DNA from: Acidimicrobiales bacterium
GTDB taxonomy: Bacteria > Actinomycetota > Acidimicrobiia > Acidimicrobiales > VFJN01
Assembly: GCA_036505485.1 (NCBI GenBank)
Contig: DASXTK010000310.1
Coordinates: forward strand, 4,999-68,998
Length of the DNA: 64,000 nt
Reading direction: 5' to 3'
Shown here: piece by piece, positions 1-64,000 of the stretch
Layout of the letters: each line of letters opens with the position of its first letter
Position numbering within the stretch: the first letter of the stretch is position 1
Notes under the pieces: model-generated
Told to the model about the DNA's origin: nothing
What the model saw: only the letters and a program-made list of their open reading frames with translations
Database searches by the model: none
Translations under genes and position numbers: made by a program

Positions 1-142
1 GGTCGGGGCCCCTTTGTGCCCGATAATGAGCGTCACGAACTTCTCCTTTCGATACACGAAAAAACCTCTTGCCAAACGGTCACCTCGCCGTTAGCCTGAC
101 CCCGTCGCAGCCACACGCACTTTCTTTCACAAAGCGGTGGCA

Positions 143-158
143 TGTGAAACTCGTCACA
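143..158 (+). promoter_or_regulatory. CRP/cAMP-receptor-protein type operator (TGTGA-N6-TCACA) upstream of the whiB1-like gene
   Basis: Read directly as tgtga-aactcg-tcaca. It is a perfect match to the CRP half-site consensus and lies 61 nt upstream of TTG219. Confidence 0.55.
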
Positions 159-218
159 ACCGGTGACCCGATCCGCCGTGGAGGTCCCGTGGCCCTGACG
201 CAGAGCCGCACGCTTTCT

Positions 219-488
219 TTGTCCATAGAACGAGACGATTGGCGCGAACACGCCGCCTGTCGTGATACCGACCCCGACCTGTTCTTCCCGGTCGGCACTA
301 CCGGTCCGGCGATCGAGCAGATCGACAACGCCAAGACCGTCTGCCGGGAGTGCGACGTCCAGAAGACCTGCCTCGAGTACGCGCTGGTGACCAACCAGGA
401 CAGCGGCATCTGGGGTGGCACGTCAGAAGAAGAGCGTCGAGCGCTTCGTCGCCAGCGGGCCGCCCGCCAGCGCCGCGCCACCGCCTGA
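219..488 (+). CDS. whiB1: WhiB1-like Fe-S transcription factor
   Basis: DWREHAACRDTDPDLFFPVG..KTVCRECDVQKTCLEYAL..DSGIWGGTSEEERRALRRQ carries the four Cys and the GxWGG turn. The start was chosen at TTG219 (MSIERDDW). GTG189 and the ORF-track start at 69 are alternatives. Confidence 0.85.
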   Translation: MSIERDDWREHAACRDTDPDLFFPVGTTGPAIEQIDNAKTVCRECDVQKTCLEYALVTNQDSGIWGGTSEEERRALRRQRAARQRRATA

Positions 489-518
489 TACTTGCAATCC
501 CAGCGATACCGGCAGCAT

Positions 519-2030
519 CTACGTTGCCGTTCCGATCGCCGAGGGACGTAGAGGTACCGTCAGGTCAACCTCCGTCCCCGGCCGGTCTCCCGCTCCTCCT
601 CCCCGGCTGATGGTGATGTCGCCACCCAACTCGGTGGCCACCAGGGTGCGGACGATAGACAGCCCCAGTCCCGTGCTGCTGTCGAGCTCGAAGTCCGGAG
701 GCAGGCCGGCGCCGTCGTCGACCACCCGCACGTTGAGGATGTGATCGTCCCGCACGATCTCGACGGTCACCTCGGCTCCCTCGGTGCTCAGATCGATGCC
801 CGGCGGAAAGGCGTGGTCCAGGGCGTTCTGCAGCAGCTCGTTGAGCACCACCGCCAGCGGCGTGGCCAGGGCGGCCGGCACGATCCCCCCATCGCCCTTC
901 ACCGTCACCTGGACCGGCCGATCGGGCATGGCCATGGCCTCCTCGACCATCGTCACCAGCGGACGGACGATCTCCACGAACGGCACGTCGTCGCCGGCCT
1001 CCCGGGAGAGGATCTCGTGGACCAGCGCGATCGATCGGATGCGCTGCACCGACTCCTCGATGGCAGCCTTGGCCTCCGGTGAGCCCAGACGCCGACCCTG
1101 CAGCCGGAGCAGCGACGAGATGGTCTGCAGGTTGTTCTTCACCCGGTGGTGGATCTCGCGGATCGTGGCGTCCTTGGACAACAGCAGCAGGTCGCGGCGG
1201 CGCAGCTCGGAGATGTCCCGCATCAGCACCACGCCGCCGGTCACCGTGTGGCTGTCGAGCAAGGGGATGCAGCGCATCAACACGGTGACATCGAGTCCTC
1301 GGGGGATCTCCTCGGTGACCGGTGCGCCCACGGCGAAGGCCGAGCGCACCACCGTGTCCTCCAGACCCATCTCCCCGAAGCGCAGGCCCTCGGCGTTGCC
1401 GTGGATCCCGAGGCGGTGGAGGGTGGAGACCGCGTTGGGCGAGGAGTACTCGACCCGGCCGCCGTCGTCGAGGACGATGACACCGTCGCCGACCCGCGGG
1501 GCCTCCTCGCTCTCGGGGTCCTCGACGTCGAAGGGGAAGTCGCCGGCCGCGATCATGCGGGCGAAGCGGTTGAACACGTCGACGTACATCCGCTCCAGCT
1601 CGCCGGGCTGGCGGCCGATGGAGGGAGCGGACTCCCGGGTGAGCACGGCGATGACCCGGCCCCGGTGGCGGACCGGGATGCACAGCATCCGCACCCGCTC
1701 CTTGAGCGGCGGGATGGTGAGCTCACCCTCGATGATCTCGCCCAGGCGGTAGGTCCGGGCCACCAGCGGGCGGTCGTTCTCGTCGAGCACCGTGCCGACC
1801 CAATCGGCCCGATAGACGGTCTGGGCCGTGGTCGGCCGGACCTGGCCGAGCACCACGAAGCGGTTGGAGCCGTCGTCGCGGGGCTGACCCACCACCGCGA
1901 ACATGAGCAGGTCAGCGAAGCAGAAGTCGGCCAGCAACCCCCAGCCCGCGGCCAATCGGTGCAGACGCGCCACCGAGGGTGGATCGAGCCGAGTGAAGAA
2001 TCGGGCCAACTCGGCCAGGCTCGCCATCAT
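519..2030 (-). CDS. pdtaS: PdtaS-like GAF/PAS sensor histidine kinase
   Basis: H-box HHRVKNNLQTISSLLRLQ and ATPase motifs LNELLQNALDHAF and GLGLSIVRTLV. The start was trimmed to ATGATG at 2030, because the 623-aa ORF otherwise overlaps the upstream ATPase gene. Confidence 0.8.
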   Translation of the reverse strand: MMASLAELARFFTRLDPPSVARLHRLAAGWGLLADFCFADLLMFAVVGQPRDDGSNRFVVLGQVRPTTAQTVYRADWVGTVLDENDRPLVARTYRLGEIIEGELTIPPLKERVRMLCIPVRHRGRVIAVLTRESAPSIGRQPGELERMYVDVFNRFARMIAAGDFPFDVEDPESEEAPRVGDGVIVLDDGGRVEYSSPNAVSTLHRLGIHGNAEGLRFGEMGLEDTVVRSAFAVGAPVTEEIPRGLDVTVLMRCIPLLDSHTVTGGVVLMRDISELRRRDLLLLSKDATIREIHHRVKNNLQTISSLLRLQGRRLGSPEAKAAIEESVQRIRSIALVHEILSREAGDDVPFVEIVRPLVTMVEEAMAMPDRPVQVTVKGDGGIVPAALATPLAVVLNELLQNALDHAFPPGIDLSTEGAEVTVEIVRDDHILNVRVVDDGAGLPPDFELDSSTGLGLSIVRTLVATELGGDITISRGGGAGDRPGTEVDLTVPLRPSAIGTAT

Positions 2031-2064
2031 CCCTACAGTCTGGCCACTGTTGGGACCCCTCACG

Positions 2065-3258
2065 TCACGGATCGCGCCAGAGGTGCTTTCCAAGTTCGAG
2101 AAGACCGCGCAGATCGGTGATGTCGTGGTCCGCGTAGGGCACCGAGGCGACGGCTTCGGCCCGGCCCGCCAGCTCGCTGCGCACCTCGGCCTCGCGCCGG
2201 GCCACGAGCTGGAAGTTGAGGAAGCTCTCGCCCACTTCGTGCAAGACCCGGGCCACCTGGGCCGGCGGGCCCACCGCGGCCGGCACCTCGGCCGCGACCT
2301 CTTCGAAGTGGGCCACCATGCGGGTGGCGGCGTGGGCCGCGCCCGGGGCGCAGAACCACTCGGGGAGGACCTTGTTGGCCACCAGGCCACCCAGGTGGAA
2401 CTTCCGGCGGCTGAGCGCGTCGATGAAGAACTCGGCCTCGCGCACCGGCGCCGGCTCCAGGGTGGAGACCACGACGAAGGTGGTGCGCTTGTCGGACAGG
2501 GTGCGGGTGACGGCCTGCGAGCGCTCCACGAAGCCCCGGTACATGGTCTGGAACAGGAGAAAGAACTCGGCGATGTCCTCCAGGAACTGGGACCCCAGGA
2601 TCCGGTCGGCCACTGTGTAGAACGGACGCGACGCCATCGTCACCAGCCGGCTGCGGGCCGGCACGGTGAGCCAGCGGAGCAGGCGGCTGGAGAAGAAGTC
2701 GGCCATGCGCTCGGGGGCTTCGAGGAAGTCGATGGCGTTGCGGGTCGGCGGGGTGTCCACCACGATCAGGTCGTAGCGGCCGGAGCGGTGGATCTCGTAG
2801 AGCCGCTCCATGGCGATGTAGTCGTGGCTCTGGACGAAGCGCCCGGTGATGTTGTCGTACAGCGGGTTGGCCAGGATGGCGTCTCGGGTCGCGGCGTCGG
2901 GCGCGTGAGCCCGGACCAAGTCGTCCCAGGACTGCTTGGTGTCGAGCATCGCCGCCCACAGCTCGCCCCGGGGTTCCACGTCCGCGTCGGCGAAGAGCTC
3001 CGGCGGGACCTGGGTCTCGACGTTCCCGAACTCCTCGAGGCCGAGGGCGTTGGCCAGGCGGCGAGCCGGGTCAACGGTGATGACCAGGACCTTTCCCCCC
3101 AGGTGGGCCGCGGCCATGGTGGCCAGGGACGCGGCCACGGTGGTCTTGCCGACCCCGCCGGAGCCGCAGCAGATCACGATCTCCTTGGTCGCGAGCAGCC
3201 GGTCGAACGAGGAGGTCGACTCCGTAGCAGCGACGGTAGGTGTCCGGGCGGCGGCCAT
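2065..3258 (-). CDS. ArsA/Get3-like P-loop ATPase (second of a pair)
   Basis: P-loop CCGSGGVGKTTVAASLA. ATGA overlap with the upstream paralog at 3258. Confidence 0.85.
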   Translation of the reverse strand: MAAARTPTVAATESTSSFDRLLATKEIVICCGSGGVGKTTVAASLATMAAAHLGGKVLVITVDPARRLANALGLEEFGNVETQVPPELFADADVEPRGELWAAMLDTKQSWDDLVRAHAPDAATRDAILANPLYDNITGRFVQSHDYIAMERLYEIHRSGRYDLIVVDTPPTRNAIDFLEAPERMADFFSSRLLRWLTVPARSRLVTMASRPFYTVADRILGSQFLEDIAEFFLLFQTMYRGFVERSQAVTRTLSDKRTTFVVVSTLEPAPVREAEFFIDALSRRKFHLGGLVANKVLPEWFCAPGAAHAATRMVAHFEEVAAEVPAAVGPPAQVARVLHEVGESFLNFQLVARREAEVRSELAGRAEAVASVPYADHDITDLRGLLELGKHLWRDP

Positions 3259-4202
3259 CAGAACAGCTCCGCTTCGAGCGCGGCCGCGATCTGGCCGGTG
3301 GCCCGGACCCCATAGGTCCGCTGGAACAGCTCCGGCACGTAGAGCATCTCCACGCCGGCCACGCCTTCACGCAGCTCGTTGAGATGGTCGGCCCGGGTGC
3401 GGCGCAGACGCACAGCCAGGTCGGCGCCGTCCAGCACCGGTTCCACTGGACCCTCGGCGGCCTGGCTCAGCGCCGCGGTCACCTCGGGATCCCGGAGGCG
3501 GCGGAACACCTCCTCCTCGTTGCGGCTGAACAGCTCAGGGAGGACCCGGTTCACCACCACCGCGGCCAGATCGACCACGGTCTCCTTGCGCAGCCGTTCG
3601 GCCAGCTGCAGGGTCTCGTTGACCGGCATCTCCTCGGGTGTGGCCACGATCACCACGCCGGTCTGGGCCGGATCGCCCAGGATCTCCAGCATCCAACCGG
3701 TCTGGTCGCGCACCGGACCCACCTTCACCAGCTCGGTGATGGCCTGGGGTGCGGCCAGCTGGCCCACGACGTGTCCGGACGCCGGGGCATCCACCACGAC
3801 GAGGTCGAAGGCCCCGGTGCGGACCTCCCAGCACAGCTTGCCCACCACCAGGATCTCCTTGACCCCGGGGGCGGCGTTGGCCACGAAGTCGAAGGTGCGG
3901 GCCAGCGGACCGATGCGGGACAGCAGCGGCAGCCGCAGCTGGAGCCGCATGTACTCCCGCAACGACGCCTCGGTGTCCATGGACATGGCCCACAGCCCCG
4001 GGCTGACCTCCCGCTCCTCGAAGCTGGTCGGGCCGGTCTCGAACAGATGGGCCAGGGCACCCTTGGCGTCGGCCTCGCACAGCAACACCCGCTTGCCCTG
4101 CTGGGAGGCCAGCAAGGCCAGGGCCGAGGCGATGCTGGTCTTGCCCACCCCACCCTTGCCGGTCACGAAGAGCAGGCGGTGTTCGAGCAGTTCCGTCGCC
4201 AT
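3258..4202 (-). CDS. ArsA/Get3-like P-loop ATPase (first of a pair)
   Basis: P-loop VTGKGGVGKTSIASALA. DAPASGH-type switch region. Confidence 0.85.
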   Translation of the reverse strand: MATELLEHRLLFVTGKGGVGKTSIASALALLASQQGKRVLLCEADAKGALAHLFETGPTSFEEREVSPGLWAMSMDTEASLREYMRLQLRLPLLSRIGPLARTFDFVANAAPGVKEILVVGKLCWEVRTGAFDLVVVDAPASGHVVGQLAAPQAITELVKVGPVRDQTGWMLEILGDPAQTGVVIVATPEEMPVNETLQLAERLRKETVVDLAAVVVNRVLPELFSRNEEEVFRRLRDPEVTAALSQAAEGPVEPVLDGADLAVRLRRTRADHLNELREGVAGVEMLYVPELFQRTYGVRATGQIAAALEAELF

Positions 4203-4248
4203 GAGGCGCTCGCCCTGTTGCTGCCGCCCGCTGCCCGCGCCGGAGTGG

Positions 4249-4479
4249 CTAGCCGCCGAAGCCGATGCGGCGACCGGCTTCCGGCGTGCCGAGCTCCACG
4301 TAGGCCACCTTGTCAGCGGGGACGCCGATCTGCCGGCCCCGCTTGTCGGTCAGCCACAACGTGCCGCCGGCGGAGATGGCCGCCTCGACATGCTCCCGAA
4401 CGGCGTCCGGGTTGGTGTCGTCGGCCAGCAGGACCTCGAGCTCTTTCGGCGACTGGGTCACCCCGATGCGGACGTCCAC
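4249..4479 (-). CDS. DUF3107-family small conserved actinobacterial protein
   Basis: 76 aa, MDVRIGVTQSPKELEV...LWLTDKRGRQIGVPADKVAYVELG. This is the typical DUF3107 pattern, from recall. Confidence 0.7.
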   Translation of the reverse strand: MDVRIGVTQSPKELEVLLADDTNPDAVREHVEAAISAGGTLWLTDKRGRQIGVPADKVAYVELGTPEAGRRIGFGG

Positions 4480-4517
4480 GTGTTCCTCCTCGTAGAAAGC
4501 CCGGCCATCGTAGGGGG

Positions 4518-5213
4518 TCAGTTCCGCTCCTCGGTCATCTCGTTGGCCCAGACGGGGTGGTGGCGGCGGGCCCAGCGGGTGGGCATGCGGCCGGTGAACA
4601 TCGAGCGCAGGGCCGGAGGCTTGGAGATGGCCACCACGATGTGCCCGGCCACCACGAACCAGGTGGCGATGGCGATCCAGTCGTGGACGAAGGTGGCGCC
4701 GGTGCGGGTGGACACGCTGAAGTGCTCGAACCAGCGCATGATCCCGCCGGTGGCCATCATGACCGGGATCATCCCGGCGATGAACGCGGCGTTGGCCTTC
4801 TGCCCGGCGTTGAACTTGCCCACCTCGTTGCCGCCCTGGCGACCCCGGGACAACAGCCAGCGCCGGTCGGCCGGCGACCAGCGGTTCATGCGACGGATGT
4901 CAGCTCGGAGGGCGTCGCGCCCGCGTCCGACGTACGCCAGCACCAGAGGGACCGGCATGGCCAGGCCGCTGATGACGTGGACGTTCTTGAGGATGTCGCG
5001 CCGGCCCACTAGAGCCGAGAGCTGTCCGACGTAGAGGATCAGCCCGGTGATGGCCACGGTGAGGACCAGCGTGGCGGTGGTCCAGTGCAGGGCTCGCTCG
5101 GTCCCGGTGAAGCGGCGGAGGTCCTCCGTCTCCACGCTCGCGGCCGGAACCGCGAGCTCGGACTCAAGTGGGGTCATCGCCCTGCCGGCCGTTGGATCCG
5201 CCGACGAAGGCAT
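4518..5213 (-). CDS. b-type cytochrome membrane subunit (cytochrome b561 / MsrQ-like partner of the Mo enzyme)
   Basis: Multiple TM helices with conserved His (RALHWTT..., FVHDWIAIATW). Sits directly downstream of the molybdopterin oxidoreductase. An alternative ATG is at 5177. Confidence 0.6.
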   Translation of the reverse strand: MPSSADPTAGRAMTPLESELAVPAASVETEDLRRFTGTERALHWTTATLVLTVAITGLILYVGQLSALVGRRDILKNVHVISGLAMPVPLVLAYVGRGRDALRADIRRMNRWSPADRRWLLSRGRQGGNEVGKFNAGQKANAAFIAGMIPVMMATGGIMRWFEHFSVSTRTGATFVHDWIAIATWFVVAGHIVVAISKPPALRSMFTGRMPTRWARRHHPVWANEMTEERN

Positions 5214-5871
5214 CGACGTCGTAGCCGCGTTCCTCCCAGTAGCCCGGGATCTCCTGGTCGACGACCTCGATCCGCTCCAGCCACTTCAGCGACTTGTAGC
5301 CGTACATCGGGGCCACGTAGAGCCGCACCGGCCCACCGTGCTCGGCCGAGACCGGACCGTCGAGCATCTCGTGGGCCGCCATCACATCGTCCCGGCGGGC
5401 CTGCTCGAGGCTGAGGCTCTCGGTGTAGCTGCCGTCGAACGAGTACAACCGCAGGTGGGTGGCCCGGTCGGAGACCACGGCCTCGTCGAGCAGGTCACGC
5501 AGCAGGACTCCCCGCCAGTGCACCTCGGGCACCCGCCAGCCGGTCACGCACTGGAAGTCCCGGATCAGCTCGGTCTGGGGCCGCTGCTTCAGGTCGGCCA
5601 GGCTGAGCTCGAGCGGCTGGTCGACCAGTCCGTCGACGGTGAGGCGGTACTCGTCGTCGCTGCGCTCGGGCATGGGAAAGACGACGGTGTAGATGCGGAA
5701 CCGGCCGGCCGTCGGCACGAACGAGCTGAGGCCGGTCGGATCGTTCTGGGTAACTGGGCGGAGGAAGCGCTCCAACCCATCCTGGATGCGCGCGCCGGTC
5801 ACGATCCCGACCGCGCCGAACCCCAGCATGCCCAACACGATGCGACGACCGACCGGAGACTGGTCCTTCAC
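5164..5871 (-). CDS. Molybdopterin-dependent oxidoreductase (sulfite-oxidase/MsrP-like fold)
   Basis: FQCVTGWRVPEVHWRGVLLRDLL and LYVAPMYGYKSLKWL. The start was moved to GTG5871 (VKDQSPVGRRIVLG, Tat-like RR), because the ORF-track N-terminus runs through palindrome A1. Confidence 0.75.
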   Translation of the reverse strand: MKDQSPVGRRIVLGMLGFGAVGIVTGARIQDGLERFLRPVTQNDPTGLSSFVPTAGRFRIYTVVFPMPERSDDEYRLTVDGLVDQPLELSLADLKQRPQTELIRDFQCVTGWRVPEVHWRGVLLRDLLDEAVVSDRATHLRLYSFDGSYTESLSLEQARRDDVMAAHEMLDGPVSAEHGGPVRLYVAPMYGYKSLKWLERIEVVDQEIPGYWEERGYDVDAFVGGSNGRQGDDPT

Positions 5872-5883
5872 TGGGTCGAGGGT

Positions 5884-5936
5884 ACGAAATTGAGGTGTTT
5901 GACGCGCTATAAGCGCGTCAAACACCTCAATTTCGT
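5884..5936. repeat. Family A palindromic intergenic repeat, copy A1 (perfect 25-bp stem, 3-nt loop)
   Basis: acgaaattgaggtgtttgacgcgct-ata-agcgcgtcaaacacctcaatttcgt, read directly. The right arm contains the TGA stop of the ArsR gene. Confidence 0.9.
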
Positions 5937-6253
5937 AATGAGTCGCGCAGGCGGGCCAGGCGGTCGTCCCAGCGGCGGCCGGTGGCGGTGGCCCAGGCGG
6001 CCAGGTCGTCGAGTGGTTGGGATTGGGCCACGAACCGGGTCTCGCGCCCGGTCCGATCGGCCTTCACCAGCCCGGCCTCGCGCAGGACGATCAGATGGCG
6101 GGCGATGGCCTGCCGGCTGATCGGCACCTCCGAGGTGAGCGCGGTCGCCGTCGTCGGGCCGTACTCCGACACCGCCTGGAGGATGTTGCGGCGGGTCGGG
6201 TCGGCCAGCGCCGCGAACACCTCATCGCCAGGATCCGCGATGGGCAAGCTCAC
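5927..6253 (-). CDS. ArsR/SmtB-family transcriptional regulator
   Basis: FAALADPTRRNILQAV...ISRQAIARHLIVLREAGLV winged helix. GTG6253 start in a GTGA overlap with the upstream SRPBCC gene. Confidence 0.8.
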   Translation of the reverse strand: MSLPIADPGDEVFAALADPTRRNILQAVSEYGPTTATALTSEVPISRQAIARHLIVLREAGLVKADRTGRETRFVAQSQPLDDLAAWATATGRRWDDRLARLRDSLRN

Positions 6254-6642
6254 CCCACGCAGAGACCTGCGGTCAGCAACAGCAGCTCCAACCCGAGCAG
6301 GCGGCGGTCCCAGGTACGAGAGGCGCTCGCACTGACGCTGGCGCGGGCGGTGAAGCTTGGGGTCAGACGGCGCTCGGTCACGGCCACCCGGGTACCACCG
6401 GTGTCCAGCTCGGTGAGCACCACCTCGACCCGCGACGCGCCGGCGGGATCGTCGTTGTGCCACCAGGTCCAGGTCAGGGTGCTGCCGGTGTCGGCATGGT
6501 CGATCCGCAGCTCGCGGTCACGGGAATCGTCGTCGTCCAGCCAGGCGTCCCGCCGATCGGGGTCGACCAGCACCTCCCAGACCGCATCGGGGGCGGCGTC
6601 GACATCGACCGAGCGGGTGACTTCGCGCGTCTCCTCAGGCAT
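6250..6642 (-). CDS. SRPBCC/AHSA1-like domain protein
   Basis: VTRSVDVDAAPDAVWEVLVDPDRRDAWL is a typical SRPBCC N-terminus. Pairing with an ArsR regulator is common. Confidence 0.65.
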   Translation of the reverse strand: MPEETREVTRSVDVDAAPDAVWEVLVDPDRRDAWLDDDDSRDRELRIDHADTGSTLTWTWWHNDDPAGASRVEVVLTELDTGGTRVAVTERRLTPSFTARASVSASASRTWDRRLLGLELLLLTAGLCVG

Positions 6643-6646
6643 ACCT

Positions 6647-6710
6647 GCAACTCTACAGTTGCGCTTTCCGGTTTGTCGCCCTACGTTGATGCGCAACTAA
6701 CCAGTTGCGC
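6647..6710. promoter_or_regulatory. Two GCAACT-N4-AGTTGC palindromes in the arsR-SRPBCC / clpP divergent region (candidate operators)
   Basis: gcaact-ctac-agttgc at 6647-6662 and gcgcaact-aacc-agttgcgc at 6691-6710, read directly. Confidence 0.5.
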
Positions 6711-6727
6711 GAGGAAGGCGAGGCACC

Positions 6728-7366
6728 ATGTTGATCCCCACCGTCATCGAGAGCACCAGCCGAGGCGAACGGCACTCGGACATCTACTCCCGCCTGCTGC
6801 GGGAGCGGATCGTGTTCCTCGGCAGCCCGATCGACGACGACGTGGCCAACCTGCTGATCGCCCAGCTGCTCCACCTCGAGGGCGAGGACATGGAGCGCCC
6901 GATCAACCTCTACATCAACTCCCCCGGCGGCGACATGCTCGGGTTGTTCGCCATCTACGACGCCATCCAGTTCCTGGGACCACCGGTGCACACGGTCTGC
7001 GTGGGACAGGCCGCCTCGGCCGCCGCCGTCCTGCTGGCCGCGGGTGAGCCGGGGAACCGCTATGCCCTGCCCAACGCCCGGGTGCTGCTGCACCAACCGC
7101 ACGGGGCGGCCCAGGGTCAGTCGAGCGACCTGGAGATCGCGGTGAAGGAGATGGTCGTCATGCGGGAGCGGATGATCGACATCCTCACCGAGCGCTCAGG
7201 GCAGACCCGGGACCGGATCAAGACCGACATCGACCGGGACTTCATCCTGCGGGGCGAGGACGCCGTGGCCTACGGCGTGGTGGACGAGATCCTCACCCAT
7301 CGGGCTCCCCGGGTCTACACCGGCTTCCGACCCACCGGCCAGGAGTCCACCGCCGCGGTCAGTTGA
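6728..7366 (+). CDS. clpP: ATP-dependent Clp protease proteolytic subunit
   Basis: ERIVFLGSPIDDDVANLLIAQLL, GQAASAAAVLLAAG (Ser), LLHQPHG (His), DIDRDFIL (Asp). GAGGAAGG Shine-Dalgarno sequence upstream. Confidence 0.9.
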   Translation: MLIPTVIESTSRGERHSDIYSRLLRERIVFLGSPIDDDVANLLIAQLLHLEGEDMERPINLYINSPGGDMLGLFAIYDAIQFLGPPVHTVCVGQAASAAAVLLAAGEPGNRYALPNARVLLHQPHGAAQGQSSDLEIAVKEMVVMRERMIDILTERSGQTRDRIKTDIDRDFILRGEDAVAYGVVDEILTHRAPRVYTGFRPTGQESTAAVS

Positions 7367-8501
7367 TGCGCAACGCGGGGCTGTAGATGCGGGTGGGGGC
7401 CAGGTCGACGTCGATCGCCTGGGCGATCTGGTTGAAGATCTGGGCCACCTCGCCGTCGGGCTCGACCGCCACGAGAGGTGCGCCGCGGTCGGCCCCCTCC
7501 CGCAGCTCCGACACCAGCGGTACCTGACCGATCAGGGGCACGTCGAGGCGCTTGGCCAGCTCCTCGCCGCCGCCCTCGCCGAAGATGCGGTAGCGCTTGC
7601 CGTCGTCTCCGGTGAACCACGACATGTTCTCGATGACCCCTTTGACCTCGAGGTTCACCTTCTGGGCCATGAACGCGGCCCGCTGGGCCACCCGTTGGGC
7701 CGCGGGCTGCGGGGTGGTGACCACATAGACCTCGGCCCGGGGCAGGAACTGGGCCAGGCTGATCGAGATGTCACCGGTGCCCGGCGGGAGATCGACCACC
7801 AGGAAGTCGGGGTCGTCCCAGAAGACGTCGGTCAGGAATTGCTCCAACGCCTTGTGGAGCATGGGTCCCCGCCAGATCACCGGCTGGTCCTCGGCCGCGA
7901 AGAACCCCATGGAGATGCAGCGCACCCCATAGGACTCGGGCGGGACCAGCATCGAGTCGATCACCACCGGGGGATGCTCGACCCCCAGCATCCGGGGGAT
8001 GGAGAAGCCCCACACGTCGGCGTCGACCACGGCCACGTCCTTGCCCCGGCCGGCGAGAGATACCGCCAGGTTGGTGGTCACCGACGACTTGCCGACGCCG
8101 CCCTTCCCCGAGGCCACCAACAGGACCCGGGTCTTGCTGGCCGGGTCGGCGAAGGGGATGGCCCGGCCCTCGGCGTGGCCGTGCGCTGGTTGGCTTCCGG
8201 CCGTGGCGGCCGGATCGCCGTGGAGCTTGGTGCGCAAGGTGGCCCGCTCCTCATCGGTCATCACCGTGAAGTCGAGGTCCACGGTGTCGACGCCCTCCAG
8301 CCCCGTGACCGCGTCCTCGACCCGGCGGGTGATCTCGTTGCGGAGGGGACAGCCGGCCACGGTCAGGGCCACCAACACACCCACCTGGGCGCCGACGATG
8401 GTCACTTCCCGGACCATGTCGAGCTCCACGATGCTGCGATGGAGCTCCGGGTCCTCGACCGGACGGAGCGCATCGACAACCTGGGCTTCAGTGACCGACA
8501 T
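7359..8501 (-). CDS. apbC: Mrp/ApbC-type Fe-S cluster carrier ATPase
   Basis: N-terminal DUF59-like VEDPELHRSIVELDMV. P-loop ASGKGGVGKSSVTTNLA. Confidence 0.9.
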   Translation of the reverse strand: MSVTEAQVVDALRPVEDPELHRSIVELDMVREVTIVGAQVGVLVALTVAGCPLRNEITRRVEDAVTGLEGVDTVDLDFTVMTDEERATLRTKLHGDPAATAGSQPAHGHAEGRAIPFADPASKTRVLLVASGKGGVGKSSVTTNLAVSLAGRGKDVAVVDADVWGFSIPRMLGVEHPPVVIDSMLVPPESYGVRCISMGFFAAEDQPVIWRGPMLHKALEQFLTDVFWDDPDFLVVDLPPGTGDISISLAQFLPRAEVYVVTTPQPAAQRVAQRAAFMAQKVNLEVKGVIENMSWFTGDDGKRYRIFGEGGGEELAKRLDVPLIGQVPLVSELREGADRGAPLVAVEPDGEVAQIFNQIAQAIDVDLAPTRIYSPALRIN

Positions 8502-8578
8502 CTTGAGGTGTACTCCCAGTCGGGGCGACGACGACGTCGCAAGGGATTAGCACTACGACCATAGGTAGAATACCGGTC

Positions 8579-9313
8579 GTGGATCGGCCCCCTCTTTCGC
8601 CGACCGATTTCGCCTCGGTGGTCACAGCCATCACGTCGGCGTTCGGCGACCCCACCCGGCGGGCCATCTATCTCTACGTGCATGAGCACGCCGACGGTGC
8701 CACCGCCTCGGCGGTGGCTGAGCGCTTCGACCTCCATCCTAATGTGGCCCGCCATCACCTCGACAAGCTGGTGGCCGGCGGGTACGTCGTGGTGCTGCCA
8801 CCGAACCGGCCGTTGCAGGGCCAGGGCGCCGGTCGTCCGTCCAAGCACTACAAGGTGGTGGCCCCGGAGATCGCGCTGGACCTGCCGCTGCGCCACGACG
8901 ACGTCCTCACCTCGTTGCTGGGCCGGGCGCTGGCCGAGCTGGGGCCGGAACGGTCCGAGGCGCTGGCCGAGGATGTGGGCGTGGCCTACGGGCGGACCAT
9001 GGCCACCTCGATGTATCCGGGGTCCGAGGGTCACCGCTCGTTCCAGGTGGCGCTGCACGCGGTGGCCGAGGCTCTCACCGCTCACGGCTTCGCGGCACAC
9101 GCCGAGCGGATCGACGAAAAGCTGCAGATCGTCAACGAGAACTGCCCGTTCGGTGGTGTTGTGATCGACAACCCAGTGATCTGCGCGGTCGACCGGGGCA
9201 TGGTTCGGGGCATGCTCGAGACCCTGTACGGGCAGGAAATGGTGACCGAGACGGCGCTGTCCCTGCCCACGGGGGCCGACCGCTGCGTCACGACGGCGGT
9301 GCAGGGAAGCTGA
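8579..9313 (+). CDS. Winged-helix (ArsR/SufR-like) regulator with a C-terminal Cys motif
   Basis: FGDPTRRAIYLYV...VARHHLDKLVAGGYV. The C-terminus has NCPF-X..-ICAV (C-X12-C) plus a third Cys. Precedes the cysteine desulfurase. Confidence 0.7.
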   Translation: MDRPPLSPTDFASVVTAITSAFGDPTRRAIYLYVHEHADGATASAVAERFDLHPNVARHHLDKLVAGGYVVVLPPNRPLQGQGAGRPSKHYKVVAPEIALDLPLRHDDVLTSLLGRALAELGPERSEALAEDVGVAYGRTMATSMYPGSEGHRSFQVALHAVAEALTAHGFAAHAERIDEKLQIVNENCPFGGVVIDNPVICAVDRGMVRGMLETLYGQEMVTETALSLPTGADRCVTTAVQGS

Positions 9314-9354
9314 CCACCGGTCGGGTCTATCTCGATCACGCCTCCACGTCTCCG

Positions 9355-10473
9355 TTGCGGCCCGAGGCCCGGGAGGCCCTGGTGGCGTGGCTCGATCCTG
9401 GAAAGGCCGGGGATCCCAGCCGCATCCATCAGGACGGCTTGGAGGCGCGGCACGCGATCGAGGTTGCTCGGGACCAGGTGGCTGGGCTGCTCGGGGCCCG
9501 CAACCGCGAGGTGTGCTTCACCAGCGGCGCCACCGAGGCCATCGTGGCCGCCTGCTGGGGCGCGGCCGAACGTGGCCGCCACCAGGTGGTCCCGGCGATC
9601 GAGCACTCGGCGGTACGGATGGCTGCCGAACGCCACGGCGACGTGAGCCTGGTGGCTCCCGACCGGCTCGGACGGATGGACCCGGACGCGGTGTTGGCCG
9701 CGGTCCGGCCCGACACCGCTGTGGTCCACCTGCAGTGGGGCAACCACGAGGTCGGCACGACCCAGCCGGTGGCCGAGGTGGCGGCAGAGTGCCGGGATCG
9801 GGGCGTGCTCGTCCACATCGACGCGGCCCAGGCTGCCGGACGGGTTCCCATCGACTTCGCCGGGCTCGGCGCCGACCTGCTGTCCATCAGCGCCCACAAG
9901 CTGGGCGGACCGGCCGGTGTCGGTGCCCTGCTGATCCGCCGGGGCCTGCGGCTGCGGCCGCTCCTGGTGGGTGGCGATCAGGAGCGGGCCCGCCGCGCCG
10001 GCTACGAGAACGTCCCCGGTCTGGTCGGTCTCGGCGCCGCCTGTGCGGCTTTGTCCGACCCGGATCGGCTGGAGGCCGAGGCTGCGACCCAGCGCCGGCT
10101 CAGCCAGCGGATCATCGACGCTGTCGCCGGCACGGACGGGCTGCAGCAGTACGGCGACCCTGAGCACCGGTTGCCGCACATCGTCTGTCTGGGGGTGGCC
10201 GGCATCGAACCCCAGGCTGTGCTCTTGGGGTTGGACCGGGCCGGAATCAGCGCCCACTCGGGGAGCGCCTGCTCGTCCGAGGCCCTGGAGCCGTCGCCGG
10301 TGCTGGAGGCCATGGGCGTCGACGCCCACCACAGCCTCCGCCTCTCCACCGGCTGGTCCTCCACCGACACCGACATCGACCGCTTCCTCGACGCCCTCCC
10401 CAAGGTCCTCATCGACCTCCGCGCCCTGACTGTGGGGTCAAGGAATGTCGATGGCATAGTGCCGGGGCCGTGA
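9355..10473 (+). CDS. Cysteine desulfurase (class V aminotransferase, NifS/IscS-like)
   Basis: PLP-Lys motif SISAHKLGGPAGVGAL. The in-frame family motif VYLDHASTSP lies upstream of the ORF-track TTG start, so the true start is probably near 9310. Confidence 0.85.
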   Translation: MRPEAREALVAWLDPGKAGDPSRIHQDGLEARHAIEVARDQVAGLLGARNREVCFTSGATEAIVAACWGAAERGRHQVVPAIEHSAVRMAAERHGDVSLVAPDRLGRMDPDAVLAAVRPDTAVVHLQWGNHEVGTTQPVAEVAAECRDRGVLVHIDAAQAAGRVPIDFAGLGADLLSISAHKLGGPAGVGALLIRRGLRLRPLLVGGDQERARRAGYENVPGLVGLGAACAALSDPDRLEAEAATQRRLSQRIIDAVAGTDGLQQYGDPEHRLPHIVCLGVAGIEPQAVLLGLDRAGISAHSGSACSSEALEPSPVLEAMGVDAHHSLRLSTGWSSTDTDIDRFLDALPKVLIDLRALTVGSRNVDGIVPGP

Positions 10474-10937
10474 AGTTGTACGTCGTCCGTCACGCCGCCG
10501 CCGGGAGTCGGAGCGCCTGGACCGGCGACGACCGGCTGCGTCCGCTGAGCAAGAAGGGCCGCCGTCAGGCCGCCGAGCTGGCGGAGCTCCTCGCCGATGC
10601 CGGGCTCGAGCGGCTCGTGTCCAGCTCGTACGTCCGCTGCATCCAGACCCTGGAGCCCCTGGCCGAACGGACCGGGTCGGAGGTCGAGATCGACGACCGG
10701 TTGGCCGAGGGCAGCGACGGGGCGGCGGCGTTGCAGCTGGCCGAGGAACTGCGGGATGCGGGCGTGCGAGCCGCGGCGCTGTGCAGCCACGGCGATGTGG
10801 TCCCGGAGCTTCTGTCGCTGCTCAAGGTGACCGGCACGGCGTTCCACCAGCCGCTGGTGTGGCCCAAGGGCTCGGTGTGGGCTCTGAACAGCAACGGCAC
10901 CCACTGGACCGACGCCGAGCTACTGACCCGCGCCTGA
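10470..10937 (+). CDS. Histidine phosphatase superfamily protein (SixA-like)
   Basis: LYVVRHAAAG...RPLSKKGRRQA...CSHGDV. GTGA overlap with the desulfurase stop. Confidence 0.75.
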   Translation: MKLYVVRHAAAGSRSAWTGDDRLRPLSKKGRRQAAELAELLADAGLERLVSSSYVRCIQTLEPLAERTGSEVEIDDRLAEGSDGAAALQLAEELRDAGVRAAALCSHGDVVPELLSLLKVTGTAFHQPLVWPKGSVWALNSNGTHWTDAELLTRA

Positions 10938-10950
10938 CGAAACGAAGGCC

Positions 10951-11044
10951 GAGGCAATGCTGCCCACCCGAGCGAGGCTGAGGCGATGGTGGCCATATAC
11001 GGCCACTATCGCCTCAGCCGCTCGATCATGGGCACCATTGCCTC
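10951..11044. repeat. Extended (~94 nt) imperfect palindrome between convergent genes
   Basis: gaggcaatgctgccca...ctgaggcgatggtggcc-atatac-ggccactatcgcctcag...tgggcaccattgcctc. The core arms share ctgaggcg/cgcctcag with family A. Confidence 0.75.
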
Positions 11045-11094
11045 GCCACATCGCCCCTCGGCCCGACCTTCCCTACGTGCCTCGTTGGTCGTTC

Positions 11095-11868
11095 CTAGCC
11101 GCCGGCTGTCGTTGGGGTCGCCTCGATCTGGGTGCGGAGTTGCTCGGCGGCTTGGGCCAGTTCGGCCGGGGGGCCGAGCTCGTCCAGGCGGTCGAGGGAC
11201 TCCAGGGCCACGTCGGGGCGGCCCAGCCGGTTGAAGGCCACGGCGATGAAGAAGTGGACGTCGGGGTACTCGGGATCGGTCTCCGCGGCGTGGATCATGG
11301 TGGTCAGCCCACTGCCGTCTCCGTTCTGGAACTGCAGCCAGCCCTTGAACGTAAGCGCCAGCACGTTGTCGGGCTCGTCGGCCAGGACGTCGTCATAGAT
11401 GGCGATGGCGTCGTCCAGCCGTCCGGCCTGGGTGAGCGAGGCGGCTTCGTCGAACCACTCCGGCATGTCGGTCTGGCCCGCGCTGGAACCGGCGTTCTCC
11501 GATTGCCGGATGGCGCCGGTCACGGTGTCCCCCTCGCCCCGCCGTCCCAGCCCGAGGGCCAGCACCAGCCCGGTGGCCACAGCGAACAGGCCGATACCGC
11601 CGGCGATCGCCAGGCGGCGCCATTCCGGCTTGGCCGATGAGCCCGACGACGGTGCCACCCGGGCCTCGTGGGACTCGATGGCCCGCAGGACCTTGGCGGC
11701 CCGGGCGGTGTAGTCGTCGCGCAGCTCGGCGTAGTCGTGCTCATCGACGTCGCCAGCGGCGTGTTCTCGCTCCAGGTCGTCAAGCGACGCCAGCAGGAAG
11801 TCGCGCTGGTCCTCCAGGGCGGCCAGCTCGTCGGGTCCGAGCGGACGGACGTCGGAGCGGGTGCTCAC
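11095..11868 (-). CDS. ccmI: CcmI/CycH-like TM + TPR protein (last gene of the ccm operon)
   Basis: One TM helix (WRRLAIAGGIGLFAVATGLVLALGL) and a TPR-like C-terminus (AGRLDDAIAIYDDVLADEPDNVLALTFKGW). GTGA overlap with ccmH. Confidence 0.55.
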   Translation of the reverse strand: MSTRSDVRPLGPDELAALEDQRDFLLASLDDLEREHAAGDVDEHDYAELRDDYTARAAKVLRAIESHEARVAPSSGSSAKPEWRRLAIAGGIGLFAVATGLVLALGLGRRGEGDTVTGAIRQSENAGSSAGQTDMPEWFDEAASLTQAGRLDDAIAIYDDVLADEPDNVLALTFKGWLQFQNGDGSGLTTMIHAAETDPEYPDVHFFIAVAFNRLGRPDVALESLDRLDELGPPAELAQAAEQLRTQIEATPTTAGG

Positions 11869-12350
11869 GACGGTCCGGTCGACGCGGTGTGCAGCTCGTC
11901 CAGGGCCTGCTCGACCAGCTCCCGGTCGGCGTCGCTGGCGTGCGCCCCGCCCTGGCCCTTCCAGCGCCGGAACACCAGGAACAGGCCGGTCACGGCGATC
12001 ACGAACCCGGCGATCGGCAGCGCCCAGACCAACCCCTCCAGCCCCGAGCGCTCGGGGGTGAGCAGGATCCGGTCGCCGTAGCTGCCGGCCAGCTCGTCCC
12101 GGATCTCCTCGTCGGTGAAACCCTCGGAGATGCGCTGGTCGATGGTGGCTCGGATGCCCCGGGCCGCGCTGGAGTTGGAGTCGGCCACCGACTGACCGGC
12201 GCAGGTCGGGCACATGACCGACTCCGACACCCGCTGGGCCCGAGCCTCGGGGGAGACCGGACCGCCACGGTCGAGCAGGCCCACCGCGACCAGTCCGACT
12301 ACCACGGCCACCATGACCACCCAGCCCAGACGACGTGCTCCCGGCTTCAC
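11865..12350 (-). CDS. ccmH: Cytochrome c-type biogenesis protein CcmH
   Basis: MCPTCAGQSVADSNSSAARGIR (CXXC motif) plus a C-terminal TM helix. GTGA overlap with ccmG. Confidence 0.8.
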   Translation of the reverse strand: MKPGARRLGWVVMVAVVVGLVAVGLLDRGGPVSPEARAQRVSESVMCPTCAGQSVADSNSSAARGIRATIDQRISEGFTDEEIRDELAGSYGDRILLTPERSGLEGLVWALPIAGFVIAVTGLFLVFRRWKGQGGAHASDADRELVEQALDELHTASTGPS

Positions 12351-12970
12351 GGCTGCTGGGCCTCGCGCTCGGCCTCGCGGATCGACTCCTCGATCCCAGC
12401 CTTGGTCACTCCGCCGATGAGCTTGTCCCGCACCACACCCTGAGGGTCGATCACGTAGGTCTCGGGGACCTGGGGCACGCCGTAGGCGGTTGCGATCAGA
12501 CCTTGGCCGTCGAGGACCACAGGCCACCCGCCGCCGTTCCGGTCGAAGAACTCACGAGCGACGTCGGGGTCGTTCTCGTAGAGCACGCTGACCAGCACCG
12601 CGTCACCGGTCTGGCTGTGTTCGTTGTTGAACGCCTCGAGCTGGGGATGCTCCTCGCGGCACGGCAGGCACCAGGTGGCGAAGAAGTTGACCACCACCCA
12701 CTGGCCCCGGTGGTCGCCGACATCGAAGCTGCCGCCGTCCAGCGTCTCTCCGGCCAGCGGCTTGGCCGGCTTGCCGATCAAAGGTGAGGTGCCCTGGCGG
12801 TCGGTGGCCGGGTCGCGGGTGGCCAGCACCACCACGAAGGCCGCAGCCACGAGACCCACGACCAGCGAGATGGCCAGCGCGGTGTGGCGCCGGGTCGGGA
12901 GCTCTACGTCGTCGGCGTCGGGCGCCTCGTCGGCGGCGTCCACCTCTTCGACCTCGTCCACGTCGGCCAT
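12347..12970 (-). CDS. ccmG: Thiol:disulfide oxidoreductase CcmG/DsbE
   Basis: FFATWCLPCREEHPQL thioredoxin motif and an N-terminal TM helix. ATGA overlap with ccmF. Confidence 0.85.
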   Translation of the reverse strand: MADVDEVEEVDAADEAPDADDVELPTRRHTALAISLVVGLVAAAFVVVLATRDPATDRQGTSPLIGKPAKPLAGETLDGGSFDVGDHRGQWVVVNFFATWCLPCREEHPQLEAFNNEHSQTGDAVLVSVLYENDPDVAREFFDRNGGGWPVVLDGQGLIATAYGVPQVPETYVIDPQGVVRDKLIGGVTKAGIEESIREAEREAQQP

Positions 12971-14991
12971 CAGACCCCCACCTCGACCTTGTCGCCGGCA
13001 TCACCAGCATCCCCGGCGTCATCGGACGCGGGCTTCGACTCGGGCTCGGTGACCCGGAGCGGCTCGGACACCGGCCGCAATGGATCACGCCGCCGCCCCG
13101 GGAACGCCGCCAGCAGGGTGCCGAACGCCATGACCCCTCCGCCGATCCACAGCCAGGCGATCAGCGGCTGGACGATCACCCGCAGGACCACCGGGTCGCC
13201 GGGCTTGGTCCCGTCGGGGGTCCGCAACAGCGCCACGAACACGTCGCGGATCGGTCCGGTGCGGATGGCCGGCGTGCCGATCTCCTGGCCCCCGCCGCTG
13301 AACTCGGACAGCGCCGGCTCGACCAGGTGACCGTCGACCACGACCTGGGCTCGGGTGGAGGACTTGTTGGACTCCTGCACCTCACGCATGCCTTGGAAGG
13401 TGACCTCGTGACCCGCGACCACCCGGGTGTCGCCCTCGACCATGGTCATCTCGCGGTCGATGTCGTAGCTCTTGGACGCAGCCAGGGCCACCGCGATCAT
13501 CACCACGCCCAGGTGGACGATCATGCCGCCGTTGGTGCGCCCGACCAGTCCCCGCCAGCCTTGGCGCCGGGTGGCCAGGATGACCTGACGCAACGCGGCA
13601 CCGGCGGCGAACCCGCCCAGTCCGAAGGCCACCACCGGGGCCAGTCCTCGGGCGCCCAAGACGACGGCTAGCGCCATGGCCCCGACGCCGGCCCAGCCGG
13701 GCCAGAACAGCCGCTGGGACAGCAGCTCGGTCGACGCCTTGCGCCACGGCAGCACCGGCGCCACCGCCATCAGGAACAGCAGGGCCAGGCCGATGGGCAG
13801 GGTCATGCGGTCGAAGTACGGCGGCCCGACCGAGAGACGCTTGTCGTTGATGGCCTCGACGATCAGCGGGAAGACCGTTCCGACGAGGACCACGAAGGCG
13901 AACCCGGCGAACAGCACGTTGTTGGCCAGGAACGCGCCCTCACGGGACGCGGGCGAGTCGATGCGGCCGGGGGCCCGAAGCTTGTCGCCCCGCCAACCGA
14001 TCAGACCCAGCGTGACCACCACGGTGAGGCCGAAGAAGCTCAGCAGCCAGGGTCCGATGGTGCTCTGGGTGAAGGCATGGACCGAATCGAGGGTGCCGGA
14101 CCGGGTCAGGAACGTGCCCAGGATGGTGAGGCTGAAGGTGGCACAGAGCAGCGACAGGTTCCAGACCCGCAGCATCCCCCGCCGTTCCTGCACCATCACC
14201 GAGTGCAGGTAAGCGGTTCCGGTCAGCCACGGCAGCAGCGAGGCGTTCTCCACCGGATCCCAGGCCCAGTAGCCACCCCACCCCAGCACCGCGTAGCTCC
14301 ACCAGGCGCCGAGGACGATCCCGATGGTGAGACAGCCCCAGGCGATCAGGGTCCAGCGCCGGGTCTCCAACAGCCAGCCCTCGCCCAGGCGCCCGGTGAC
14401 CAGCGCAGCCACGGCGAAGGCGAAGGGCACGGTGAACCCCACGTAGCCTAGGTAGAGCACCGGCGGATGGATCGCCATCAGCCAGTGGTTCTGCAGCAGC
14501 GGGTTGGGGCCGGTTCCGTCGAAGCCGGCCGGCGGGCTGAACGAGTGGAACGGGTTGGCCGGGAACAGCAACAGGGCGAAGAAGAAGGTGCAGACCCCGA
14601 GCATGGTCAGCATGGCCCAGCCGACCAGGGGGTCGGACAGGCGATGGCGGAACCGCCAGGCCACCAGCGTGGTGTAGCCGGCCAGCACCAGCACCCACAG
14701 CAGGATCGAGCCCTCCAACGCCGACCACAGGGCGGCGAAGTTGTAGAGCCGCGGGGTCTTGCTGGAGCCGACCTCGGCCACGTAGCGGACCGTGTAGTCC
14801 CGGGTGATCAGGGCCCGCTCCATGGCGGCGAAGGCGATGCCGGCGCCGAGCAGCGTCATCCACGCATAAGTGCGGCCCACCGCCAGCAGGTTGGGGCGGT
14901 TGCGCCGCAGACCGATGGCCAGGGTCAGCACCCCGCCGATCGAGGCTGCGAATCCCAGCACGATGCCGCCGGTGCCCAGCGAGGCGTTCAC
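12970..14991 (-). CDS. ccmF: Cytochrome c heme lyase subunit CcmF
   Basis: WWD motif GWGGYWAWDPVENASLLPWL in a polytopic membrane protein. The GTG14991 start gives a GTGA overlap with ccmE. Confidence 0.9.
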   Translation of the reverse strand: MNASLGTGGIVLGFAASIGGVLTLAIGLRRNRPNLLAVGRTYAWMTLLGAGIAFAAMERALITRDYTVRYVAEVGSSKTPRLYNFAALWSALEGSILLWVLVLAGYTTLVAWRFRHRLSDPLVGWAMLTMLGVCTFFFALLLFPANPFHSFSPPAGFDGTGPNPLLQNHWLMAIHPPVLYLGYVGFTVPFAFAVAALVTGRLGEGWLLETRRWTLIAWGCLTIGIVLGAWWSYAVLGWGGYWAWDPVENASLLPWLTGTAYLHSVMVQERRGMLRVWNLSLLCATFSLTILGTFLTRSGTLDSVHAFTQSTIGPWLLSFFGLTVVVTLGLIGWRGDKLRAPGRIDSPASREGAFLANNVLFAGFAFVVLVGTVFPLIVEAINDKRLSVGPPYFDRMTLPIGLALLFLMAVAPVLPWRKASTELLSQRLFWPGWAGVGAMALAVVLGARGLAPVVAFGLGGFAAGAALRQVILATRRQGWRGLVGRTNGGMIVHLGVVMIAVALAASKSYDIDREMTMVEGDTRVVAGHEVTFQGMREVQESNKSSTRAQVVVDGHLVEPALSEFSGGGQEIGTPAIRTGPIRDVFVALLRTPDGTKPGDPVVLRVIVQPLIAWLWIGGGVMAFGTLLAAFPGRRRDPLRPVSEPLRVTEPESKPASDDAGDAGDAGDKVEVGV

Positions 14992-15545
14992 GGGTTCGAG
15001 CTCCCGCCTTCGCTGTTGCTGTCCGAGCCTTTGTCGGCGTTGGACATCCGCTGGTCGTAGTCGTCGCGGGCCTTGTACTCCGAGGAGTGCTTGATCAGCA
15101 TGTGGTCGCTGTCGAAGAACTCGCCCGAGGCGTCCCAATGGCCTTCGAGCACCACCGGGATGCCCGGCTCGAACATGTCCTGCGCGTCGCCGGAGTGGTG
15201 GACCGGAACGGTCACGCCGTTGTAGGTGACATCGAAGTTCACCCCGTCGTCGGTTCGGACCGCACCGTCGACCACCTCACCCTGGAGCCGGAAGCGCTTG
15301 TCGCCCAGGTCGGCCTTCTGGGCCACCGCCTCGTCGGCGTTGAGGAAGTACAAGGTGGCGTCGGTCAGCCCCTTGACCACCAGCCAGCCCATGGCCACCA
15401 GCGCGATCCCCACCACCGCCAGCGGCAGCCAGCGGCGACGACTCGGATCCCGGGGCCGGGGCGCCGGCGCCAGGTCGATGTCGTCATCGCTGGGGACCTG
15501 GTCCGGGTCGTCGACGACGGTGCGGGTGCGGGGGGTCAGCTCCAC
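14988..15545 (-). CDS. ccmE: Heme chaperone CcmE
   Basis: FRLQGEVV...VPVHHSG..PGIPVVLEGHW...MLIKHSSEY (heme-binding His-x3-Tyr region). N-terminal TM helix. Confidence 0.85.
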   Translation of the reverse strand: MELTPRTRTVVDDPDQVPSDDDIDLAPAPRPRDPSRRRWLPLAVVGIALVAMGWLVVKGLTDATLYFLNADEAVAQKADLGDKRFRLQGEVVDGAVRTDDGVNFDVTYNGVTVPVHHSGDAQDMFEPGIPVVLEGHWDASGEFFDSDHMLIKHSSEYKARDDYDQRMSNADKGSDSNSEGGSSNP

Positions 15546-15691
15546 CGGCGGTCTCCCGGGGGGACCCGGCGTGACAGCTTGCGGCCCCGACGCAGCGTGG
15601 CGAAGGCGTACACCCCCACCAACCCGATGGCCCCCAGCCACCCGGTGGCGACATAGCCGGGGTAGTCCATTGCGAGGAGCATGCTGGTCAT
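15536..15691 (-). CDS. ccmD: Small heme exporter protein CcmD
   Basis: 51 aa, single TM helix, MTSMLLAMDYPGYVATGWLGAIGLVGVYAFATLRRGRKL. ATGA overlap with ccmC. Not listed as a separate ORF in the track. Confidence 0.6.
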   Translation of the reverse strand: MTSMLLAMDYPGYVATGWLGAIGLVGVYAFATLRRGRKLSRRVPPGDRRWS

Positions 15692-16488
15692 ACCGGCTGG
15701 GCCTCCGTCGTCTTCGTGGTCTGGGGGACGCCGGCTTCGGCCCGGCGGGCCGCTACCGCGGCCTCGAGATCGTGCTGTTCGACCTGCTGCTCCAGCCAGG
15801 CCACCCGGAAGCGGTGGATGAGGAGCCAAGCGAAGACCAGGGCTCCGGCGAGCATCCCCACGGCGAAGGCGGTCAGCATCTCGCCCTCGATCGACGGCTC
15901 GAGCTTCATCAGGGTCGAGGTCTGGTGCAGGGACCGCCACCACTCCACCGAGCGGTTGACGATGATGACGTTGGGCACCAGTAGGAGGCCCATCACGGCG
16001 GCCCGGGCCGACCCGGCCGGCGAGATCTCCACCCGGCGCAGGGCCAGATAGCCCACCAGCATCACCGCCAGCAGGGCGGTCGACGTGAGCCGGGCGTCCC
16101 AGGTCCAGAACGTGCCCCAGGTGACGTTGCCCCACAGCGAACCGGTGACCAGGGTGATGGTCACGAAGACCAGGCCCAGCTCGGCACTGGCCGCAGCCAG
16201 CGCGTCCCAGCCCCGGCTGCGGCGGCGCAGCCACATGCCCGACGCGAAGGCGGTGAGGAAGCAGCCGGTGTAGGCCAGGATCGCCGACGGCACGTGCACG
16301 TAGAAGAGCCGCACCGCATCGCTTTGGTTGACGTCGGGCGGGCTCCACACCAGGCCGTAGAGCGCCCAGAGCACCAGCGTGGCCAGGGCCGCCAGCCCCA
16401 ACACCCGGGTGGCCGGCGAGCCGGTGTGGTCCGGGGCGGTGGTGTCGACGTCGACGTCGGCGTCGAGGTCGGGGGAACGGTCGGTCAC
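15688..16488 (-). CDS. ccmC: Heme exporter protein CcmC
   Basis: WGTFWTWDARLT tryptophan-rich motif. GTG16488 start in a GTGA overlap with ccmB. Confidence 0.85.
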   Translation of the reverse strand: MTDRSPDLDADVDVDTTAPDHTGSPATRVLGLAALATLVLWALYGLVWSPPDVNQSDAVRLFYVHVPSAILAYTGCFLTAFASGMWLRRRSRGWDALAAASAELGLVFVTITLVTGSLWGNVTWGTFWTWDARLTSTALLAVMLVGYLALRRVEISPAGSARAAVMGLLLVPNVIIVNRSVEWWRSLHQTSTLMKLEPSIEGEMLTAFAVGMLAGALVFAWLLIHRFRVAWLEQQVEQHDLEAAVAARRAEAGVPQTTKTTEAQPV

Positions 16489-17153
16489 GAGTCCTCCAGG
16501 AGTGCGCCGTAGGCGAGGGATCCGGCGACGAGGTAGACGACAGCGAATCCGCCGACCAGACCGCACCAGGCCCAGCCTGCGGTGACAGTGGTTCCGAGCG
16601 CCGACTCGAACGCCCGGGTGGCACCGATCAGGACCGGGGCCAGCACCGGTAGGAGGAGCACCGGCAGCAGCGTGTCCCGCGCCCGCAGCCCTCCCACCAG
16701 AGCGCCGTACAAGGTACCGGCGGCAGCGATCGCCACGGTAGCGGCGACCAGGGTGGCCGCCAGCAGACCGAAGCCGCTGAGCTCGGCGTCGTAGAGCACG
16801 GCCACGCCGACGGCCAGCAGGATCTCCAGGGCCAGCAGCTCGGCGGCGACCGCCGCCACCTTGCCGAGGAACACCGCCGGGGGTTCGAGTCCGGACAGGC
16901 GGAGCGCGTCGCGGGTGCCGTCGGCGTCGTCGAGCGCGGCGCTGCGATTGATGGCGAGGACCCCGGCCAGCAGGACCGCCACCCAGTACAGCCCCGGGGT
17001 GGCCTTCTCCAGGATGCCCCGGTCGGGGTCCAGGGCGAAGGCGAACAGCAGCAGGATCAGCACCGCGAACGGAGCGACCTGGTTGGCGGTCACCCGGCTC
17101 CGGAGCTCGATGCGCAGGTCGCGCTCGGCCACGAGGGCGATGTCACGCCACAC
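16485..17153 (-). CDS. ccmB: Heme exporter permease CcmB
   Basis: 222-aa polytopic protein between ccmA and ccmC. RDLRIELRSRVTANQVAPFAVL N-terminus. Confidence 0.8.
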   Translation of the reverse strand: MWRDIALVAERDLRIELRSRVTANQVAPFAVLILLLFAFALDPDRGILEKATPGLYWVAVLLAGVLAINRSAALDDADGTRDALRLSGLEPPAVFLGKVAAVAAELLALEILLAVGVAVLYDAELSGFGLLAATLVAATVAIAAAGTLYGALVGGLRARDTLLPVLLLPVLAPVLIGATRAFESALGTTVTAGWAWCGLVGGFAVVYLVAGSLAYGALLEDS

Positions 17154-17829
17154 CGGCGGCCTCCCGGCTGGGGCTCGGGTCAGGGTCCGCGGTAAGACCT
17201 GCCACGCCGCCGATCAACTCGACCGTACGGTCGGCCAGGGCTTCGGCCCGGTCCAGCTCGTGGGACGAGAACAAGACGGTCGCCCCTTGCTTGGCGGCTT
17301 GGCGGACCAGACCGTCGAGCTGGTCGCGGGTGTCGCGGTCCAGCCCGGCGTGGGGCTCGTCCAGCAGCCACAGCTCGGGTCGACGGGCCAGCAGACAGGC
17401 CAGCGAGGTGCGCCGGCGTTGTCCGGCCGACAGTCGCCGCACGGGAACCTTCCCCAAAGTTCCGTCGAGCCCGACCACGGCCAGCGCGGCGTCGATCTCG
17501 GCCCGGCTGGCCCGGCAGGCTCTGCCCCAGAACCGCACGTTCTCGTCGGCGGTGAGGTCGTCGTAGAGCCCGGTGGAGTGGGCCAACAACCCGACCCGGG
17601 AGCGCACCGGCCGCGGGTCCTGGCACAGGTCGAAGCCCAGGACGACGGCGTCACCCGACACCACCGGGACCAGCCCGGCGCAGGCGCGCAGCAACGTGGT
17701 CTTACCTGCGCCGTTGGGGCCGCGGAGGAGGACGATCTGACCCCGGGCGACATCCAAGTCGATCCCGGCGAGGGCTGGGAACCGTCCGAGCAGGGCAACC
17801 GCAGCACGGAAGTGAACAACCAGCTCCAT
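17143..17829 (-). CDS. ccmA: Heme exporter ABC ATPase CcmA
   Basis: Walker A GPNGAGKTTLLR, signature LSAGQRRR, Walker B LWLLDEP. Start at ATG17829. Confidence 0.85.
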   Translation of the reverse strand: MELVVHFRAAVALLGRFPALAGIDLDVARGQIVLLRGPNGAGKTTLLRACAGLVPVVSGDAVVLGFDLCQDPRPVRSRVGLLAHSTGLYDDLTADENVRFWGRACRASRAEIDAALAVVGLDGTLGKVPVRRLSAGQRRRTSLACLLARRPELWLLDEPHAGLDRDTRDQLDGLVRQAAKQGATVLFSSHELDRAEALADRTVELIGGVAGLTADPDPSPSREAAGVA

Positions 17830-17955
17830 GGCGATTGCCTGAGGGTACTGAGGCCGTTTCCACTGGACCAAGACGCGTCGGCCTGATGTGACCGCCGACA
17901 CGCCCGGTGGCGGTGCTCCAAGGGGTGGGGGTGGGCGGGGTTAGCCTGCCCGGCG

Positions 17956-18876
17956 ATGCGATTGGCCCGGGTCCTGGGTGCGATCGGACGTACCTGCATC
18001 ACCGCGGGCGTGCTGATCCTCCTCTTCGTCGCGTACCAGCTCTGGGGTACCGGCCTGCACGAGGCCCGGGCCCAGAGCGCGCTCGAGGACGAGTTCGCCG
18101 ACGACCTGGCCAGCGCCGGCGCCGCTTCGACCGACGGCACGGACGGGGTTCCCGGCGACAACGCCAACGCGCGGCCGGCCACCACCGTTCCGCCGTCTCC
18201 CCCGTCGCCCGACGAGGGTGGAGCGGTGGCCCACATCGTGATCCCCGCCATCGGCGTGGACAAGATCGTGGTGGAGGGCGTGACGGTCGACGACCTCAAG
18301 CGGGGACCCGGCCACTACCCCGACAGCCCGGTCCCCGGCCAGCCCGGCAACGCCGCCATCGCCGGCCACCGGACCACGTACGGGGCGCCGTTCAATCGCA
18401 TCGACGAGCTGTCCGAGGGCGACGAGATCCTGATCACGACCCTGCAAGGCTCGTTCCGCTACAAGGTCAGCGAGCAGCAGATCGTCAGCCCGGACCAGGT
18501 CGAGGTGCTCAACGACTTCGGCGACAACCGGCTCACGCTCACTGCCTGTAACCCCAAGTACTCGGCCCGCGAGCGCATCGTCATCGTGGCCAAGCTGGCC
18601 GAGGAACCGACGCCGGCACCGCCCACCACCGCACCCGCACCGTCCTCCGAGCCCGACCAGCCGGTCTCATTGGACGGCGGCCTGTCAGGCGAGCGGGCAT
18701 CGGCGTGGCCCGCGGTGTTGTTGGGCCTGGCTTGCGCCCTGATCTGGCTGGCCGCCTGGATCGCTACCAAGTTCACCAAGAAGATCGTTGCCTACGGCGT
18801 CGGCGGCCCGATCTTCTTCGTTGTCCTGTTCTTCTTCTACGAGAGCTTCTACCGCCTGTTGCCGGCCAACTTCTGA
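17956..18876 (+). CDS. srtE: Class E sortase with an extra C-terminal 2-TM extension
   Basis: AIAGHRTTYGAPF (His), LTLTACNPKYSARERIV (Cys, Arg). N-terminal TM helix plus two C-terminal TM helices, ending YRLLPANF. Confidence 0.85.
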   Translation: MRLARVLGAIGRTCITAGVLILLFVAYQLWGTGLHEARAQSALEDEFADDLASAGAASTDGTDGVPGDNANARPATTVPPSPPSPDEGGAVAHIVIPAIGVDKIVVEGVTVDDLKRGPGHYPDSPVPGQPGNAAIAGHRTTYGAPFNRIDELSEGDEILITTLQGSFRYKVSEQQIVSPDQVEVLNDFGDNRLTLTACNPKYSARERIVIVAKLAEEPTPAPPTTAPAPSSEPDQPVSLDGGLSGERASAWPAVLLGLACALIWLAAWIATKFTKKIVAYGVGGPIFFVVLFFFYESFYRLLPANF

Positions 18877-18890
18877 TCAAGAATGGGGGC

Positions 18891-19871
18891 GTGCGCAAGC
18901 TCGCCGTCGTTCTCGTATTACTCGTTTCCGTCGCCTGCTCCAGTGGTGACGACGATGGCGGACCGGGTGGCACGTCGACGCCATCGGAAGCCACCGCGGC
19001 CGAGGTGCGGGACGAGACGTTCACGATCACCGATGCCCAGGTCGGCGAGCTCACCTTCGACGCTCTGGTGGCCGGCGATCCGGACGCCGCGGCCGACGGT
19101 CGCCTGGTCCTGCTGCTGCACGGCTTCCCGGAGTCGGCCGAGTCGTACCGCGAGATGCTGCCGCCGCTGGCCGACGCCGGGTACTACGCCGTCGCTCCCT
19201 CCCAGCGGGGCTACTCGCCCGGAGCCCGACCCCCGGCAGTCGAGGACTACAACATCCTGCGGCTGGTCGAGGACGCAGTGGCCATCGCCGACGTCGCCGG
19301 CGCCGACACCTTCCACATCGTGGGCCACGACTGGGGCGGAGCCGTGGCCTGGGTGACCGCCGCCGTCCATCCCGAGGAGGTGACCAGCCTCACCGCTCTG
19401 TCGACCCCGCACCCCGACGCCATCAGCAACGCCATGTCCGACCCGGCCGGCGAGCAGTCGCAGCTGTCGGGGTACATGGAAACGTTCCGGGCGCCCGGCA
19501 GCGAGCAGGTGTTCCTGGAGGACGGCGCCGACACGTTCGTGACCGCCTTCAGCTCCGCGGGACTGCCCACCGACAAGGCCGAGGTCTACGCCGAGCTGCT
19601 GGCCACCCCCGAGGCGCTGGGCGCGGCCCTGAACTGGTACCGCGCCAACCCGCTGCCCACCGATCTGCGGATCGGGCCGACAAAAGTGCCGACCCTGTAC
19701 GTCTGGGGCACCGAAGACCTGGCCTTCGCCCGCAGCACCGCCGAAGCCACCGCGGCCCTGGTCGAGGCCCCGTACACGTTCAAGGAGCTACAGGGACGCG
19801 GCCACTGGCTCCCCGAAGAGGCCCCCGACGACCTCACTCCCCTGCTCCTCGACCACCTCGGCGGGCGGTAG
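18891..19871 (+). CDS. Secreted/lipoprotein alpha/beta hydrolase (epoxide-hydrolase-like)
   Basis: LLLHGFPESAESY, HIVGHDWGGAVAW (Asp nucleophile). GTG18891 start gives the signal VRKLAVVLVLLVSVACSS. Confidence 0.8.
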   Translation: MRKLAVVLVLLVSVACSSGDDDGGPGGTSTPSEATAAEVRDETFTITDAQVGELTFDALVAGDPDAAADGRLVLLLHGFPESAESYREMLPPLADAGYYAVAPSQRGYSPGARPPAVEDYNILRLVEDAVAIADVAGADTFHIVGHDWGGAVAWVTAAVHPEEVTSLTALSTPHPDAISNAMSDPAGEQSQLSGYMETFRAPGSEQVFLEDGADTFVTAFSSAGLPTDKAEVYAELLATPEALGAALNWYRANPLPTDLRIGPTKVPTLYVWGTEDLAFARSTAEATAALVEAPYTFKELQGRGHWLPEEAPDDLTPLLLDHLGGR

Positions 19872-19875
19872 CTCG

Positions 19876-19924
19876 GAAATTGAGGCGTTTCTCGCGCTTA
19901 TAGCGCGGCAAACGCCTCAGTTTC
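19876..19924. repeat. Family A palindromic repeat, copy A2
   Basis: gaaattgaggcgtttctcgcgc-ttata-gcgcggcaaacgcctcagtttc. Begins 5 nt after the hydrolase stop codon. Confidence 0.9.
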
Positions 19925-20000
19925 GGCGAGGTCGACCTGGGAAGCCGAAGCCGACCTGCCGACCCGGGGCCGCGGCGTTAGGCCGCGGCGGCCGGACGGG

Positions 20001-20411
20001 TCACTGGCTCAGTGCTTCCGTGTCGGACGTCCCCCCGGCGTCTGTCACCAGCCCCGCCACGGTGATCTGCTCGGCCGCGTCCATGTAGCCGTCGACCAGG
20101 GTCCGCCAGACCGGCGCCAGCTCGTCGCTGCCCTGGGGGGTGGGCACGCTGGGCGACTCCCCGTCGAGCACTCGGATCACGTCGGCCACGGTGATGGTGT
20201 CGGGTGGCCGGGCCAGCCAGTAGCCGCCCTGGCCGCCACGCTTGGAATCGACCAGGCCGGCCCGGCGCAGCTCCCCCAGCACCACCTCGAGGAACCCCAC
20301 CGACAGATGGTGGCAGCGGGCGATGGCCTCGCCCTTCATCGGCTCGTCTCGAGCATCGGCCAGGACCACGAGGGCCCGTAACCCGTAGCTGACTCGTGCG
20401 GTGATGCGCAT
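20001..20411 (-). CDS. Rrf2-family transcriptional regulator
   Basis: MRITARVSYGLRALVVLA...LSVGFLEVVLGELRRAGLVDSKRGGQGGYWLA. Confidence 0.85.
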   Translation of the reverse strand: MRITARVSYGLRALVVLADARDEPMKGEAIARCHHLSVGFLEVVLGELRRAGLVDSKRGGQGGYWLARPPDTITVADVIRVLDGESPSVPTPQGSDELAPVWRTLVDGYMDAAEQITVAGLVTDAGGTSDTEALSQ

Positions 20412-20460
20412 GCGGCGGCGGCGCCTCCGGTCTTCGTCGGTGTTGGGTCAGGTCAACAGG

Positions 20461-21318
20461 TCAAGCGGTGGCCGCGTCCACCAGGCCCCAGCGGTGGCGG
20501 ATGGAACGGTCGAGGGTGCCGAACACCGCAGAGTCGACCGCGACGCCGATGACCAGGATCACGATCATCCACGCCATCAGCCCGGCCATGTCCCGCAGGG
20601 AACGGGCGTTGGTCATGAGCGCACCGATCGACGGCTTCCCGGCGATGGTGACGAGCAGCTCCCCGGCCATGAGGCTGCGCCAGGCGAAGGCCCAGCCCTG
20701 CTTCAGCCCACCCGCGAACGAGGGCAGCGATGCCGGCAGCACGATGTGCCAGTAGGACCGGAGGCCACGGGCGCCGAGCACCCGGCCGGCCCGCAGCAGG
20801 ATCGGCGGGATCTGATCGGCCCCGGCAATGAGCCCGTTGGCGATGGCCGGCGCCGCCCCCAGCACGACCACGAAGGTGATCGCGGAGTCGGACAGCTGGA
20901 ACAGGATCACCGCGAACGGGAACCACACGATCGACGGCATGGTCTGCAGACCGGTGATCAGCGACCCGAAGGCGCTGCGCAGGAACCGCACCCGAGCCAC
21001 CAGGCTGCCGACGATGACCCCGATGACCAGCGCCACCGCGTAGCCCTTGAGGGCCCGCTCCATGGTCAGCCGCACCGCCTTCCACACGGTGCCGTTCTGA
21101 ATCTGCTCCCACAGTTCCGGGAACACCTTGCCGGGGCCGGGCAGCAGGTACTCCGGCTTCCAGTTCGACCACACGACGCACTGCCACAGGAACAGCGCCA
21201 GGGCGATGGCCGCCAGCTTGGGCCAAGTGGCGCTCCACAGCCGCCGGATCACCGGCTCGTGCTTGACGTCGATGGTCTCGAGGGCGTCGAGCCCGGCCAA
21301 CTCCTCAGCTGTGCGCAT
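20461..21318 (-). CDS. ABC transporter permease (sulfonate/nitrate/taurine NitT family)
   Basis: BPD-type permease. AGRVLGARGLRSYWHIVLPASLPSFAGGLKQGWAFAWRSL (EAA-like loop). Confidence 0.85.
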   Translation of the reverse strand: MRTAEELAGLDALETIDVKHEPVIRRLWSATWPKLAAIALALFLWQCVVWSNWKPEYLLPGPGKVFPELWEQIQNGTVWKAVRLTMERALKGYAVALVIGVIVGSLVARVRFLRSAFGSLITGLQTMPSIVWFPFAVILFQLSDSAITFVVVLGAAPAIANGLIAGADQIPPILLRAGRVLGARGLRSYWHIVLPASLPSFAGGLKQGWAFAWRSLMAGELLVTIAGKPSIGALMTNARSLRDMAGLMAWMIVILVIGVAVDSAVFGTLDRSIRHRWGLVDAATA

Positions 21319-22114
21319 GACGACGCACCTCCTCCCGCAACCGGGCGGTGACCTGGCCGGCCAGCTCGCCCACCTCGGGGGACTCGATCCGCCGGGGCCG
21401 GGCGATGTCCACGTTCAGCACCGCGGTGACCCGGCCGGGCCGGCTCGACAGCACCACGATGCGGTCAGCCAGCCGCGCCGCCTCCCGCACATTGTGGGTG
21501 ACGAACACGATGGTCAGGTCCCGGGCGGTCCACAGGCCCTCCAACTCGTCGTGGAGGATGTCCCGGGTCATGGCGTCCAGGGCGCCGAACGGTTCGTCCA
21601 TCAGCAGGACATCGGCGTCCTGGGCGAAGGCCCGAGCCAACGCCACCCGCTGACGCATGCCGCCGGACAGCTCGTGGGGCCGCTTGCGCCCGAACCCGTC
21701 CAGGTGGACGGTCTGCAGGAGGGACTCGACCCGCTCCCGTCGTTCCGCCTTGGGAACGCGCCGCAGCTTGAGCGCCAGTTCCACGTTCTTGGCCACGGTC
21801 AGCCAAGGAAACAGCGCCGCCTCTTGGAACATCAGGCCGGTACGCCCCTCGACCGAGACTTTGCCTGCAGTCGGGCTGTCCAGTCCGGCCAGGAGGTTGA
21901 GCAACGTGCTCTTGCCACAGCCGGACGCCCCCACCACACAGACCAGCTCGCTCGGCTTGACCGCCAGGTCGATCCGGTCCAGTGCCGCTACGCGGTTGCG
22001 CCCCGCGCCGTAGACCTTGGAGACCTGCTCCAGGGTCAGCGCGGGGCGGAGCTCGGACGAGGCGTCGGGGGGAGACGCCCCGTCCGAGACAACCGGTGAT
22101 GCCGGAAGGCTCAC
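21305..22114 (-). CDS. ABC transporter ATP-binding protein (SsuB/TauB-like)
   Basis: Walker A GASGCGKSTLLN, signature LSGGMRQRVALARA, Walker B VLLMDEPF. Confidence 0.9.
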   Translation of the reverse strand: MSLPASPVVSDGASPPDASSELRPALTLEQVSKVYGAGRNRVAALDRIDLAVKPSELVCVVGASGCGKSTLLNLLAGLDSPTAGKVSVEGRTGLMFQEAALFPWLTVAKNVELALKLRRVPKAERRERVESLLQTVHLDGFGRKRPHELSGGMRQRVALARAFAQDADVLLMDEPFGALDAMTRDILHDELEGLWTARDLTIVFVTHNVREAARLADRIVVLSSRPGRVTAVLNVDIARPRRIESPEVGELAGQVTARLREEVRRHAHS

Positions 22115-23256
22115 AAGCCTTCTACCTCTGCCTCACCGCGGGCCTTGAGCAGGTCGTTGAGGATGTCCAGGCTGTAGATGCCGTCGAGATCGACATCGTC
22201 CAGCAGACCTACCGCCACCGCGTCGTCCTTGGATTTGTTCAGCGACGAGGCGATCGGGTCCCAGGTGAAGGTCAGGCTCTCCCAGGCGCCCTGGATGGTC
22301 TCGTCCTTGAGGCGCTTCTGGGTCAGAGCCTCGATGCCGTCGTTGGTGGTCTTCTGGGCCGTCGCTGCATCGGCGTTGGCCTTGTCGATGGAGTCGAGCA
22401 GGCCGTCGATCAGAGCCCGCACGTTCTCGGGGTGGGCCTCCAGGTAGTCGGTGCGCACGATCAGGTGGGTGGTGACGAACTGACCGTCGGGCCACAGCTC
22501 CTTCTCGTCGACCAGCACATGGCCGCCGCCCTCGAGCACCAGGCGGGTGGCCCACGGCTCGGGCACCCAGGCCCCGTCGATCTGGCCGCCCTGGAAGGCG
22601 GTCAGGGTGTCGGCGTTCTCCTGGTTGACGATCTTGACGTCACCGCCGCCGGTCTGGTCGGTCTCGTAGCCCTTGTCCTTCAGCCAGGCCCGCAACGCCA
22701 CGTCCTGGGTGTTGCCCAACGAAGGCGAGGCCAGTGTCTTGCCCGCGAGGTCCTCGGGGCTGGTGATGGCGCTGGAGACGACCAGCGCGGCGCCGCCGGA
22801 GGTGGTGCCGGCCACGATGCGCAGGTCACCGCCGACTTCCTGGGACCGGGCGAAGCCGTTGATGGCCGGGTTGGGACCGATGAAGGTGGCGTCGATGGAG
22901 TTCGACTCCAGCGCCTCGACCGCCTCGGTCCCGGTCGGGAAGGTCTGGGGCTTGAGCTCGGCGTCACCCAGCTTGTCTTGGAAGATGCCGTCGTCGACGC
23001 CGATGATGGCCGGCGCATGGGTCACGTTGGGGAAGTAGCCCAGCCGCAGCTCGCCGCTGGGGGCCTTGGCCGTGCCCAGGTCCGCGGTCCCGGCCTCGTC
23101 ACCGCTGCTCCCGCCGCCGCCGGTCGAGGCCTTGTCGTCGTCATCGCCGCACGCCGCCGCCACCAACCCCAACACCACCAGGACACTCAGAATCGACCAG
23201 GACCAGCGTCTTCCCGCCCGTCCGGCCCGCCCGTTTAGAACAAAGTCGATTGACAT
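22111..23256 (-). CDS. ABC substrate-binding lipoprotein (NMT1/SsuA-like)
   Basis: ATG23256 start gives the signal ...VLVVLGLVAAACGDDDD. GTGA overlap with the ATPase gene. Confidence 0.8.
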   Translation of the reverse strand: MSIDFVLNGRAGRAGRRWSWSILSVLVVLGLVAAACGDDDDKASTGGGGSSGDEAGTADLGTAKAPSGELRLGYFPNVTHAPAIIGVDDGIFQDKLGDAELKPQTFPTGTEAVEALESNSIDATFIGPNPAINGFARSQEVGGDLRIVAGTTSGGAALVVSSAITSPEDLAGKTLASPSLGNTQDVALRAWLKDKGYETDQTGGGDVKIVNQENADTLTAFQGGQIDGAWVPEPWATRLVLEGGGHVLVDEKELWPDGQFVTTHLIVRTDYLEAHPENVRALIDGLLDSIDKANADAATAQKTTNDGIEALTQKRLKDETIQGAWESLTFTWDPIASSLNKSKDDAVAVGLLDDVDLDGIYSLDILNDLLKARGEAEVEGL

Positions 23257-23262
23257 AGTGGG

Positions 23263-23285
23263 TTTTCTACATCGCGGAACCGAAT
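23263..23285 (-). promoter_or_regulatory. Shared 23-nt promoter/operator motif, copy upstream of the substrate-binding-protein gene
   Basis: attcGGTTCCGCGATGTAGAAAA, then 6 nt, then ATG. 19/23 identical to the copy at 24159-24181. TAGAAA sits 7 nt from the ATG. Confidence 0.55.
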
Positions 23286-23298
23286 TTCGCAACCGACA

Positions 23299-23352
23299 CT
23301 GTTCTGTGACCTGCCTGCCGCGCCCTGGCGCGGCAGGCAGGTCACAGAACAG
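23299..23352. repeat. Family B palindromic repeat, copy B1 (24-25 bp stem)
   Basis: ctgttctgtgacctgcctgccgcg-ccctgg-cgcggcaggcaggtcacagaacag, read directly. Lies between the divergent substrate-binding-protein and iclR genes. Confidence 0.9.
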
Positions 23353-23380
23353 ATCCCGGGCCGTGTGTGAAGATCGGGGC

Positions 23381-24139
23381 GTGCAAGAGGCTCGATCCGG
23401 AGCGCAATCTGTCGAGCGGGCGTTGTCCGTCCTGAGGGCGTTCGAGGCCAGTCCCGGAGCGCTGGGGATCACCGAGGTCGCCGCCCACACCGGGCTGTCG
23501 ATCAGCACCGCCCACCGGCTCACCCGGGCCTTGTGCGCCGGTGGCCTGCTGCGGCAGGATCCGCGCAGCGAGCGCTACCAGCTCGGCCCCACCCTGGTCG
23601 TGCTGGGCCGCCGGGCCGAGGACCAGCTGGGCTACGCCCACACCCTTCCCATCCTCGAGGAGTTGGCCGAGGTGACCGACGAGTCGGTCAACCTGGGCAT
23701 CCACTCCGGCACCGAGGTGGTCGTGGTGCTGGACGTCCCGTCCCGCCAACCGCTGCGCTTCAACCAGAGCGAGGGCACCCGGGTCCCCATCCACACCTCG
23801 GCCATGGGCAAGTGCCTGCTGGCCTTCACCCACGACCCCATGGCCGCGGTCGAAGCCCTGGGCCGGCTGCATCGCCTGACCGACCGGACGATCACCAACC
23901 GGCCGGCCCTACTGGAGGAGCTGGACCTGACCCGGGCGCGGGGCTGGGCCGTCAACGACGAGGAGCGCCACACCGGTGTCCGGGCCGTCGCCGCCCCAGT
24001 CCTCGCCAGCGATGGCACCGCTGTGGCCGCCGTCGCAGTCCAAGGACCCGCCATCCGCCTCGACGACGCCGCCATCACCGCTGCAACCAAACACCTCCTC
24101 GCCGCCACCGCCCGGGTCTCCCCCCTCCTGTCCGGCTGA
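23381..24139 (+). CDS. IclR-family transcriptional regulator
   Basis: SVERALSVLRAFE...LGITEVAAHTGLSISTAHRLTRAL. C-terminal effector domain ...AVAVQGPAIRL. GTG23381 start. Confidence 0.85.
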   Translation: MQEARSGAQSVERALSVLRAFEASPGALGITEVAAHTGLSISTAHRLTRALCAGGLLRQDPRSERYQLGPTLVVLGRRAEDQLGYAHTLPILEELAEVTDESVNLGIHSGTEVVVVLDVPSRQPLRFNQSEGTRVPIHTSAMGKCLLAFTHDPMAAVEALGRLHRLTDRTITNRPALLEELDLTRARGWAVNDEERHTGVRAVAAPVLASDGTAVAAVAVQGPAIRLDDAAITAATKHLLAATARVSPLLSG

Positions 24140-24158
24140 CAGAAACGGCTGTTGTGGG

Positions 24159-24181
24159 ATTGGATTCCGTGATGTAGAAAT
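24159..24181 (+). promoter_or_regulatory. Shared 23-nt promoter/operator motif, copy upstream of the cupin/rhodanese pair
   Basis: attgGATTCCGTGATGTAGAAAT. TAGAAA lies 8 nt before ATG24189. Confidence 0.55.
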
Positions 24182-24188
24182 ATGACCC

Positions 24189-24725
24189 ATGCAGTCAGCT
24201 TTAGCCGCCGAGCGGGAGCTCTCGTTACCTGACCATCTCCGGGCGGACATTGCGGTGGGGATCGCGCAGGTGCCGGAGGCGTGGCGGTGGTTGGTTCGGC
24301 ATGACCCTGCTCGGCGACATCCGGTCCGGCTGGTCGCCACGGCGGCCTACGAGGTGTGGGTCATCGGCTGGACCAAGGATCAGCACGTCCAGCCGCACGA
24401 TCACGGCGGATCGGCGGCGACGGTGCTGGTCGCCGAGGGCGAGCTGACCGAGCTGAGCCTGACCGGGCAGCGGCGGCAGCTGGTGCCCGGGGTTCCGTAC
24501 CACCTGGGCGCCGATGTGGTGCACGACGTGGTCAACCAGGCCGACACCCCGGCCACGAGCGTTCACATCTACGCTCCGCCGCTGCGCTCGATGACCTACT
24601 ACGACCCTGCGAACGGCCAGCCGGTCCGCACCGCCACGGTGGAGGAGGAGATCCCGGTGCTGTCGCATTGGTATGGCGCCCGCCTGTTGCACCCCACCGC
24701 CGGATCCCGGAGCATTCGGACATGA
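24189..24725 (+). CDS. Cysteine-dioxygenase-like cupin
   Basis: HVQPHDHGGSAATVLVAEGEL...HDVVN...VHIYAPPL is a cupin His pattern. ATGA-coupled to the rhodanese gene. Confidence 0.65.
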   Translation: MQSALAAERELSLPDHLRADIAVGIAQVPEAWRWLVRHDPARRHPVRLVATAAYEVWVIGWTKDQHVQPHDHGGSAATVLVAEGELTELSLTGQRRQLVPGVPYHLGADVVHDVVNQADTPATSVHIYAPPLRSMTYYDPANGQPVRTATVEEEIPVLSHWYGARLLHPTAGSRSIRT

Positions 24726-25105
24726 GCACTCCGTCCATCGACCGCTACCTAGAGCAGGTGCGCGCTGGTCTGCCGACCCGGGCCAAGCCCGACGATCTGG
24801 CCCAGGTCTGGGCCCAGGGTGGGCTGGTGATCGACACCCGGCCCAGCGAGCTCCGCAACCGCGACGGCGAGCTGCCGGGCGCCCTGGTGGTGGATCGCAA
24901 CGTGCTCGAGTGGCGGCTCGATCCCACCAGCCCCCACCGGCTAGCCGAGGTCACCGGCCCCGATCAGGAGATGGTCGTGGTCTGCAACGAGGGCTATGCC
25001 TCGTCCCTCGCCGCGGCGACCCTGCAGCAGCTCGGTCTGCGGCACGCCACCGACCTCGACGGCGGGTTTCAGGCCTGGCGCCGCTATCACAACAACGGTG
25101 TCTGA
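24722..25105 (+). CDS. Rhodanese-domain sulfurtransferase
   Basis: LVIDTRPSELR...VVVCNEGYASSLAAATL (active-site Cys loop) ...LDGGFQAW. Confidence 0.8.
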   Translation: MSTPSIDRYLEQVRAGLPTRAKPDDLAQVWAQGGLVIDTRPSELRNRDGELPGALVVDRNVLEWRLDPTSPHRLAEVTGPDQEMVVVCNEGYASSLAAATLQQLGLRHATDLDGGFQAWRRYHNNGV

Positions 25106-25184
25106 TCGCCACGAGATCCGGCTTCGACGCCAAAAAGCCACGTAAACGTACGCAAACGAACATGGTCCCTACGAGGCGCGTAGC

Positions 25185-26168
25185 ATGGCCCGCGGTCACA
25201 GAGCCCAGTGGCTGGGGGAAGGGCGGGCCGAGGTGGACGAGACGACGCCGGGTTGGTTCCCGGATCCGAGCGGTCGCCATGCGCGGCGCTATTGGAACGG
25301 AATTCGCTGGTCGCGACACGTAGAGGATGGGGGTGTTCGGTCGGTCGACCCCTATGCAGCCGGCACCACGACCGTGATCCCGCCGGCACCGCTGCTCCAA
25401 CGACAAGACATACCCCTCGAGCGGCCCGGGACGCGGGCCCACCGGTCGACCGGGGCGACCCGCACGATCGGTCTGGACCGGCCCATCGGCTCGCGGCCGC
25501 AAACCGGCCCGACACCGCCGATCAGGCTGGACCACGGTGGTGGTCGTAGCCGGATCCCGGTCCTCGTCGTGGCGCTCGCCCTGCTGATGGGTGCCGCCGC
25601 GGCAGTGGTCGTGGCCGGCGCGGTCCGCGACGACGGAGGCAACGGGCCGGGCCCTACGGAGATGTCCCAAAAGCAACAGTTCACCAACCACATCTCGGGC
25701 TACGTCTTCGACACCGGGGTCGGCTCCATCGATCAGACCCAGGCCAATTGCCTCGCCGATCAGCTGGTCACAACCCTGGGGGTCGACCACTTGGCCGAGC
25801 TGGACATCCTCCACAGCCTGGATGTGGGACGGGGTACGGAGGGTCGACTCTCATCGATCCTCAGCGGGCCGGAAGCTCAGGAGGCCTACCACTCGGCCTT
25901 CGAGTGCCTCGACGATGCCAGCCTGGTCGGCTTCATGGCCCGGTCGTTCCCGCCGGAGAGCGAGATCGGACCGGAACGGGCCCAGTGCATGGTGCAGGGC
26001 TGGCTGGACGGCATGGGCCGCGACCCGCTCATCGCCATGTACACGACGTTCGCCACCCAGGGGCTGGCGGCCGACATGTCCGCGGTCATCACCCCCGAGC
26101 AACAGGACGTGGTCATCGGCGTAGCTGGAGGCTGCACCGACCCACCTTCTCCCGCTCCCACCCCCTGA
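25185..26168 (+). CDS. DUF2510-domain membrane protein (paralog 1)
   Basis: GWFPDPSGRHARRYWNGIRWSRHV, a disordered linker, one TM helix (VLVVALALLMGAAAAVVVAGA) and an extracytoplasmic domain with ANCLADQLV. Confidence 0.6.
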   Translation: MARGHRAQWLGEGRAEVDETTPGWFPDPSGRHARRYWNGIRWSRHVEDGGVRSVDPYAAGTTTVIPPAPLLQRQDIPLERPGTRAHRSTGATRTIGLDRPIGSRPQTGPTPPIRLDHGGGRSRIPVLVVALALLMGAAAAVVVAGAVRDDGGNGPGPTEMSQKQQFTNHISGYVFDTGVGSIDQTQANCLADQLVTTLGVDHLAELDILHSLDVGRGTEGRLSSILSGPEAQEAYHSAFECLDDASLVGFMARSFPPESEIGPERAQCMVQGWLDGMGRDPLIAMYTTFATQGLAADMSAVITPEQQDVVIGVAGGCTDPPSPAPTP

Positions 26169-26199
26169 CGACGGCGGAGGATCGACTGCCGGCCGTAAC

Positions 26200-26841
26200 A
26201 TGGCAGACGGCATGAACTCTCCCTCGCCACGGTGGCTGCCGGATCCGACCGGTGACCACGAGTACCGCTATTGGGACGGAACGGCGTGGACCGACGATGT
26301 GTCCGACGCCGGGGTCACCTCCACCGACCCGATGGGCGACGACGCGGCGGCGCCGGCCGAGGATGCCGCCGGCGTCGACGCTCCCGGGCCCGGATCCGAC
26401 CCCGCCGACGACGACCTGACCGCAGAGGCACCCATTCGGGCCCCGGCCGGCAAGCCTCCGGGCCGGTCGACCCGGCTGTTGGTCGGGTTGGGTGTCGTGT
26501 TCGTGGTCCTGCTCGCCGGGATCGCCTTCGTGGTGCTCAACCAGGACGACAACGACAAGACCACCGAAGCCCAACAGAACAGCGATGCCCAGCTCATCGA
26601 CGACATCTCGGTCGGTCTGCGGGAGAGCATGGGCGATCGTCTGACCGACAAGCAGGCCGATTGCCTGGCCGAGTCCATGGTCGAGGAGTTCGGCTCCGAT
26701 CGTCTGATCCAGGCTGGATTTGGAGCCGCCAACTCCCCCGATCCCTTCGCCCTGCTGGAGGACAGCGAGGTGTCCACGCTGTTCCAGCTGATCATCTCCT
26801 GCGGCGTCACCGACTTCGGCGGTGACCTCGGCGGCGGCTAG
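26200..26841 (+). CDS. DUF2510-domain membrane protein (paralog 2)
   Basis: RWLPDPTGDHEYRYWDGTAWTDDV, an acidic linker, a TM helix (LLVGLGVVFVVLLAGIAFVVL) and ADCLAESMV. Confidence 0.6.
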   Translation: MADGMNSPSPRWLPDPTGDHEYRYWDGTAWTDDVSDAGVTSTDPMGDDAAAPAEDAAGVDAPGPGSDPADDDLTAEAPIRAPAGKPPGRSTRLLVGLGVVFVVLLAGIAFVVLNQDDNDKTTEAQQNSDAQLIDDISVGLRESMGDRLTDKQADCLAESMVEEFGSDRLIQAGFGAANSPDPFALLEDSEVSTLFQLIISCGVTDFGGDLGGG

Positions 26842-26844
26842 GTG

Positions 26845-27642
26845 CTAGCGGCCGGACCACGTCGGGGGGCGTTTCTGCTCGAAGGCGGCGATGCCTTCGG
26901 CGGCGTCCTCGGTGGCGGCGGTGACCGAGAGCATCGGGTGGAGGAGACGAAGGGACGTGTCGACGTCCTGGTCCCACACCGCATAGAACGCATCCCGGCC
27001 CAGGCGCACGGCTGCGGGTGACTTGGCCGCGAGTGTGGCCGCCAGCTCATCCACCCTCTCGGCCAGCTCGGCTGCCGGAACGACCTGGTTCACGAACCCG
27101 ATGCGTGCTGCCTCCTCGGCGTCGACGCGCCTTCCGCTCAGCATCAGCTCCAGGGCGATCTTGGGCGGCATGGACCGGACCAGCGGCACGGTGACCAGGT
27201 GGGGCCACAGCCCCACGTCCACCTCGGGGACACCGAAGACCGCATCGTCGGCCGCCACCACGAGGTCGCAGGTCAGAGCCAGCCCGAACCCGCCGGCCAA
27301 GGCGTAGCCGCGGACCTGGGCGATGGTCGGCTTGCCGAGCTCGTACAGGTCCCGCAGCAGCCCGGCCAGCTCGCCCCGAGCCTGGTGCAGCTCGAGGAAT
27401 CCGGGACCCCGACCCTCGGCCGTGGTCATCTCGGCCAGATCGGCGCCGGCGCAGAAGGCCCGGTCACCGGCTCCGGTCAGCACGCAGACGTGTACATCGG
27501 GGTGGGCCTTGGCCTCGGCGAACGCGTGGCGCAACTCGCGCACCAGCGCCCACGACAGGGCGTTGCGACGTTCGGGACGGTTGATGGTGATGCGGGCGAT
27601 CGGTCCCGCCACCTCGTAGAGCAGCGACTCGTAGGCCATCAT
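26845..27642 (-). CDS. Enoyl-CoA hydratase/isomerase (crotonase)
   Basis: ITINRPERRNAL...VLTGAGDRAFCAGADL...ALAGGFGLALTCD. Confidence 0.9.
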   Translation of the reverse strand: MMAYESLLYEVAGPIARITINRPERRNALSWALVRELRHAFAEAKAHPDVHVCVLTGAGDRAFCAGADLAEMTTAEGRGPGFLELHQARGELAGLLRDLYELGKPTIAQVRGYALAGGFGLALTCDLVVAADDAVFGVPEVDVGLWPHLVTVPLVRSMPPKIALELMLSGRRVDAEEAARIGFVNQVVPAAELAERVDELAATLAAKSPAAVRLGRDAFYAVWDQDVDTSLRLLHPMLSVTAATEDAAEGIAAFEQKRPPTWSGR

Positions 27643-27650
27643 CTACCAGG

Positions 27651-27968
27651 ATGGCCCAAACGCCCGCCCACCCTGGAGACCCATCGGCCGACCCGGTGCT
27701 GGTCCGCCGCCGCCAACTGGCCCGCTGGGCCGAGTTGGGTCAGCGTCTGGGCTATCTGCTCTTCGGGATAGCCATCGTGCTGTTCGTTGTGGCCACAATT
27801 ACCGAGCTCCCCCGGGCTATTGTGGCCGCAATCATTGCCTCCATGGCGTTGGGGTCGGTGGTGCTCGCACCCTCGATCGTCGTGGGTTACGGCGTGCGAG
27901 CGGCCGACCGCGAGGACCGGGAACGGGCAACTGCCACAAGGCGGCAACAAGGAAACGTCTCTCCGTAG
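27651..27968 (+). CDS. Hypothetical small 2-TM membrane protein
   Basis: ORF with two hydrophobic helices and fairly GC-rich third positions. No family recognised. Its start is only 8 nt from the divergent crotonase start. Confidence 0.4.
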   Translation: MAQTPAHPGDPSADPVLVRRRQLARWAELGQRLGYLLFGIAIVLFVVATITELPRAIVAAIIASMALGSVVLAPSIVVGYGVRAADREDRERATATRRQQGNVSP

Positions 27969-28020
27969 CTTGACCGACGCGGAGAGCGTCAAGTGTTAGC
28001 GTCGCGTACGCCTCCAGCGG

Positions 28021-28036
28021 GTTACCGTGGGGTAAC
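28021..28036. promoter_or_regulatory. GTTACC-N4-GGTAAC palindrome upstream of tetR (candidate TetR operator)
   Basis: gttacc-gtgg-ggtaac, 21 nt upstream of the tetR start. The same palindrome type recurs at 31084-31099. Confidence 0.55.
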
Positions 28037-28057
28037 ACCGAGGAAGATAGGAGCAAC

Positions 28058-28651
28058 GTGTCGACACGGCTTCCTGCGGCCAGACGCCGTCGTCAGCTTC
28101 TCGAGGTCTCTCTGCGCGTCTTCGCCGACCAAGGCTTCTACGTCACCTCGATGAGCGACATCGCCGAAGCCGCCGGCGTCACCAAGCCGGTGCTCTATCA
28201 ACACTTCGCGTCGAAGCGTGACCTCTACTCCCAGCTGCTCGACGAGGTGGGCAATCAACTCCAGGAAGCCATCACCAAGGCGGTTGCCTCCGCGGGCTCG
28301 GGCCGCGAGATGGTGGAGGAAGGCTTCTCCGCCTACTTCAACTTCGTCGACTCCCACCGCGACGCCTTCCAGATCTTCTACGCCAGCGGCTCGTGGCGCG
28401 ACGAGGAGTTCTCCGCCCAGGTCCATGAGGTCGAGAACTTGCTGGCCGAACAGGTGGCGGGGCTGATCGAGATCGAGGGCATCAGCGACGAGCAGCGCCA
28501 GCTGCTGGGTCATGGGATCGTCGGGATGATCGAGGGCGCCAGCACCCACTGGTTGTCGTCGCGGGCCACGGCCGATCCCGGGGAGCTGACCCGCCAACTG
28601 GCCGACCTGGCCTGGCGCGGTCTGCGCGGCGTCCGCCCCGAGCACCAGTAG
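28058..28651 (+). CDS. TetR-family transcriptional regulator
   Basis: RRRQLLEVSLRVFADQGFYVTSMSDIAEAAGVTKPVLYQHFASKRDLY. Confidence 0.85.
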   Translation: MSTRLPAARRRRQLLEVSLRVFADQGFYVTSMSDIAEAAGVTKPVLYQHFASKRDLYSQLLDEVGNQLQEAITKAVASAGSGREMVEEGFSAYFNFVDSHRDAFQIFYASGSWRDEEFSAQVHEVENLLAEQVAGLIEIEGISDEQRQLLGHGIVGMIEGASTHWLSSRATADPGELTRQLADLAWRGLRGVRPEHQ

Positions 28652-28660
28652 CAACCACCT

Positions 28661-29701
28661 CTAGCTCGTCGTCAGCTCCTGTTCGAGCTGGGCCAGCTTG
28701 GCCAGGAAGTCGTCCTTGAACTGACGGAACCTCTCCTCGATCGCCTGCAGATCCTTGAGGGAGATCTGGCGGTGGAGCTCGTCGTTGTAGAAGTCGAGCA
28801 GCTCCCGCTCGTCGGTGGTTCCACGGATGCGCAGGGAACAGGTTGCGAAGTCCGCAGCCCGTTGGGCGTCTCGCAGGGTCATCGCGTACAACGCCGAGTC
28901 GGGGGCCCAGCGCAGGGTCTGCGGGAAGGCGGCCCGGTTGTCCTGCCGGGTGCTGAACAGCGTGAGGTACGAAGCCGAATCGCAGATCTCGACGCGGTCG
29001 AAGTTGGGACGGGGCGTCAGGACCAGCTCGATCTTGGCGTGGGCGTGACGGCTCAGGAACAGGCCCATGACGCAGAGGTCCACCGCCTCGACCAGGGCCC
29101 GCTGCACGGCTTCCTTCCCTGGGGCAACATCGGTGATCGCATATTCGTGCTGGATCCGGGTCTCGATGGCCTGCTCGCTGTTGGGATCGCCGACGATCAC
29201 CTGCACGTCGTTGATGCGGTGTGTGACCGAGAGGAGCCGAGGTCCCACGTACCTTCCGGTCAGGCCGTAGAAGATGTACCGATCGGTGCCTTGCAGGTCC
29301 TCGGACAGGTCGTGGTTGAACCGGCCGTCGAAGCTCATGGCCTCGCCGTAACTGGCCAGCGGGACGTACAGCCGTTGCTGCTCCCGGTGAACGTCGAGCA
29401 TGCGATCGGCGGCGGACTGCACCGCGCCATAAACCGTCTCGGTGACCAGCCGCTCGCTGACCCGGTTGGTGATCAGGATCTGCAGCGTCGAGAACACCGT
29501 GGCCGCCAACAAGCTGATGGCCAGGCCCTGCCAGAGGATCCGCGCCGTGCCGGTCGTGTTGGCCGCGAAGACGAACATCAGCACGCTGAGGATCAGCGAA
29601 ACCAGGAAGAAGATGGTGAAGAGGCTGATGTGAAGCCCCTTCAACAGCTGTAGCGCCGTTCCTGTCCGCCGCGCCTCGGGGATGCCCGTCTCTTCCCCCA
29701 T
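28661..29701 (-). CDS. Hypothetical 2-TM protein with an unrecognised ~250-aa soluble domain
   Basis: ATG29701 start (MGEETGIPEARR). TM helices LHISLFTIFFLVSLILSVLMFVF and ILWQGLAISLLAATVFSTLQILI. Lower GC by eye than the flanks. No family recognised. Confidence 0.55.
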   Translation of the reverse strand: MGEETGIPEARRTGTALQLLKGLHISLFTIFFLVSLILSVLMFVFAANTTGTARILWQGLAISLLAATVFSTLQILITNRVSERLVTETVYGAVQSAADRMLDVHREQQRLYVPLASYGEAMSFDGRFNHDLSEDLQGTDRYIFYGLTGRYVGPRLLSVTHRINDVQVIVGDPNSEQAIETRIQHEYAITDVAPGKEAVQRALVEAVDLCVMGLFLSRHAHAKIELVLTPRPNFDRVEICDSASYLTLFSTRQDNRAAFPQTLRWAPDSALYAMTLRDAQRAADFATCSLRIRGTTDERELLDFYNDELHRQISLKDLQAIEERFRQFKDDFLAKLAQLEQELTTS

Positions 29702-29820
29702 TTGCCCAAGTCTATGGCCGACACGGAGCGTCACCGGGCCGGTACTCGACAGTTGTGTCACCCCGTGCGGGCCGCAGGGGCGGCGCTGACATCGACCTCC
29801 GCCCTGGCTGAGACGATCGA

Positions 29821-31038
29821 CTACTCGATGCGCATGCCCGAGATGGCCCGGCCGATGACCAGCTGCTGGATCTGCTCGGTGCCCTCGAAGATGTCGAAGA
29901 TCTTGGCGTCGCGGTGCATCCGTTCGACCGGGTACTCCCGGGTGTAGCCGTAGCCACCGAGGATCTGGATGGCCCGCTCGGTCACCCACACCGCCACCCG
30001 GCCGGCCTTGAGCTTGGACATCGAGCCCTCGGCGTTCTTGTAGCCGCCGTTGCGGCTCAGCCAGGCGGCACGGTGGACCAGCAGTCGGGCGGCGTCGATC
30101 TCCATGGCCATGTCGGCCAACATGAAGGCGATGGCCTGGTTCTGGATGATGGGCTTGCCGAAGGCCACCCGCTCCTTGGCGTAGTCCAGGGAGTATTCGT
30201 AGGCGGCCCGGGCGATGCCGATGGCCATGGCGGCCACCGACGGGCGAGTGGCCTCGAAGGTGGCCATGGCCGGCTGCTTGGCCCCGGTGGCGGCGCCCTC
30301 CCGGGCCCGGGCCAGCTTGGACTCCAGCTTCTCCCTGCCGCCGAGCAGGCAGCGTCCCGGGACTCGCACGTCATCGAGCACGACCTCGGCGGTGTGCGAT
30401 GCCCGGATGCCGTGCTTCAGGTACTTCTGGCCCTGGGACAGGCCTTTGGTCCCCGGCGGCACCACGAAGCTGGCCTGGCCCCGGCTGCCCAGATGGGGAT
30501 CGACCGTGGCCACCACCACGTGGACGTCGGCGATGCCGCCGTTGGTGATCCAGGCCTTGGTGCCGTTGAGCACCCACTCGTCCTTCGCCTCGTCGTACTT
30601 GGCGTTGGTCTTGAGCGAGCTGACATCGGAGCCGGCGTCGGGCTCGGACACGCAGTACGCGCCGAGCTGGATCTTGTCCGGCGTGCCGAAGCACTGGGGC
30701 ACCCACTCCATCACCTGGTCAGCGGCGCCCTGCCCGGCGATGCCGGCCGCGGCGAGGCCCGATCCGAAGATGGACAGGCCGATGCCGGCGTCACCCCAGA
30801 ACAACTCCTCCAGCGACAGGACCAGAGTGAGCCCGGTCGGATCGCCCATGCCGGCCTGGGCGAAGAAGTCGAAGCCGTACAGACCGATCTTGGCGGCCTC
30901 CTCGACGATGGGCCAGGGGAACTCCTCTTTCTCGTCCCACTCATGAGCGGCAGGCCGCACGACGGTCTCAGCGAAGTCGTGCACCCATTTCTGGAGTTGC
31001 TGCTGATCCTCGTTGAGTAGCAAGGAAAACTCGCTCAT
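29821..31038 (-). CDS. Acyl-CoA dehydrogenase
   Basis: CVSEPDAGSDV, WITNGGIADV, and C-terminal QILGGYGYTREYPVERMHRDAKIFDIFEGT. Confidence 0.9.
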   Translation of the reverse strand: MSEFSLLLNEDQQQLQKWVHDFAETVVRPAAHEWDEKEEFPWPIVEEAAKIGLYGFDFFAQAGMGDPTGLTLVLSLEELFWGDAGIGLSIFGSGLAAAGIAGQGAADQVMEWVPQCFGTPDKIQLGAYCVSEPDAGSDVSSLKTNAKYDEAKDEWVLNGTKAWITNGGIADVHVVVATVDPHLGSRGQASFVVPPGTKGLSQGQKYLKHGIRASHTAEVVLDDVRVPGRCLLGGREKLESKLARAREGAATGAKQPAMATFEATRPSVAAMAIGIARAAYEYSLDYAKERVAFGKPIIQNQAIAFMLADMAMEIDAARLLVHRAAWLSRNGGYKNAEGSMSKLKAGRVAVWVTERAIQILGGYGYTREYPVERMHRDAKIFDIFEGTEQIQQLVIGRAISGMRIE

Positions 31039-31083
31039 CAGTCACACCTCATGGGTAGGGGCGAGTCGGCAAAGTTGGAGAAA

Positions 31084-31099
31084 GTTACCTTACGGTAAC
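31084..31099. promoter_or_regulatory. GTTACC-N4-GGTAAC palindrome upstream of the acyl-CoA dehydrogenase gene
   Basis: gttacc-ttac-ggtaac, 46 nt upstream of ATG31038. Confidence 0.55.
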
Positions 31100-31112
31100 C
31101 GGACTCAGCACG

Positions 31113-31581
31113 TTGGTGATCGGGGCGCCGACCGGGGTTGACGGTACCCATGGCCGGGTCAGGGGAACCTGGAGCACCCGGCCACCGGGTCCTTCACCGA
31201 CGCCTCGGTCGGCTTCCTGGGCGTGGCCCTGGCGTTCGGGCTCTCGCTGCTGGTGGCGGCCTACGCCATCGGGCCGATCTCGGGCTGCCACATCAACCCA
31301 GCGGTCACCCTCGGCATGTGGCCGGCTGGCAAGACGAAGACCGAGCAGCTCCCGACCTACCTCATCGGCCAGGTCGTCGGCGCCCTCGTCGGCGGCGGCC
31401 TGTTGTCTCCATCCCGATCGACAAGACCTCGGTGAACCCGGCCCGCAGCCTGGCCGTGGCCTTCTTCGCCGGCGGCGACGCGGTCAAGCAGCTGTGGGCC
31501 TTCATAGTCTTCCCGCTGGTCGGCGCCATCGTGGGCTGGCTCGCCCATCAGGCCCTGGCCGAGGACGGTGGTCGATATTGA
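31113..31581 (+). pseudogene. aqpZ: Decayed aquaporin Z gene (5' truncated, internal deletion, frameshift)
   Basis: Frame 1 reads GVALAFGLSLLVAAYAIGPISGCHINPAVTLG...QVVGALVGGGLL (first NPA). It continues in another frame as SIPIDKTSVNPARSLAVAFFAGG...FPLVGAIVGW (second NPA). Roughly 90 central residues and the N-terminal helix are missing. Confidence 0.75.
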
Positions 31582-31668
31582 TTCGGTCCCGTTCGCTAGG
31601 GCTCCGGGGCGGAATCCGTATCGATCGATCTGCGCCAACCCCGGGGCTGAGGGACTACGTTCCTCGGC

Positions 31669-31764
31669 GGAGGTGTCCGAGCACCTGGTGGGCTCCGCCG
31701 CCTTCAAAGCGGTTGGGACGGGCACTCCCCGTCCGGCGGGTTCGATTCCCGTCCACCTCCGCCA
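31669..31764 (+). tRNA. selC: tRNA-Sec (anticodon TCA)
   Basis: Anticodon loop cTTCAaa (TCA at 31704-31706). 13 bp of acceptor plus T stem (8/5 or 7/6). 7-bp long variable arm (ggacggg/cccgtcc). T loop ggg-TTCGATT-ccc. 3' G-CCA is encoded. Confidence 0.8.
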
Positions 31765-31868
31765 AGCTCCGTTGAACCTGCAGAACCGCGGCTTTCCCAC
31801 CCGCGTACCGCCCCGACCAATCGGCCAGTAACTTCCGCGATTGCCCGCTGCAGCGGCGGCCCGGTCGA

Positions 31869-32620
31869 GTGCTGATCCTGCGGTCGCGGCTTGGGCCGGG
31901 AGCGCTGGGGGCCCGGGCCCTGGGTGGGGCTCCGTGGGCGCTGTGCCTGGTGATCGCTGCGGTCGGGTTCGCCGGTGTGACCCCGTTGGCCTGGGTCGGT
32001 GCCGGGCTGGTGGCCGGGATCAGCCTCTCGGGCTCGATATGAGGGCTGAACAGCAGCGCCACGCTGCTGCCGCCGGTCCGGCGGGGCTCGCTCAATGACC
32101 TCAGGATCGGGGTGGCATTCCTTGCCGGCTGCGCCGCGGGAGCCAGCCTCGTCGGCGTGGTCCTGCTGCTGGCCGGCGGACTCCTGTCGCCGATTCCGGC
32201 CGGTTGGCGGCTTTCACAGCTCTGGTGGGGACCGTTGTGATCCTCGCGGCCGACCGCGGCGTCCACGGGTTGAAGCTGCCCCAGACCGCGCAGCAGATCC
32301 CGGCGACGGTGGTTGCGGTGCGGCGGCCGGTCAACGCCTGGCGGTTCGCGGTTCCTTATGGGACCGGCCTGCGCACGTATCTGCCGTCGGCCAGCCCTCA
32401 CGTCCTGGCCCTGTGGTTGGTCCTCGCCGCGCCGAGCTTGTTGGTGCCCGCCGCGGCCGCGGCTTTCGGGGTGGGGCGGGGGATCTCGCTGCTGATGCGC
32501 TCGCTGACCCGCCAACGGCTCGACTACGGACGGTCGTTCGAACGCATCACTGGGCTGCTGCGCCCGATCTCCCCTGTGCTGGTCCTCGCCCTGGCCCTGG
32601 TAGCCACCCTCCGGTCATGA
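31869..32620 (+). other. Membrane-protein reading frame interrupted by an in-frame TGA (32040-32042) and a frame change near 32200. Either a pseudogene or a recoding candidate.
   Basis: All three hydrophobic segments have GC-rich third positions: 31869-32039, 32043-32237 in the same frame, and 32204-32620 in another frame. Its end is ATGA-coupled to the GNAT gene. Confidence 0.35.
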
Positions 32621-33222
32621 GCTTGTCTGGAGACCAGTGGCGGACCCGTCGGGTCCACCTGAAGCGGTTCGAGGAGTCCGACGTGCCGTTCTACATGGAG
32701 TTGTGCTCGTCGCTGGACGTGGGGCGGCGGTTCCGTTTCGGCGGCGCGGCCGTTCCTCCTCAGGCCGTGGTGTCGGCCATCTGGGACGGGACGCTCGTCC
32801 ATCTGGTCGGGGTGGGCAACCGGTCGCGGCGACGGCTCGGCGTGGTTTCGGTGACCTCGGCCGACATGCGCAACGGCACCGCCTACCTCAGCGCGGTCAG
32901 CGAGCCGACCGTGGTCGGGACCGGGTTGATGATCGAGGCTGCGGCCCTGGCGATCGACTACGTCTTCGCCACCTGGCCGTTCCGCAAGCTCTACGCTGAG
33001 GTCCCGGAGTTCAACCTGGTCTCGTTCGGATCGGTGACCCGACGGGTGTTCCAGCAGGAGGGCCAGCTCACCGACCACGTGTTCATGGACGGGTGCCACT
33101 GGGACGTCCACATCCTGGCCACCACCCGCGACACCTGGGCGCAGGAAGCCGCCCCCCGCCTCGACCGGCTGCGTCAGCGTGGACGGACGAGGGTGCCGGA
33201 GCCCGAGTCCTCGAGCACGTAG
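32617..33222 (+). CDS. GNAT-family N-acetyltransferase (RimJ/RimL-like)
   Basis: TAYLSAVSEPTVVGTGLMIEAAALAIDYVFATWPFRKLYAEVPEFN. The 3' end overlaps the convergent cysS by 49 nt. Confidence 0.65.
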   Translation: MSLSGDQWRTRRVHLKRFEESDVPFYMELCSSLDVGRRFRFGGAAVPPQAVVSAIWDGTLVHLVGVGNRSRRRLGVVSVTSADMRNGTAYLSAVSEPTVVGTGLMIEAAALAIDYVFATWPFRKLYAEVPEFNLVSFGSVTRRVFQQEGQLTDHVFMDGCHWDVHILATTRDTWAQEAAPRLDRLRQRGRTRVPEPESSST

Positions 33223-34529
33223 CCGGCGGCCTGGATCTCGTCGCGGAGGGCGTCGGCCCGGGACCAGTCCTTGGCCGCTCGAGCCGCGTCCCGCTCCTCG
33301 GCCAGCCGGGAGATCTCCGCCGGGACCTGGGCCGCCTCGGTGTGGAGCACCAGGCCCACCGCTCCGGTCAGCTCCCGCACCGCCGCGGCCAGCGGCGCGG
33401 CGGTCTCCTCGTCGCCGGCGTCGAGCGCGGTGTTGGCGGCGCGGACCAGGTCGAAGATCGCCGCGGTCGCCCCCGGGGTGTCGAGGTCGTCGTCCATCTT
33501 GGCCTGGAACTGGTGGAGCGCCGCGGGATCGGGAGCGGCCGTGGTCCACAGCTTGGCCACCCGCCGGGCGAAGGCGTCGAGTCGTTCCAGTGCAGCCTCG
33601 ACGTTGGCCATGGCCTCGGCGCTCACGTCCATGGGCGAGCGGTAGTGGGAGCCCAGGATCAGCAGCCGGTAGGCCCGAGCGTCGTGCTGGGCCAGCAGCC
33701 CGACCAGGTCGGTGACGTTCCCCAACGACTTGGACATCTTCTCGCCGTCGGTCTCCACGAAGGCGTGGTGCATCCAGTGGTTGGCGAAGCGCTTGCCCAG
33801 GACCACGGCCTGGGCCCGCTCGTTCTCGTGATGGGGGAAGCGCAGGTCCTGCCCGCCGGTGTGGAGATCGAACCCTTCGCCCAGCAGGTCGAGGGACATG
33901 ACCACGCACTCGGTGTGCCAGCCCGGACGTCCGTCGCCGAACGGTGCCGGCCAGGATGGTTCGCCCGGCTTGGCCAGCTTCCACAGGGCGAAGTCGAGCG
34001 GGGAGCGTTTCTCCTCGTTGGCCTCCACCCGGGCGCCGGCCCGCAGCGAGTCGAGATCCTGGAGGGCCAGCAGCCCGTACCCGGCGACCTGGGCCACGTC
34101 GAGGTACACCCCGTCACTGGTTTGGTAGGCGACACCGTCGTCGAGGAACCGGCTGACCAGGTCGACCATGCGGGCGATGTACTCGGTGGCGTGGGGTGTG
34201 TCGGTGGGGCGCAGGATCCCGAGGGCGTCCATGGAGTCCCACCACACCTGCTCGTTGCTGCGGGCCACGTCGGCGGGATCGGCGCCGACGTGCTGGGCCT
34301 TGGCGATGATCTTGTCGTCGATGTCGGTGACGTTGGAGACGTGTCGGACCTGTTGTCCCGACCATTCCAGATAGCGCCGCAGGATGTCGTAGGTCAGCGT
34401 GCTGCGGCCGTGCCCCAAGTGCGGCGGACCGTCGACCGTCGGCCCACACACGTACATCGACACCTTGCCCTCTTCACGGGTCTCCAACAGGACCACTCGA
34501 CCCCGAGCAGTGTCGAACAACCGCAACAT
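33174..34529 (-). CDS. cysS: Cysteinyl-tRNA synthetase
   Basis: YVCGPTV..PHLGHGRS (HIGH), KMSKSLGN, and a C-terminal RDEIQAAGYVLEDSGSGTLV region. Confidence 0.9.
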   Translation of the reverse strand: MLRLFDTARGRVVLLETREEGKVSMYVCGPTVDGPPHLGHGRSTLTYDILRRYLEWSGQQVRHVSNVTDIDDKIIAKAQHVGADPADVARSNEQVWWDSMDALGILRPTDTPHATEYIARMVDLVSRFLDDGVAYQTSDGVYLDVAQVAGYGLLALQDLDSLRAGARVEANEEKRSPLDFALWKLAKPGEPSWPAPFGDGRPGWHTECVVMSLDLLGEGFDLHTGGQDLRFPHHENERAQAVVLGKRFANHWMHHAFVETDGEKMSKSLGNVTDLVGLLAQHDARAYRLLILGSHYRSPMDVSAEAMANVEAALERLDAFARRVAKLWTTAAPDPAALHQFQAKMDDDLDTPGATAAIFDLVRAANTALDAGDEETAAPLAAAVRELTGAVGLVLHTEAAQVPAEISRLAEERDAARAAKDWSRADALRDEIQAAGYVLEDSGSGTLVRPR

Positions 34530-34783
34530 GCCCCAACGTTAGAACCCCCACCATCCTCCCCGAACCAGTTAGGAAACGATGGCGGGTCGATCCCGAGGGG
34601 GCTGGCATCCGGCCGTGTCCCGGTCGGGGCAACGATGGGCTCCCAGGCAGCCGGCTGAGCCGCCTGCCGGTCTCAGGGTGTTGCTGGCCGTGCCCGGGCC
34701 CTCAAGGGCACAGCTCGCCGGCCCCGATCGCTTCGCTCCGTGCCCGTCGACCTGACCCTTGACCGCCCTCGGTGGTCGTTCCC

Positions 34784-34832
34784 GAAATTGAGGCGTTTCT
34801 CGCGCTATAAGCGCGGCAAACGCCTCAGTTTC
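34784..34832. repeat. Family A palindromic repeat, copy A3
   Basis: gaaattgaggcgtttctcgcgc-tataa-gcgcggcaaacgcctcagtttc. Both arms are identical to A2. Confidence 0.9.
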
Positions 34833-34844
34833 AGGGTCCTCGCC

Positions 34845-34893
34845 GAAATTGAGTCAGAAAAGCCGCTATAGGCCGCACAACTGTCTCAGTTTC
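34845..34893. repeat. Family A repeat, degenerate copy A4 (same 49-nt length and termini, divergent core)
   Basis: gaaattgagtcagaaaagccgctataggccgcacaactgtctcagtttc, 12 nt after A3. Confidence 0.75.
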
Positions 34894-35031
34894 GGCCATC
34901 GACCGCGGTGGGCGGTCAAGGGACGGCCGAAGGCCGAGCAATGCCACGCCGAGTAGCGGCGTGGCGGCGGCCCTTGACGGCCCACCTTCTCGTTCGAGAG
35001 TGTCAGAGGGCGGAAGTAGCCTTGAGAGATT

Positions 35032-37581
35032 GTGACGAGGATCCCCGACAAGCCGAGTCTCGACGGGCTCGAAGCGCGATGGCGTGAGCGCTGGGCGGCT
35101 GACGGCACCTACCGCTTCGACCGGACCAAGAGCCGTGACGAGATCTTCTCGATCGACACGCCGCCGCCGACGGTGTCGGGAGACCTGCACATCGGCCACG
35201 TGATGTCCTACGTCCACACCGACACCGTGGCCCGCTACCAGCGCATGCGGGGCAAAGAAGTCTTCTACCCCATGGGCTGGGACGACAACGGCCTCAACGT
35301 CGAGCGCCGGGTCCAGCTGCTGACCGGGACCCTGTGCGATCCGTCCCTGCCCTACGACCCCGATTTCCGGCGCCCCGAGAAGCTTGATAGCCGGGATCCC
35401 ATCCATGTCAGCCGGCCCAACTTCGTCGAGATCTGCGGCGAGATCATCGAGCAGCTCGAGCAGAGCTACTTCGACCTGTGGTCGACAGCCGGGCTGTCCG
35501 TCGACTGGGACCAGAGCTACCGCACCGTCGGCCCCAAGGCCATCCGCACCAGCCAGCACGGCTTCCTCCGGCTGTTCCACCGGGACCTGGCCTTCCGGTC
35601 CGAGTCGCCCACCTTGTGGGACGTCGACTTCCGCACCGCCGTGGCTCAAGCCGAGCTCGAGGACCGGGACCTGGCTGGCGCCTACTACAAGCTGCGCTTC
35701 GAGGGTCCCGACGACGAGCCGCTGATGATCGACACCACCCGGCCCGAGCTGCTGGCGGCCTGCGTCGCCGTCGTCGCCCACCCCGACGACGAGCGCTACC
35801 AGCCGCTGTTCGGCCGCCACGCGGTCACCCCGTTGTTCCGGGCCCAGGTCCCGATCGTGGCCCACGAGCTGGCCGATCCGGAAAAGGGCACCGGCGTGGC
35901 CATGATCTGCACCTTCGGCGACACCACCGACGTCACCTGGTGGCGGGAGCTGTCACTGGACCTGCGGGCCATCGTCCAGCGCGACGGCCGGCTGCGCGCG
36001 ATCGAGTGGGGCGAGCCGGGCTGGGAGTCCGACGACCCCGCCGCGGCCCAGGCCGCCTACGACGAGCTGGCCGGCAAGACGGTCAAGCAGGCCCAGAAGC
36101 GCATCGCCGAACTGCTGGCCGAGTCCGGCGGGTCCGAAGGCGAGCCCCGGGAGATCACCCACCCAGTCAAGTTCTGGGAGAACGGCAACCGGCCGCTGGA
36201 GATCGTCACCAGCAACCAGTGGTTCATCCGCTACCCCGACAAGAAGGCGCTGCTGGCCCGGGGCGAGGAGCTGAACTGGTCACCGGAGTTCATGCGGGTC
36301 CGCTATGAGAACTGGGTCAACGGTCTGCAGGGCGACTGGAACATCACCCGCCAACGGTTCTTCGGCGTGCCGTTCCCGGTCTGGTACCCGGTCGACGCCG
36401 AGGGCACGGTCGACTACCTGGCCCCGATCGTGGCCGACGAGGCCGACCTGCCGATCGACCCCACGACCACGGTCCCGGCGGGCTACACCGAGGCCCAGCG
36501 GGGCCAGTCCGGCGGCTTCGTGGCCGACCCGGACGTGATGGACACCTGGGCCACGTCGTCGCTCACCCCCCAGATCGCCTCTGGCTGGGTCGACGACGCC
36601 GACCTGTTCGCCCGCACGTTCCCGATGGACATGCGGCCCCAGGCCCACGAGATCATCCGGACCTGGCTCTTCTACACCGTCGTCCGGGCCCACTACGAGC
36701 ACGACTCGCTGCCGTTCTACAACGCCGCCATCTCGGGTTTCGTCTACGACCCCGACCGCAAGAAGCTGTCCAAGTCGGCGGGCAACGCCCCCAGCGATCC
36801 AATGACGATGATCGGCGAATACGGCGCCGATGCGGTGCGCTACTGGGCCGCCAACGGCCGGCCCGGCATGGACCTGGCCTTCGACCGCGGCCAGATCAAG
36901 AAGGGCCGGCGCCTGGCCATGAAGCTGCTCAACGCCTCGAGGCTGGCGCTGACCCAGGGAGCCATCGTGGGCGGCACGGTCACCGAGCCGCTGGACGCCG
37001 CGGTGCTGGCCTCGTTGGCCGACCTGGTGGCCGAGGTCACCACGGCGTTCGACCGCTTCGACTACGCCCGGGCCCTGGAGCGCACCGAGACCTTCTTCTG
37101 GTCCTTCTGCGACGACTACCTGGAGCTGGTCAAGAACCGGGCCTATGGCTCGGCCGGCGACACCGGGCAGACCTCGGCCCAAGCCACGCTGGGCCCCGCC
37201 CTGGAAGCCCTGCTCAAGCTGTTCGCACCGTTCTTCCCCTTCGTCACCGAAGAGGTTTGGTCGTGGTGGCGGGACGGCTCGATCCACAGGGCCTCCTGGC
37301 CCGACGCCGCGACCCTCCGGTCCGCCGCCGGCACCGAGGCCGACAAGGCCGTGTTGGCCATGGCCGCCGACGTGGTCGGAGAGCTGCGCAAGGCCAAGAG
37401 CGAGGCTCGTCGGTCCATGCGCACCACGGTCAAGCAGGTCACGATCACCGACACCGCCGAACGACTGGAGCTCCTGGCCCGAGCCGAGGGCGACGTCCGT
37501 GCCGCCGGGGTGGTCGAGTCGCTGTCCACCGTCGTCGGGGAGTCCTTCGCCGTCGACGTGGAGCTGGCACCGGAGGACTGA
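35032..37581 (+). CDS. valS: Valyl-tRNA synthetase
   Basis: PPPTVSGDLHIGHVMSY (HIGH), KLSKSAGN (KMSKS), editing-domain region, 849 aa. GTG start. Confidence 0.92.
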   Translation: MTRIPDKPSLDGLEARWRERWAADGTYRFDRTKSRDEIFSIDTPPPTVSGDLHIGHVMSYVHTDTVARYQRMRGKEVFYPMGWDDNGLNVERRVQLLTGTLCDPSLPYDPDFRRPEKLDSRDPIHVSRPNFVEICGEIIEQLEQSYFDLWSTAGLSVDWDQSYRTVGPKAIRTSQHGFLRLFHRDLAFRSESPTLWDVDFRTAVAQAELEDRDLAGAYYKLRFEGPDDEPLMIDTTRPELLAACVAVVAHPDDERYQPLFGRHAVTPLFRAQVPIVAHELADPEKGTGVAMICTFGDTTDVTWWRELSLDLRAIVQRDGRLRAIEWGEPGWESDDPAAAQAAYDELAGKTVKQAQKRIAELLAESGGSEGEPREITHPVKFWENGNRPLEIVTSNQWFIRYPDKKALLARGEELNWSPEFMRVRYENWVNGLQGDWNITRQRFFGVPFPVWYPVDAEGTVDYLAPIVADEADLPIDPTTTVPAGYTEAQRGQSGGFVADPDVMDTWATSSLTPQIASGWVDDADLFARTFPMDMRPQAHEIIRTWLFYTVVRAHYEHDSLPFYNAAISGFVYDPDRKKLSKSAGNAPSDPMTMIGEYGADAVRYWAANGRPGMDLAFDRGQIKKGRRLAMKLLNASRLALTQGAIVGGTVTEPLDAAVLASLADLVAEVTTAFDRFDYARALERTETFFWSFCDDYLELVKNRAYGSAGDTGQTSAQATLGPALEALLKLFAPFFPFVTEEVWSWWRDGSIHRASWPDAATLRSAAGTEADKAVLAMAADVVGELRKAKSEARRSMRTTVKQVTITDTAERLELLARAEGDVRAAGVVESLSTVVGESFAVDVELAPED

Positions 37582-37586
37582 GCGCC

Positions 37587-38531
37587 TCAGGTCGGCGGAG
37601 CGTCCTCGCGCAGGACGACGGTGCGTTGGCCGTTGGGGACCGCGATCCCCGCGGCCTCGAAGGCCGGTAGCAGGCGACGCCGTAGGTCACGGGTCACCCG
37701 GAACTGCTCGGACGGACGGGTCTTGACCACCAGTCGGATCTGAATCGCGTCCTGCGACAACTGCTCGACGCCCCACACCTCGGGCTGCTCGAGGATGCTG
37801 CCCTCCCACTCGGGGTCCCGCCACATCTGCTCGGCGGTCTCCTTGATCACCTCGGTAGCCCGATCGACGTCAGTCCCGTAGGCCACGCTGACATCGAGCA
37901 GGGCCCGGGCCCACTGCTGGGACATGTTGGCCACCCGTTGGATGGTGCCGTTGGGGACGTGCCACACCGTCCCTCGGACGTCCCGGAGCCGGGTGGTGCG
38001 CAGGTTCACGGCCTCGACGGTGCCGGTGGCGTCGCCGAGGTCGACGATGTCGCCCACGCCGTACTGGTCCTCGACCAGGATGAAGAAGCCCGACAGGAAG
38101 TCCTTGACCAGGCTTTGGGCCCCGAAGCCGAGAGCGACGCCGGCGATACCGGCGCTGGCGATCAGCGGACCGATGTTGATGTCCAGCTCACCCAGGATGG
38201 TAACGAACGCGACCGCCCAGATGGCCGCCCGGCTCACCGACTCCAGCACGTGGGCCAGGGCCTGGGACCGGGCCGCTGAGCGGGACGAATCCTGGAACTC
38301 GACCTTGTCGGCGAACCGGCGGATGGCCCGCCGGGCCACCCGGCTGACCAGCCAGGCCACCCCCAGCACGATGAAGATACGACCGATCGTCCCGAACAGC
38401 AGATCGGAGAACTCGGCGGAACCCTTGCTGTTGGTGACGTCGAGGACGTTGCGACAGATCCACGAGCCGGGATCGCCGCAAGCCGCCCGCAGTTCCTCAG
38501 GGCTCGGCTCGGACTGCAGGACCAACAACAT
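37587..38531 (-). CDS. mscS: MscS-family mechanosensitive channel
   Basis: GVALGFGAQSLVKDFLSGFFILVEDQYGVGDIVD...GTVEAVNLRTTRLR. Start at ATG38531. Confidence 0.8.
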   Translation of the reverse strand: MLLVLQSEPSPEELRAACGDPGSWICRNVLDVTNSKGSAEFSDLLFGTIGRIFIVLGVAWLVSRVARRAIRRFADKVEFQDSSRSAARSQALAHVLESVSRAAIWAVAFVTILGELDINIGPLIASAGIAGVALGFGAQSLVKDFLSGFFILVEDQYGVGDIVDLGDATGTVEAVNLRTTRLRDVRGTVWHVPNGTIQRVANMSQQWARALLDVSVAYGTDVDRATEVIKETAEQMWRDPEWEGSILEQPEVWGVEQLSQDAIQIRLVVKTRPSEQFRVTRDLRRRLLPAFEAAGIAVPNGQRTVVLREDAPPT

Positions 38532-38563
38532 CGCGGCCCACACGCTAACCGGCGCCACTCCTG

Positions 38564-38613
38564 GTTCTGTGACCTCCATGCCGCGCCTGGGCGCGGCATG
38601 GAGGTCACAGAAC
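38564..38613. repeat. Family B palindromic repeat, copy B2 (23-bp stem)
   Basis: gttctgtgacctccatgccgcgc-ctgg-gcgcggcatggaggtcacagaac. Lies between the divergent mscS and permease genes. Confidence 0.9.
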
Positions 38614-38664
38614 GAAAGGGGACTGCTTGGCCCAAGGTGCACACGGCGTGCGAGCATTCCCGAC

Positions 38665-41031
38665 GTGCCCACGCAGGTCGACGCCCCCGAGTCGCAGGTC
38701 CCGGTCTACCAAGCGCCCGGCCCCGAGCCGTCGGCCCCCGGGATCGAGCTGCCGCCCGACACCCTGAGCTACCGCATCAAGCGGAAGCTGCTGGGCAAGC
38801 CGCTGCACTCCGAGCAGCTCGAGCACGAGCGGCTGGGCAAGCCCACTGCCCTGGCCGTCTTCGCCTCCGACAACCTGTCGTCGTCGGCCTACGCCACCGA
38901 GGAGATCCTCCACGTCCTGGTAGGAGCGGTCGGCTTGGCCGCGTTCTCGCTGGTCGTGCCCATCACCATTGCCATGCTGGTCGTGCTGGGGCTGCTGATC
39001 GTCTCCTACCGGGAGACGATCCGGGAGTATCCGTCGGCCGGCGGTGCCTACCTGGTCACCCGGGACAACTTCGGCATCGTCCCCGCCCAGTTCGCCGGCG
39101 CCGCCCTGCTCATCGGCTACGTGCTCACCGTGGCGGTGTCGGTGGCCGCGGGCAGCGCCGCGCTGGTCTCCACGGTCCCCTCCTTCGGGGCCTACCGGGT
39201 ACCACTGTCGCTGGCGTTCATCGCCATCATCGCCTACGGGAATCTGCGCGGCGTGCGGGAGTCCGGCAAGTTGTTCGCCGCCCCGACCTTCTTCTTCATG
39301 GCCAACATGTTCCTGCTGTTGGGCATAGGCCTGTTCCGCTATCTGACCGGTGACCTGCCGGTGCTGGGCGACCACGCCGAGGGCATGGTTCCCTTGGGCA
39401 ACGAGACCGGCGGCCTGGTCATGGGAGCGTCGGCGTACATCCTGCTCAAGGCGTTCGCCTCGGGGGGATCGGCGGTGACCGGCGTAGAGGCCATCTCCAA
39501 CGGCGTGCCGGCGTTCCGCAAGCCGGAGTGGCGCAACGCCCGCGACACGCTGGTGATCATGGGCAGCGGCCTGGCCGTCATGTTCATGGGTCTGTCCCTG
39601 CTGGCGGCCAAGCTCAAGGTGATCCCGTTCGAAGACGGAACCCCCACGGTCCTGGCCCAGATCGGCGAGGCCGTCTATGGCAACGGCGCCCTCGGGGGCG
39701 TGATGTCGAACGTCCTCAACATCGCCACCATGTTGATCCTGGTCCTGGCGGCCAACACCGGTTTCGCCGACTTCCCCCGGCTGGCCAGCCTCCAGGCCGG
39801 CGACAGCTTCCTGCCCCGGCAGCTCACCCAGCGGGGTCACCGCCTGGTCTTCTCCAACGGGATCATCGCCCTGGCCGGCGCCGCGGCGGTGTTGGTGATC
39901 GTCACCAACGCCGCGGTCACCCGGCTGATCCCGCTCTATGCCGTGTCGGTGTTCACCGGCTTCACCCTGTCGCAGTCGGGCATGACCATGCACCACTGGC
40001 GCAAGAAGGAGCCGGGCTGGCAGCGGGGCATGCTCGTCAACGGGGTCGGCGCCCTGCTCTCGGGGCTGATCGTGTGCACCGTGGTCGTGACCCGCCGGCA
40101 GGACGCCTGGGTGGTCATCCCGCTCATGCCGCTGTTCGTGATCATGCTGCTGCGGCTCAACAAGCAGTACCAGCGGGAGCAGGAGCTGCTGGAGGCCGAC
40201 GTGCCAGCTGCGGCCACGGCGCCGATCCTGCGCCGGCATGTGGTCCTGGTGTTCGCCGACCAGCTGGACCTGGCCGTGGCCCGGGCCATCCAGTACGCCC
40301 GGACGCTGACCCCCGACGAGCTGCGGGCGGTCCACTTCGCGGTGGACGACGGCGCGGCCCAGCGGCTGGCCGCCGATTGGCGGCGGCTCGGGCTGGCCCG
40401 AGTTCCGCTGGAGATCGTGGCCTGTCCGGACCGGCGGCTCAACCGGGCCGCGGTGGAGACGGTGGCCCACGAGCTGTCCGACGGCGAGACTGAGGTTTCG
40501 GTGCTGCTGCCGGACCGGAAGTACCGGGGTTTCTGGCACCGGATCCTCCACGACCGGACCGCCGACGGGATCCTGGCCCAGGTGTCCCGACTGGCCCACG
40601 CCAACGTGACGACCGTGCCGTTCCAGGTCGACCGCCCGATCGGGGACGAGACCGTGCCGCTGCAGCCGGGCGCGTTCGAGGCCGCGGCGGCGGCCGGAGG
40701 CCTTGCCGGGGAGACCAAGCTGGCCGAGCGGGTCACCCGCAACGACGACTCGACGGTGACCGCCATCGCCGACGCCCACTGGCGGGATCGGGTGCGCATT
40801 CAGGGACAGGTGCGGGCGGTGCGGGTAGCGCCGCGCCACGACGTCCCGGTGTTCGAGTGTGTGGTCGACGACGACTCCGGCACCATCCTGGCCGTCTTCC
40901 TCGGCCGCCGGGAACTGGCCGCAGTCGGCCCCGGCACCCGCATCGAGATCATCGGCACGGTAGGCATCCACCGAGCCAAGCTCGCCATCCTCAACCCCAC
41001 CTACCGAGTCCTCGGCTCCACCCCCGTCTGA
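38665..41031 (+). CDS. APC-family amino acid/cation permease with a cytoplasmic C-terminal region ending in an OB-fold-like domain
   Basis: KRKLLGKPLHSEQLEHERLGKPTALAVFASDNLSSSAYATEEIL and about 12 TM helices. The C-terminus reads WRDRVRIQGQVRAVRVAP...ECVVDDDSGTILAVFLGRR...RIEIIGTVG. GTG38665 start. Confidence 0.8.
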   Translation: MPTQVDAPESQVPVYQAPGPEPSAPGIELPPDTLSYRIKRKLLGKPLHSEQLEHERLGKPTALAVFASDNLSSSAYATEEILHVLVGAVGLAAFSLVVPITIAMLVVLGLLIVSYRETIREYPSAGGAYLVTRDNFGIVPAQFAGAALLIGYVLTVAVSVAAGSAALVSTVPSFGAYRVPLSLAFIAIIAYGNLRGVRESGKLFAAPTFFFMANMFLLLGIGLFRYLTGDLPVLGDHAEGMVPLGNETGGLVMGASAYILLKAFASGGSAVTGVEAISNGVPAFRKPEWRNARDTLVIMGSGLAVMFMGLSLLAAKLKVIPFEDGTPTVLAQIGEAVYGNGALGGVMSNVLNIATMLILVLAANTGFADFPRLASLQAGDSFLPRQLTQRGHRLVFSNGIIALAGAAAVLVIVTNAAVTRLIPLYAVSVFTGFTLSQSGMTMHHWRKKEPGWQRGMLVNGVGALLSGLIVCTVVVTRRQDAWVVIPLMPLFVIMLLRLNKQYQREQELLEADVPAAATAPILRRHVVLVFADQLDLAVARAIQYARTLTPDELRAVHFAVDDGAAQRLAADWRRLGLARVPLEIVACPDRRLNRAAVETVAHELSDGETEVSVLLPDRKYRGFWHRILHDRTADGILAQVSRLAHANVTTVPFQVDRPIGDETVPLQPGAFEAAAAAGGLAGETKLAERVTRNDDSTVTAIADAHWRDRVRIQGQVRAVRVAPRHDVPVFECVVDDDSGTILAVFLGRRELAAVGPGTRIEIIGTVGIHRAKLAILNPTYRVLGSTPV

Positions 41032-41047
41032 CTGGCCCGGCGGAGAA

Positions 41048-42016
41048 CTAGAACCAGGCTGGGAGTAATCGGGCCGAGGCTTCGGCGACGAGGACCGTGG
41101 CGACCACCAGGAGGGGTGCGCTCATGAGGTACGCGGAGCGGGGACGGGTGCGGCGATACAGGAGGACAGCGGCGGCCGCGGCGCACGCATAACCGAGGAC
41201 CGCGAGGAACACGGGAGCCAATGCGCTGCCATCACTGTCTCGGCCGTCCTGATCGGACGTACGACCGCCCTGCGGCGTGGGGTGGAAGGCGACGGTGTCC
41301 AACTTGGCCACCACGACCGTGGCCGGATTGGTCGCCCACGGCATCACCGAACTGGAAGTCACCAGGGTGAGCCGGTCGTCTTCGCTCGGTCCGAAGACCT
41401 CCTCGTCCCCTCGGGGAACATGGCGCTGGCCAACTCTGGTCACCTTGTAGAGAGATCGGCCCTGCGTGGTGATGACAACGATCTCGTCACCCCGACCGAG
41501 CTCGTCCAGTTGCGAGAACTGCCCGCCGAAGCCGGACTTGCGGCCCACGATCGCACTGTTGCCTGGCTGGCCCGGTCCAGCCGTACCAGGCACATGGCCG
41601 GGTCCCCGGCGGGTCTGCTGGGGTCCGACCCCTTCCACCACGACTTGCCGGAAATCGATGGCGTTGACCTCCACGATCGCCACCGGGTCTCCGACGCCTG
41701 GCGCCTCGGTCACCTCCTGGACCCCAGGGAGGCCGAAGGCCTCGTTCGCCGCCTTCTCGATCTCGGCCCGGTAGTCACTGAGAAGATCTCGCTGGTCGCG
41801 CTCCTCCAACATCGGACCCATCCCATAGACAACGAGGCCCACGCCGACGACGGTGATCAGCAGCCAGGCCGCGGCAACCAAACCGATACGTCGCGGCGTG
41901 ATGGGTGCGAGTCGCGACCGCCCGGCGGCGGACACATCGCGGGAAGGCTGGGCTTCGGAGGGGCCGATCCCCGCCGGCTCGGATCCCGCAACGTCTGGTT
42001 CGACGGCGACGGCCAT
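41048..42016 (-). CDS. Sortase E paralog lacking the catalytic His, Cys and Arg (pseudo-sortase)
   Basis: Aligns with the 17956 sortase (GPGH.P....PGQPGN.AI.G, DEL..GDEI, RLTL, VVAKL, C-terminal 2 TM, RLLPAWF). It has VGRKSGFG instead of AGHRTTYG and LTLVTSSS instead of LTLTACNP. ATGA-coupled to the upstream gene. Confidence 0.75.
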   Translation of the reverse strand: MAVAVEPDVAGSEPAGIGPSEAQPSRDVSAAGRSRLAPITPRRIGLVAAAWLLITVVGVGLVVYGMGPMLEERDQRDLLSDYRAEIEKAANEAFGLPGVQEVTEAPGVGDPVAIVEVNAIDFRQVVVEGVGPQQTRRGPGHVPGTAGPGQPGNSAIVGRKSGFGGQFSQLDELGRGDEIVVITTQGRSLYKVTRVGQRHVPRGDEEVFGPSEDDRLTLVTSSSVMPWATNPATVVVAKLDTVAFHPTPQGGRTSDQDGRDSDGSALAPVFLAVLGYACAAAAAVLLYRRTRPRSAYLMSAPLLVVATVLVAEASARLLPAWF

Positions 42017-44235
42017 CACCCGGTCACCTTCCGGACGCTTCGGCGTGGACGCATCCGTCGAAGTCCACGATCGGCGACCGATGCTCCCCGACGAGCCACG
42101 TTCCCAACGGCGGTCGGCATCTGATAGCCGGCGGTGGCCAGTGCCACCGCCGTGGTCAGAGCCACGATCAACAACAGCGCGGCGGGCGACCACAGGGTGT
42201 TGATAGCTCGGATCCCCGTAAGTCCAGGGAGCTTGACCTTGTCCTCCTTCGCGGCCTCGAGCGCTTCGTCGACGGTGTCGGGAGTCGCTGGACGAGTAGG
42301 GGTGTCCGGATTGGCGCTCGGGTCAGAGCGGTTCCCGAGCCCCGACCCTGATCCCGACCCGCTGCCGTTCGCCGGGGGACCATACGAGCTGCCTGGTGCA
42401 CCACCAGTGTTCTGTGTGGTTGGCGGCGTCGTAGGTGGCGGGGTGTGCGTGCAGGCGGGCGGGGAGGATCCGACCTGCGCCAACGCGTTGGCGGCATCGG
42501 TCTGAAGGTCGGTGGTCAAAGGCACGAGCCCGCCGTCCTCCAGGGGGAGCTGGCCCTGCCCCTCGGTGGTCACATACTCGAGCCAGGCGCCCAGTTGCTG
42601 TTGCGACCCCGTCCTCGGCGCACAGTTGGCGTCCACCAGAGGCTGGGCCGGCGCCATGGCGTACTCGACGTAGGTGAGCGGATATCCCGCAGTCGTGTTG
42701 GGGTCGGGAACCAACGTCCCGTCCTGCTGGTGCTGCATCTGCGGCACGGCCGCAGCCAACGTCTCCGCCGTCGGCGTGACCCACCCGCCGGTGTTCGCCG
42801 GATCCGGGATGCTCACCACCGTCAGGCCGAGAGCATTGGCCGTCGCAAGGTCGGTGAGGACGTAGTAAGTCCCTTGGGAGTACAGCTCCCGGTAGACGAT
42901 CCGGGCCAGGTCGGGTCGGCCGGTCTTGAGGTCGAGCTCACCGGTCATGTGCGGGGGGTCAGCAGCGTTGAAGTCTGTCTCGACACCCCGCGCCACGCCC
43001 GCTGCGCTCTTCCAGTCATCAGGTGCGAGCGTGTCGAACCGGGTGCTGGCGAACAGGGTCGTCGACTGCGGTCCGGTGAGCGCCAGCGCCGCACCGACGT
43101 TGCTGTTGAGGAGGTAGTTGAGACCGGGGATCTGGAGGTTGTTGGCCAACACCTCGTTGCTCTGATCGCTGAACACCAACGCCTGCTCCCATTGTCCGAA
43201 GAGAGTGGCCAGGTGCTGGTTGGTCAGCCGGAACTCTGAGTGGGGTTTGGGGAAGTCGGTCGGCCAAGACCCGTCGACCACCGGATAGCCACCGCCTACA
43301 GCCACGACGACGGCATTCAGTCCGATCGGCACCGGCACCATCGGACGCCGCGTAGGTGGATCGAACCCGGGCCGATAGCCAACGGCGCTGTAGGTGAGGT
43401 CGAACTCGCCGGCAGCGAAGGAGTTGAGTGCCGTCCCCTCCGGCGCGAAGAAGGCGCTCGTCGGGGGTGGGCTGTCGGTCGTCTGGCAGACATCCCGGGT
43501 CCAGGACAACCAGGCATCTTGGAGCCGATCAGGCATCGTGGAGGTGGCGACGTCCGGCGATTGGCCGTCGCAACCAGTGACACCTGAAGTCGGCCGGTAG
43601 CCCAGCACGGGTCCGGGCCGGACGTAACTCACCGGGTCGCTGATCCCGGTCTGGGTGTAGATCTGGTACACGAAGCGGCAGGGATCGTCGGGCCCACAGG
43701 TCATCGAATAGTCGACGCCACCCAGCCGCCAGTTCGCCGTTCCGACCCCCGGCCGCAGGATGGCGATTCCCCGTTGGCCATGCTCGGAGCCCTCGTCGGG
43801 GAACCGATGGAACCGGTCACCGTCCAGCGAGCTGTCGCCCTCCGAGAGGTGGGCGCCGATGGTGACGCAGTTGCCGTTGGTGAAGTCCGCCTCGGTGTAG
43901 GTGTAGGTCTCGTCGACCAGCCGGCAGGTGTAGACCCGCGAAGGAGTGCCGGCGTAGACGACGGCGCCCGTGCCCGCGACCGTCTGCACGTTGACCTCGA
44001 CGGTCTGACCGCTGACCAGATCATCGGACTCGCTGACCGCGACGGTGAACGGATCAGAGGTCTGGGCCGCGGACCCTTCGGGCTCCGCCACCCACACGAC
44101 GACGGTGAGCAGGAGCGAGAGCACGGGGATCACGCCGATCCAGCGGTGTCCGAGTACGTAGGTGCGAGTGCGATGGCCGATACGGGTCATCGGGCGGTGT
44201 CCCCCAGGGGCGCGAAGAAGGTACGACATTGTCAA
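42016..44235 (-). CDS. Large secreted/surface protein with a PstS-like (PBP_like_2) domain, a Pro/Thr/Gly-rich stalk and a C-terminal LPGLTG + TM + basic tail
   Basis: N-terminal TM/signal IGVIPVLSLLLTVVVWVA. PBP-like motifs PIGLNAVVVAVGGG and GYPLTYVEYAMAP. The tail reads KLPGLTG-IRAINT-LWSPAALLLIVALTTAVALATAG-...RRGASVADRGLRRMRPRR. Confidence 0.7.
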   Translation of the reverse strand: MTMSYLLRAPGGHRPMTRIGHRTRTYVLGHRWIGVIPVLSLLLTVVVWVAEPEGSAAQTSDPFTVAVSESDDLVSGQTVEVNVQTVAGTGAVVYAGTPSRVYTCRLVDETYTYTEADFTNGNCVTIGAHLSEGDSSLDGDRFHRFPDEGSEHGQRGIAILRPGVGTANWRLGGVDYSMTCGPDDPCRFVYQIYTQTGISDPVSYVRPGPVLGYRPTSGVTGCDGQSPDVATSTMPDRLQDAWLSWTRDVCQTTDSPPPTSAFFAPEGTALNSFAAGEFDLTYSAVGYRPGFDPPTRRPMVPVPIGLNAVVVAVGGGYPVVDGSWPTDFPKPHSEFRLTNQHLATLFGQWEQALVFSDQSNEVLANNLQIPGLNYLLNSNVGAALALTGPQSTTLFASTRFDTLAPDDWKSAAGVARGVETDFNAADPPHMTGELDLKTGRPDLARIVYRELYSQGTYYVLTDLATANALGLTVVSIPDPANTGGWVTPTAETLAAAVPQMQHQQDGTLVPDPNTTAGYPLTYVEYAMAPAQPLVDANCAPRTGSQQQLGAWLEYVTTEGQGQLPLEDGGLVPLTTDLQTDAANALAQVGSSPPACTHTPPPTTPPTTQNTGGAPGSSYGPPANGSGSGSGSGLGNRSDPSANPDTPTRPATPDTVDEALEAAKEDKVKLPGLTGIRAINTLWSPAALLLIVALTTAVALATAGYQMPTAVGNVARRGASVADRGLRRMRPRRSVRKVTG

Positions 44236-44387
44236 TGGGCCTTTTTCTCATGCCCAGGTGAACTCGATGGGACGCGGACAACCACAAGGGATGAACAGTC
44301 GTGACGCGCCGTCGCCGGCCCCGGAAGCACCGGGACCGGCGGCGGACAGTGCACTTGGCGTGGGCTACTGGATCGAGCCGGTAGGCG

Positions 44388-45638
44388 TCAGGGCGTCCAC
44401 ATCCGGCAGTGGGTGCCCGGGATGTTGTGGGTCGGGTTGGCGGTGGCGTCCAGCGGACCGAAGCCGAAGTCGATCAACGTGCTGGCCTTGTCGCCGTTGC
44501 ACAGCGGGCTCTTGACCACGGGCGAGGCCACGTTGTCGAAGCCCACGAACCGCTTCGCAGCCTTGTAGCTGTTCGCACCGGTCGTGTTGTCGATGACGTT
44601 CCACACGTACCGCACTGCGGGATACGCCGGCGTCGGGTCGTTCAAGGGAACGTTGCCCTCGGCGACCGGACCGTTGGGGTCCGACGCGGTCGGGGTGCGC
44701 GGCTCCCACTTGCCGCCGACCAAACGAACCGGAATCTCGAACCCGAGTGTGGGCTCAGATGTGTCGTCCAAGTCGAGGTACGCCTGGCCGAAGCGGTCAT
44801 CGGTGGTCGTGCCCCGGGCCATCGACACCCAGTTGCCCACCGAGTACGGCTCCACTGCGGTCTGCTCGTCACCGTTGTTGTGGACCGTGAGACCAGTGTT
44901 CTCCTGGGTTTGGTTGATCGGGCACGAGACGATGGTGTTGGGGTCGAAGCCGAGCATGGCGACGAACGACTGGAACGTGCCCGAGCCGGTCTGGGGCGAG
45001 TAGCGCTCGATGGGGCCTGCAGTCCCGCCGAGTTGGCTCCAGTTGGTGATGGTGCAGTTGAAGATGCCCCGCACCTCGTTCAGGGTGATGTCATGGTCGG
45101 CCGGGATGTGTGAGCTGGCCGTGGTGATCCCGAGAGTGTCGAGACCGAAGGCGTAGTACTCGAACGACGCCAGGTCGGTGCCGGGAACCGTGCCGACGGC
45201 ACGGGGTGGCCCCGACGACCGGGCGATGTCGATGCACCCATCGCCGGCCTGCACCGACAGGAGCAGGGCGTTGCGCCCGGCGCTGGAGCCGTTGGGCCGG
45301 AGTACCTCACCAGCGACAGAAGTTGGGGTCCGATACGTCCGGGTGGGGCAGGGGGTGACGCCGTCGCTGGGGACCGTGTGGCCGGGGTCCGGCGTGACCA
45401 GCGAGATGGCCAACACGTTCTGGTTATCGTCCGCGTCGGGGTTGTACCCGGTGTCGGCGTTGTACTGGGCGGCCAGAGCCTTCATCACGTCCTGCGTGGT
45501 GTCCGAGCCGGCCATGGTGATCGACTGCTTGACGCCGTCATTGGTGCCACACGCTGACGCCAGGGCCGAGATCGCGAACAGCACCGCAGCACTCCCCACG
45601 ACCCCGCGCGCTCGGCGGGCGCTGAATGATCCAAGCAT
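44388..45638 (-). CDS. PstS-like periplasmic-binding-fold lipoprotein
   Basis: Signal VLFAISALASACGTNDG. ITMAGSDTTQDV, NGSSAGRNALL, ITLNEVRGIFNCTITNWSQLGG, SPQTGSGTFQSF. Confidence 0.75.
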   Translation of the reverse strand: MLGSFSARRARGVVGSAAVLFAISALASACGTNDGVKQSITMAGSDTTQDVMKALAAQYNADTGYNPDADDNQNVLAISLVTPDPGHTVPSDGVTPCPTRTYRTPTSVAGEVLRPNGSSAGRNALLLSVQAGDGCIDIARSSGPPRAVGTVPGTDLASFEYYAFGLDTLGITTASSHIPADHDITLNEVRGIFNCTITNWSQLGGTAGPIERYSPQTGSGTFQSFVAMLGFDPNTIVSCPINQTQENTGLTVHNNGDEQTAVEPYSVGNWVSMARGTTTDDRFGQAYLDLDDTSEPTLGFEIPVRLVGGKWEPRTPTASDPNGPVAEGNVPLNDPTPAYPAVRYVWNVIDNTTGANSYKAAKRFVGFDNVASPVVKSPLCNGDKASTLIDFGFGPLDATANPTHNIPGTHCRMWTP

Positions 45639-45840
45639 TCTGATTCTGATCCTCCTGAGCCCCAGGGGCTCAAAGTCGGTGTCGTGCACACATCTCTGCG
45701 TTGCACGCGCCCGTCCCCCGGACGCGGCCTCGTTCTGGCACACGAAGATGAACGCCCCGGGTGGTCTCGGGAGAACCGGCGATGAAGGTCCCAAGCGCAC
45801 TCGGTGAAATCCTCGGCCGTTCGCCTGGCGGGCCCCGAGA

Positions 45841-45873
45841 GTTCCGTTTCCGTTCGTTCTGCGGGCGTTGCCT
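45841..45873 (+). promoter_or_regulatory. Direct GTTC-type repeats with 11-nt phasing upstream of pstC (PHO-box-like)
   Basis: GTTCCGTTTCC GTTCGTTCTGC GGGCGTTGCCT, read directly, 32-64 nt upstream of ATG45905. Confidence 0.3.
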
Positions 45874-45904
45874 AGCTCGAGAGGCGTTGGTTTGATGCAC
45901 GCCG

Positions 45905-46885
45905 ATGGCAACGAGCCCCCCGCTCTTGCGCGCCCGGAAGCGTCGCGAGGTCACCGACGAGCCGACGCGGACCGACCGCTTTTTCGGCTACTTCACGAGT
46001 GCTGCGGGTCTAACCGTCCTCGCCCTGATGGTGCTCGTCGGGTTGTTCCTGTTCCTCCGGGCTCGCGACGCCTTCGACGTCATGGGCACCAAGTTCTTCA
46101 CCACCGTCGAGTGGAAACCCGACGATGCGTCGCCGAGCTTCGGAGTCCGGGGCCTCGTCACCGGAACCGTGCTGGTCGGGCTGATCGCGTTCGTGATCGC
46201 GGTGCCGGTGGGCACCTGCGCCGGCCTGTTCATCACCGAGTTCGCCTCGCCGCGTTGGCGCAGCGTGCTGACCTCGCTGGTCGATCTGCTGGCCGCCATT
46301 CCCAGCCTGCTCTATGGGCTGTGGGGACTGGTGTTCCTCCAGGACAAGATCGCGCCGCTGTCGGCCTGGTTGGCTCGGCACTTCGATTGGATCCCGCTGT
46401 TCCGGGTCAACGAGAACCCCGACTACATCCAGACCATGTTCATCGCTGGCGTCGTCGTCTCGCTGATGGTGATCCCCATCGTCGCCTCGATCACCCGGGA
46501 GGTGTTCTCCCAGACGCCCCCGGGCGAGAAGGAGGCGGCGCTCGCTCTGGGCGGCACCCGGTGGGGGATGGTACGACGGGTGGTGATCCCCTATGGCCGG
46601 GGTGGGATCGTCGGAGCGTCGATGCTCGGCCTCGGCCGAGCCCTGGGCGAGACCATCGCCGTGTTCCTACTCCTCCCTCAGGTGCCGGAGGAGACCATCC
46701 GCGTGCTGCAGCACGGAGGTGCGACCGTGTCGGGCTTCATCGTGCAGCGAGCCGGCGGTAGCGAGCTCAACATCTCGGGATTGATGGGCGCGGGCCTGAT
46801 GCTGTTCATCATGACGCTCACCACCAACCTGATTGCCTCCACCGTCATCGCCCGGAGCCGTTCCGGCGCGGGGGTCGAGCTGTAG
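45905..46885 (+). CDS. pstC: Phosphate ABC transporter permease PstC
   Basis: EFASPRWRSVLTSLVDLLAAIPSLLYGLWG. EAA loop REVFSQTPPGEKEAALALGGTRW. Confidence 0.9.
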   Translation: MATSPPLLRARKRREVTDEPTRTDRFFGYFTSAAGLTVLALMVLVGLFLFLRARDAFDVMGTKFFTTVEWKPDDASPSFGVRGLVTGTVLVGLIAFVIAVPVGTCAGLFITEFASPRWRSVLTSLVDLLAAIPSLLYGLWGLVFLQDKIAPLSAWLARHFDWIPLFRVNENPDYIQTMFIAGVVVSLMVIPIVASITREVFSQTPPGEKEAALALGGTRWGMVRRVVIPYGRGGIVGASMLGLGRALGETIAVFLLLPQVPEETIRVLQHGGATVSGFIVQRAGGSELNISGLMGAGLMLFIMTLTTNLIASTVIARSRSGAGVEL

Positions 46886-48054
46886 TGGCCACGCCGCTGC
46901 TCGCCCCCCCTCGATCCGCCCCGACCCCAGTGGCCGGGCGGGCCCGGCGCCGGCCGAGCGAACTGACCGCCACCGACATCGGCACCATCGTCGGCTGCGC
47001 CCTGAGTGCCATCGCGCTCACCTGGTTGATCTTCGCCCGTCTGACCGAAGGCGTGGGCTGGTTCGGCTTCGGCGTGGTCGCCTACCTCACCTTCGTGGTG
47101 CTCTTCGCGCTGGTCACGACCGACCGGCTCGGCCGCCTCGTTGCGGCGGACCGTGTGGCAACGGTTCTGGTCTCAACCGGAGCGGTGTTGCTGATGGTGC
47201 CTCTCGGGTTCCTGATCGTCTACATCGTCGCCAAAGGCCTCCCCCACCTACGCCCCAACTTCTTCACCGAGGACCAACGGGGGGTCAGCACCGCCGACCC
47301 ATCAACGGCGGGCGGAGGATCCCACGCCATCGTGGGGAGCCTCGAACAGGTTGCCCTGGCCCTCGCCTTCACGGTGCCTCTGGGTCTCACCACCGCCGTC
47401 TTCCTCAACGAGACCCGCAGCCGGTTCCGGCGGCCCATCCGCATCCTGGTCGACGCCATGAGCGGCCTGCCGTCGATCGTGGCGGGCCTGTTCATCTATG
47501 CCGTCTTCGTCATCCCCTACGCCGACTCGGTCAAGGTGTTCGGGCTGCACATCTTCGGATACAACGGGCTGCTGGCCGCCTTGGCGCTGTCGCTGGTCAT
47601 GACCCCCACCATCACCCGCACGTTCGAGCTGGTGCTGCGGCTGGTACCCGACGGGCTGCGCGAGGCCAGCCTCGCGCTCGGCGCCTCTCGGGCCCGCACC
47701 GTGTGGTCGGTCGTGCTCCCCACCGCGCGCAGCGGGGCCACGACCGCCATAGTGCTCGGCATCGCACGGGCAGTCGGTGAGACGGCACCGCTGTTGTTCA
47801 CGGCGTTCGGACAGACGCTGATGAACACGAACCCTCTGGACGACCCCCAGGAAAGCCTCCCCTTGTTCGTGTACCGCTACATCCGCGAACCGAACGCGGA
47901 GATCAGGGAACGCGGCTTCGTCGGCGCCACCGTGCTCCTGCTCATCGTGCTCAGCCTCTTCGCCGTGGCCCGCTACATCGGACGGGATCGTTCGCGTCAA
48001 AAGACCCGCCGGATCACACCGATCTTCGCCCGCTCCCAGGAGAGCAGCACATGA
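46885..48054 (+). CDS. pstA: Phosphate ABC transporter permease PstA
   Basis: [16 protein letters not shown] and [24 protein letters not shown] start overlaps the pstC stop. Confidence 0.9.
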
Positions 48055-48977
48055 CGGACTTCGGCCAGCAGCCGGTGACGACCGCGGCCATACCTCCCCC
48101 ACCTCCTCCGCCTCCTCCCGGCGCCAATGGTGACACCGAGCAGCTCGGCCTTGGCGATCAGCTGGCGCCCTCCCGGCCGGTCGCGCTGACCGGTGGCCCG
48201 CCGCCCGGAGCCGCCACCATCGTGACCCGAGACGCCTGCGCCTGGTTCGGTGAGAACTTGGTGCTCGAAGGCGTGGATCTCACCATGCCCCGCGGTGAGG
48301 TCACCGCGCTGATCGGCCCGTCGGGTTGCGGCAAATCGACCTTCCTACGCTTGCTCAACCGCATGCACGAGCTCGTGCCCGGAGCCAGTCTGGCCGGCGA
48401 GGTGCTGCTCGACGGTGAGGACATCTACCGCTACGGCATGCGGGCCCAGCAGGTCCGGCTGCGCATCGGCATGGTGTTCCAGAAGCCGAACCCGTTCCCG
48501 GCCATGAGCATCCGCGACAACGTGCTGTCCGGCCTGAAGCTGGCCCGCGTCGGTTGCTCCGACAAGAAGGCGCTGGTGGAGCGGTCGCTGCGCCGGGCCG
48601 GATTGTGGCGTGAGGTGCGTGATCGTCTGGGTGATCCGGGCGGCGCCTTGTCGGGGGGTCAGCAACAGCGGCTCTGCATCGCCCGAGCGTTGGCCGTCCA
48701 GCCCAACGTCCTGCTGATGGACGAGCCCTGCTCGGCCCTTGACCCCACCTCGACCCGCGTGATCGAGGACACCATCGCTGAACTGCGTGATGCGGTCACG
48801 GTGATCATCGTGACCCACAACATGCAACAGGCGCAGCGGGTGTCGGACCGCTGCGCCTTCTTCCTCGCAGCTGAGAACGAACCCGGCCGGGTGATCGAGT
48901 GGGGCCCGACCGACAAGATGTTCTCCGACCCCGACGACGACCGGACCTTGGCCTATGTCGAAGGGCGGTTCGGCTGA
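48051..48977 (+). CDS. pstB: Phosphate ABC transporter ATPase PstB (with a ~50-aa Pro-rich N-terminal extension if ATG48051 is used)
   Basis: [48 protein letters not shown]. Confidence 0.9.
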
Positions 48978-50547
48978 CGTGGCGGCCGGGCGCTGGCACC
49001 GGCGATCGTTCCTGGCCGCGGCGGCGGTCGCCGGCATCCTCTCGGCTGGACTGGCACCCGCGGCCCAGGCCCGGCCCGAGGCACCCACCCAGGCGGGCTC
49101 GTCGGTTCTCGGTGTCGGTTCGACCTACGTGGGATTGGCCATGCAGCAGTGGGTCTCCGACGCGCAGGTGAGGGGCATCGACGTGAACTACACGCCGAGC
49201 GGTTCTCCCAATGGCCTCAACCGCTTCGCCGGCCGCACGGTCGACTTCGCCGGCACCGAGGCCGAGTTCTCGTCGCTCGGCGAGTCCGATCCGGTCACCC
49301 GCGGCTATCAGTACGTCCCGGACATCGCGGGCGCGGTGGCCATCATGTACAACGTCCAGGACAGCGCCGGGCGGCAGGTCGACTACCTGCACCTGTCACG
49401 CTCCACGGTTGCCCGGATCTTCATCGGCGCCATCACCCACTGGGACGACCAGGCGATCATCGACGACAACGCCGCCGCCAACCTCCGGTTGCCCCACGAA
49501 CCGATCAAGGTCGTCTACCGATCCGGGCAGTCGGGCACCACGGCCCTGTTCTACGACTTCGTCGCCAACACCGAGCCCTCCGGCTTCCAAAACTGGGTCG
49601 CCGGTCATCAGCTTCCGACCAACCATCGCATCATCGAGATCCCTGCTGACTTCGCGCCCCTCACCCACGGGGTAGGCGACTCGGCGGGCATGGCTCAGTT
49701 CGTCGCCGGAAGCGCGGGGCTCTGGTCGATCGGGTACGATGAGTTCGGCTACGCGCTCTCCTTCGGGGCCAACGCGGCCTGGATCCAGAACGCCGCGGGA
49801 AGGTGGGTGCTGCCGTACGCCGAGAACATCTCGGCCGCGCTCGAGAGCGCCGCTCTGCGACCCGACCTAAGCCAGGAGCTGTCCGGCGTCTACAGCAGCA
49901 CCAACGCCATCGCGTACCCCATCTCGGCCTACAGCTACATCGTCACTGCTTGCGCGCCAGCGGCCGACCGGAGCACCTGCCAGGGCAACTACGACGACGC
50001 CGGGACGGCCAAGACGATGACCGACTTCCTGGACTACATCGCATGCGACGGACAGGTCCCCGCGGCACGGATGGGCTACTCGCCGCTCCCACCCCTCCTC
50101 TCCCAGGAGGTGATCAACTCCATCGGCCGGATGAACGGCACGGCGGCACCCAAACAGCTCAGCCCTGAGAACTGCTCGAACCCCCGGTTCCACGGCTCGC
50201 TCGGGGAGGGCGCCGGGGCGCCTGAGGACCCCTTCGCCGGCCTGGACCCCAACGGTTCCGGTGCTGGGAACACCGGCCAACAGACCAATACCACCGGTGG
50301 TGGAGCCGACCAAGCGGCCGCCGCCGATGCCAGCGCCACGACCGAAAGCGCCGGGGCCGGACGAGGTGGTGTCGACGCCGTCGGCGGTGGATCAGGCGAG
50401 TACCGGGACGCCGATCCGGCCTCGTACAAGGGCGAAGGCGGCGCTGGTCTGGGCCGGTGGCCGATGGTGACGTTGCTCGGCCTGCTCGCCGCACCCCCTC
50501 TCGGCGGATCACTCTGGTCGCTGCGCCGCCGCGCTCGACTCCGCTAG
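48955..50547 (+). CDS. pstS: PstS-type phosphate-binding protein with a Tat-like signal and a C-terminal TM anchor
   Basis: [66 protein letters not shown]. The tail reads [29 protein letters not shown]. An alternative GTG is at 48979. Confidence 0.8.
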
Positions 50548-50548
50548 C

Positions 50549-51196
50549 TCAGGCCTTGGCGGGTACGTCGAGACTGGCGAGGAGGGCTCGGACTCTGTTG
50601 CCGATGAGGTCGCGGATGGGGCGGACGGCGTCGAGGCTCTGGCCGGCGGGGTCGTCCAGCTCCCAGTCTTCGTAACGTTTGCCCAGGAAGATGGGGCAGG
50701 CGTCGCCACAGCCCATGGTGACCACCACGTCGGCGGCGCGGATGATCTCGTCGGTCCAGGGCTTGGGGAACTCCTGGGCGATGTCGATGCCGACCTCGCG
50801 CATGGCGGCGACGGCAGCGGGGTTGATCTCGCTGCCGGGTTCCGAGCCACCGGACCAGGCGGTGGCTTTGCCGCCGGCGAGGTGGTTGAACCAGCCCAGT
50901 GCCATCTGGGAACGGCCGGCGTTGTGGACGCACAGGAACAGCACGATCGGGATGCCGTCGTCATGTTTGCCTTCGACTTTGGCAAGGGCCGTGAGGCGTT
51001 GCCGAGCGAAGCGCTCCCCGAGCAGCGACAGGAAGTTGACGAAGCTGGCCTTGCCCGCGAACTGGTCGTAGCTGGTCTCCAAGAACAGCTGGATGGTCTC
51101 AGTCGAGAACGTGCCCTCGAACTCCTGGTGCAGGTGGTTGGCTGCCGTCCGCAGGGCGAGGTGTTGGTCGGGGCTCAGAGAGTTGAGATCGGGCAT
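50549..51196 (-). CDS. arsC: Arsenate reductase (LMW-PTP / thioredoxin-coupled type) with an N-terminal helical domain
   Basis: LCVHNAGRSQMA (CX5R-S loop) and VVTMGCGDACP. Confidence 0.85.
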   Translation of the reverse strand: MPDLNSLSPDQHLALRTAANHLHQEFEGTFSTETIQLFLETSYDQFAGKASFVNFLSLLGERFARQRLTALAKVEGKHDDGIPIVLFLCVHNAGRSQMALGWFNHLAGGKATAWSGGSEPGSEINPAAVAAMREVGIDIAQEFPKPWTDEIIRAADVVVTMGCGDACPIFLGKRYEDWELDDPAGQSLDAVRPIRDLIGNRVRALLASLDVPAKA

Positions 51197-51890
51197 CGAG
51201 GACCTCCTCGAGTGACGGTTCAGGTTCAGGGAACAGCACCCGCGCCACGGCCACCGCGATGACCGCGCCTACGAGTTGGGCGCCGATGAAGAGCGGCAGG
51301 GAGGCGGGCGCGATGCCGGCGAAGCTGTCGGTGAGGGTCCGGGCCAGGGTGACAGCCGGGTTGGCGAAGCTGGTGGAGGACGTGAACCAATAGGCGGCGC
51401 CGATGTAGCCGGCCACCGCCACCGGGACTGCTGCGGCGCGACCGGAGCGCACGACCCCGAAGATCATCGTGAGCAGCCCGAACGTGGCGATCACCTCGGC
51501 CAGGGCGTGGGCGCCAGTGGCACGGTCCGTGCTGGACCAGTCGATCGCTGAGAGCTCGAACATCACGTTGGCGGCGACTGCACCAAGACAACCCCCGGTG
51601 ATCTGGGCAGCTATGTAGGCGCCGGCGACCCGGGTGTCGATCTTGGCGGTCAGACGTTCGGCGAGCGTCACCGCGGGATTGAAGTGCGCCCCCGAAACCG
51701 ACCCGAACGTGAAGATCAACGCGACCAGGGCCAGGACGGTCGCCGTCGAGCTCTCCAGCAGTTGCAGACCGACCTCATCGGGCGAGAGCTGTTGGGCGGC
51801 GATTCCGGAACCGACGACCGCACACACCAGCAGCCCCGTTCCCAGTCCTTCGGCCAGGCATCGAGCCGCCAGGGTCGGTTGGGCGTTCAT
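51099..51890 (-). CDS. MIP-family channel (aquaglyceroporin, AqpS-like) inside the ars operon
   Basis: SGAHFNPAVTLAE and SFANPAVTLAR (two NPA motifs). ATGA overlap with arsR. The 3' end overlaps arsC by 98 nt out of frame. Confidence 0.85.
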   Translation of the reverse strand: MNAQPTLAARCLAEGLGTGLLVCAVVGSGIAAQQLSPDEVGLQLLESSTATVLALVALIFTFGSVSGAHFNPAVTLAERLTAKIDTRVAGAYIAAQITGGCLGAVAANVMFELSAIDWSSTDRATGAHALAEVIATFGLLTMIFGVVRSGRAAAVPVAVAGYIGAAYWFTSSTSFANPAVTLARTLTDSFAGIAPASLPLFIGAQLVGAVIAVAVARVLFPEPEPSLEEVLDARSQLSEPRPTPRPADGSQPPAPGVRGHVLD

Positions 51891-52213
51891 GCGCAGGGCC
51901 GTCGGCGAGAGCCCAGGGGTTCGGAGGCCAGCTCGCCGAGCCGGTCGGCGAGCTGGGCGATGACCCGCCGGTCGAGGGAGTAGTAGGTGAAGGCGCCGAC
52001 CCTCTCGGAGGTCACCACACCGGCCTGGCGCAGGACCCGGAGGTGATGGCTGATCAGTGGCTGGGCGGCGTCGAGCTCGCCGACCAGGTGACAGGTGCAC
52101 AGGTCCTCGACGGCGAGGCGCAGGACGATCTCCCAGCGCAACGGTTCGCCGAGGAGCTTGAGCAGCGCTCCTGCGTCGGTCGTGATGTCGACGGCCATCG
52201 CATCAATGCTCAT
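51887..52213 (-). CDS. arsR: ArsR-family metalloregulator
   Basis: LGEPLRWEIVLRLAVEDLCTCHLVGELDAAQPLISHHLRVLRQAGVV (Cys pair in the alpha3 region). Confidence 0.8.
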   Translation of the reverse strand: MSIDAMAVDITTDAGALLKLLGEPLRWEIVLRLAVEDLCTCHLVGELDAAQPLISHHLRVLRQAGVVTSERVGAFTYYSLDRRVIAQLADRLGELASEPLGSRRRPCA

Positions 52214-52273
52214 TGATGTACTGGGGCTGAGGCAAACGAACAGCGCGTGGACACCAGGTGTCGTCTCGGAGCT

Positions 52274-52314
52274 GTGACCTCTGGCTCCCGGCATGGAGAG
52301 GAGCCAGAGGTCAC
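52274..52314. repeat. Family B-related palindrome B3 (14-15 bp stem), or an ars operator
   Basis: gtgacctctggctc-...-gagccagaggtcac. Shares tgtgacctc with B2. Lies 61 nt upstream of the arsR start. Confidence 0.7.
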
Positions 52315-52330
52315 CAGGTGGGCCGCTGGG

Positions 52331-53797
52331 TCAGAGGCCACCGCGCCGCCACGGTCCGGTGATGGCGCAGGTCATGCCGCTGCCCGCTTCGCTCCCGCCG
52401 AAGACGTTGACGAACAGGGTGGCGCCGTCGGAGCTGAAGCAGGCCCCGGCGAACTCGCTGTCGTTCAGGACGTTCACCGCGAACTCGAACGGCTCTCCGC
52501 CCGGGACGAGGCCGATGACCCGGTTGACGTTCTCGATCCCGGGAGCCAGCGGATGGGTGTCGGCATCGATGTCGGAGGCGTCGTCCTCGCAGGTGATGAT
52601 CCCGCCCCGGGGGGTGATGGTCACGTTGTCGGGCGAGTCGAGCGCGCCAACCCCGGTGGATTCGTAGATCAGCTTGAGCTTGTCGCTGTTGGCCCGGTAC
52701 TCCCAGATCTGGCCATAGCCCTCGGCGTAACCGTCGCTGTTGACATCACCGTTCTTGACGTCACCGCCACTGGTGGAGATGAACACGATCCGGTTGCCGG
52801 CGGCCCAGATGCCTTCGAGGCGGTTGAACCCGGCGCCCCCGGCCGTGTGGCCCTGGGTGAAGCAACTGTTGGCGCCTACGGCTCCGAAGTCGATGACCGG
52901 GTCGGGGTCCACGTTGTCGACCGGCACCCAGGTGACGCGTAGCTTCTCGCCGACGGTGCGGCCCTCACGCAGGTCGACGCCAGGTTGTCCCTCGATGCCG
53001 AGCATCTCCAATGCACCACCGGCGGACAGGTCACGAGGATCGTTCGGGACGTACCGGTACAACCCCGACGGGCGGCCGGAGCCGGCATCTTCGGTCTGGT
53101 ACACGATCCCTCGCAGGTCGACCGCGCAGGCCTCATGGGAGAAGCGGCCCATGCCGGTGATCGGCACCGCCGGCACCGTCGCGGTCGCGTCCCCAGGAAG
53201 GAGGAAGGCATAGCCGTGCTTCTGCTCCCATCCCTGCGCCGGGCCGGCGATGGTCTCCTCACAGGTGATCCACCCCGAATCGTGCTTGGCGATCCCGCCC
53301 GCGCAGTTCACGATCGTGCCGTTGATCCCCACGAACTCGTTGACCACGGTTCCGCTGCGGGTGTCGAAATCGATCACCGTGACCCCGCCGACCCCTTGGG
53401 CGTCGTACTTGGTCTCGGCCGGACCGCCCACCGCGCCGATGCCCTCGGGTGTTCCCGGTCCGGTACGGACCTCCTGGTTCCGGGTCAACCGGGCCACCTT
53501 GCGCCAGCGGGTCGGCAACGCCGCCGTCCCGTCGTGGTTCTGGGCGTGCACGCCCCCCGACATCAACGGGGCACCGGTCGCGCCGAAGGTCACGTAGGTG
53601 AATCCATCGGGCAGGGCCAGGACCGGCACGCCACCATTGGCCGGCGCCAGCGGCGCCAACGGCCCATAGTTCCCTCGCCCGTGGCCACCCATCGCGCCGG
53701 CGGCCGCCACGTCCAACACCCCGGTCGCCTTACCGACCACGGCCAGGCCGAAGCCGGCGGCCGAACGGGTCAACAACTCACGACGAGTCACACTCAC
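52331..53797 (-). CDS. phoX: PhoX-like / DUF839 secreted beta-propeller phosphatase
   Basis: Tat signal VSVTRRELLTRSAAGFGLAVVG. ...NVFGGSEAGSGMTCAITGPWRRG C-terminus. GTG53797 start. Confidence 0.75.
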   Translation of the reverse strand: MSVTRRELLTRSAAGFGLAVVGKATGVLDVAAAGAMGGHGRGNYGPLAPLAPANGGVPVLALPDGFTYVTFGATGAPLMSGGVHAQNHDGTAALPTRWRKVARLTRNQEVRTGPGTPEGIGAVGGPAETKYDAQGVGGVTVIDFDTRSGTVVNEFVGINGTIVNCAGGIAKHDSGWITCEETIAGPAQGWEQKHGYAFLLPGDATATVPAVPITGMGRFSHEACAVDLRGIVYQTEDAGSGRPSGLYRYVPNDPRDLSAGGALEMLGIEGQPGVDLREGRTVGEKLRVTWVPVDNVDPDPVIDFGAVGANSCFTQGHTAGGAGFNRLEGIWAAGNRIVFISTSGGDVKNGDVNSDGYAEGYGQIWEYRANSDKLKLIYESTGVGALDSPDNVTITPRGGIITCEDDASDIDADTHPLAPGIENVNRVIGLVPGGEPFEFAVNVLNDSEFAGACFSSDGATLFVNVFGGSEAGSGMTCAITGPWRRGGL

Positions 53798-53829
53798 GAC
53801 AACGTCCTCCCCTTTGTGGACATCAAGCA

Positions 53830-54135
53830 ATGTTGAGTCCACACCTCGGAGAGAACAGGCGCATAGCCCCTGCACAACGGTGCGGTGAACACTGTGCCAA
53901 CATCACCGCCGTGGCGGCGCGGACGAACGTGGGGCGGCTGCCGCAGGGTCGCTACTGGGTTGGGTTCTCGGGATTCTTCACCGCCGTGTTCGGCGTGATG
54001 TTCCTGTTCGGGGCCATCAGGCAGGGACCCAACGACGAGCCCGGCGAAATCGCCGCCGCGATCGAGTCCCTAGCCGCCACCCACAACATCCCCGCCGACC
54101 TCGACCCCGAACCCCTCCGCTGCCGCTGGTTCTAG
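53830..54135 (+). CDS. Hypothetical small membrane protein (weak call)
   Basis: One hydrophobic helix (YWVGFSGFFTAVFGVMFLFGAI). No family recognised. Confidence 0.3.
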   Translation: MLSPHLGENRRIAPAQRCGEHCANITAVAARTNVGRLPQGRYWVGFSGFFTAVFGVMFLFGAIRQGPNDEPGEIAAAIESLAATHNIPADLDPEPLRCRWF

Positions 54136-54144
54136 GCGGCGGCG

Positions 54145-54197
54145 GGACTCTTTGAACGGAAATGGTTGGCTACCAACCATTTCCGTTCAAAGAGTCC
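54145..54197. terminator. Perfect 25-bp stem / 3-nt loop hairpin between convergent genes (bidirectional terminator-like, or a repeat element)
   Basis: ggactctttgaacggaaatggttgg-cta-ccaaccatttccgttcaaagagtcc, read directly. Locally AT-rich. Confidence 0.7.
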
Positions 54198-54316
54198 GGG
54201 TCCAAGCATCACGACGTCTCGTCCCCGCCCATGCCAGCCCCAAGGGGCTGGCCTACGAGCCTCGCTGCCGCCGACGGGACACCGCCGGACGTGAGGAGCG
54301 GAGCCGTTCTGGGGGA

Positions 54317-55147
54317 CTAGCGGCCGATGGAGTCGAAGAAGGCGGTCAGGTCTTCTTCCATGCGGTTGAAGGAGGCGGCGGCGAAGAGGATGGGCTGGTA
54401 GCGGGTGATGTCGTAGTCGAGGGTGCCCATCTGTTCGATGTCCCAGGGGCGGATCTCGGCCCGGCGGAACACGTCGATCTCGCCGTAGGAGGACAACAGC
54501 CCGGCGCCATACGCCTTCAGCTCGCCGTCCTCGTGCACCACCCCGAACTCCAACGTGAACCAGAACACCTTGGAGAAGAACTGCATCTCGGAGTCGTCGA
54601 CCGCCCGGACCGACGCATGGCCAGCCGCCTCGTAGAGGTCGGCCAGGTCCCGGTTGGCCAGCATGTTGGCGTGGCCGATTATCTCGTGCACCACGTCGGG
54701 CTCGGGGGTGTAGAAGGGCACCGAGTGGTGGCGGATGTACTGCGTGGAGAGAAACGTCCGTCGAGCCAGCGCTCCGTAGAACACCCGGGTCGGGACCAGC
54801 CCGGGCACCGGTTCGATGTGGAACCCGCTCAGGGCGTGCACCCGCTCGTCGACCTCCCGGAGCTGGGGCACCCGCTCGGACGGCAGGGTCAACGCCTCCG
54901 CGCCTTCGAGATAGGCGCGGCAGGCGTAGGTCTGATGCTTGGCCGCCAGCTCGCTGGAGACCACACGCCAGACGTCATCTTCCTCCGGCGTGTAGTGGAC
55001 GTCAGGGATCGGGTCGCCGCTGCGGTAGGCCGCGCCGACCTCGGATATGGCACCGCGTCGGGCCCGGTAGTCCGGGTCCGAAACCCCCGGATGGTCGTCG
55101 GGCAACTCGACTGGTCGCCCGACGGCATACGGGGTCGGCGACTTCAA
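54317..55147 (-). CDS. phhA: Phenylalanine 4-monooxygenase (aromatic amino acid hydroxylase)
   Basis: PDVVHEIIGHANML, FWFTLEFGVVHEDGELKAYGAGLLSSYGE. TTG start. Confidence 0.9.
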   Translation of the reverse strand: MKSPTPYAVGRPVELPDDHPGVSDPDYRARRGAISEVGAAYRSGDPIPDVHYTPEEDDVWRVVSSELAAKHQTYACRAYLEGAEALTLPSERVPQLREVDERVHALSGFHIEPVPGLVPTRVFYGALARRTFLSTQYIRHHSVPFYTPEPDVVHEIIGHANMLANRDLADLYEAAGHASVRAVDDSEMQFFSKVFWFTLEFGVVHEDGELKAYGAGLLSSYGEIDVFRRAEIRPWDIEQMGTLDYDITRYQPILFAAASFNRMEEDLTAFFDSIGR

Positions 55148-55269
55148 CGCTCTTCGACCATGTCCCGCATGGTCGACATGTCGTCGAGGTCACCCAGTCG
55201 ACCGACCAGTCCGGCCAGGACGACGATCACTGCCATCACAATCAGGCTGAAAACCACAATCTCGATCAA
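55144..55269 (-). CDS. Unlisted 41-aa single-TM small ORF coupled to phhA
   Basis: TTG55269 is preceded by AAAGAGG with a 7-nt spacer. LIEIVVFSLIVMAVIVVLAGLVGRLGDLDDMSTMRDMVEER. Its TGA overlaps the phhA TTG (TTGA). Confidence 0.45.
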   Translation of the reverse strand: MIEIVVFSLIVMAVIVVLAGLVGRLGDLDDMSTMRDMVEER

Positions 55270-55584
55270 GGGGGCACCTCTTTCGCTCGGCCAGCGCCCG
55301 CATACGGCCCGGCTGTGGGAGGGGGATTCCCGACAACGACCTAGGGGGAAAGGCCGCTCTCAAAGAGGTAAGACGCTGGAAGGCGTCGATTCGTTCCCCG
55401 AACCCGCTCCGGTCCGCCGCTAGACGCTGGTTTTCACGCTCTTCGCCACGGTGTCGTCGTCCGGATGCCCCATTGAACCCGGATCGTTCACCGTTACCCC
55501 CGCCGTCAATCCTCTACCCCTGGATCCTTGACCCAAACCGCGCGTTCCGATGATGTTCTGTCCCGGAAGCGGGATCGACGGCGG

Positions 55585-57720
55585 TCAGCCGCCGAGGACG
55601 CGTTGGGCCCCGGCGACGATGTCGTCGATCTGGGGCAGGATGGCCCATTCGAGCGAGGGCTCGTAGGCCACATGGCAGTCCTGGGCCGCGACCCGCCCTA
55701 CCGGTGCGTCGAGATCCCAGAACAGCTCGTCGGCGATCCAGGCCACGATCTCGGCCCCGAACCCGCTGCGCTGCACGTCCTCGTGGACCACCAGCACCCG
55801 CGATGTCGACCGCACCGACTCGGCCACGATCTCCTGGTCCCACGGAACCAGGCTGCGCAGGTCGATGACGTCCACCGACACCCCGTCGTGGGACAGCCGC
55901 TCAGCCGCCTGCAACGACTTGTGGACGGTCGCCCCCCACGTGACGATGGTCAGGTCGGGTCCCCGGGCCGCGTAGCGCCCCTTGCCGAAGGGCAGCACGA
56001 AGTCCGGCGGCGGGTACAAGCCCTTGGTGTAGGGCTGGCGCAGCAGGTGCTTGTGCTCGAAGAACAGCACCGGATCCTCATAGGCGAAGGCGGCCCGCAA
56101 CAGCCCCACCGCATCGATGGCCCGGGACGGGAAGGCGATCAGCAGGCCGGGGATGTGGGCGAAGATGGACTCGCCGCACTGGCTGTGCCAGATCGCTCCG
56201 CCGGTGAGGTAGCCGCCGATCGGCACCCGGATGACGGTCGGGCAGCTCCACGAGCCGTTGGAACGCCACCGGATGGTGGCCGCCTCGCTCTTGACCTGCT
56301 GCATGGCCGGATAGATGTAATCCATGAACTGGATCTCCGGTGAGGGCCGGAGACCCCGCAGCGCCTGGCCCACCGCCCGGCCGATGATGTTCGACTCGGA
56401 CAGCGGGGTGTTGTAGCAGCGAGCCCGGCCGTAGGCCCGTTGCAGACCGTGGGTGGTCCCGAACACGCCGCCCTTGCCCTCGACGTCGGCCAGGACCGCC
56501 TCTCGGGCGTCGGCCACGTCCTCGCCGAAGACCCGGATGCGCTCGTCGGCCCCCATGACCTCGTGCAGCCCACGGCGGATGGCTTCGCCAAACGCCACCT
56601 CATCGCCCTTCCTGGCCTCGTCACCGGCCGGCGGTTCCCCGGGATCGGGCAGGTCAGGCAGGGCGACCACGTGGTCCAGGACGGTCTTGGGGTCGGGTCG
56701 CCGGGCCGCCAACGCCTCTTTGGCCGCCTCGGCCACGAGCCGATGGGCCTCCTCGCGGATGGCCACGGCCTCGTCGGGGGTGATCACCCCCCGCTCCACC
56801 AGGGTGCGCTCCATCCCGTCGATGGGATCGTGCTCCAGCTCGGACTCGATCTCCTGGGGCAGGCGGTACTTGCTCTGCGTATCGGCGGCCGAGTGCGAGT
56901 AGGGCCGAGTGACCCGGGCGTGGATCAGCGCCGGTCCCACCCCGGCCCGGACATGGGATATGACCTCGGGCGCCATGTCCCGCACCGCGAAGTAGTCGGT
57001 TCCGTCCACGGTGGCGACCAGCAGCCCGGCGAACCCGGCGACCAGCTCGTTGACCGGAGCCGGTGCCTGCTCCGACGCGGGAACGGAGATGGCGTAGCCG
57101 TTGTCGGCCACGATGTAGAGGACCGGGAGGTGCTCGGTGCAGGCGGTGTTGAGGCTCTCCCAGAACTCGCCCTCCGAGCAGGCGCCCTCGCCCAGGCTGA
57201 CGTAGGTGAGCTCGTCGCCGTGGGCCGGCATGTCCAGCTCGGGGCGGCGCACGATGTAGCGACCGGCCTCGGCGCAACCCACCGCGGGGATGCACTGGCT
57301 GCCCGTGGGGCTGGACTGCGTCACGACGTTGAACGGCCGGTAGCCCCAGTGCGCCGGCATCTGGCGGCCCCCGGATGCCGGGTCGTCGGCCGATCCGACC
57401 GCCTGGAGCAGGAGCTGGGTAGCCGACATGCCCAGGCCCAGCATCAGCGCCGAGTCGCGGTAGTACGGGAAGAACCAGTCGTATCCCGGTCGTAGCTCGT
57501 GGGCCAAGGCGAGGTAGAGGGCCTCGTGGCCGGCTCCGGAGATCTGGAAGAACACCCGGCTCTGCTTCTGCAGGGCGATCTCACGGTCGTCTATCGCCCG
57601 GGAGATGCAGGCCAACAGCAGGTCACGGCGCAGCTCGTCGGTGGGATAGGACCGCCGGCGCCGTTCCTTGTCGCGCCGCTTGGTCTTGCTGGAGGTTGAG
57701 GATTTGGTCGTCGCACTCAT
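55585..57720 (-). CDS. Fused E1 alpha/beta 2-oxoacid (branched-chain type) dehydrogenase component
   Basis: TPP motif SLGEGACSEGEFWESLN in the N-terminal half and a transketolase-like beta half (FGEDVADAR...GGVFGTT). 711 aa. Confidence 0.9.
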   Translation of the reverse strand: MSATTKSSTSSKTKRRDKERRRRSYPTDELRRDLLLACISRAIDDREIALQKQSRVFFQISGAGHEALYLALAHELRPGYDWFFPYYRDSALMLGLGMSATQLLLQAVGSADDPASGGRQMPAHWGYRPFNVVTQSSPTGSQCIPAVGCAEAGRYIVRRPELDMPAHGDELTYVSLGEGACSEGEFWESLNTACTEHLPVLYIVADNGYAISVPASEQAPAPVNELVAGFAGLLVATVDGTDYFAVRDMAPEVISHVRAGVGPALIHARVTRPYSHSAADTQSKYRLPQEIESELEHDPIDGMERTLVERGVITPDEAVAIREEAHRLVAEAAKEALAARRPDPKTVLDHVVALPDLPDPGEPPAGDEARKGDEVAFGEAIRRGLHEVMGADERIRVFGEDVADAREAVLADVEGKGGVFGTTHGLQRAYGRARCYNTPLSESNIIGRAVGQALRGLRPSPEIQFMDYIYPAMQQVKSEAATIRWRSNGSWSCPTVIRVPIGGYLTGGAIWHSQCGESIFAHIPGLLIAFPSRAIDAVGLLRAAFAYEDPVLFFEHKHLLRQPYTKGLYPPPDFVLPFGKGRYAARGPDLTIVTWGATVHKSLQAAERLSHDGVSVDVIDLRSLVPWDQEIVAESVRSTSRVLVVHEDVQRSGFGAEIVAWIADELFWDLDAPVGRVAAQDCHVAYEPSLEWAILPQIDDIVAGAQRVLGG

Positions 57721-57844
57721 GTCATCGCACCTCCTCGGCCTCCGGCGAGGCTTCGCCGCCTACTGGTCCCTCAAAGCCGTGCACTCCTGTGTACCCGGTT
57801 TCGACCTACTTCCGCTGACCAACCCCTCCAGGCGGGTGATGCTG

Positions 57845-59374
57845 TCATCTGCAGCGGCCGCCCGGGGTGATGCGAACGGTGACCTGGGCGGCGCCGGCTC
57901 TGTTCCGCAGGGTGAGCCGGGTCGAGCACGGAGCCGACGAGACCTTGGCCCCGGTGACCTCGACGGTGTAGCCGTGCCGGTACTGCAGGTTGGGGATCGA
58001 AACGACGGTGTCCAGGGTCCTGGGGTAGGTCTGGCCGCTCGGTCCGACCGTGTCGTAGGCGAGGTCGTAGATGCGGGTCGCCGGGTCGAAGTGGGCCGAG
58101 GTGGGCGTTCCGGTGGTGGCGGCGGGATACGGCGTGTTCAGCGCCTGGAGCACCGCTACGTCGCGGACGGTCGCCAGGCTGGCCGGCAGCTCGCGCTCGC
58201 TCACCAGTTCCTCCCGATAGGCCCAGAACTGCCAGCTGACCAGGGCGTCGTCCACCTGGCCGGTGAGCCGCTGCAGGGTCGGCACGTCCATGGTGGCGCC
58301 GAACTCGGTCTCGATGAGCGGCCGGTCGTCACGCTCGGCCGCGGCGACGGCGTTGTCGACCACGCCTTGCTCCCCGCCGACGTCGACGGCATAGGAGTGG
58401 AACGACAAGATGTCGTCGCTGTCCGCTCCCGGCAGCGTCGTTCCCACCATGCCGAAGTTGAACAGGACGAAGGGCTCGACGTAGACGCCCTGGGTCTGGG
58501 TGATCTCCCGCACCGCGGCGGTGGCCTTCTGGTGGAACGGAACCAGTCGCTCCTGCTCCAGGGCGGCGCACTCCTCGGCCGGACCGAACACGCACGGCTG
58601 CCAGGTGGCGCCGGGCCACGGTTCGTTCATCAGCTCGTAGCCCATGACATAGGGGTCGTCAGCGAACCGCTCGGCCACGGCGCGCAGTCCGTCGATGTAG
58701 TGGTCCTGGATCCCGATGCCATCGGGGCCGGCTCGGTTGGACCAGAAGCTCTCGAAGGCCCGCTGCATGGCCGGGTTCTGGACGTAATACAGAGGGAACA
58801 CAGCATCGGGCGGGTTGGGCAGGCCGTCGTCGATGCCCATCCAGTCGGGCAGGCCGTTGCCGTTGTACTTGGGGGCGAAGCCGTCCTGGTGGAAGTCCAG
58901 CAGCACGAAGATGCGCCGACGGGCGAGGTCCCTTACCGAGGTGGCGATGTTCTCGATGTACTGGTAGTCGATCTGGCCCGGTTCCGGCATCAGTCCCAGG
59001 AAGTTGATGCCCAGGCGAACGGTGTTGAAGCCCTTGCCGGCCAGGAACTTGGCGTCGTCGGGGCCGAAAGCGTCGGCCGCGGGGTAGTAGGGCGCCGACT
59101 TGAACACCTCGTTCACGCCGTGGAGGAGGACCACCCGTCCCGTGGCGTCGGTGAACCAGCGTCCGTCGTTCGACAGAGGTGCGACCGGACCCAGCTCCGG
59201 TCGCTCGTCGTGCCTCGGCGCCGCCGGACCCTCAGTCGATCCCCCGAACCCCGCCGCCCCGATGATCAACGCCACGCAAACGCCGAACGCTGCAACCTTC
59301 TGCCCCAACTTCACCGTGATCCCCCACGTCGTCGGCCTAGTTACCGCCCGGCAACCTAGCGGCCGAGCGCTCAC
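57845..59374 (-). CDS. Secreted glycoside hydrolase family 5 (endoglycoceramidase/cellulase-like)
   Basis: GFNTVRLGINF, LLDFHQDGF, YELMNEPW (acid/base Glu). Signal peptide. The probable start is GTG59314. Confidence 0.85.
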   Translation of the reverse strand: MSARPLGCRAVTRPTTWGITVKLGQKVAAFGVCVALIIGAAGFGGSTEGPAAPRHDERPELGPVAPLSNDGRWFTDATGRVVLLHGVNEVFKSAPYYPAADAFGPDDAKFLAGKGFNTVRLGINFLGLMPEPGQIDYQYIENIATSVRDLARRRIFVLLDFHQDGFAPKYNGNGLPDWMGIDDGLPNPPDAVFPLYYVQNPAMQRAFESFWSNRAGPDGIGIQDHYIDGLRAVAERFADDPYVMGYELMNEPWPGATWQPCVFGPAEECAALEQERLVPFHQKATAAVREITQTQGVYVEPFVLFNFGMVGTTLPGADSDDILSFHSYAVDVGGEQGVVDNAVAAAERDDRPLIETEFGATMDVPTLQRLTGQVDDALVSWQFWAYREELVSERELPASLATVRDVAVLQALNTPYPAATTGTPTSAHFDPATRIYDLAYDTVGPSGQTYPRTLDTVVSIPNLQYRHGYTVEVTGAKVSSAPCSTRLTLRNRAGAAQVTVRITPGGRCR

Positions 59375-59400
59375 GCGTTCAGCCGCCCCGACCCGACCGC

Positions 59401-60039
59401 CTAGCTCGCGTCGAGGGTCCGCCGAACCAGCTCGGCACGCAACTTTGCGTAGAACTCGGTCATCTCAGCAAAGGTCGCGTCGTCCACCTCGAATCGATCC
59501 CGGTCGAGCCGAACCATCTGCCCGAGAGATTCCGCAAAGAAGTAGGGGCTGAAACCTTCGTCCTTCTCAGGTGCCCAGCGGAGCAGATTCTCGATCCCGT
59601 GCATCTGGGCGAGAAAGAACACATCGACGAAGTCCCGGGGAGCTGCCCGGCCAAACAGAGCCAGGAGCTTGTCCACCGCAAGCTCCTGGGCAGATCGAGC
59701 GGGACCTATGGCCGTCATCACCGAGTCCCGCCACTGGTAGTCGTAGGCAACATCGACATCGGAGCTATCCCCGTCATCTGCGACACGCAAGCGTACGAGC
59801 GTCGGGTGGCGAAATGCCTCCTCGCAGAAGAACCCTTCTTTCAGCAAGGCTGCGTGCAAAGCATCGGCTGCCGCGTGGATCGTCCGTCGTTCGACCCCAA
59901 AGAGATCGAGATCGTTGGTTGAGCGGTCGACAAGTCGCTGAACGATCAACGCTCCTCCGCCTGCGAGGGCAAATCCCTCGGCTTCGGGCAGGGCGAAGAA
60001 CGTCCGCGCTATGCGCGCTTGGAGGGGAGTGAGACCCAT
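59401..60039 (-). CDS. AbiEii/AbiGii-like nucleotidyltransferase (putative toxin)
   Basis: FALAGGGALIVQRLVDRSTNDLDLF is the NTase fold signature, with a later DVDVAYD. Start at ATG60039. Confidence 0.7.
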   Translation of the reverse strand: MGLTPLQARIARTFFALPEAEGFALAGGGALIVQRLVDRSTNDLDLFGVERRTIHAAADALHAALLKEGFFCEEAFRHPTLVRLRVADDGDSSDVDVAYDYQWRDSVMTAIGPARSAQELAVDKLLALFGRAAPRDFVDVFFLAQMHGIENLLRWAPEKDEGFSPYFFAESLGQMVRLDRDRFEVDDATFAEMTEFYAKLRAELVRRTLDAS

Positions 60040-60293
60040 CGCCTCGTGACATGGACGCCACGGATTCGTTCGAAGTAGTCGGCCCATGCGGCCTCGACGT
60101 TCGCCGGAAGGAACAGCTGCTCCCAGATCTCGAGAAGCTCGTCTACGTCAACGAATTGGCGGATGTGCTTCACATCTCCCTGCTGCAACACGATCTCGTA
60201 GAACGCGTTGCGATCCGCCGCTTCGTCCAGGTCGAAGGGCCGGAGCGGATAGCTCCAGTGCACTTCGAGCGGCAGCTCCACGAGTCGGGTCAT
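60009..60293 (-). CDS. Small partner protein of the nucleotidyltransferase (putative antitoxin, DUF6922-like pattern)
   Basis: HWSYPLRPFDLDEAADRNAFYEIVLQQGDVKHIRQFVDVDELLEIWEQLFLP. Overlaps the NTase start by 31 nt. The family assignment is from recall only. Confidence 0.5.
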   Translation of the reverse strand: MTRLVELPLEVHWSYPLRPFDLDEAADRNAFYEIVLQQGDVKHIRQFVDVDELLEIWEQLFLPANVEAAWADYFERIRGVHVTRRWVSLPSKRA

Positions 60294-60302
60294 GACGCCA
60301 TG

Positions 60303-60806
60303 CTAGAAGCTGCACCGACAACCGCCCGGGAGCCCCGATACCGCCTCCCTGAGACGAGATCGGATGTCGCCGGCGAGGGACTCGAGGTCCGATGGATCGA
60401 GCAATCGCTGTTCGTGACCGAACGCGCTGCCCCAGTGCGGGTCCGTGAACTCACGGTCGCGCCACCGCCTCGGCGATTCGAATCGTGGGATGACGTGGAG
60501 GTGCACCTGGGAGTCCAGGTTCATGAGGAAGGCGAAGTTGAACTGGTCCGGCTGGAACAGGGTTCCTAGCGCCGCAACCAGGCGACCAATCTCCTCGTGA
60601 AGCGCAGTCCACTCGGTCGGCTCGATATCGACCACTGCAGTGCACGCCCGGCGAAGGACGAGCATCGTCTTGCCCAGCAGGTCCTGGTTGCGATTCACAG
60701 CGAGCGTCCATAACGACCGCTCCTCGATCACGCTCTCCGGCATCAGCACAAGGCCCACCCTTCCATGATCACCGACGGGATGGAATAAACCCGCCTCTGG
60801 CAACAT
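60303..60806 (-). CDS. HIT-family (histidine triad) nucleotide hydrolase/transferase
   Basis: NFAFLMNLDSQVHLHVIPRF (HxHxH-type triad). Its stop is 9 nt upstream of the partner gene start, on the same strand. Confidence 0.7.
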   Translation of the reverse strand: MLPEAGLFHPVGDHGRVGLVLMPESVIEERSLWTLAVNRNQDLLGKTMLVLRRACTAVVDIEPTEWTALHEEIGRLVAALGTLFQPDQFNFAFLMNLDSQVHLHVIPRFESPRRWRDREFTDPHWGSAFGHEQRLLDPSDLESLAGDIRSRLREAVSGLPGGCRCSF

Positions 60807-61258
60807 GCGTCGGTGTGGGCGTGGGACGGTGAGTACGTCATAGAGATTGTCGAGACCATCGCATGAGGACTGGATCTTCGCCCGGGCGTCCGCCTCACGC
60901 TCCTCGACGAACTACATACCGCGGCCTCCGAAGAGGGTCAACTAGTCCTCAACTCCGCCCCGAGGTCGATCCGTTACCGCCACATCTCCTCCGACTCGAG
61001 TGCCTCGATGTCGACGCGGGTGGAGAGCATCGCTAGGTAGCGCCGCTGGCGATCGGCGGGGTCGCGTTCCGCGTCGTTTGGCATCGCTACATCTTGGCCC
61101 GTCCTTCGAGCTGGTGGCCACGAGAGACGAGGCAAGATCGGCGGCGGCCGGAGGCCGATGCCATCTGGAGAAACGAGTCGGCCGGCGGCCGACACCCATT
61201 TCTCTAGGCCTCAGGCCGGGCCCGGGGGGAGTCGGGCCCGACCCAGCTTTGCTGTCGA

Positions 61259-64000
61259 CTAGACGTTGCGGCGGTAGCGGCCACCCACCTCGAACAGGGC
61301 GTGGGTGATCTCGCCCAGGGTGCAGCAGCGGACCGCATCCATGAGCACGTCGAACAGGTTGTCCCCGTCGAGGGCGGCCCGGCGCAGGCGTTCGAGCATC
61401 TCCGGTCGCTCGTCGGCGTGGCGGTCCTGGAACGCCCGGCGCCGCTCGAGGCACCGCTGCTTCTCCTCCTCAGAGGAGCGCGCGAGCTCGAGCGGCGCCG
61501 TGGCGTTGCCGTCCTCCTCGGTCTTGGGCGGCAGGAAGGTGTTCACCCCGATGAGCGGCAGCGAGCCGTCGTGCTTGCGCCGCTCGTACAGCAACGACTC
61601 GTCCTGGATCCGTCCCCGCTGGTAGCCGGTCTCCATGGCCCCGAGCACGCCGGACCGCTCGGCCAGCCGGTCGAACTCGTCGAGGACCGCGGCCTCCACC
61701 GCCTCGGTCAGCTGCTCGACGAAGAAGCTGCCCTGGTTGGGGTTCTGGTTGAAGGCCACACCCCACTCGTTGTCGATGATCATCTGGATGGCCATGGCCC
61801 GCCGCACCGAGGCCGCCGTCGGGGTGGTGATGGCCTCGTCGTAGGCGTTGGTGTGCAGGCTGTTGCAGTTGTCGTAGATGGCGGACAGGGCCTGCAGGGT
61901 GGTGCGGATGTCGTTGAACGCCATCTCCTGGGCGTGGAGCGACCGACCGGACGTCTGCACGTGGTACTTCAGCTTCTGAGACCGCTCGTTGGCGCCATAG
62001 CGGTCCCGCATCACGACAGCCCAGATCCGCCGGGCCACCCGCCCGAGCACCGAGTACTCGGGGTCGAGTCCACTGGAGAAGAAGAACGACAGGTTGGGAG
62101 CGAAGTCGTCGATGTCCATGCCCCGAGCCAGGTACGCCTCCACGTAGGTGAAGGCGTTGGCCAGGGTGAAGGCCAGCTGGGTGAGGGGGTTCGCGCCGGC
62201 CTCGGCGATGTGGTAGCCGGAGATCGACACCGAGTAGAAGTTCCGGACCTGCTGGGCCACGAACCATTCCTGGACGTCGGCCATCATGCGCAGGGCGAAC
62301 TCGGTAGAGAAGATGCAGGTGTTCTGGCCCTGGTCTTCCTTGAGGATGTCGGCCTGCACGGTTCCCCGCACCGTCCGAAGTACGAAGGGACGGATCTCCG
62401 CGGCCTCCGCGGCGGTCGGCGCTCGCCCATGCTCCGAGGCGAAGGCGGCCAGCCGCTGGTCGATGGCCACGTTGAAGAACATGGCCAGGATGGTCGGCGC
62501 CGGTCCGTTGATCGTCATCGACACCGACGTCGTCGGATCGCACAGGTCGAATCCGTCGTACAGAGTGGCCATGTCGTCGACGGTGGCGATGGACACGCCG
62601 GAGTTCCCGACCTTGCCGTAGATGTCGGGCTGCAGATCGGGATCGAACCCGTACAGGGTCACCGAGTCGAAGGCGGTGGACAGCCGGGTCGCGGGCTGGC
62701 CCTCGGCCAGCAGGTGGAACCGCCGGTTGGTGCGGGCCGCCTCACCCTCGCCGGCGAACATGCGGGTGGGGCGCTCGGCCTCCTGCTTGAACGGGAACAC
62801 CCCGCCCGTGAACGGGAACCGCCCGGGCAGGTTCTCGGAGCGGAGCCAGCGCAGCAGCTCGCCATCGTCCTCGAACCGGGGCAGCGCCACCTTGGGGATC
62901 GGCGTCCCGGCCAGCGACTCCTTGGCCAGGCTCGTCTGGATGCTCGCTCCTCGCACGTTCACCACGTACTCGTCACCGCTGTAGGCCTCGACGGTGACCG
63001 GCCAGTCCGCCAGCAGGGCCTTGGCGTCCTCGTCGAGCGCCGAATCCGTCCGGTCGATCAGAGCGTCGAGCGCTCCTGACCCGTCCTCGTCGAGGAGGCC
63101 CCGCGTCCGCAGAACGGCCTGGCGTTGCCGGGCCAACTCCACCTGCTCGGCGGTGACCCGGTGGTAGTCCCGGACGGTGGCGGCGACCTCGCCCAAGTAG
63201 CGGACTCGAGCCGGGGGAACCACGGTGGTGATCCCGGTGGGAACCCGGGTCTCGATCGGAGCCAGCCGACCACCTAACTCCGCGGGCAGGCCGGACTCGT
63301 GCAACCGGTTCCGCAAGTGCTGGTAGAGCGCGGTCACGCCGTCGTCGTTGAACCGAGCGGCGATGGTCCCGAACACCGGCAAGCTCTCGGGCGAGGCATC
63401 GAACGACACATGGTTGCGCTGGAACTGGCGCCGCACGTCCCGCAGCGCATCGTCGGCGCCGCGGCGGTCGAACTTGTTGATGGCGACCGCGTCGGCATAG
63501 TCGAGCATGTCGATCTTCTCGAGCTGGCTGGCCGCCCCGAACTCCGGGGTCATCACGTAGAGCGACACGTTGGCCAGATCGACGATGCCCACGTCGCCTT
63601 GGCCGATCCCTGGGGTCTCGATGATCACCAGGTCGGACCCGGCGGCCTGACACGCGGCGACGATGTCGGCCAAGCCTTTCGGCAGCTCGTGGGAACCCCG
63701 GGTGGCCAGCGACCGCATGAAGACCTGCGGATGGTCGATGGCGTTCATCCGGATTCGGTCGCCGAGCAGCGCTCCACCAGCCCGGCGCCGGGTGGGATCC
63801 ACGGCCAGGATGGTGATGCGGAGCTTGTCCTCGTGGTCGAGACGGAACCGGCGCACCAGCTCATCGGTGAGCGAAGACTTGCCCGATCCGCCGGTGCCGG
63901 TGATGCCGAGCACCGGCACCGAGCGGGTCGTGGCGACCCGGCGCAGCTCGTCGAGATGCCGTTGCCCACCCTCGACGAACACGCCGTTCTCGATGGCGGT
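61259..64000 (-). CDS. icmF: Fused isobutyryl-CoA mutase IcmF (MeaB-like GTPase plus mutase domains). The 5' end lies outside the window.
   Basis: P-loop GITGTGGSGKSSLTDEL, NKFD, mutase core ...SGYHIAEAGA..., C-terminus ...EVGGRYRRNV. The ORF is open to the window edge. Confidence 0.9.
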   Translation of the reverse strand, partial: TAIENGVFVEGGQRHLDELRRVATTRSVPVLGITGTGGSGKSSLTDELVRRFRLDHEDKLRITILAVDPTRRRAGGALLGDRIRMNAIDHPQVFMRSLATRGSHELPKGLADIVAACQAAGSDLVIIETPGIGQGDVGIVDLANVSLYVMTPEFGAASQLEKIDMLDYADAVAINKFDRRGADDALRDVRRQFQRNHVSFDASPESLPVFGTIAARFNDDGVTALYQHLRNRLHESGLPAELGGRLAPIETRVPTGITTVVPPARVRYLGEVAATVRDYHRVTAEQVELARQRQAVLRTRGLLDEDGSGALDALIDRTDSALDEDAKALLADWPVTVEAYSGDEYVVNVRGASIQTSLAKESLAGTPIPKVALPRFEDDGELLRWLRSENLPGRFPFTGGVFPFKQEAERPTRMFAGEGEAARTNRRFHLLAEGQPATRLSTAFDSVTLYGFDPDLQPDIYGKVGNSGVSIATVDDMATLYDGFDLCDPTTSVSMTINGPAPTILAMFFNVAIDQRLAAFASEHGRAPTAAEAAEIRPFVLRTVRGTVQADILKEDQGQNTCIFSTEFALRMMADVQEWFVAQQVRNFYSVSISGYHIAEAGANPLTQLAFTLANAFTYVEAYLARGMDIDDFAPNLSFFFSSGLDPEYSVLGRVARRIWAVVMRDRYGANERSQKLKYHVQTSGRSLHAQEMAFNDIRTTLQALSAIYDNCNSLHTNAYDEAITTPTAASVRRAMAIQMIIDNEWGVAFNQNPNQGSFFVEQLTEAVEAAVLDEFDRLAERSGVLGAMETGYQRGRIQDESLLYERRKHDGSLPLIGVNTFLPPKTEEDGNATAPLELARSSEEEKQRCLERRRAFQDRHADERPEMLERLRRAALDGDNLFDVLMDAVRCCTLGEITHALFEVGGRYRRNV

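Follow-up and report, generated by a model that had tools for sequence, protein, structure and literature searches.

Which kind of element is a 49-nt palindrome that recurs between ordinary genes of an Acidimicrobiales MAG, how did it come to lie there, and what might it do at the gene boundaries that it occupies? Small repeats of palindromic sequence are well known from Proteobacteria and from a few Gram-positive bacteria; to our knowledge, descriptions are scarce for Acidimicrobiia and Chloroflexota, two abundant groups of mostly uncultured bacteria from soil and water. The complete stretch of contig that was analysed (64 kb; the window) contains four copies of the palindrome GAAATTGAGG...CCTCARTTTC, denoted family A, located where the initial annotation had placed them, with only the core of the first copy being refined: A1 (5883..5937, core 5886-5934, no strand assigned), A2 (19872..19930, core 19876-19924, + strand), A3 (34781..34835, core 34784-34832, + strand) and A4 (34842..34896, core 34845-34893, + strand). 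A covariance model, one of the checks that had been proposed, was built from 32 copies and used to scan the whole window with filters off. It recovered A1-A4 at 48-74 bits (74.4, 57.9, 64.1 and 47.8 bits, respectively) and yielded one weaker relative, GGCTGAGGCGATGGTGGCC-ATATAC-GGCCACTATCGCCTCAGCC (10971..11022, no strand assigned, 32.6 bits, E 2e-5), which has TGAGGCG/CGCCTCA in common with A2 and A3 and lacks the GAAAT ends. When up to 3 mismatches were allowed, the 15-mer GAAATTGAGGCGTTT matched 6 arms, compared with 0.33 expected on the basis of shuffles.

The outer arms of the palindrome, (C)GAAATTGAGGYGTTTG, are conserved over 17-19 nt; the apical stem between them is rich in GC and variable, and the loop measures 3 nt. 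A1 is a perfect stem of 26 bp (5883-5908 with 5912-5937) around such a loop, one pair longer than the 25 bp initially reported. The arms of A2 and A3 (22 nt) are identical down to the T.G, T.G and C.C positions (read on the + strand), exactly as described before. Their centres had also been reported to differ, and they do, yet the nature of the difference is an inverted 3-nt loop (GCGCT-TAT-AGCGC versus GCGCT-ATA-AGCGC) and not a set of point changes; a single inversion accounts for it better than three substitutions would. The identity of A2 and A3 ends exactly at the 49-nt borders and the flanks of A1, A2 and A3 are mutually unrelated, which upholds the earlier view that they were copied from a common master. 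A4 repeats A3 in tandem at a period of 61 nt, in diverged form and with a decayed centre, and the duplicated unit takes in 10 nt of upstream flank. Together, A3 and A4 are enclosed by an outer inverted repeat of 23 nt (34756-34778 with 34900-34922, 87% complementary, no strand assigned). The predicted RNA folding energies for A1/A2/A3/A4 are -45.1/-37.6/-39.2/-28.0 kcal/mol, with z-scores of -13.2/-6.8/-9.0/-5.7. The hairpins have a GC content of 44-56% in a window of 69% GC (range 65-72%). The bases that directly flank the window copies are complementary to each other (TAC/GTA, CCC/GGG, GCC/GGC) and do not form direct repeats; each copy has 3-4 of such copy-specific, mutually complementary bases.

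All copies are found at gene boundaries. A1 fills the gap between two minus-strand genes, one of the arsR type and one msrP-like: the former owes to A1 its last two codons and its TGA stop (5927-5929, minus strand), as had been recognised, and the A1 core ends one base from the -10-like TACCCT (5879-5884) of the latter, the GTG start of which is found at 5869-5871 (minus strand). A TACYCT hexamer is conserved 6-7 nt before the msrP start codon, here and in relatives, and this position suggests a leaderless msrP promoter. The core of A2 lies 4 nt past the TAG (19869-19871) of an alpha/beta hydrolase gene, beginning at the fifth base after that stop, in agreement with the earlier remark that it starts 5 nt after a stop codon. 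The hydrolase gene converges with an Rrf2 regulator gene that has its own GC-rich hairpin (19968-19995), so that A2 is positioned 3' of both. A3 and A4 are found in the spacer between the divergent genes cysS and valS, which measures 502 nt here and 29-49 nt in relatives. Within the same spacer (34530-35031), four CCCTTGAC/GTCAAGGG boxes (at 34696, 34756, 34910 and 34971) alternate in orientation, and A3 and A4 are surrounded by further inverted repeats. The weaker relative at 10971-11022 lies 34 nt past the stop of a histidine-phosphatase gene (10470-10937, + strand). Overall, 5 of the 6 Acidimicrobiales sites with a hairpin are found shortly past a stop codon, and such sites fit a terminator-like role as much as selfish spread. 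None of the window copies carries a U-tract, a scan for terminator-like structures called nothing at A1, A2 or A3/A4, and the window copies therefore lack the combination of GC-rich hairpin and U-tract that defines a canonical intrinsic terminator. Target-site duplications were not found around any window copy. The RAYT/IS200-like transposase that had been suggested as a partner was looked for too, and among the ~40 ORFs of the window (Pfam) neither a RAYT nor another transposase was detected; housekeeping genes were found.

We then considered the known families. No Rfam family was recovered for the hairpins at gathering or at permissive thresholds (the only hit was a tRNA-Sec elsewhere in the window), and the sub-threshold matches were limited to generic microRNA-precursor models. 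A full-text literature search with the arm sequence returned unrelated eukaryotic papers only, a scan of the viral sequences in IMG/VR gave no match, and distant BLAST searches against phages and plasmids gave matches at chance level only. The statement that the repeat could not be assigned to a described family thus holds for Rfam, full-text literature, phages and plasmids. CRISPR repeats, integron attC sites and abutted IS-end junctions were considered and rejected, since family A is conserved in its outer arm, does not have the right spacing and forms no arrays.

The origin of the repeat was approached by scanning one genome per species (185,579 species) for GAAATTGAGGNGTTT-N17-21-AAACNCCTCARTTTC. 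The scan yielded 11 loci, all of them in three MAGs of Chloroflexota (a Chloroflexia chromosome and two MAGs of Anaerolineaceae), and a scan of JGI metagenomes added 13 loci, all with 49-59% GC; a high-GC copy was absent from the genome and metagenome collections that were scanned. The Chloroflexota and metagenome copies are identical to A1 in 17/17 bases of the outer arms and have the same length of 49 nt. The 32 aligned copies have the ends (C)CGAAAT...ATTTCG(G). In the Chloroflexota the apical stem varies per copy and stays paired, usually around a GAA/TTC loop, and the apical stems and loops of the window (CGCGC-TATAA-GCGCG) are unlike those of all Chloroflexota copies. Approximately 35 hairpin copies were counted in 132 kb of Chloroflexota DNA, 0 of which are inside an ORF. 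With 17 tandem, 8 divergent and 6 convergent cases, their placement relative to genes is nearly random, and their neighbours are unrelated, encoding 2-oxoglutarate dehydrogenase, a LysR regulator, an FHA-domain protein, epimerases and 6-phosphogluconate dehydrogenase.

Many of the Chloroflexota copies constitute the centre of a palindromic element of ~110 nt with the ends GTAACTGCTCAGCC...GGCTGAGCAGTTAC, i.e. with 14-nt terminal inverted repeats GTAACTGCTCAGCC that begin with GTAA. For 11 distinct full elements the flanking 8-mers are identical at a mean of 5.9/8 positions, as compared to 1.8/8 in an offset control, and three elements show perfect 8-mer duplications (ACCAAATA, CATTGATT and AAATAATC). 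The element is thus a MITE with an 8-bp target duplication, and the REP/MITE-like behaviour that was proposed initially for family A is borne out by the presence of the same hairpin inside these true MITEs. The GTAACTGCTCAGCC ends were also found without the core hairpin or with another hairpin, and the hairpin was also found without these ends; since each occurs without the other, core and shell are separable modules. A recurrent transposase-like ORF was not found across the distinct loci in ~150 kb of Chloroflexota sequence, nor was a cognate autonomous IS with the same ends found in these loci or in the window. At one place, just upstream of the 2-oxoglutarate dehydrogenase gene, a GTAA-ended MITE was seen in two Chloroflexota genomes (L007 1611-1801, L024 4141-4200) whose E1 proteins are only 54% identical; of the two MITEs, one encloses another core hairpin and one lacks a core hairpin altogether, and the shared position may reflect either an old insertion or a hot spot.

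The likeness to the described classes of small repeats is only partial. Like the stem-loop MITEs (Correia, ERIC, RUP, SMAG), the ~110-nt Chloroflexota element is intergenic and foldable and has terminal inverted repeats and 8-bp duplications, whereas the window copies consist of the 49-nt core only, with neither outer repeats nor duplications. The ends and linkers of the Chloroflexota MITE left no trace in the flanks of the window copies, which score at shuffle level. The 17-19-nt outer arms of family A could by themselves serve as the terminal inverted repeats of a MITE; the target duplication of the classical MITE was seen only for the ~110-nt element. The outer inverted repeat around A3 and A4 produces a nested-palindrome layout like that of the Chloroflexota MITE, with a different sequence. 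The signature of IS66-like MITEs is a terminal repeat starting with GTAA (consensus GTAAGCG) combined with an 8-bp duplication (PMC11946415). The Chloroflexota element resembles these in its GTAA start and 8-bp duplication, but its repeat continues with CTGCTCAGCC after GTAA instead of GCG, and an IS66-type transposase was not found. REPs are imperfect palindromes of 20-40 bp with a GTAG or CGTC tag at one end that are associated with RAYT transposases and are thought to move as folded single strands (PMC3733652). Family A shares with REPs and BIMEs that it consists of short extragenic palindromes, dispersed without target duplications and often located just downstream of genes. Unlike REPs, its members measure 49 nt (≤55 nt with the extended stem) and have nearly perfect stems of 22-26 bp, the 32 aligned copies show no GTAG/CGTC tag and no RAYT was seen among the ~40 ORFs of the window.

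The closest named homologues of the CysS, MsrP-like and hydrolase proteins come from Acidimicrobiales MAGs. A model search of 94,363 bases from Acidimicrobiales with 75-81% identical orthologues recovered no copy of the TGAGG type, and neither did a search of a further 26 kb around more distant hydrolase homologues. The gene order across A1 (arsR-msrP) and across A3/A4 (cysS-valS) is kept in several of the relatives, and for that reason these two loci are not chimeric joins; at the A2 locus synteny is lacking for the closest homologues of the hydrolase (71% and 66% identity), which hence provide no empty site. The absence of TGAGG-type copies from the sampled DNA of the relatives, the long cysS-valS spacer, the unrelated flanks and the low GC content together favour a horizontal acquisition that was followed by a few local copying events.

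On balance, we lean towards reading family A as a REP/MITE-like foldback repeat that is non-autonomous, was probably gained by horizontal transfer and folds into a strong hairpin at the borders of genes. The TGAGG subfamily would most likely have been acquired by horizontal transfer, with Chloroflexota, or an element shared with Chloroflexota, as the likely source, after which a trans-acting enzyme, not encoded in the window, would have spread copies of it to a few intergenic sites. Its arms would have been kept complementary by recombination, gene conversion or template switching at the DNA level, and its loop could have been flipped by the same processes. When transcribed, the repeat is predicted to form a very stable hairpin (-38 to -45 kcal/mol) at the gene boundary, which would probably act as a 3'-end barrier or insulator and possibly as an RNase III substrate, rather than as a canonical terminator with a U-tract. 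Transposition within the present host would be part of this reading; the window copies show no target duplication and no Chloroflexota MITE ends, no transposase gene was found among the ~40 ORFs of the window, and these observations speak against the reading.

In the alignment of 32 sequences 94.7% of the cells are paired and double-sided changes affect 21 of the 26 pairs, with one-sided (G.U-type) cells numbering 13 against 96 double changes; the covariation score is 0.374, versus 0.114 for shuffles and ≤0.07 for slid controls. The changes that separate A1 from A2/A3 had been described as compensatory throughout. This is correct for T-A versus C-G, a true double change, whereas the other difference amounts to a C.C mismatch plus a T.G pair against two Watson-Crick pairs. 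Chloroflexota copies with the same arms in the same MITE frame carry either a GGA or a TCC loop, and the two states occur 6 versus 7 times. Flip-flop loops are known from the terminal repeats of parvoviruses and loop inversions from chloroplast hairpins. The likeness lies in the occurrence of both loop orientations between otherwise identical arms (A2 versus A3; the L011 copies), and the difference is that those cases concern replication termini and neutral organelle hairpins, whereas family A consists of dispersed chromosomal repeats. Since loop flip-flop is combined with very few G.U intermediates, homogenisation of the arms at the DNA level is favoured over selection on an RNA stem. From the observed loop inversions and pair counts we infer the recombination step: recombination between the arms, or template switching, would account for the flipped loops and the 'compensatory' changes and would let the palindrome grow outwards, with no need for selection on an RNA stem. 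Two side observations concern the strand of the loop. A1 and A2 read UUAUA on the sense strand, and the pyrimidine form of the loop (TTC) was on the sense strand in approximately 10 of the 12 same-strand Chloroflexota cases (L004-L016, hand count), a small sample in which the bias is confounded with the direction of replication.

The main alternative is that the hairpins are native to 3'-ends: palindromes of ~49 nt with GAAAT...ATTTC ends that act as U-tract-poor bidirectional terminators or mRNA stabilisers and resemble each other through function and occasional conversion, and not through transposition. We regard this as possible, though doubtful. It is in line with the overlap of A1 with a stop codon and with the position of A2 and the 10971-11022 relative at 4 and 34 nt after one. 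It is also in line with the other hairpins of exactly 49 nt, with the same GAAAT...ATTTC ends and different arms (TTCGGCAG..., CGGGTGGCTGG...), that are carried by the relatives: two in tandem just downstream of valS (L031 62-116 and 159-213) and one just downstream of an acyl-CoA dehydrogenase gene (L028 5449-5497; L029 3524-3572). The exact length of these hairpins and their location after stops imply that the 49-nt architecture may be native and driven by function. In L026 the acyl-CoA dehydrogenase site is occupied by an ordinary hairpin, rich in GC, that has GGAGGCCGCT, GGGGGG and TTCGCG in common with the 49-nt hairpin of L028, and these shared blocks suggest remodelling in situ. In addition, the Chloroflexota hairpin passes the scan for terminator-like structures in its MITE form, i.e. 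together with the linker CGGGTCTTTT, in one orientation. A precedent is provided by TRIT: M. tuberculosis has 147 of these conserved hairpins, which are palindromic and surround stop codons, and according to its authors TRIT is restricted to Mycobacterium (PMC3152330). Family A is comparable in that it is actinobacterial, conserved in sequence, palindromic and hence bidirectional, located at or overlapping stops and without a classical U-tract; it differs from the description of TRIT in that it occurs in Acidimicrobiales and Chloroflexota, is also found between divergent genes and can be embedded in a MITE. Among the Actinomycetota, TRIT is the closest functional counterpart of family A. What weighs against native 3'-end hairpins is that every window copy is devoid of a U-tract, that A3 and A4 are situated between divergently transcribed genes and that the Chloroflexota copies show no preference for 3'-ends. 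Moreover, function alone cannot produce 17/17 identical arm bases across two phyla, nor the identity of A2 and A3 including the C.C mismatch.

The site of A1 in the relatives provides a further clue. They carry there TTACGAAAC(G/A)G(A/G)GACATCTG, which is like the left arm of A1 in 14/20 positions (the motif CTCC-TTACGAAAC-GGAG-ACATCTG, matched to the left arm plus flank). In L033 the place of the hairpin is taken by a segment of equal length, with 47 nt between TTACG and CGTAC as in the window. The A1 site therefore looks like a case of replacement or conversion and not of simple insertion, and the equal length and the arm-like motif suggest that, instead of entering naive DNA, the hairpin may take the place of older hairpins or palindromic sites. 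When the same site was compared for a possible decayed ancestral hairpin, 11/22 arm positions were complementary in L035 (hand count) and L033 was at random level. A small stem-loop after the arsR-type gene is conserved (window 5869-5945; L033 3927-3996; L035 404-480); its stems covary (CTCC/GGAG, GTCC/GGAC and CTCA/TGAG, the last of these in the window) around the loop TTACGAAAY. The ArsR reading frame of the window has lost ~28 nt with respect to the relatives and now ends inside A1.

A variant of the mobile reading, which we consider improbable, takes the 49-nt hairpin itself as the mobile unit. It would move as a folded single strand of fixed length, recognised by its CGAAAT...ATTTCG foot, by means of a putative hairpin-specific enzyme that works in both Actinomycetota and Chloroflexota, and it would insert into, or overwrite, the centres of palindromes without a target duplication. 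Terminator hairpins and the body of the GTAA-type MITE would be examples of the pre-existing palindromes that it targets. Such movement would explain the constant length of 49 nt across subfamilies, the copy-specific complementary flanks, the nesting in other palindromes, the same-length replacement between arsR and msrP and the flip-flop loops.

It is very unlikely that the palindrome is the operator of a dimeric regulator, for instance of the neighbouring ArsR or Rrf2 type, within a sulfur/redox regulon that comprises msrPQ, a sulfonate transporter, cysteine dioxygenase and cysS. The copies do adjoin an arsR-type gene with msrPQ and an Rrf2 regulator gene with a sulfonate-type ABC transporter, they are found upstream of cysS, and A1 abuts the -10-like hexamer of msrP. 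The known operators of the ArsR- and Rrf2-type regulator families are, however, far shorter, and a site of 49 bp with a variable centre far exceeds them. Moreover, relatives with the same arsR-msrP arrangement have no hairpin, A2 is at the 3'-ends of both its neighbours, and the same sequence is found inside Chloroflexota MITEs beside unrelated genes. In view of those unrelated neighbours a gene-specific regulatory role was rejected. An assembly or binning artefact, with Chloroflexota reads or chimeric joins at a short repeat, is scarcely credible: the source is a MAG contig, the GC content of the hairpins is below that of the host and an independent contig of the same organism, from JGI, stops 158 nt before reaching A3, but the ArsR reading frame continues into A1 and the apical stems and loops of the window differ from those of all Chloroflexota copies.

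Family A, read as a foldback repeat, thus represents a small palindromic hairpin with identical arms in two phyla that is enclosed in a MITE in one and naked in the other, and it offers a concrete case in which to study spread between lineages and self-movement. It is also a case in which to ask whether 'compensatory' changes reflect selection on RNA or homogenisation at the DNA level, and calls for caution in covariation-based RNA discovery. Repeats like these break assemblies and sit exactly on gene boundaries, with one copy giving a gene its stop codon and abutting a promoter; they consequently matter for the annotation of MAGs and for our understanding of gene punctuation in U-tract-poor Actinomycetota.

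The window contains other palindromes. A second family, B, GTTCTGTGACCT..GCCGCGCC-NN-GGCGCGGC..AGGTCACAGAAC, is found at 23299-23352 and 38564-38613, both times upstream of transporter genes, and consists of two perfect stems of 24-26 bp that show double-sided differences (GCC/GGC versus CCA/TGG). A shorter hairpin at 52274-52314 has the TGTGACCT motif in common with family B. The family B copy at 23299-23352 forms one border of a block (~18900-23350) that comprises the hydrolase gene, A2, the Rrf2 regulator gene and the sulfonate-type ABC transporter, and in the relative L030 no such block lies between the genes for sortase and cysteine dioxygenase. A single perfect palindrome of 25 bp, GGACTCTTTGAACGGAAATGGTTGG-CTA-CCAACCATTTCCGTTCAAAGAGTCC, AT-rich for the host genome, is located at 54145-54197 between a small ORF and an aromatic amino-acid hydroxylase gene. 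Finally, the tRNA-Sec gene (anticodon TCA; 31669-31764) adjoins a fragment of 70 aa of an aquaporin (MIP; 31223-31435), and since the relative L027 has an intact MIP gene of 247 aa beside cysS, the MIP gene of the window looks disrupted.

What the first reader, a model, noticed from the sequence alone, without database searches (positions are those of the whole stretch)
11095..17829. Complete System I (Ccm) cytochrome c maturation operon, in proteobacterial gene order, in an actinobacterial context
Nine consecutive minus-strand genes read ccmA-B-C-D-E-F-G-H-I, each with a diagnostic motif. CcmC has WGTFWTWDARLT. CcmF has WGGYWAWDPVEN. CcmE has LIKHSSEY. CcmH has CPTC. CcmG has WCLPC. As I recall, the textbook pathway in Actinobacteria is System II (ResB/CcsB-ResC/CcsA plus CcdA), with System I typical of alpha- and gamma-proteobacteria, Deinococcus, archaea and plant mitochondria. 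The order is the E. coli order and the GC content is host-like. Six of the eight junctions are 4-nt ATGA/GTGA overlaps (16485, 15688, 14988, 12970, 12347, 11865). This implies tightly coupled translation of the whole machine.
Basis: partly seen in the sequence, partly recalled or inferred. Interest (0 to 1): 0.55.

Follow-up and report, generated by a model that had tools for sequence, protein, structure and literature searches.

The report
Ordinary Ccm operon in Acidimicrobiales
This is a complete, intact cytochrome c maturation (System I, ccmABCDEFGHI) operon, but it is the normal, inherited equipment of the actinobacterial class Acidimicrobiia and is already annotated in public databases, so it is ordinary rather than an anomaly.

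Summary
Nine consecutive minus-strand genes at 11095-17829 encode CcmA, B, C, D, E, F, G, H and a CcmI-like TPR protein. All quoted motifs are present, and every catalytic residue known from E. coli is conserved. One detail is wrong: five junctions are 4-nt overlaps, not six, because F/G is a 1-nt TGATG overlap.

The implied interpretation, an out-of-place proteobacterial-style system in an actinobacterium, does not hold. The window is an NCBI MAG labelled 'Acidimicrobiales bacterium', and both PGAP and IMG already name CcmF and CcmE here. A scan of one genome per species found 42 Acidimicrobiia-type species, closed chromosomes among them, with the same colinear operon. Many share the window's flanking genes (sortase upstream; HisPhos, aminotransferase, HTH and Mrp downstream). 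Their CcmF proteins form one clade with the window (NJ bootstrap 100, no outsiders). CcmF divergence tracks that of the neighbouring Mrp gene (r = 0.84). GC is host-like.

The A-B-C-E-F-G-H order also occurs in Gemmatimonadota, Myxococcota, Chloroflexota and Rokubacteria, so it is not a proteobacterial signature. One mild point remains: reviews still describe System I as Gram-negative/archaeal, and I found no paper on Acidimicrobiia.

The parts
17143..17829 (-). ccmA, ABC-type ATPase of the heme-handling module (228 aa, ATG 17829)
   Evidence: PF00005 5e-26. TIGR01189 ccmA 147.8 bits, above the 131.6 cut-off. JGI makes the same call.
16485..17153 (-). ccmB, membrane subunit (222 aa; about 6 hydrophobic segments); overlaps ccmA by 11 nt
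   Evidence: PF03379 CcmB 2.6e-35. TIGR01190 3.1e-18, below cut-off. Hydropathy.
15688..16488 (-). ccmC, WWD-domain heme-handling protein (266 aa); GTGA overlap with ccmB
   Evidence: TIGR01191 ccmC 141.6 bits against CcsB 37.3 bits. The WWD motif WGTFWTWDARLT is present. His65 and His188 align with E. coli H60 and H184 and are conserved in 71-73 of 73 sequences. PGAP names this protein 'CcsA'.
15536..15691 (-). ccmD, 51-aa single-pass membrane protein; ATGA overlap with ccmC
   Evidence: No direct HMM hit. Conserved between ccmC and ccmE in at least 17 related loci at 34-53% identity. 11 of the 18 aligned sequences hit PF04995 CcmD, best E 4.9e-7. The GY..(A/G)W start of the membrane helix matches E. 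coli GGYAFFVW.
14988..15545 (-). ccmE, membrane-anchored heme chaperone (185 aa); 10-nt overlap with ccmD
   Evidence: PF03100 1.7e-18. The HxxxY motif (His153/Tyr157) aligns with E. coli H130/Y134 and is invariant in 72 of 72 sequences. One N-terminal hydrophobic segment, residues 39-57.
12970..14991 (-). ccmF, heme lyase / holocytochrome c synthase core (673 aa); GTGA overlap with ccmE
   Evidence: PF16327 4.4e-57 plus PF01578 3.2e-36. TIGR00353 433 bits. Matches the Thermus thermophilus CcmF structure 6ZMQ end to end, E 2.1e-133. His175/263/305/493 align with E. coli H173/261/303/491 and are invariant in 82 of 82 sequences.
12347..12970 (-). ccmG, membrane-anchored thioredoxin-like reductase (207 aa); 1-nt TGATG overlap with ccmF
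   Evidence: AhpC-TSA 7.7e-21 and Redoxin 1.5e-18. ResA and DsbE subfamily hits are below cut-off. The WCLPC cysteines align with E. coli C80/C83 and are invariant in 73 of 73 sequences. One hydrophobic segment, residues 31-49.
11865..12350 (-). ccmH, CxxC subunit of the lyase (161 aa from GTG 12350, or 149 aa from ATG 12314)
   Evidence: PF03918 1.7e-24. The CPTC cysteines align with E. coli C43/C46 and are invariant in 73 of 73 sequences. Two hydrophobic segments, residues 8-26 and 108-126.
11095..11868 (-). ccmI-like gene: N-terminal cytoplasmic acidic region, one membrane helix, extracytoplasmic TPR domain (257 aa); GTGA overlap with ccmH
   Evidence: Only generic TPR families hit. 2 of 12 orthologues weakly hit TIGR03142 ccmI (E 0.0012) and 1 of 12 hits NrfG. 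The gene is kept directly after ccmH in 29 of 34 related loci with room for it. The assignment rests on position and architecture, not on a family-specific match.

Best explanation
This is the resident, vertically inherited System I (Ccm) cytochrome c maturation operon of an Acidimicrobiales bacterium (class Acidimicrobiia, phylum Actinomycetota). It most likely works as in E. coli and Thermus.

Inferred mechanism (from the E. coli and Thermus literature, not shown here):
- CcmC, with CcmD, presents heme on the outer face of the membrane through its WWD domain and two histidines.
- Heme becomes covalently bound to His153 of the membrane-anchored chaperone CcmE.
- The CcmAB ATPase releases holo-CcmE.
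- Holo-CcmE delivers heme to CcmF, whose four conserved histidines hold a b-heme and the incoming heme.
- CcmG and CcmH keep the apocytochrome CXXCH cysteines reduced through their CxxC pairs.
- The TPR protein (CcmI-like) holds the apocytochrome.

Every extracytoplasmic component carries its own membrane anchor, so the machine can work on the outer face of the membrane of a Gram-positive-type cell. Overlapping stop and start codons at all eight junctions suggest coupled translation from one transcript.

Shown here: gene content, order, motifs, residue conservation, phylogenetic and syntenic conservation. Inferred: activity, mechanism, envelope type.
For: Family assignments for eight of the nine genes, and for ccmD through its orthologues. 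All E. coli catalytic residues are conserved: CcmC H60/H184/WWD, CcmE H130/Y134, CcmF H173/261/303/491, CcmG C80/C83, CcmH C43/C46. CcmF matches the solved Thermus CcmF structure at E 2e-133.

Host identity: this exact sequence is in NCBI as 'Acidimicrobiales bacterium', with CcmF and CcmE already named.

Lineage-typical:
- All 42 closest species-level CcmF hits (50-70% identity) are Acidimicrobiia/Actinomycetota, including closed chromosomes OY730477.1, OZ242033.1, OZ242297.1, OZ252012.1 and NZ_OZ244925.1.
- The operon is colinear in 41 of 42.
- Where the contig has room, ccmA is present in 31 of 33, ccmH in 33 of 34, ccmG in 32 of 34 and ccmI in 29 of 34.
- Flanks are shared: a divergent sortase in 18 of 31 loci with room, and among the 42 loci Mrp in 16, HisPhos in 14, the HTH gene in 11 and the aminotransferase in 8.
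- The 43-sequence CcmF clade has NJ bootstrap 100 and contains no outsiders.
- CcmF identity correlates with that of the neighbouring Mrp gene, r = 0.84, n = 16.
- GC is 0.707 against 0.684 for the rest of the window.
Against: - Most NCBIfam scores are below the curated equivalog cut-offs, so the proteins are divergent from characterised ones.
- The window's own CcmD has no direct HMM hit, and the ninth gene cannot be told apart from generic TPR proteins.
- The window holds no c-type cytochrome substrate (no CXXCH in any coding-like frame) and no CcdA/DsbD reductant supplier.
- No promoter or terminator consensus was found.
- The fraction of Acidimicrobiia that carry the operon was not measured. 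No cultured isolate of the class is among them.
- There are no experimental data.
Confidence: 0.9

Rival explanations
1. The operon was recently acquired by horizontal transfer from a proteobacterium into an actinobacterium that would otherwise use System II. This is the reading implied by the first reader.
For: Reviews assign System I to Gram-negative bacteria, archaea and plant mitochondria, and System II to Gram-positives and mycobacteria (PMC3601427; PMC13170271). The gene order equals that of E. coli.
Against: - The nearest CcmF relatives are all Acidimicrobiia at 50-70% identity. The next phyla (Gemmatimonadota, Limnocylindria, Myxococcota, Deinococcales) stand at about 40-47%.
- The Acidimicrobiia clade is monophyletic with bootstrap 100.
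- The flanking genes are syntenic across the class.
- CcmF divergence co-varies with that of the neighbouring Mrp gene.
- GC is host-like.
- The same gene order occurs in many non-proteobacterial phyla.
Confidence: 0.03
2. The genes are a dedicated NrfEFG-type heme lyase set for a CXXCK nitrite reductase rather than the general maturation system.
For: CcmF also scores against the NrfE models (412 and 353 bits). The only NCBIfam hit for CcmH is NrfF (50 bits), and one CcmI orthologue weakly hits NrfG.
Against: All Nrf scores are below their cut-offs (412 against 927, 353 against 394, 50 against 159). The operon carries the full heme-delivery half, ccmABCDE, which Nrf lyase sets lack. No nrfA or any CXXCH/CXXCK protein lies in the 64 kb. 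The CcmF/NrfE subfamily model scores highest (433 bits).
Confidence: 0.03
3. The operon is not actinobacterial at all, but sits on a mis-binned or chimeric metagenomic contig from a Gram-negative organism.
For: The window and nearly all relatives are metagenome-assembled genomes.
Against: The same operon, with the same neighbours, lies inside closed 2-3.9 Mb chromosomes assigned to Acidimicrobiales (L021, L031, L032, L033, L038). The same contig sequence was assembled independently by JGI. Composition is uniform across the junctions. The neighbours are typical of Actinomycetota.
Confidence: 0.01

Closest known systems
Canonical System I, ccmABCDEFGH of Escherichia coli (and ccmABCDEFGHI of bacteria with a separate ccmI)
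   Same: Same genes in the same order. All catalytic residues are conserved. CcmE has the His-type HxxxY motif and CcmH is present.
   Different: - CcmH and the TPR protein are separate genes here. Together they reproduce the topology of the fused E. coli CcmH, split in the cytoplasmic loop (inferred from hydropathy).
- The TPR protein has one membrane helix and a roughly 85-aa acidic cytoplasmic N-terminus.
- CcmE and CcmG carry N-terminal cytoplasmic extensions of about 35 and 30 aa.
- The host is a Gram-positive-type actinobacterium.
- Sequences are too divergent to reach most equivalog cut-offs.
Thermus thermophilus CcmF (PDB 6ZMQ)
   Same: Full-length match, residues 3-642 against 21-658, E 2.1e-133. 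The four heme-ligand histidines are conserved in E. coli and in all 82 aligned CcmF sequences; Thermus itself was not in that alignment.
   Different: Different phylum. No structure or biochemistry exists for the Acidimicrobiia protein.
System I* (archaea, Desulfovibrio): CcmE with Cys in place of His, and no CcmH
   Same: Shares ccmABCEF.
   Different: The window has the His-type CcmE (His153) and a CcmH with CxxC, so it is not the variant described in PMC3601427.
System II (ResB/CcsB plus ResC/CcsA plus CcdA/ResA), the pathway known from Mycobacterium, Corynebacterium and Bacillus
   Same: CcmC and CcmF share the WWD (PF01578) domain with CcsA. CcmG resembles ResA. PGAP even labels the window's CcmC 'CcsA'.
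   Different: No ResB or CcdA homologue is in the window. The CcmC model scores 141.6 bits against 37.3 for the System II model. CcmE, CcmB, CcmH and CcmF_C are specific to System I.

Membership tests
System I (Ccm) cytochrome c maturation | CcmA ABC ATPase plus CcmB membrane partner | tested here: met
   TIGR01189 ccmA 147.8 bits, above the 131.6 cut-off. PF03379 CcmB 2.6e-35.
System I (Ccm) cytochrome c maturation | CcmC with a WWD motif flanked by two heme-ligand histidines | tested here: met
   WGTFWTWDARLT is present. His65 and His188 align with E. coli H60 and H184. TIGR01191 gives 141.6 bits, below its subfamily cut-off of 186.
System I (Ccm) cytochrome c maturation | CcmD, a small single-pass protein encoded between ccmC and ccmE | tested here: met
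   A 51-aa ORF sits in the right position. The window's copy has no direct hit, but 11 of the 18 aligned sequences hit PF04995, best E 4.9e-7, and the window copy is 34-53% identical to its orthologues. Membership is therefore transitive. hhalign against the single E. coli sequence was not significant.
System I (Ccm) cytochrome c maturation | CcmE heme chaperone with the covalent heme-binding His in an HxxxY motif | tested here: met
   PF03100 1.7e-18. His153/Tyr157 align with E. coli H130/Y134 and are invariant in 72 of 72 sequences.
System I (Ccm) cytochrome c maturation | CcmF with a WWD domain, the CcmF_C domain and four conserved histidines | tested here: met
   PF01578 plus PF16327. H175/263/305/493 are conserved. 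PDB 6ZMQ match at E 2.1e-133.
System I (Ccm) cytochrome c maturation | CcmH with CxxC, and the thioredoxin-like CcmG with CxxC | tested here: met
   PF03918 1.7e-24. The CPTC and WCLPC cysteines align with E. coli C43/C46 and C80/C83. CcmG reaches only family-level (ResA/DsbE) scores, below cut-off.
System I (Ccm) cytochrome c maturation | CcmI / C-terminal CcmH TPR apocytochrome chaperone | tested here: inconclusive
   Only generic TPR matches. TIGR03142 is hit weakly by 2 of 12 orthologues. Position after ccmH is conserved in 29 of 34 loci.
System I (Ccm) cytochrome c maturation | Produces holocytochrome c (covalent heme attachment to CXXCH) | not testable with these tools
   This needs complementation of an E. 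coli ccm deletion strain, or heme staining in the native host.
System I* variant | CcmE with Cys replacing the heme-binding His, and no CcmH | tested here: not met
   His153 is present and CcmH is present. Definition taken from PMC3601427.
System II (CcsBA / ResBC) | ResB/CcsB protein plus CcsA/ResC, with no CcmE | tested here: not met
   No ResB, CcsA or DsbD/CcdA family hit in any coding-like ORF of the 64 kb. CcmE is present. Whether System II exists elsewhere in the genome could not be tested.
NrfEFG dedicated heme lyase | NrfE/F/G scores above cut-off and linkage to nrfA (CXXCK heme site) | tested here: not met
   NrfE 412 bits against a 927 cut-off. NrfF 50 bits against 159. No nrfA or CXXCH/CXXCK ORF in the window.

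The most novel reading that the evidence does not exclude
Acidimicrobiia may be a whole class of Gram-positive-type Actinomycetota that matures its c-type cytochromes with canonical System I, possibly as the only pathway, System II having been lost or never present. If so, System I entered at or before the base of the class. This contradicts the review-level rule 'System I = Gram-negatives, archaea and plant mitochondria; System II = Gram-positives', and I found no paper that discusses it. It would offer a natural case of the full His-type Ccm machine working without an outer membrane. The conserved divergent sortase next to ccmA might point to wall-anchored substrates.
Probability: 0.35. Interest if true: 0.3.

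Novelty: already known. Interest (0 to 1): 0.12.

Why it matters
It matters little as a discovery. The system is textbook System I. The exact proteins are already deposited and named by NCBI PGAP and JGI/IMG, and the operon is the norm in its lineage.

The useful outcomes are corrective:
1. The rule of thumb 'Actinobacteria use System II' applies to Mycobacterium- and Corynebacterium-type Actinomycetes, not to Acidimicrobiia.
2. The ccmABC(D)EFGH order is a widely shared bacterial arrangement, not a proteobacterial marker.
3. Automatic annotation here mislabels CcmC as 'CcsA', leaves CcmD as 'hypothetical' and leaves the CcmI-like gene as a generic TPR protein. Pathway-inference tools could therefore miscall the system in this class.

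Tried and rejected
- **Literature.** Six full-text searches and six readings found no paper on System I in Acidimicrobiia. They gave only general distribution statements. The MMBR 2009 review (PMC2738134) is not held.
- **Promoter/terminator scan** of 10800-18100 found nothing. That is uninformative in a 70% GC actinobacterium.
- **CXXCH search** in coding-like frames of the whole window found none.
- **Pfam scan of the other genes** in the window for ResB, CcsA or CcdA found none. This covers only 64 kb.
- **hhalign** of the CcmD alignment against the single E. coli CcmD sequence was not significant, probability 0.6%. The per-member Pfam scan was the informative test.
- **A PDB profile search** with the CcmI-like alignment returned only generic or designed TPR proteins.
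- **System II elsewhere.** I could not test for System II in the rest of this genome or in relatives.
- **Large protein-database searches.** I did not run them. The genome scan and the exact-match look-up had already settled identity and distribution.

Full report
**Observation.** The minus strand between 11095 and 17829 carries nine consecutive intact ORFs. An independent JGI gene call on an identical 13.7-kb metagenome contig gives the same nine genes with the same outer limits.

Pfam assigns them as follows:

| Gene | Pfam hit | E-value |
|---|---|---|
| CcmA | ABC transporter ATPase (ABC_tran) | 5e-26 |
| CcmB | PF03379 | 2.6e-35 |
| CcmC | Cytochrom_C_asm (PF01578) | 2.3e-24 |
| CcmE | PF03100 | 1.7e-18 |
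| CcmF | CcmF_C (PF16327) plus Cytochrom_C_asm | 4.4e-57 / 3.2e-36 |
| CcmG | AhpC-TSA / Redoxin | 7.7e-21 |
| CcmH | PF03918 | 1.7e-24 |
| ninth gene | TPR_16 / TPR_19 | ~1e-10 |

NCBIfam agrees: ccmA 147.8 bits (above cut-off), ccmC 141.6 bits against only 37.3 for the System II CcsB model, CcmF/NrfE 433 bits, and several CcmE models. Most scores lie below the curated equivalog cut-offs, so the proteins are divergent from the characterised proteobacterial ones.

**Catalytic residues.** I fetched the E. coli K-12 ccm operon and aligned its proteins with the window's and with those of up to 80 related loci. Every residue known to matter in E. coli is conserved in the window and in essentially all relatives:
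- CcmC H60, H184 and the WWD tryptophans and aspartate
- CcmE H130 and Y134 (window His153 and Tyr157)
- CcmF H173, H261, H303 and H491
- CcmG C80 and C83
- CcmH C43 and C46

CcmF also matches the solved Thermus thermophilus CcmF structure (6ZMQ) over its full length, E 2.1e-133.

**CcmD.** The 51-aa ORF between ccmC and ccmE gets no HMM hit itself. It is conserved in that position at 34-53% identity in at least 17 related loci. Of the 18 aligned sequences, 11 hit Pfam CcmD (PF04995), best E 4.9e-7. I accept it as CcmD by transitivity.

**The ninth gene.** Its identification as ccmI rests on position and architecture only. It has a 4-nt overlap with ccmH and is kept after ccmH in 29 of 34 loci with room for it. 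It has a cytoplasmic N-terminus, one membrane helix and an external TPR domain. HMM and PDB searches return only generic TPR proteins. Just 2 of 12 orthologues touch the ccmI model weakly.

**Junctions.**
- B/C, C/D, E/F, G/H and H/I are 4-nt GTGA/ATGA overlaps.
- A/B overlaps by 11 nt and D/E by 10 nt.
- G/H depends on the start chosen. GTG 12350 gives a positively charged N-terminus before the membrane helix. JGI chose ATG 12314, which leaves a 32-nt gap.

So all or nearly all junctions overlap, and coupled translation is plausible. It is also commonplace in high-GC operons.

**Host.** An exact-sequence look-up shows that CcmF, CcmE, CcmC, CcmD and the TPR protein are NCBI proteins HEY3142582, -583, -585, -584 and -579. 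They come from an 80-kb contig of a MAG labelled 'Acidimicrobiales bacterium'. PGAP already names CcmF ('heme lyase CcmF/NrfE family subunit') and CcmE. It calls CcmC 'CcsA', CcmD 'hypothetical' and the ninth gene 'tetratricopeptide repeat protein'. IMG names CcmF, CcmE and 'heme exporter protein C'. Other genes in the window fit Actinomycetota: a sortase, a PdtaS-type kinase, DUF2510 proteins and ArsA-like ATPase pairs.

**Is it unusual for the lineage?** No. A scan of one genome per species (GTDB r232) with CcmF returned at least 599 relatives, of which the best 80 were kept.
- The 42 closest, at 50-70% identity, are all labelled Acidimicrobiia, Acidimicrobiales, Iamia, Poriferisodalaceae, Aldehydirespirator or generic Actinomycetota.
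- They include closed chromosomes of 2-3.9 Mb.
- The next-best hits, at about 40-47%, are Gemmatimonadota, Limnocylindria, Myxococcota, Deinococcales and others.

tblastn of the window's proteins against these loci shows the operon colinear in 41 of 42.

| Gene | Loci with the gene / loci with room on the contig |
|---|---|
| ccmA | 31 / 33 |
| ccmH | 33 / 34 |
| ccmG | 32 / 34 |
| ccmI | 29 / 34 |
| divergent sortase upstream | 18 / 31 |

The neighbours are shared too. Among the 42 loci, the window's downstream genes recur as follows: Mrp/ApbC in 16, HisPhos in 14, the HTH_20 regulator in 11 and the class-V aminotransferase in 8.

A neighbour-joining CcmF tree (645 columns, E. coli included, 100 bootstraps) puts the window and these 42 sequences in one clade, with bootstrap 100 and no outsider. 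Across loci, CcmF identity to the window correlates with identity of the adjacent housekeeping Mrp gene, r = 0.84, n = 16. Operon GC is 0.707 against 0.684 for the rest of the window.

This is the pattern of an old, vertically transmitted operon.

**Gene order.** The A-B-C-E-F-G-H order recurs in Gemmatimonadota, Myxococcota, Limnocylindria/Chloroflexia, Rokubacteria and others. It is not a proteobacterial signature.

**Other systems.** The operon is not System I*, which has a Cys-type CcmE and no CcmH (PMC3601427), because His153 and CcmH are present. It is not System II: no ResB, CcsA or CcdA is in the window, and the CcmC model far outscores the System II model. It is not a dedicated Nrf lyase, because the scores are below cut-off, ccmABCDE are present and no nrfA or CXXCH ORF is nearby. 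Whether System II also exists elsewhere in the genome could not be tested.

**Mechanism (inferred from the E. coli and Thermus literature, named families only).**
- CcmCD load heme onto His153 of membrane-anchored CcmE.
- CcmAB release holo-CcmE.
- CcmF, with CcmH, ligates heme to reduced CXXCH.
- CcmG and CcmH supply the reducing CxxC relay.
- The TPR protein holds the apocytochrome.

Hydropathy shows a membrane anchor on every external component, which is compatible with a cell that lacks an outer membrane.

[quoted passage not shown] They place System II in Gram-positives and mycobacteria (PMC13170271; PMC9145763). Six full-text searches found no paper on System I in Acidimicrobiia. The generalisation fails for this class, and that is visible in routine database annotation.

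**Verdict.**
The operon is real, complete and in an actinobacterium. It is lineage-typical, vertically inherited and already annotated.
- Interest is low.

Noticed in passing
window 17956-18876 (+): A sortase gene (PF04203, TLTAC motif) is transcribed divergently from ccmA. This sortase-ccmA arrangement is kept in 18 of 31 related Acidimicrobiia loci with room for it. It may be plain inherited synteny, or it may hint at a link with wall-anchored proteins. Sortase identity does not co-vary with CcmF identity (r = 0.16).
   Followed up: partly
L076 (Tersicoccus phoenicis), L071 (Haloechinothrix sp.), L061 (Microthrixaceae MAG), L075: Two isolate genomes of class Actinomycetes also carry System I clusters, in the order ccmA-B-C-E-F-H-(I)-G. 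Their CcmF proteins form a separate clade, bootstrap 100, together with a Microthrixaceae sequence, outside the main Acidimicrobiia clade. System I is therefore scattered more widely in Actinomycetota than the textbook view suggests.
   Followed up: partly
window 15688-16488, 15536-15691 and 11095-11868 (-): The public annotation of this very sequence is imprecise. PGAP names CcmC 'cytochrome c biogenesis protein CcsA' (a System II name), leaves CcmD as 'hypothetical protein', and calls the CcmI-like gene a generic 'tetratricopeptide repeat protein'.
   Followed up: yes
window 31669-31764 (+): A selenocysteine tRNA gene (tRNA-Sec, anticodon TCA; Rfam RF01852, 65.8 bits) is the only tRNA or Rfam hit in the window. 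It implies that this organism can make selenoproteins.
   Followed up: no
window ~31140-31581 (+): This looks like an aquaporin (MIP) gene remnant. One NPA motif lies in one frame (31223-31435) and a second NPA motif in another frame (up to 31581). The total length is far short of a full MIP, so it looks frameshifted and truncated. It sits just upstream of the tRNA-Sec gene.
   Followed up: partly
window 4518-6063 (-): Adjacent genes encode a molybdopterin-binding oxidoreductase (PF00174) and a cytochrome b561-type membrane protein (PF01292), an MsrP/MsrQ-like pair.
   Followed up: no
window 7359-10937: The block just downstream of the operon holds an Mrp/ApbC Fe-S carrier, an HTH_20 regulator, a class-V aminotransferase (cysteine desulfurase-like) and a histidine phosphatase. 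It keeps its position next to ccm in many Acidimicrobiia genomes.
   Followed up: partly
window 25146-26841 (+): Two tandem genes each begin with a DUF2510 domain. Function unknown.
   Followed up: no
window 59001-61000 and 42016-44247 (-): GC falls to 0.633 at about 59-61 kb, where there are only short, weakly coding ORFs. Separately, a 743-codon coding-like ORF at 42016-44247 has no Pfam hit.
   Followed up: no

Follow-up and report, generated by a model that had tools for sequence, protein, structure and literature searches.

The protein encoded at 41048-42016 has a sortase fold in which all three catalytic residues have been replaced, and these replacements are strictly conserved in a family of proteins whose genes lie beside, and are sometimes fused in frame to, the gene for one particular partner protein. 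The partner carries a conserved motif within a sorting-type signal at its C-terminus, and the gene pair is usually found at a phosphate-type transport locus. The interpretation preferred here, which is considered probable, if only modestly so, is that the protein is a non-catalytic sortase fold which holds its partner's signal. That the motif lies in the groove, that no cleavage takes place, and that the complex plays a role in phosphate uptake are inferences. The term “window” denotes the whole stretch of 64,000 nucleotides that was analysed, and its relevant features are collected in Table 1.

Table 1. Features of the window, with positions counted from its first nucleotide.
Feature	Position	Strand	Details
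Intact class E sortase paralog (comparison only, outside the module)	17956..18876	+	NF033747 182.8 bits, above 160
Cysteine-less sortase-fold protein	41048..42016	-	322 aa; ATG at 42016, stop 41048-41050
N-terminal membrane anchor helix, residues 41-65	41822..41896	-	AlphaFold model
Sortase beta-barrel domain, residues 111-239	41300..41686	-	Strands in model; Pfam match 116-240
Two C-terminal membrane helices, residues 263-289 and 292-317, and extracellular end RLLPAWF	41051..41230	-	Model
Arg159 codon CGC, in IVGRKSG, at catalytic His	41540..41542	-	Aligned to His of solved sortases
Ser221 codon TCC, in LTLVTSSS, at catalytic Cys of T-L-x-T-[C]	41354..41356	-	
Ala232 codon, in TNPATVVVA, at catalytic Arg	41321..41323	-	RIVIVAKL aligned to ATVVVAKL
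Val142 at class E specificity tyrosine (GPGH-Y to GPGH-V)	41591..41593	-	
Partner protein	42016..44235	-	739 aa; TTG at 44235; ATG at 44229
PstS-like (type II binding-protein) domain of partner, about residues 230-590	42466..43548	-	
Juxtamembrane motif LPGLTG of partner	42214..42231	-	Family consensus [IL]-P-x-F-x-G
Partner C-terminal membrane helix AALLLIVALTTAVALATAG	42127..42183	-	Hydrophobic 19-mer, mean Kyte-Doolittle 2.2
Partner basic cytoplasmic tail	42019..42126	-	Arg-rich; basic tails across homologs
PstS-family binding protein	44388..45911	-	Pfam PBP_like_2 E 2e-12; NCBIfam PstS-family subfamily E 2.5e-11
pstC-type permease, divergent	45905..46885	+	TIGR02138 256.7 bits, above 196 cutoff; homolog in 58/80 loci
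pstA-type permease	46885..48054	+	TIGR00974 241 bits, above 193 cutoff; homolog in 59/80 loci
pstB-type ATPase	48051..48977	+	TIGR00972 322.6 bits, just below 343 cutoff; Pfam ABC_tran
Second PstS-like binding protein	48955..50547	+	530 aa; Pfam PBP_like_2 E 5e-27; TIGR00975 165 bits, below 205

The fold and profile criteria of the sortase superfamily are both satisfied by the 41048-42016 product. The Pfam Sortase model PF04203 matches it with 63.5 bits (E 2e-17, cutoff 26.6), while the intact paralog at 17956-18876 scores 121 bits with the same model. Structure prediction agrees with the sortase fold that the initial annotation had read from the sequence: the AlphaFold model has a pLDDT of 78, which gives the fold reasonable confidence, and its top Foldseek matches are sortases D and E (E about 1e-10), with values of 1e-8 to 1e-11 for sortases D, E, C and A overall. 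The criterion for class E itself is not met, since the NCBIfam model NF033747 gives 73.3 bits, below its cutoff of 160. The N-terminal anchor contains an invariant W51 and nearly invariant L61 and V62 (alignment A1). As the initial annotation claimed, the protein and the intact sortase are paralogs. The intact sortase, located 23 kb away in the window, possesses the catalytic His, Cys and Arg as well as the class E tyrosine; BLASTP aligns the two at 36% identity (E 2e-30) through the C-terminal helices to the ends RLLPAWF and RLLPANF. The intact paralog scores only 121 bits against the profile of the cysteine-less family. The protein database contains 570 homologs of the 41048-42016 product; public records label relatives “class E sortase”, and named database relatives are also called “sortase A”.

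The assignment of the catalytic columns was checked against solved sortases, with HMMER and by way of the intact paralog, and with family alignments made by MAFFT and hmmalign, all of which agree. In the HMMER alignment, the catalytic His of C. diphtheriae SrtF and that of S. avermitilis SrtE fall opposite Arg159, and the His, Cys and Arg of the intact paralog align with those of T. fusca SrtE, S. avermitilis SrtE and C. perfringens SrtD, the canonical Arg column being the second R of ARERIVIVA in the intact paralog. The open reading frame and the two codons reported in the initial annotation are correct on the minus strand (CGC at 41542-41540 for Arg159, TCC at 41356-41354 for Ser221), and its further statement that no catalytic Arg follows is borne out by the Ala at position 232. 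None of the three catalytic residues that define the sortase superfamily and peptidase family C60 is thus present. The class E tyrosine of the beta3/beta4 loop is likewise absent: the Y of GPGHY in the canonical sortase of the window corresponds to Y128 of T. fusca SrtE and Y229 of S. coelicolor SrtE1, and the position is occupied here by Val142. The relocation of the cysteine to another part of the fold was considered and rejected, because the ectodomain contains no Cys; the only one in the protein, C278, is inside a membrane helix and is not conserved. The only other conserved His is H141 of GPGH, which is also found in active class E sortases, and in many relatives the residue that directly precedes the canonical Arg column is Arg, where the clade of the window has Pro. 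On the evidence of the sequence, thiol chemistry is excluded for this protein; a Ser/Thr-based reaction is not excluded.

The replacements are a property of the family and not of a single strain. The catalytic His column contains Arg in 80/80 genome loci (81/81 with the window), encoded by CGC, CGG, CGT, CGA or AGG. The Cys column contains Ser in 77/80 loci (with the window, Ser in 78, Thr in 2 and Ala in 1 of 81), with both TCN and AGC codons in use and the T-L-x-T context preserved. The Arg column contains Ala in 79/80 loci (80/81 with the window), and Val replaces the class E tyrosine in 75/81 sequences. The 80 loci come from Acidimicrobiia, Amycolatopsis and Actinomadura, and so span two actinobacterial classes; the pattern of triad replacement is likewise conserved in 120 metagenomic homologs, and the best 150 cluster representatives all lack the catalytic Cys. 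In about 10% of the cluster representatives of the tight family, and in several independent clusters, the Cys column is occupied by Ala, Gly, Pro or Asn. In the wider clade, there are members, P0258 among them, that retain His and Arg with Ala at the Cys column, and P0237, P0265 and P0270 have His-Ser-Arg. The cysteine-less proteins are an old and widespread family and not a recent paralog, and the data show a clade that is large as well as old, present in soil Acidimicrobiia and in the cultivable genera Amycolatopsis and Actinomadura. No description of cysteine-less relatives was found in the literature or among family models; a paper on the five sortases of A. missouriensis proved not to be relevant to this family.

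Selection on the gene was evaluated from close Amycolatopsis pairs only (dS 0.1-0.3), for which dN/dS is 0.04-0.30; the median over all pairs, 0.55, cannot be relied on, since this high-GC3 set is saturated at synonymous sites. The close pairs demonstrate that the sortase-like gene is under strong purifying selection. These results dispose of the possibility that the gene is a decaying or strain-specific broken sortase, or the product of a sequencing error, which can now be regarded as almost certainly wrong. The one observation in its favour is that the Arg159 and Ser221 codons each differ by one nucleotide from the canonical codon, as the initial annotation pointed out; the distances are correct, but they have no bearing on the origin of the protein, given that the family is old and widespread. 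The same residues are shared by 80 loci in different genera and two classes through varied codons, the frames are intact, dN/dS is well below 1, and the cysteine is missing throughout the best-matching cluster representatives, so the comparative data refute a decaying pseudogene. A triad that is lost yet strictly conserved in its lost form beside a partner gene looks like the mark of a sortase that has been repurposed rather than broken. The description of the gene in the initial annotation as retained but non-catalytic is strongly upheld in its first part by the conserved replacements, the low dN/dS, the intact frame and the predicted fold, and remains an inference in its second.

The association of the sortase-like gene with its partner is universal wherever it can be observed. 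A homolog of the partner adjoins the gene in 77/80 loci, which are all 77 of the loci with enough flanking sequence, the other three ending at a contig edge; the gene order is reversed in 7 loci. In the window the junction reads GGTGATGG, and the coupling to the upstream gene proposed in the initial annotation is confirmed, but not as the literal ATGA that was described there: the TGA of the partner (42018-42016) overlaps the ATG (42016-42014) by one base, and an in-frame GTG (42019) by four. The gene calls of L082/L083 have an overlap of 4 nt. At least 16 protein clusters contain in-frame fusions of partner and sortase-like protein, in which the sequence IPAFAG, the helix, a short loop and the anchor of the sortase are all kept; one such fusion was seen on 3 contigs.

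The home of the pair is usually a pstCAB locus that also encodes two binding proteins of PstS-like type. Neighbouring genes were counted by tblastn of the window proteins over the 80 loci, together with contigs whose genes had been called beforehand, and genes for pstC, pstA and the PstS-like proteins lie within 10 kb in 58-67 of the 80 loci. Homologs of the PstS-family protein at 44388..45911 are within this distance in 67/80 loci, and homologs of the second PstS-like protein occur in 62/80. The true start of the 44388..45911 gene is probably near 45638, at MLGSFSARRARG...ALASAC.

The partner consists of a signal or anchor segment, a beta-rich N-terminal domain, a PstS-like domain, a low-complexity linker and a C-terminal signal, and it contains eight conserved cysteines (C104, C123, C180, C186, C222, C250, C538 and C595). 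It has no match in Pfam, including none to PBP_like_2. The top Foldseek matches of its model are all PstS proteins (M. tuberculosis PstS-1, cyanophage PstS and E. coli PBP), with E about 1e-10 and target TM-scores of 0.65-0.75, but the model is of low confidence (pLDDT 53), because it was predicted from a shallow alignment; database searches with the partner returned 7 proteins only, probably since low-complexity words dominated the index. Profile comparison adds some support: hhalign aligns the partner to the 530-aa PstS-like protein of the window over 285 columns (E 1.9e-4), though it finds no match to the 507-aa PstS-like protein, and the partner profile matches PstS structures in the PDB weakly (E 2.4e-4). 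The match to NCBIfam PstS has E 0.002, and the 17 bits obtained with TIGR00975 are far from the cutoff of 205, so that the family criterion is not met. By eye, the stretch of the partner opposite the canonical phosphate motif Arg-x3-Ser-Gly-Thr looks unconserved (hhalign, alignment A2); the location of this stretch is an assumption made by reference to the E. coli sequence, and no reliable alignment of the ligand loops is available.

The C-terminus of the partner meets the criterion for a tripartite sorting signal, with a motif, a membrane helix and a basic tail, and the same layout is seen in its homologs, whose helix ends in (T/S)(A/S)G(R/K)P. Position 4 of the motif is Phe in 43/57 tails and a near variant in most others; these tails came from a search in which Pro was required at position 2 and Gly at position 6. 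In an unbiased alignment of 66 sequences the Pro is at least 90% conserved within an otherwise unconserved linker. The conserved residues of the motif are a Pro, an aromatic and a Gly, without a conserved Thr-Gly scissile pair, and the family consensus does not satisfy the LPXTG/LAXTG pentapeptide criterion; three representative partner tails had no match to the NCBIfam sorting-domain models. The initial annotation had suggested the tail of the 42016-44235 protein as a ligand to be tested for the sortase-like protein, and the universal adjacency, the in-frame fusions and the conserved tail motif strengthen this link, in the absence of direct evidence of binding. These observations, together with the PstS-like character of the partner and the pst locus, are new relative to that annotation.

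In the mechanism that is proposed to account for these data, the protein would have given up cysteine transpeptidase chemistry through the changes of His to Arg, Cys to Ser and Arg to Ala, and would have been kept as a dedicated one-to-one binder of the C-terminal signal of its partner. After secretion, the C-terminal helix would retain the partner in the membrane, and the adjacent sortase-fold domain on the outer face would clamp the motif in the former substrate groove. The class E tyrosine selects Ala at P3 of the LAXTG signal (PMC5148588), and its replacement by Val in 75/81 sequences matches the conserved Pro of the partner motif; the change may thus let the groove accept Pro, and without the side chains of Cys and Arg there may be space for the aromatic residue of the motif. 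The pair would form a stable complex, a single polypeptide in some lineages, that might keep the PstS-like domain at the surface, where it would serve the neighbouring PstCAB phosphate-type importer as an accessory. A fusion in a 1:1 ratio fits a binding module better than an enzyme that turns over. Several points weigh against binding: there is no direct evidence of it, no explanation is at hand for what the invariant Arg in the His column does, the gene order is not constant, the partner model is of low confidence, and phosphate binding by the PstS-like domain is not established.

The conservation of Ser at the Cys column, at 96%, with Thr as the commonest alternative and T-L-x-T kept around it, is also what a Ser or Thr nucleophile would look like, and the partner is built in every part like a protein that undergoes cleavage and wall anchoring. 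The protein could then still be an enzyme, in which Ser or Thr at the Cys position cleaves the partner at [IL]PxFxG, perhaps once per molecule; this is unlikely but not ruled out. In such a case fused forms would process themselves, and the PstS-like domain would be released or transferred to the cell wall. Apart from the use of Ser (78/81) and Thr (2/81) and of both Ser codon families, the complete tripartite architecture of the partner with a linker of wall-spanning type speaks for this, as does the assignment of one enzyme to one substrate by adjacency or fusion, which suits slow single-turnover chemistry, and so do the His-Ser-Arg proteins of the wider clade. Against it, every member of the tight family has Arg in place of the His that would serve as general base, and the Arg of the oxyanion or substrate site is Ala. 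In S. aureus SrtA, replacement of the catalytic Cys abolishes activity. The presence of Ala at the Cys column in P0258 in spite of an intact His and Arg, and of Ala, Gly, Pro or Asn in several independent clusters, argues against a nucleophile at this position, and the motif lacks a conserved scissile pair. In the specific form of a working Ser/Thr sortase that acts once on the adjacent or fused partner and releases or wall-attaches the PstS-fold domain, the proposal is less probable still.

It is also conceivable, although doubtful enough to be ranked below either form of the enzyme proposal, that the protein is a membrane scaffold or regulator in which the barrel groove is not the important part and the barrel is a mere spacer; in one version, a SafA-like module made up of the C-terminal helices and the R-L-L-P-A-W end would organise PstCA, the partner helix or the true sortase. 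In its favour, the pair of C-terminal helices and the LPAW end, in which P319 and W321 are invariant, are conserved across the family and occur in the active paralog too; also conserved are cytoplasmic motifs in both the partner, (T/S)AG(R/K)P, and the sortase-like protein, TPRR and LYRRxRPRSAY. A precedent exists in SafA, a membrane protein of small size whose FPW motif is extracellular; it shields a class E sortase from signal peptidase and in Bifidobacterium dentium is joined to the C-terminus of the sortase (PMC9282373). The loss of the triad, however, is not explained by the two-helix module, which the active canonical paralog shares with the wider cysteine-less clade as a whole, and family scans with the module gave no meaningful match. 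The most conserved part of the protein is instead the barrel, including the three replaced positions and the groove loops, and the gene is linked to that of the partner and not to the true sortase 23 kb away. A non-catalytic fold that binds the partner's signal remains the preferred reading.

Sortases are regarded as obligate cysteine transpeptidases. Should the binding model be correct, the proteins described here would be the first family of sortase pseudoenzymes, as far as could be found, and would exemplify the conversion of an enzyme of protein sorting into a receptor for a signal; should the enzyme model be correct, they would represent a type of catalysis new to the sortase fold together with a new sorting signal. 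Either model provides a testable function for a widespread and uncharacterised gene pair, corrects an annotation error, and suggests an unrecognised accessory to actinobacterial phosphate uptake. Amycolatopsis is genetically tractable, so that a direct test is possible.

The resemblance of the pair to known systems is in each case partial. The partner is like PstS (M. tuberculosis PstS-1, E. coli PBP) in the fold of its central domain, as judged from a low-confidence model, and in its location at a locus with PstC, PstA, PstB and two PstS-like proteins; it differs from PstS in being twice as long, in being anchored by a C-terminal helix instead of a lipid, in carrying eight conserved cysteines and a further beta domain at its N-terminus, and in scoring far below the PstS cutoffs. 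For the sortase-like protein, the best-matching family in both sequence and fold is that of the class E sortases (S. coelicolor SrtE1, T. fusca SrtE, A. oris SrtA), with which it shares an N-terminal anchor, a helix and an eight-stranded barrel, the sequence blocks RGPGH, PGQPGN, GDEI and T-L-x-T, and, in the case of the window's own class E sortase, the C-terminal two-helix module. It differs from them in having Arg, Ser and Ala for His, Cys and Arg, in the change of the specificity Tyr to Val, in scoring less than half the NCBIfam cutoff, in its proposed cognate signal ([IL]PxFxG as opposed to LAXTG), and in having one dedicated and sometimes fused partner in place of many substrates. Its R-[LF]-[LF]-P-A-W end recalls SafA, in that a membrane helix is followed by a short extracellular Pro-Trp motif attached to a class E-type sortase, but the motifs are FPW in SafA and (L/F)PAW here, and the likeness is one of layout only, without homology data. 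In class C sortases, a “lid” with a Pro-aromatic motif occupies the active site as a pseudo-substrate, and the partner motif may resemble it as a Pro-aromatic element that sits in a groove uncleaved; the lid, however, is part of the enzyme itself and regulates an active site, while here it is the partner that carries the motif, and the site has lost its activity. Finally, the class GN “marine” sortase TIGR03784 with its target, and pilus-specific class C sortases with their pilins, also place a sortase-family gene beside that of a single protein with a tripartite signal, but those sortases keep Cys-His-Arg and cleave, whereas in the family described here the triad is absent and the two proteins can be joined in frame.

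The product of the sortase-like gene belongs by fold and profile to the sortase superfamily, and its paralogy to the intact class E sortase of the window, both proposed in the initial annotation, is borne out. It scores 63.5 bits against the Pfam Sortase model, versus 121 bits for the intact paralog, and the two proteins align in BLASTP with 36% identity (E 2e-30) over a span that includes the C-terminal helices up to a common RLLPAWF/RLLPANF terminus. In the AlphaFold model (pLDDT 78), an N-terminal membrane helix and a further helix precede a barrel of eight strands (residues 111-239), and two membrane helices form the C-terminal part; structurally the model is closest (E ~1e-10) to sortase D of C. 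perfringens and to the class E enzymes of S. avermitilis and T. fusca. The replacement of the catalytic triad, which had been read from the sequence alone, was recovered with the same codons: in HMMER alignments with solved sortases Arg159 (CGC, 41542-41540) occupies the catalytic His column, and Ser221 (TCC, 41356-41354) belongs to LTLVTS, the counterpart of the TLxTC of sortases. The catalytic Arg, likewise claimed to be absent, is replaced by Ala232 in a column set via the intact paralog aligned to the T. fusca, S. avermitilis and C. perfringens sortases. The sole Cys, C278, is unconserved and lies within a membrane helix, and thiol chemistry is excluded on the evidence of the sequence.

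In class E sortases the beta3/beta4 loop holds a conserved tyrosine, through which Ala is favoured at P3 of LAXTG (PMC5148588). This residue (Y128 in T. fusca SrtE, Y229 in SrtE1) aligns with the tyrosine of GPGHY in the intact paralog and is Val in 75/81 sequences of the Cys-less family. The sortase-like protein reaches 73 bits on the NCBIfam class E model, versus 183 for the intact paralog and a cutoff of 160. Since it satisfies none of the three catalytic criteria, falls short of the class E cutoff and lacks the tyrosine, its filing in class E is inappropriate; relatives of it are named class E sortase in public records. The intact paralog itself has two extra C-terminal membrane helices at residues ~235-306, ending YESFYRLLPANF. 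In B. dentium the sortase is fused to SafA, a signal-peptidase antagonist that protects class E sortases (PMC9282373), and by analogy with that Bifidobacterium dentium fusion these helices may be a SafA-like module; no family model matches them.

Features of the sortase-like locus and the neighbouring pst-like genes
Feature	Coordinates	Strand	Remark
Intact class E sortase paralog	17956-18876	+	
Sortase-like ORF	41048-42016	-	322-residue product
Partner protein	42016-44235	-	739 residues
GTTCACC heptamer	44257-44263	-	~25 nt upstream of partner start
PstS-family protein	44388-45911	-	507 aa
pstC (divergent)	45905-46885	+	
pstA	46885-48054	+	
pstB	48051-48977	+	
Second PstS-like protein	48955-50547	+	530 aa
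ArsC-type low-molecular-weight phosphatase or arsenate reductase gene	50549-51196	-	borders the pst-like locus

The sortase-like gene is coupled to that of the partner protein. The literal ATGA proposed earlier for this junction was not found: the partner TGA (42018-42016) and the sortase-like ATG (42016-42014) have one base in common, and an alternative in-frame GTG at 42019 would give a four-base overlap. Beyond such small points, the initial description proved correct in all its elements. A partner homolog adjoins the sortase-like gene in 77/80 related loci, mostly directly 5' on the same strand; in 7 loci it is found on the 3' side, again on the same strand and mostly directly following, and the remaining 3/80 loci end at a contig edge just upstream of the sortase-like gene. 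In independent gene calls the two genes overlap by 4 nt. No Pfam domain was found in the partner. A weak match to NCBIfam PstS (E 0.002), an hhalign match to the window's second PstS-like protein (E 1.9e-4 over 285 columns), profile matches to PDB PstS sequences (E 2.4e-4) and Foldseek matches exclusively to PstS proteins (E ~1e-10, from a low-confidence model) together speak for a divergent PstS-type binding-protein domain spanning residues ~230-590, accompanied by a beta-rich N-terminal domain and a Pro/Thr/Gly/Ser-rich linker. Eight invariant cysteines (residues 104-595), which pair by position as 104/123, 180/186, 222/250 and 538/595, suggest four putative extracellular disulfides. By eye, the stretch that would match the phosphate-binding Ser-Gly-Thr loop of PstS appears unconserved.

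The most telling part of the partner is its C-terminus. After an unconserved linker, the partner family has a conserved [IL]-P-x-F-x-G motif (LPGLTG in the window), then a membrane helix with (T/S)(A/S)G(R/K)P at its end, and lastly a basic tail. This layout is that of a cell-wall sorting signal, but the motif is different, and none of the NCBIfam sorting-domain models matches it. As inferred from alignment alone, the Val at the tyrosine position would suit the Pro that is conserved at the equivalent position of this motif.

The pst gene layout of the window recurs in Acidimicrobiales contigs, and tblastn places pstC, pstA and PstS-like genes within 10 kb in 58-67/80 loci, Amycolatopsis included. 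Both PstS-like ORFs are unusually long and fall under the NCBIfam PstS cutoffs, the better one scoring 165 vs 205; pstC and pstA exceed theirs. The 507-aa ORF probably begins close to 45638, since its listed start overlaps pstC. The heptamer upstream of the partner resembles one unit of the Streptomyces PhoP box, but since no second repeat unit is evident beside it by eye, it is no evidence of Pho regulation. In locus L081 (16665-21074), arsenic-resistance genes (ACR3-type SBF, ArsR-type HTH, two LMWPc genes) follow immediately downstream; the question is raised of a transporter handling arsenate as well as phosphate.

The replacements are characteristic of a family. A protein database search returned 570 homologs, the best 120 of which all have Arg in the His column, and relatives turned up in 171 species when one genome per species was scanned. 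In the 80 loci retained (Acidimicrobiales, Microthrixaceae and Iamiaceae MAGs together with cultured Amycolatopsis, Actinomadura, Spirillospora and Herbihabitans) plus the window, the canonical His is Arg in 81/81, the Cys is Ser in 78/81 (Thr in 2, Ala in 1) and the Arg is Ala in 80/81. Codons differ among loci, with Arg encoded by CGN and AGG and Ser by TCN and AGC, and dN/dS (Nei-Gojobori) is 0.04-0.30 in close Amycolatopsis pairs with dS of 0.12-0.30. Decay or sequencing error is excluded by these shared residues, varied codons and low dN/dS, and the earlier view of a retained gene is upheld. The replaced positions and the surrounding barrel rank among the best-conserved regions of the protein; the old active-site region is therefore still used. 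The terminal R-(L/F)-(L/F)-P-A-W is invariant, Amycolatopsis included, and the membrane-embedded E312, which does not vary in the metagenomic alignment, gives way to Leu, Ser or Thr in Amycolatopsis (e.g. L019, L028, L066). One locus (L065, JAGWYK010000057.1) is labelled an Acidobacteria MAG, all others being Actinomycetota, which could be mis-binning or horizontal transfer.

Searching 1.84 billion cluster representatives with the family profile gave 302 matches at E <= 1e-30. The best 150 of these all score at least 152 bits, against 121 for the intact paralog, and none has Cys in the catalytic column. The top ~90 form the tight family, with Arg/Ser/Ala and Val at the tyrosine position, and in about one in ten of them Ser is replaced by Ala, Gly, Pro or Asn. 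Lower-ranked members retain the catalytic Arg, with Arg, His or Ser in the His column and Ser, Ala or Thr in the Cys column (His/Ala/Arg in P0258, His/Ser/Arg in P0237), and all wider-clade members have a similar membrane module at the C-terminus, ...E..RLLP(A/S)T(L/F). Representatives P0216-P0273 and loci L084-L086 form a broader class E-like clade without the catalytic Cys, its C-terminal module (P0216-P0273) being two helices; many members retain His and/or the catalytic Arg, which suggests that the triad was lost stepwise, cysteine first. The gene context of more distant Cys-less members is similar. P0245 and P0254 show 4-nt coupling to a preceding gene whose product carries a C-terminal membrane helix plus a basic tail; the gene coupled upstream of P0237 encodes a small protein without such a helix, and a PBP_like_2 gene lies next to P0237.

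At least 16 cluster representatives (600-1090 residues) are in-frame partner-sortase fusions, with N-terminal partner homology at E 1e-23 to 1e-67; one, P0140, occurs on three contigs, which represent at least two samples. After the partner part come IPAFAG, a membrane helix, a Gly/Ala-rich loop of 15-35 residues, the sortase anchor helix and the Cys-less sortase domain. This topology is self-consistent, the partner helix running out-to-in and the anchor in-to-out, and the motif and barrel therefore adjoin on the outer face of the membrane. The fusions P0132-P0169 have 940-1090 aa. In two contigs (L087 8001-11246, L088 4826-8071) the fusion is embedded in a larger gene cluster with two PBP_like_2 genes, an fn3 protein, an OmpR-type regulator, a glucosaminidase and several Pfam-less proteins. 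P0230 (980 aa) is a different kind of fusion: a PstS-like domain with a long charged linker is connected by an apparently single membrane helix to an Arg/Ser/Arg sortase variant, an arrangement that would place the domains on opposite membrane sides unless a further helix exists.

It is considered somewhat more probable than the reverse that a non-catalytic sortase fold clamps the partner's juxtamembrane signal and that the partner so held would present its PstS-like domain at the cell surface, next to the Pst-type importer. A binding module is favoured over a turnover enzyme because of the one-to-one pairing and the repeated fusions, and because some lineages, including members with His and Arg, have non-nucleophilic residues in the Cys column. 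The near-invariance of Ser in that column, with Thr as its most frequent substitute, and the substrate-like architecture of the partner speak for the main rival, a Ser/Thr-dependent processing enzyme, perhaps single-turnover; such an enzyme would, however, be missing its general base and has lost the catalytic Arg, and this explanation is judged unlikely. There is little reason to expect that the C-terminal membrane module, maybe SafA-like, is instead the functionally important part, a reading that leaves the conserved groove unexplained.

Nothing was found in the literature or the family models that describes a Cys-less sortase family or an [IL]PxFxG signal, or that links sortase homologs to Pst loci. 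Dedicated sortase-target gene pairs are known, but in those pairs the sortase is active, whereas the sortase-like protein paired here with its partner is without the catalytic triad.
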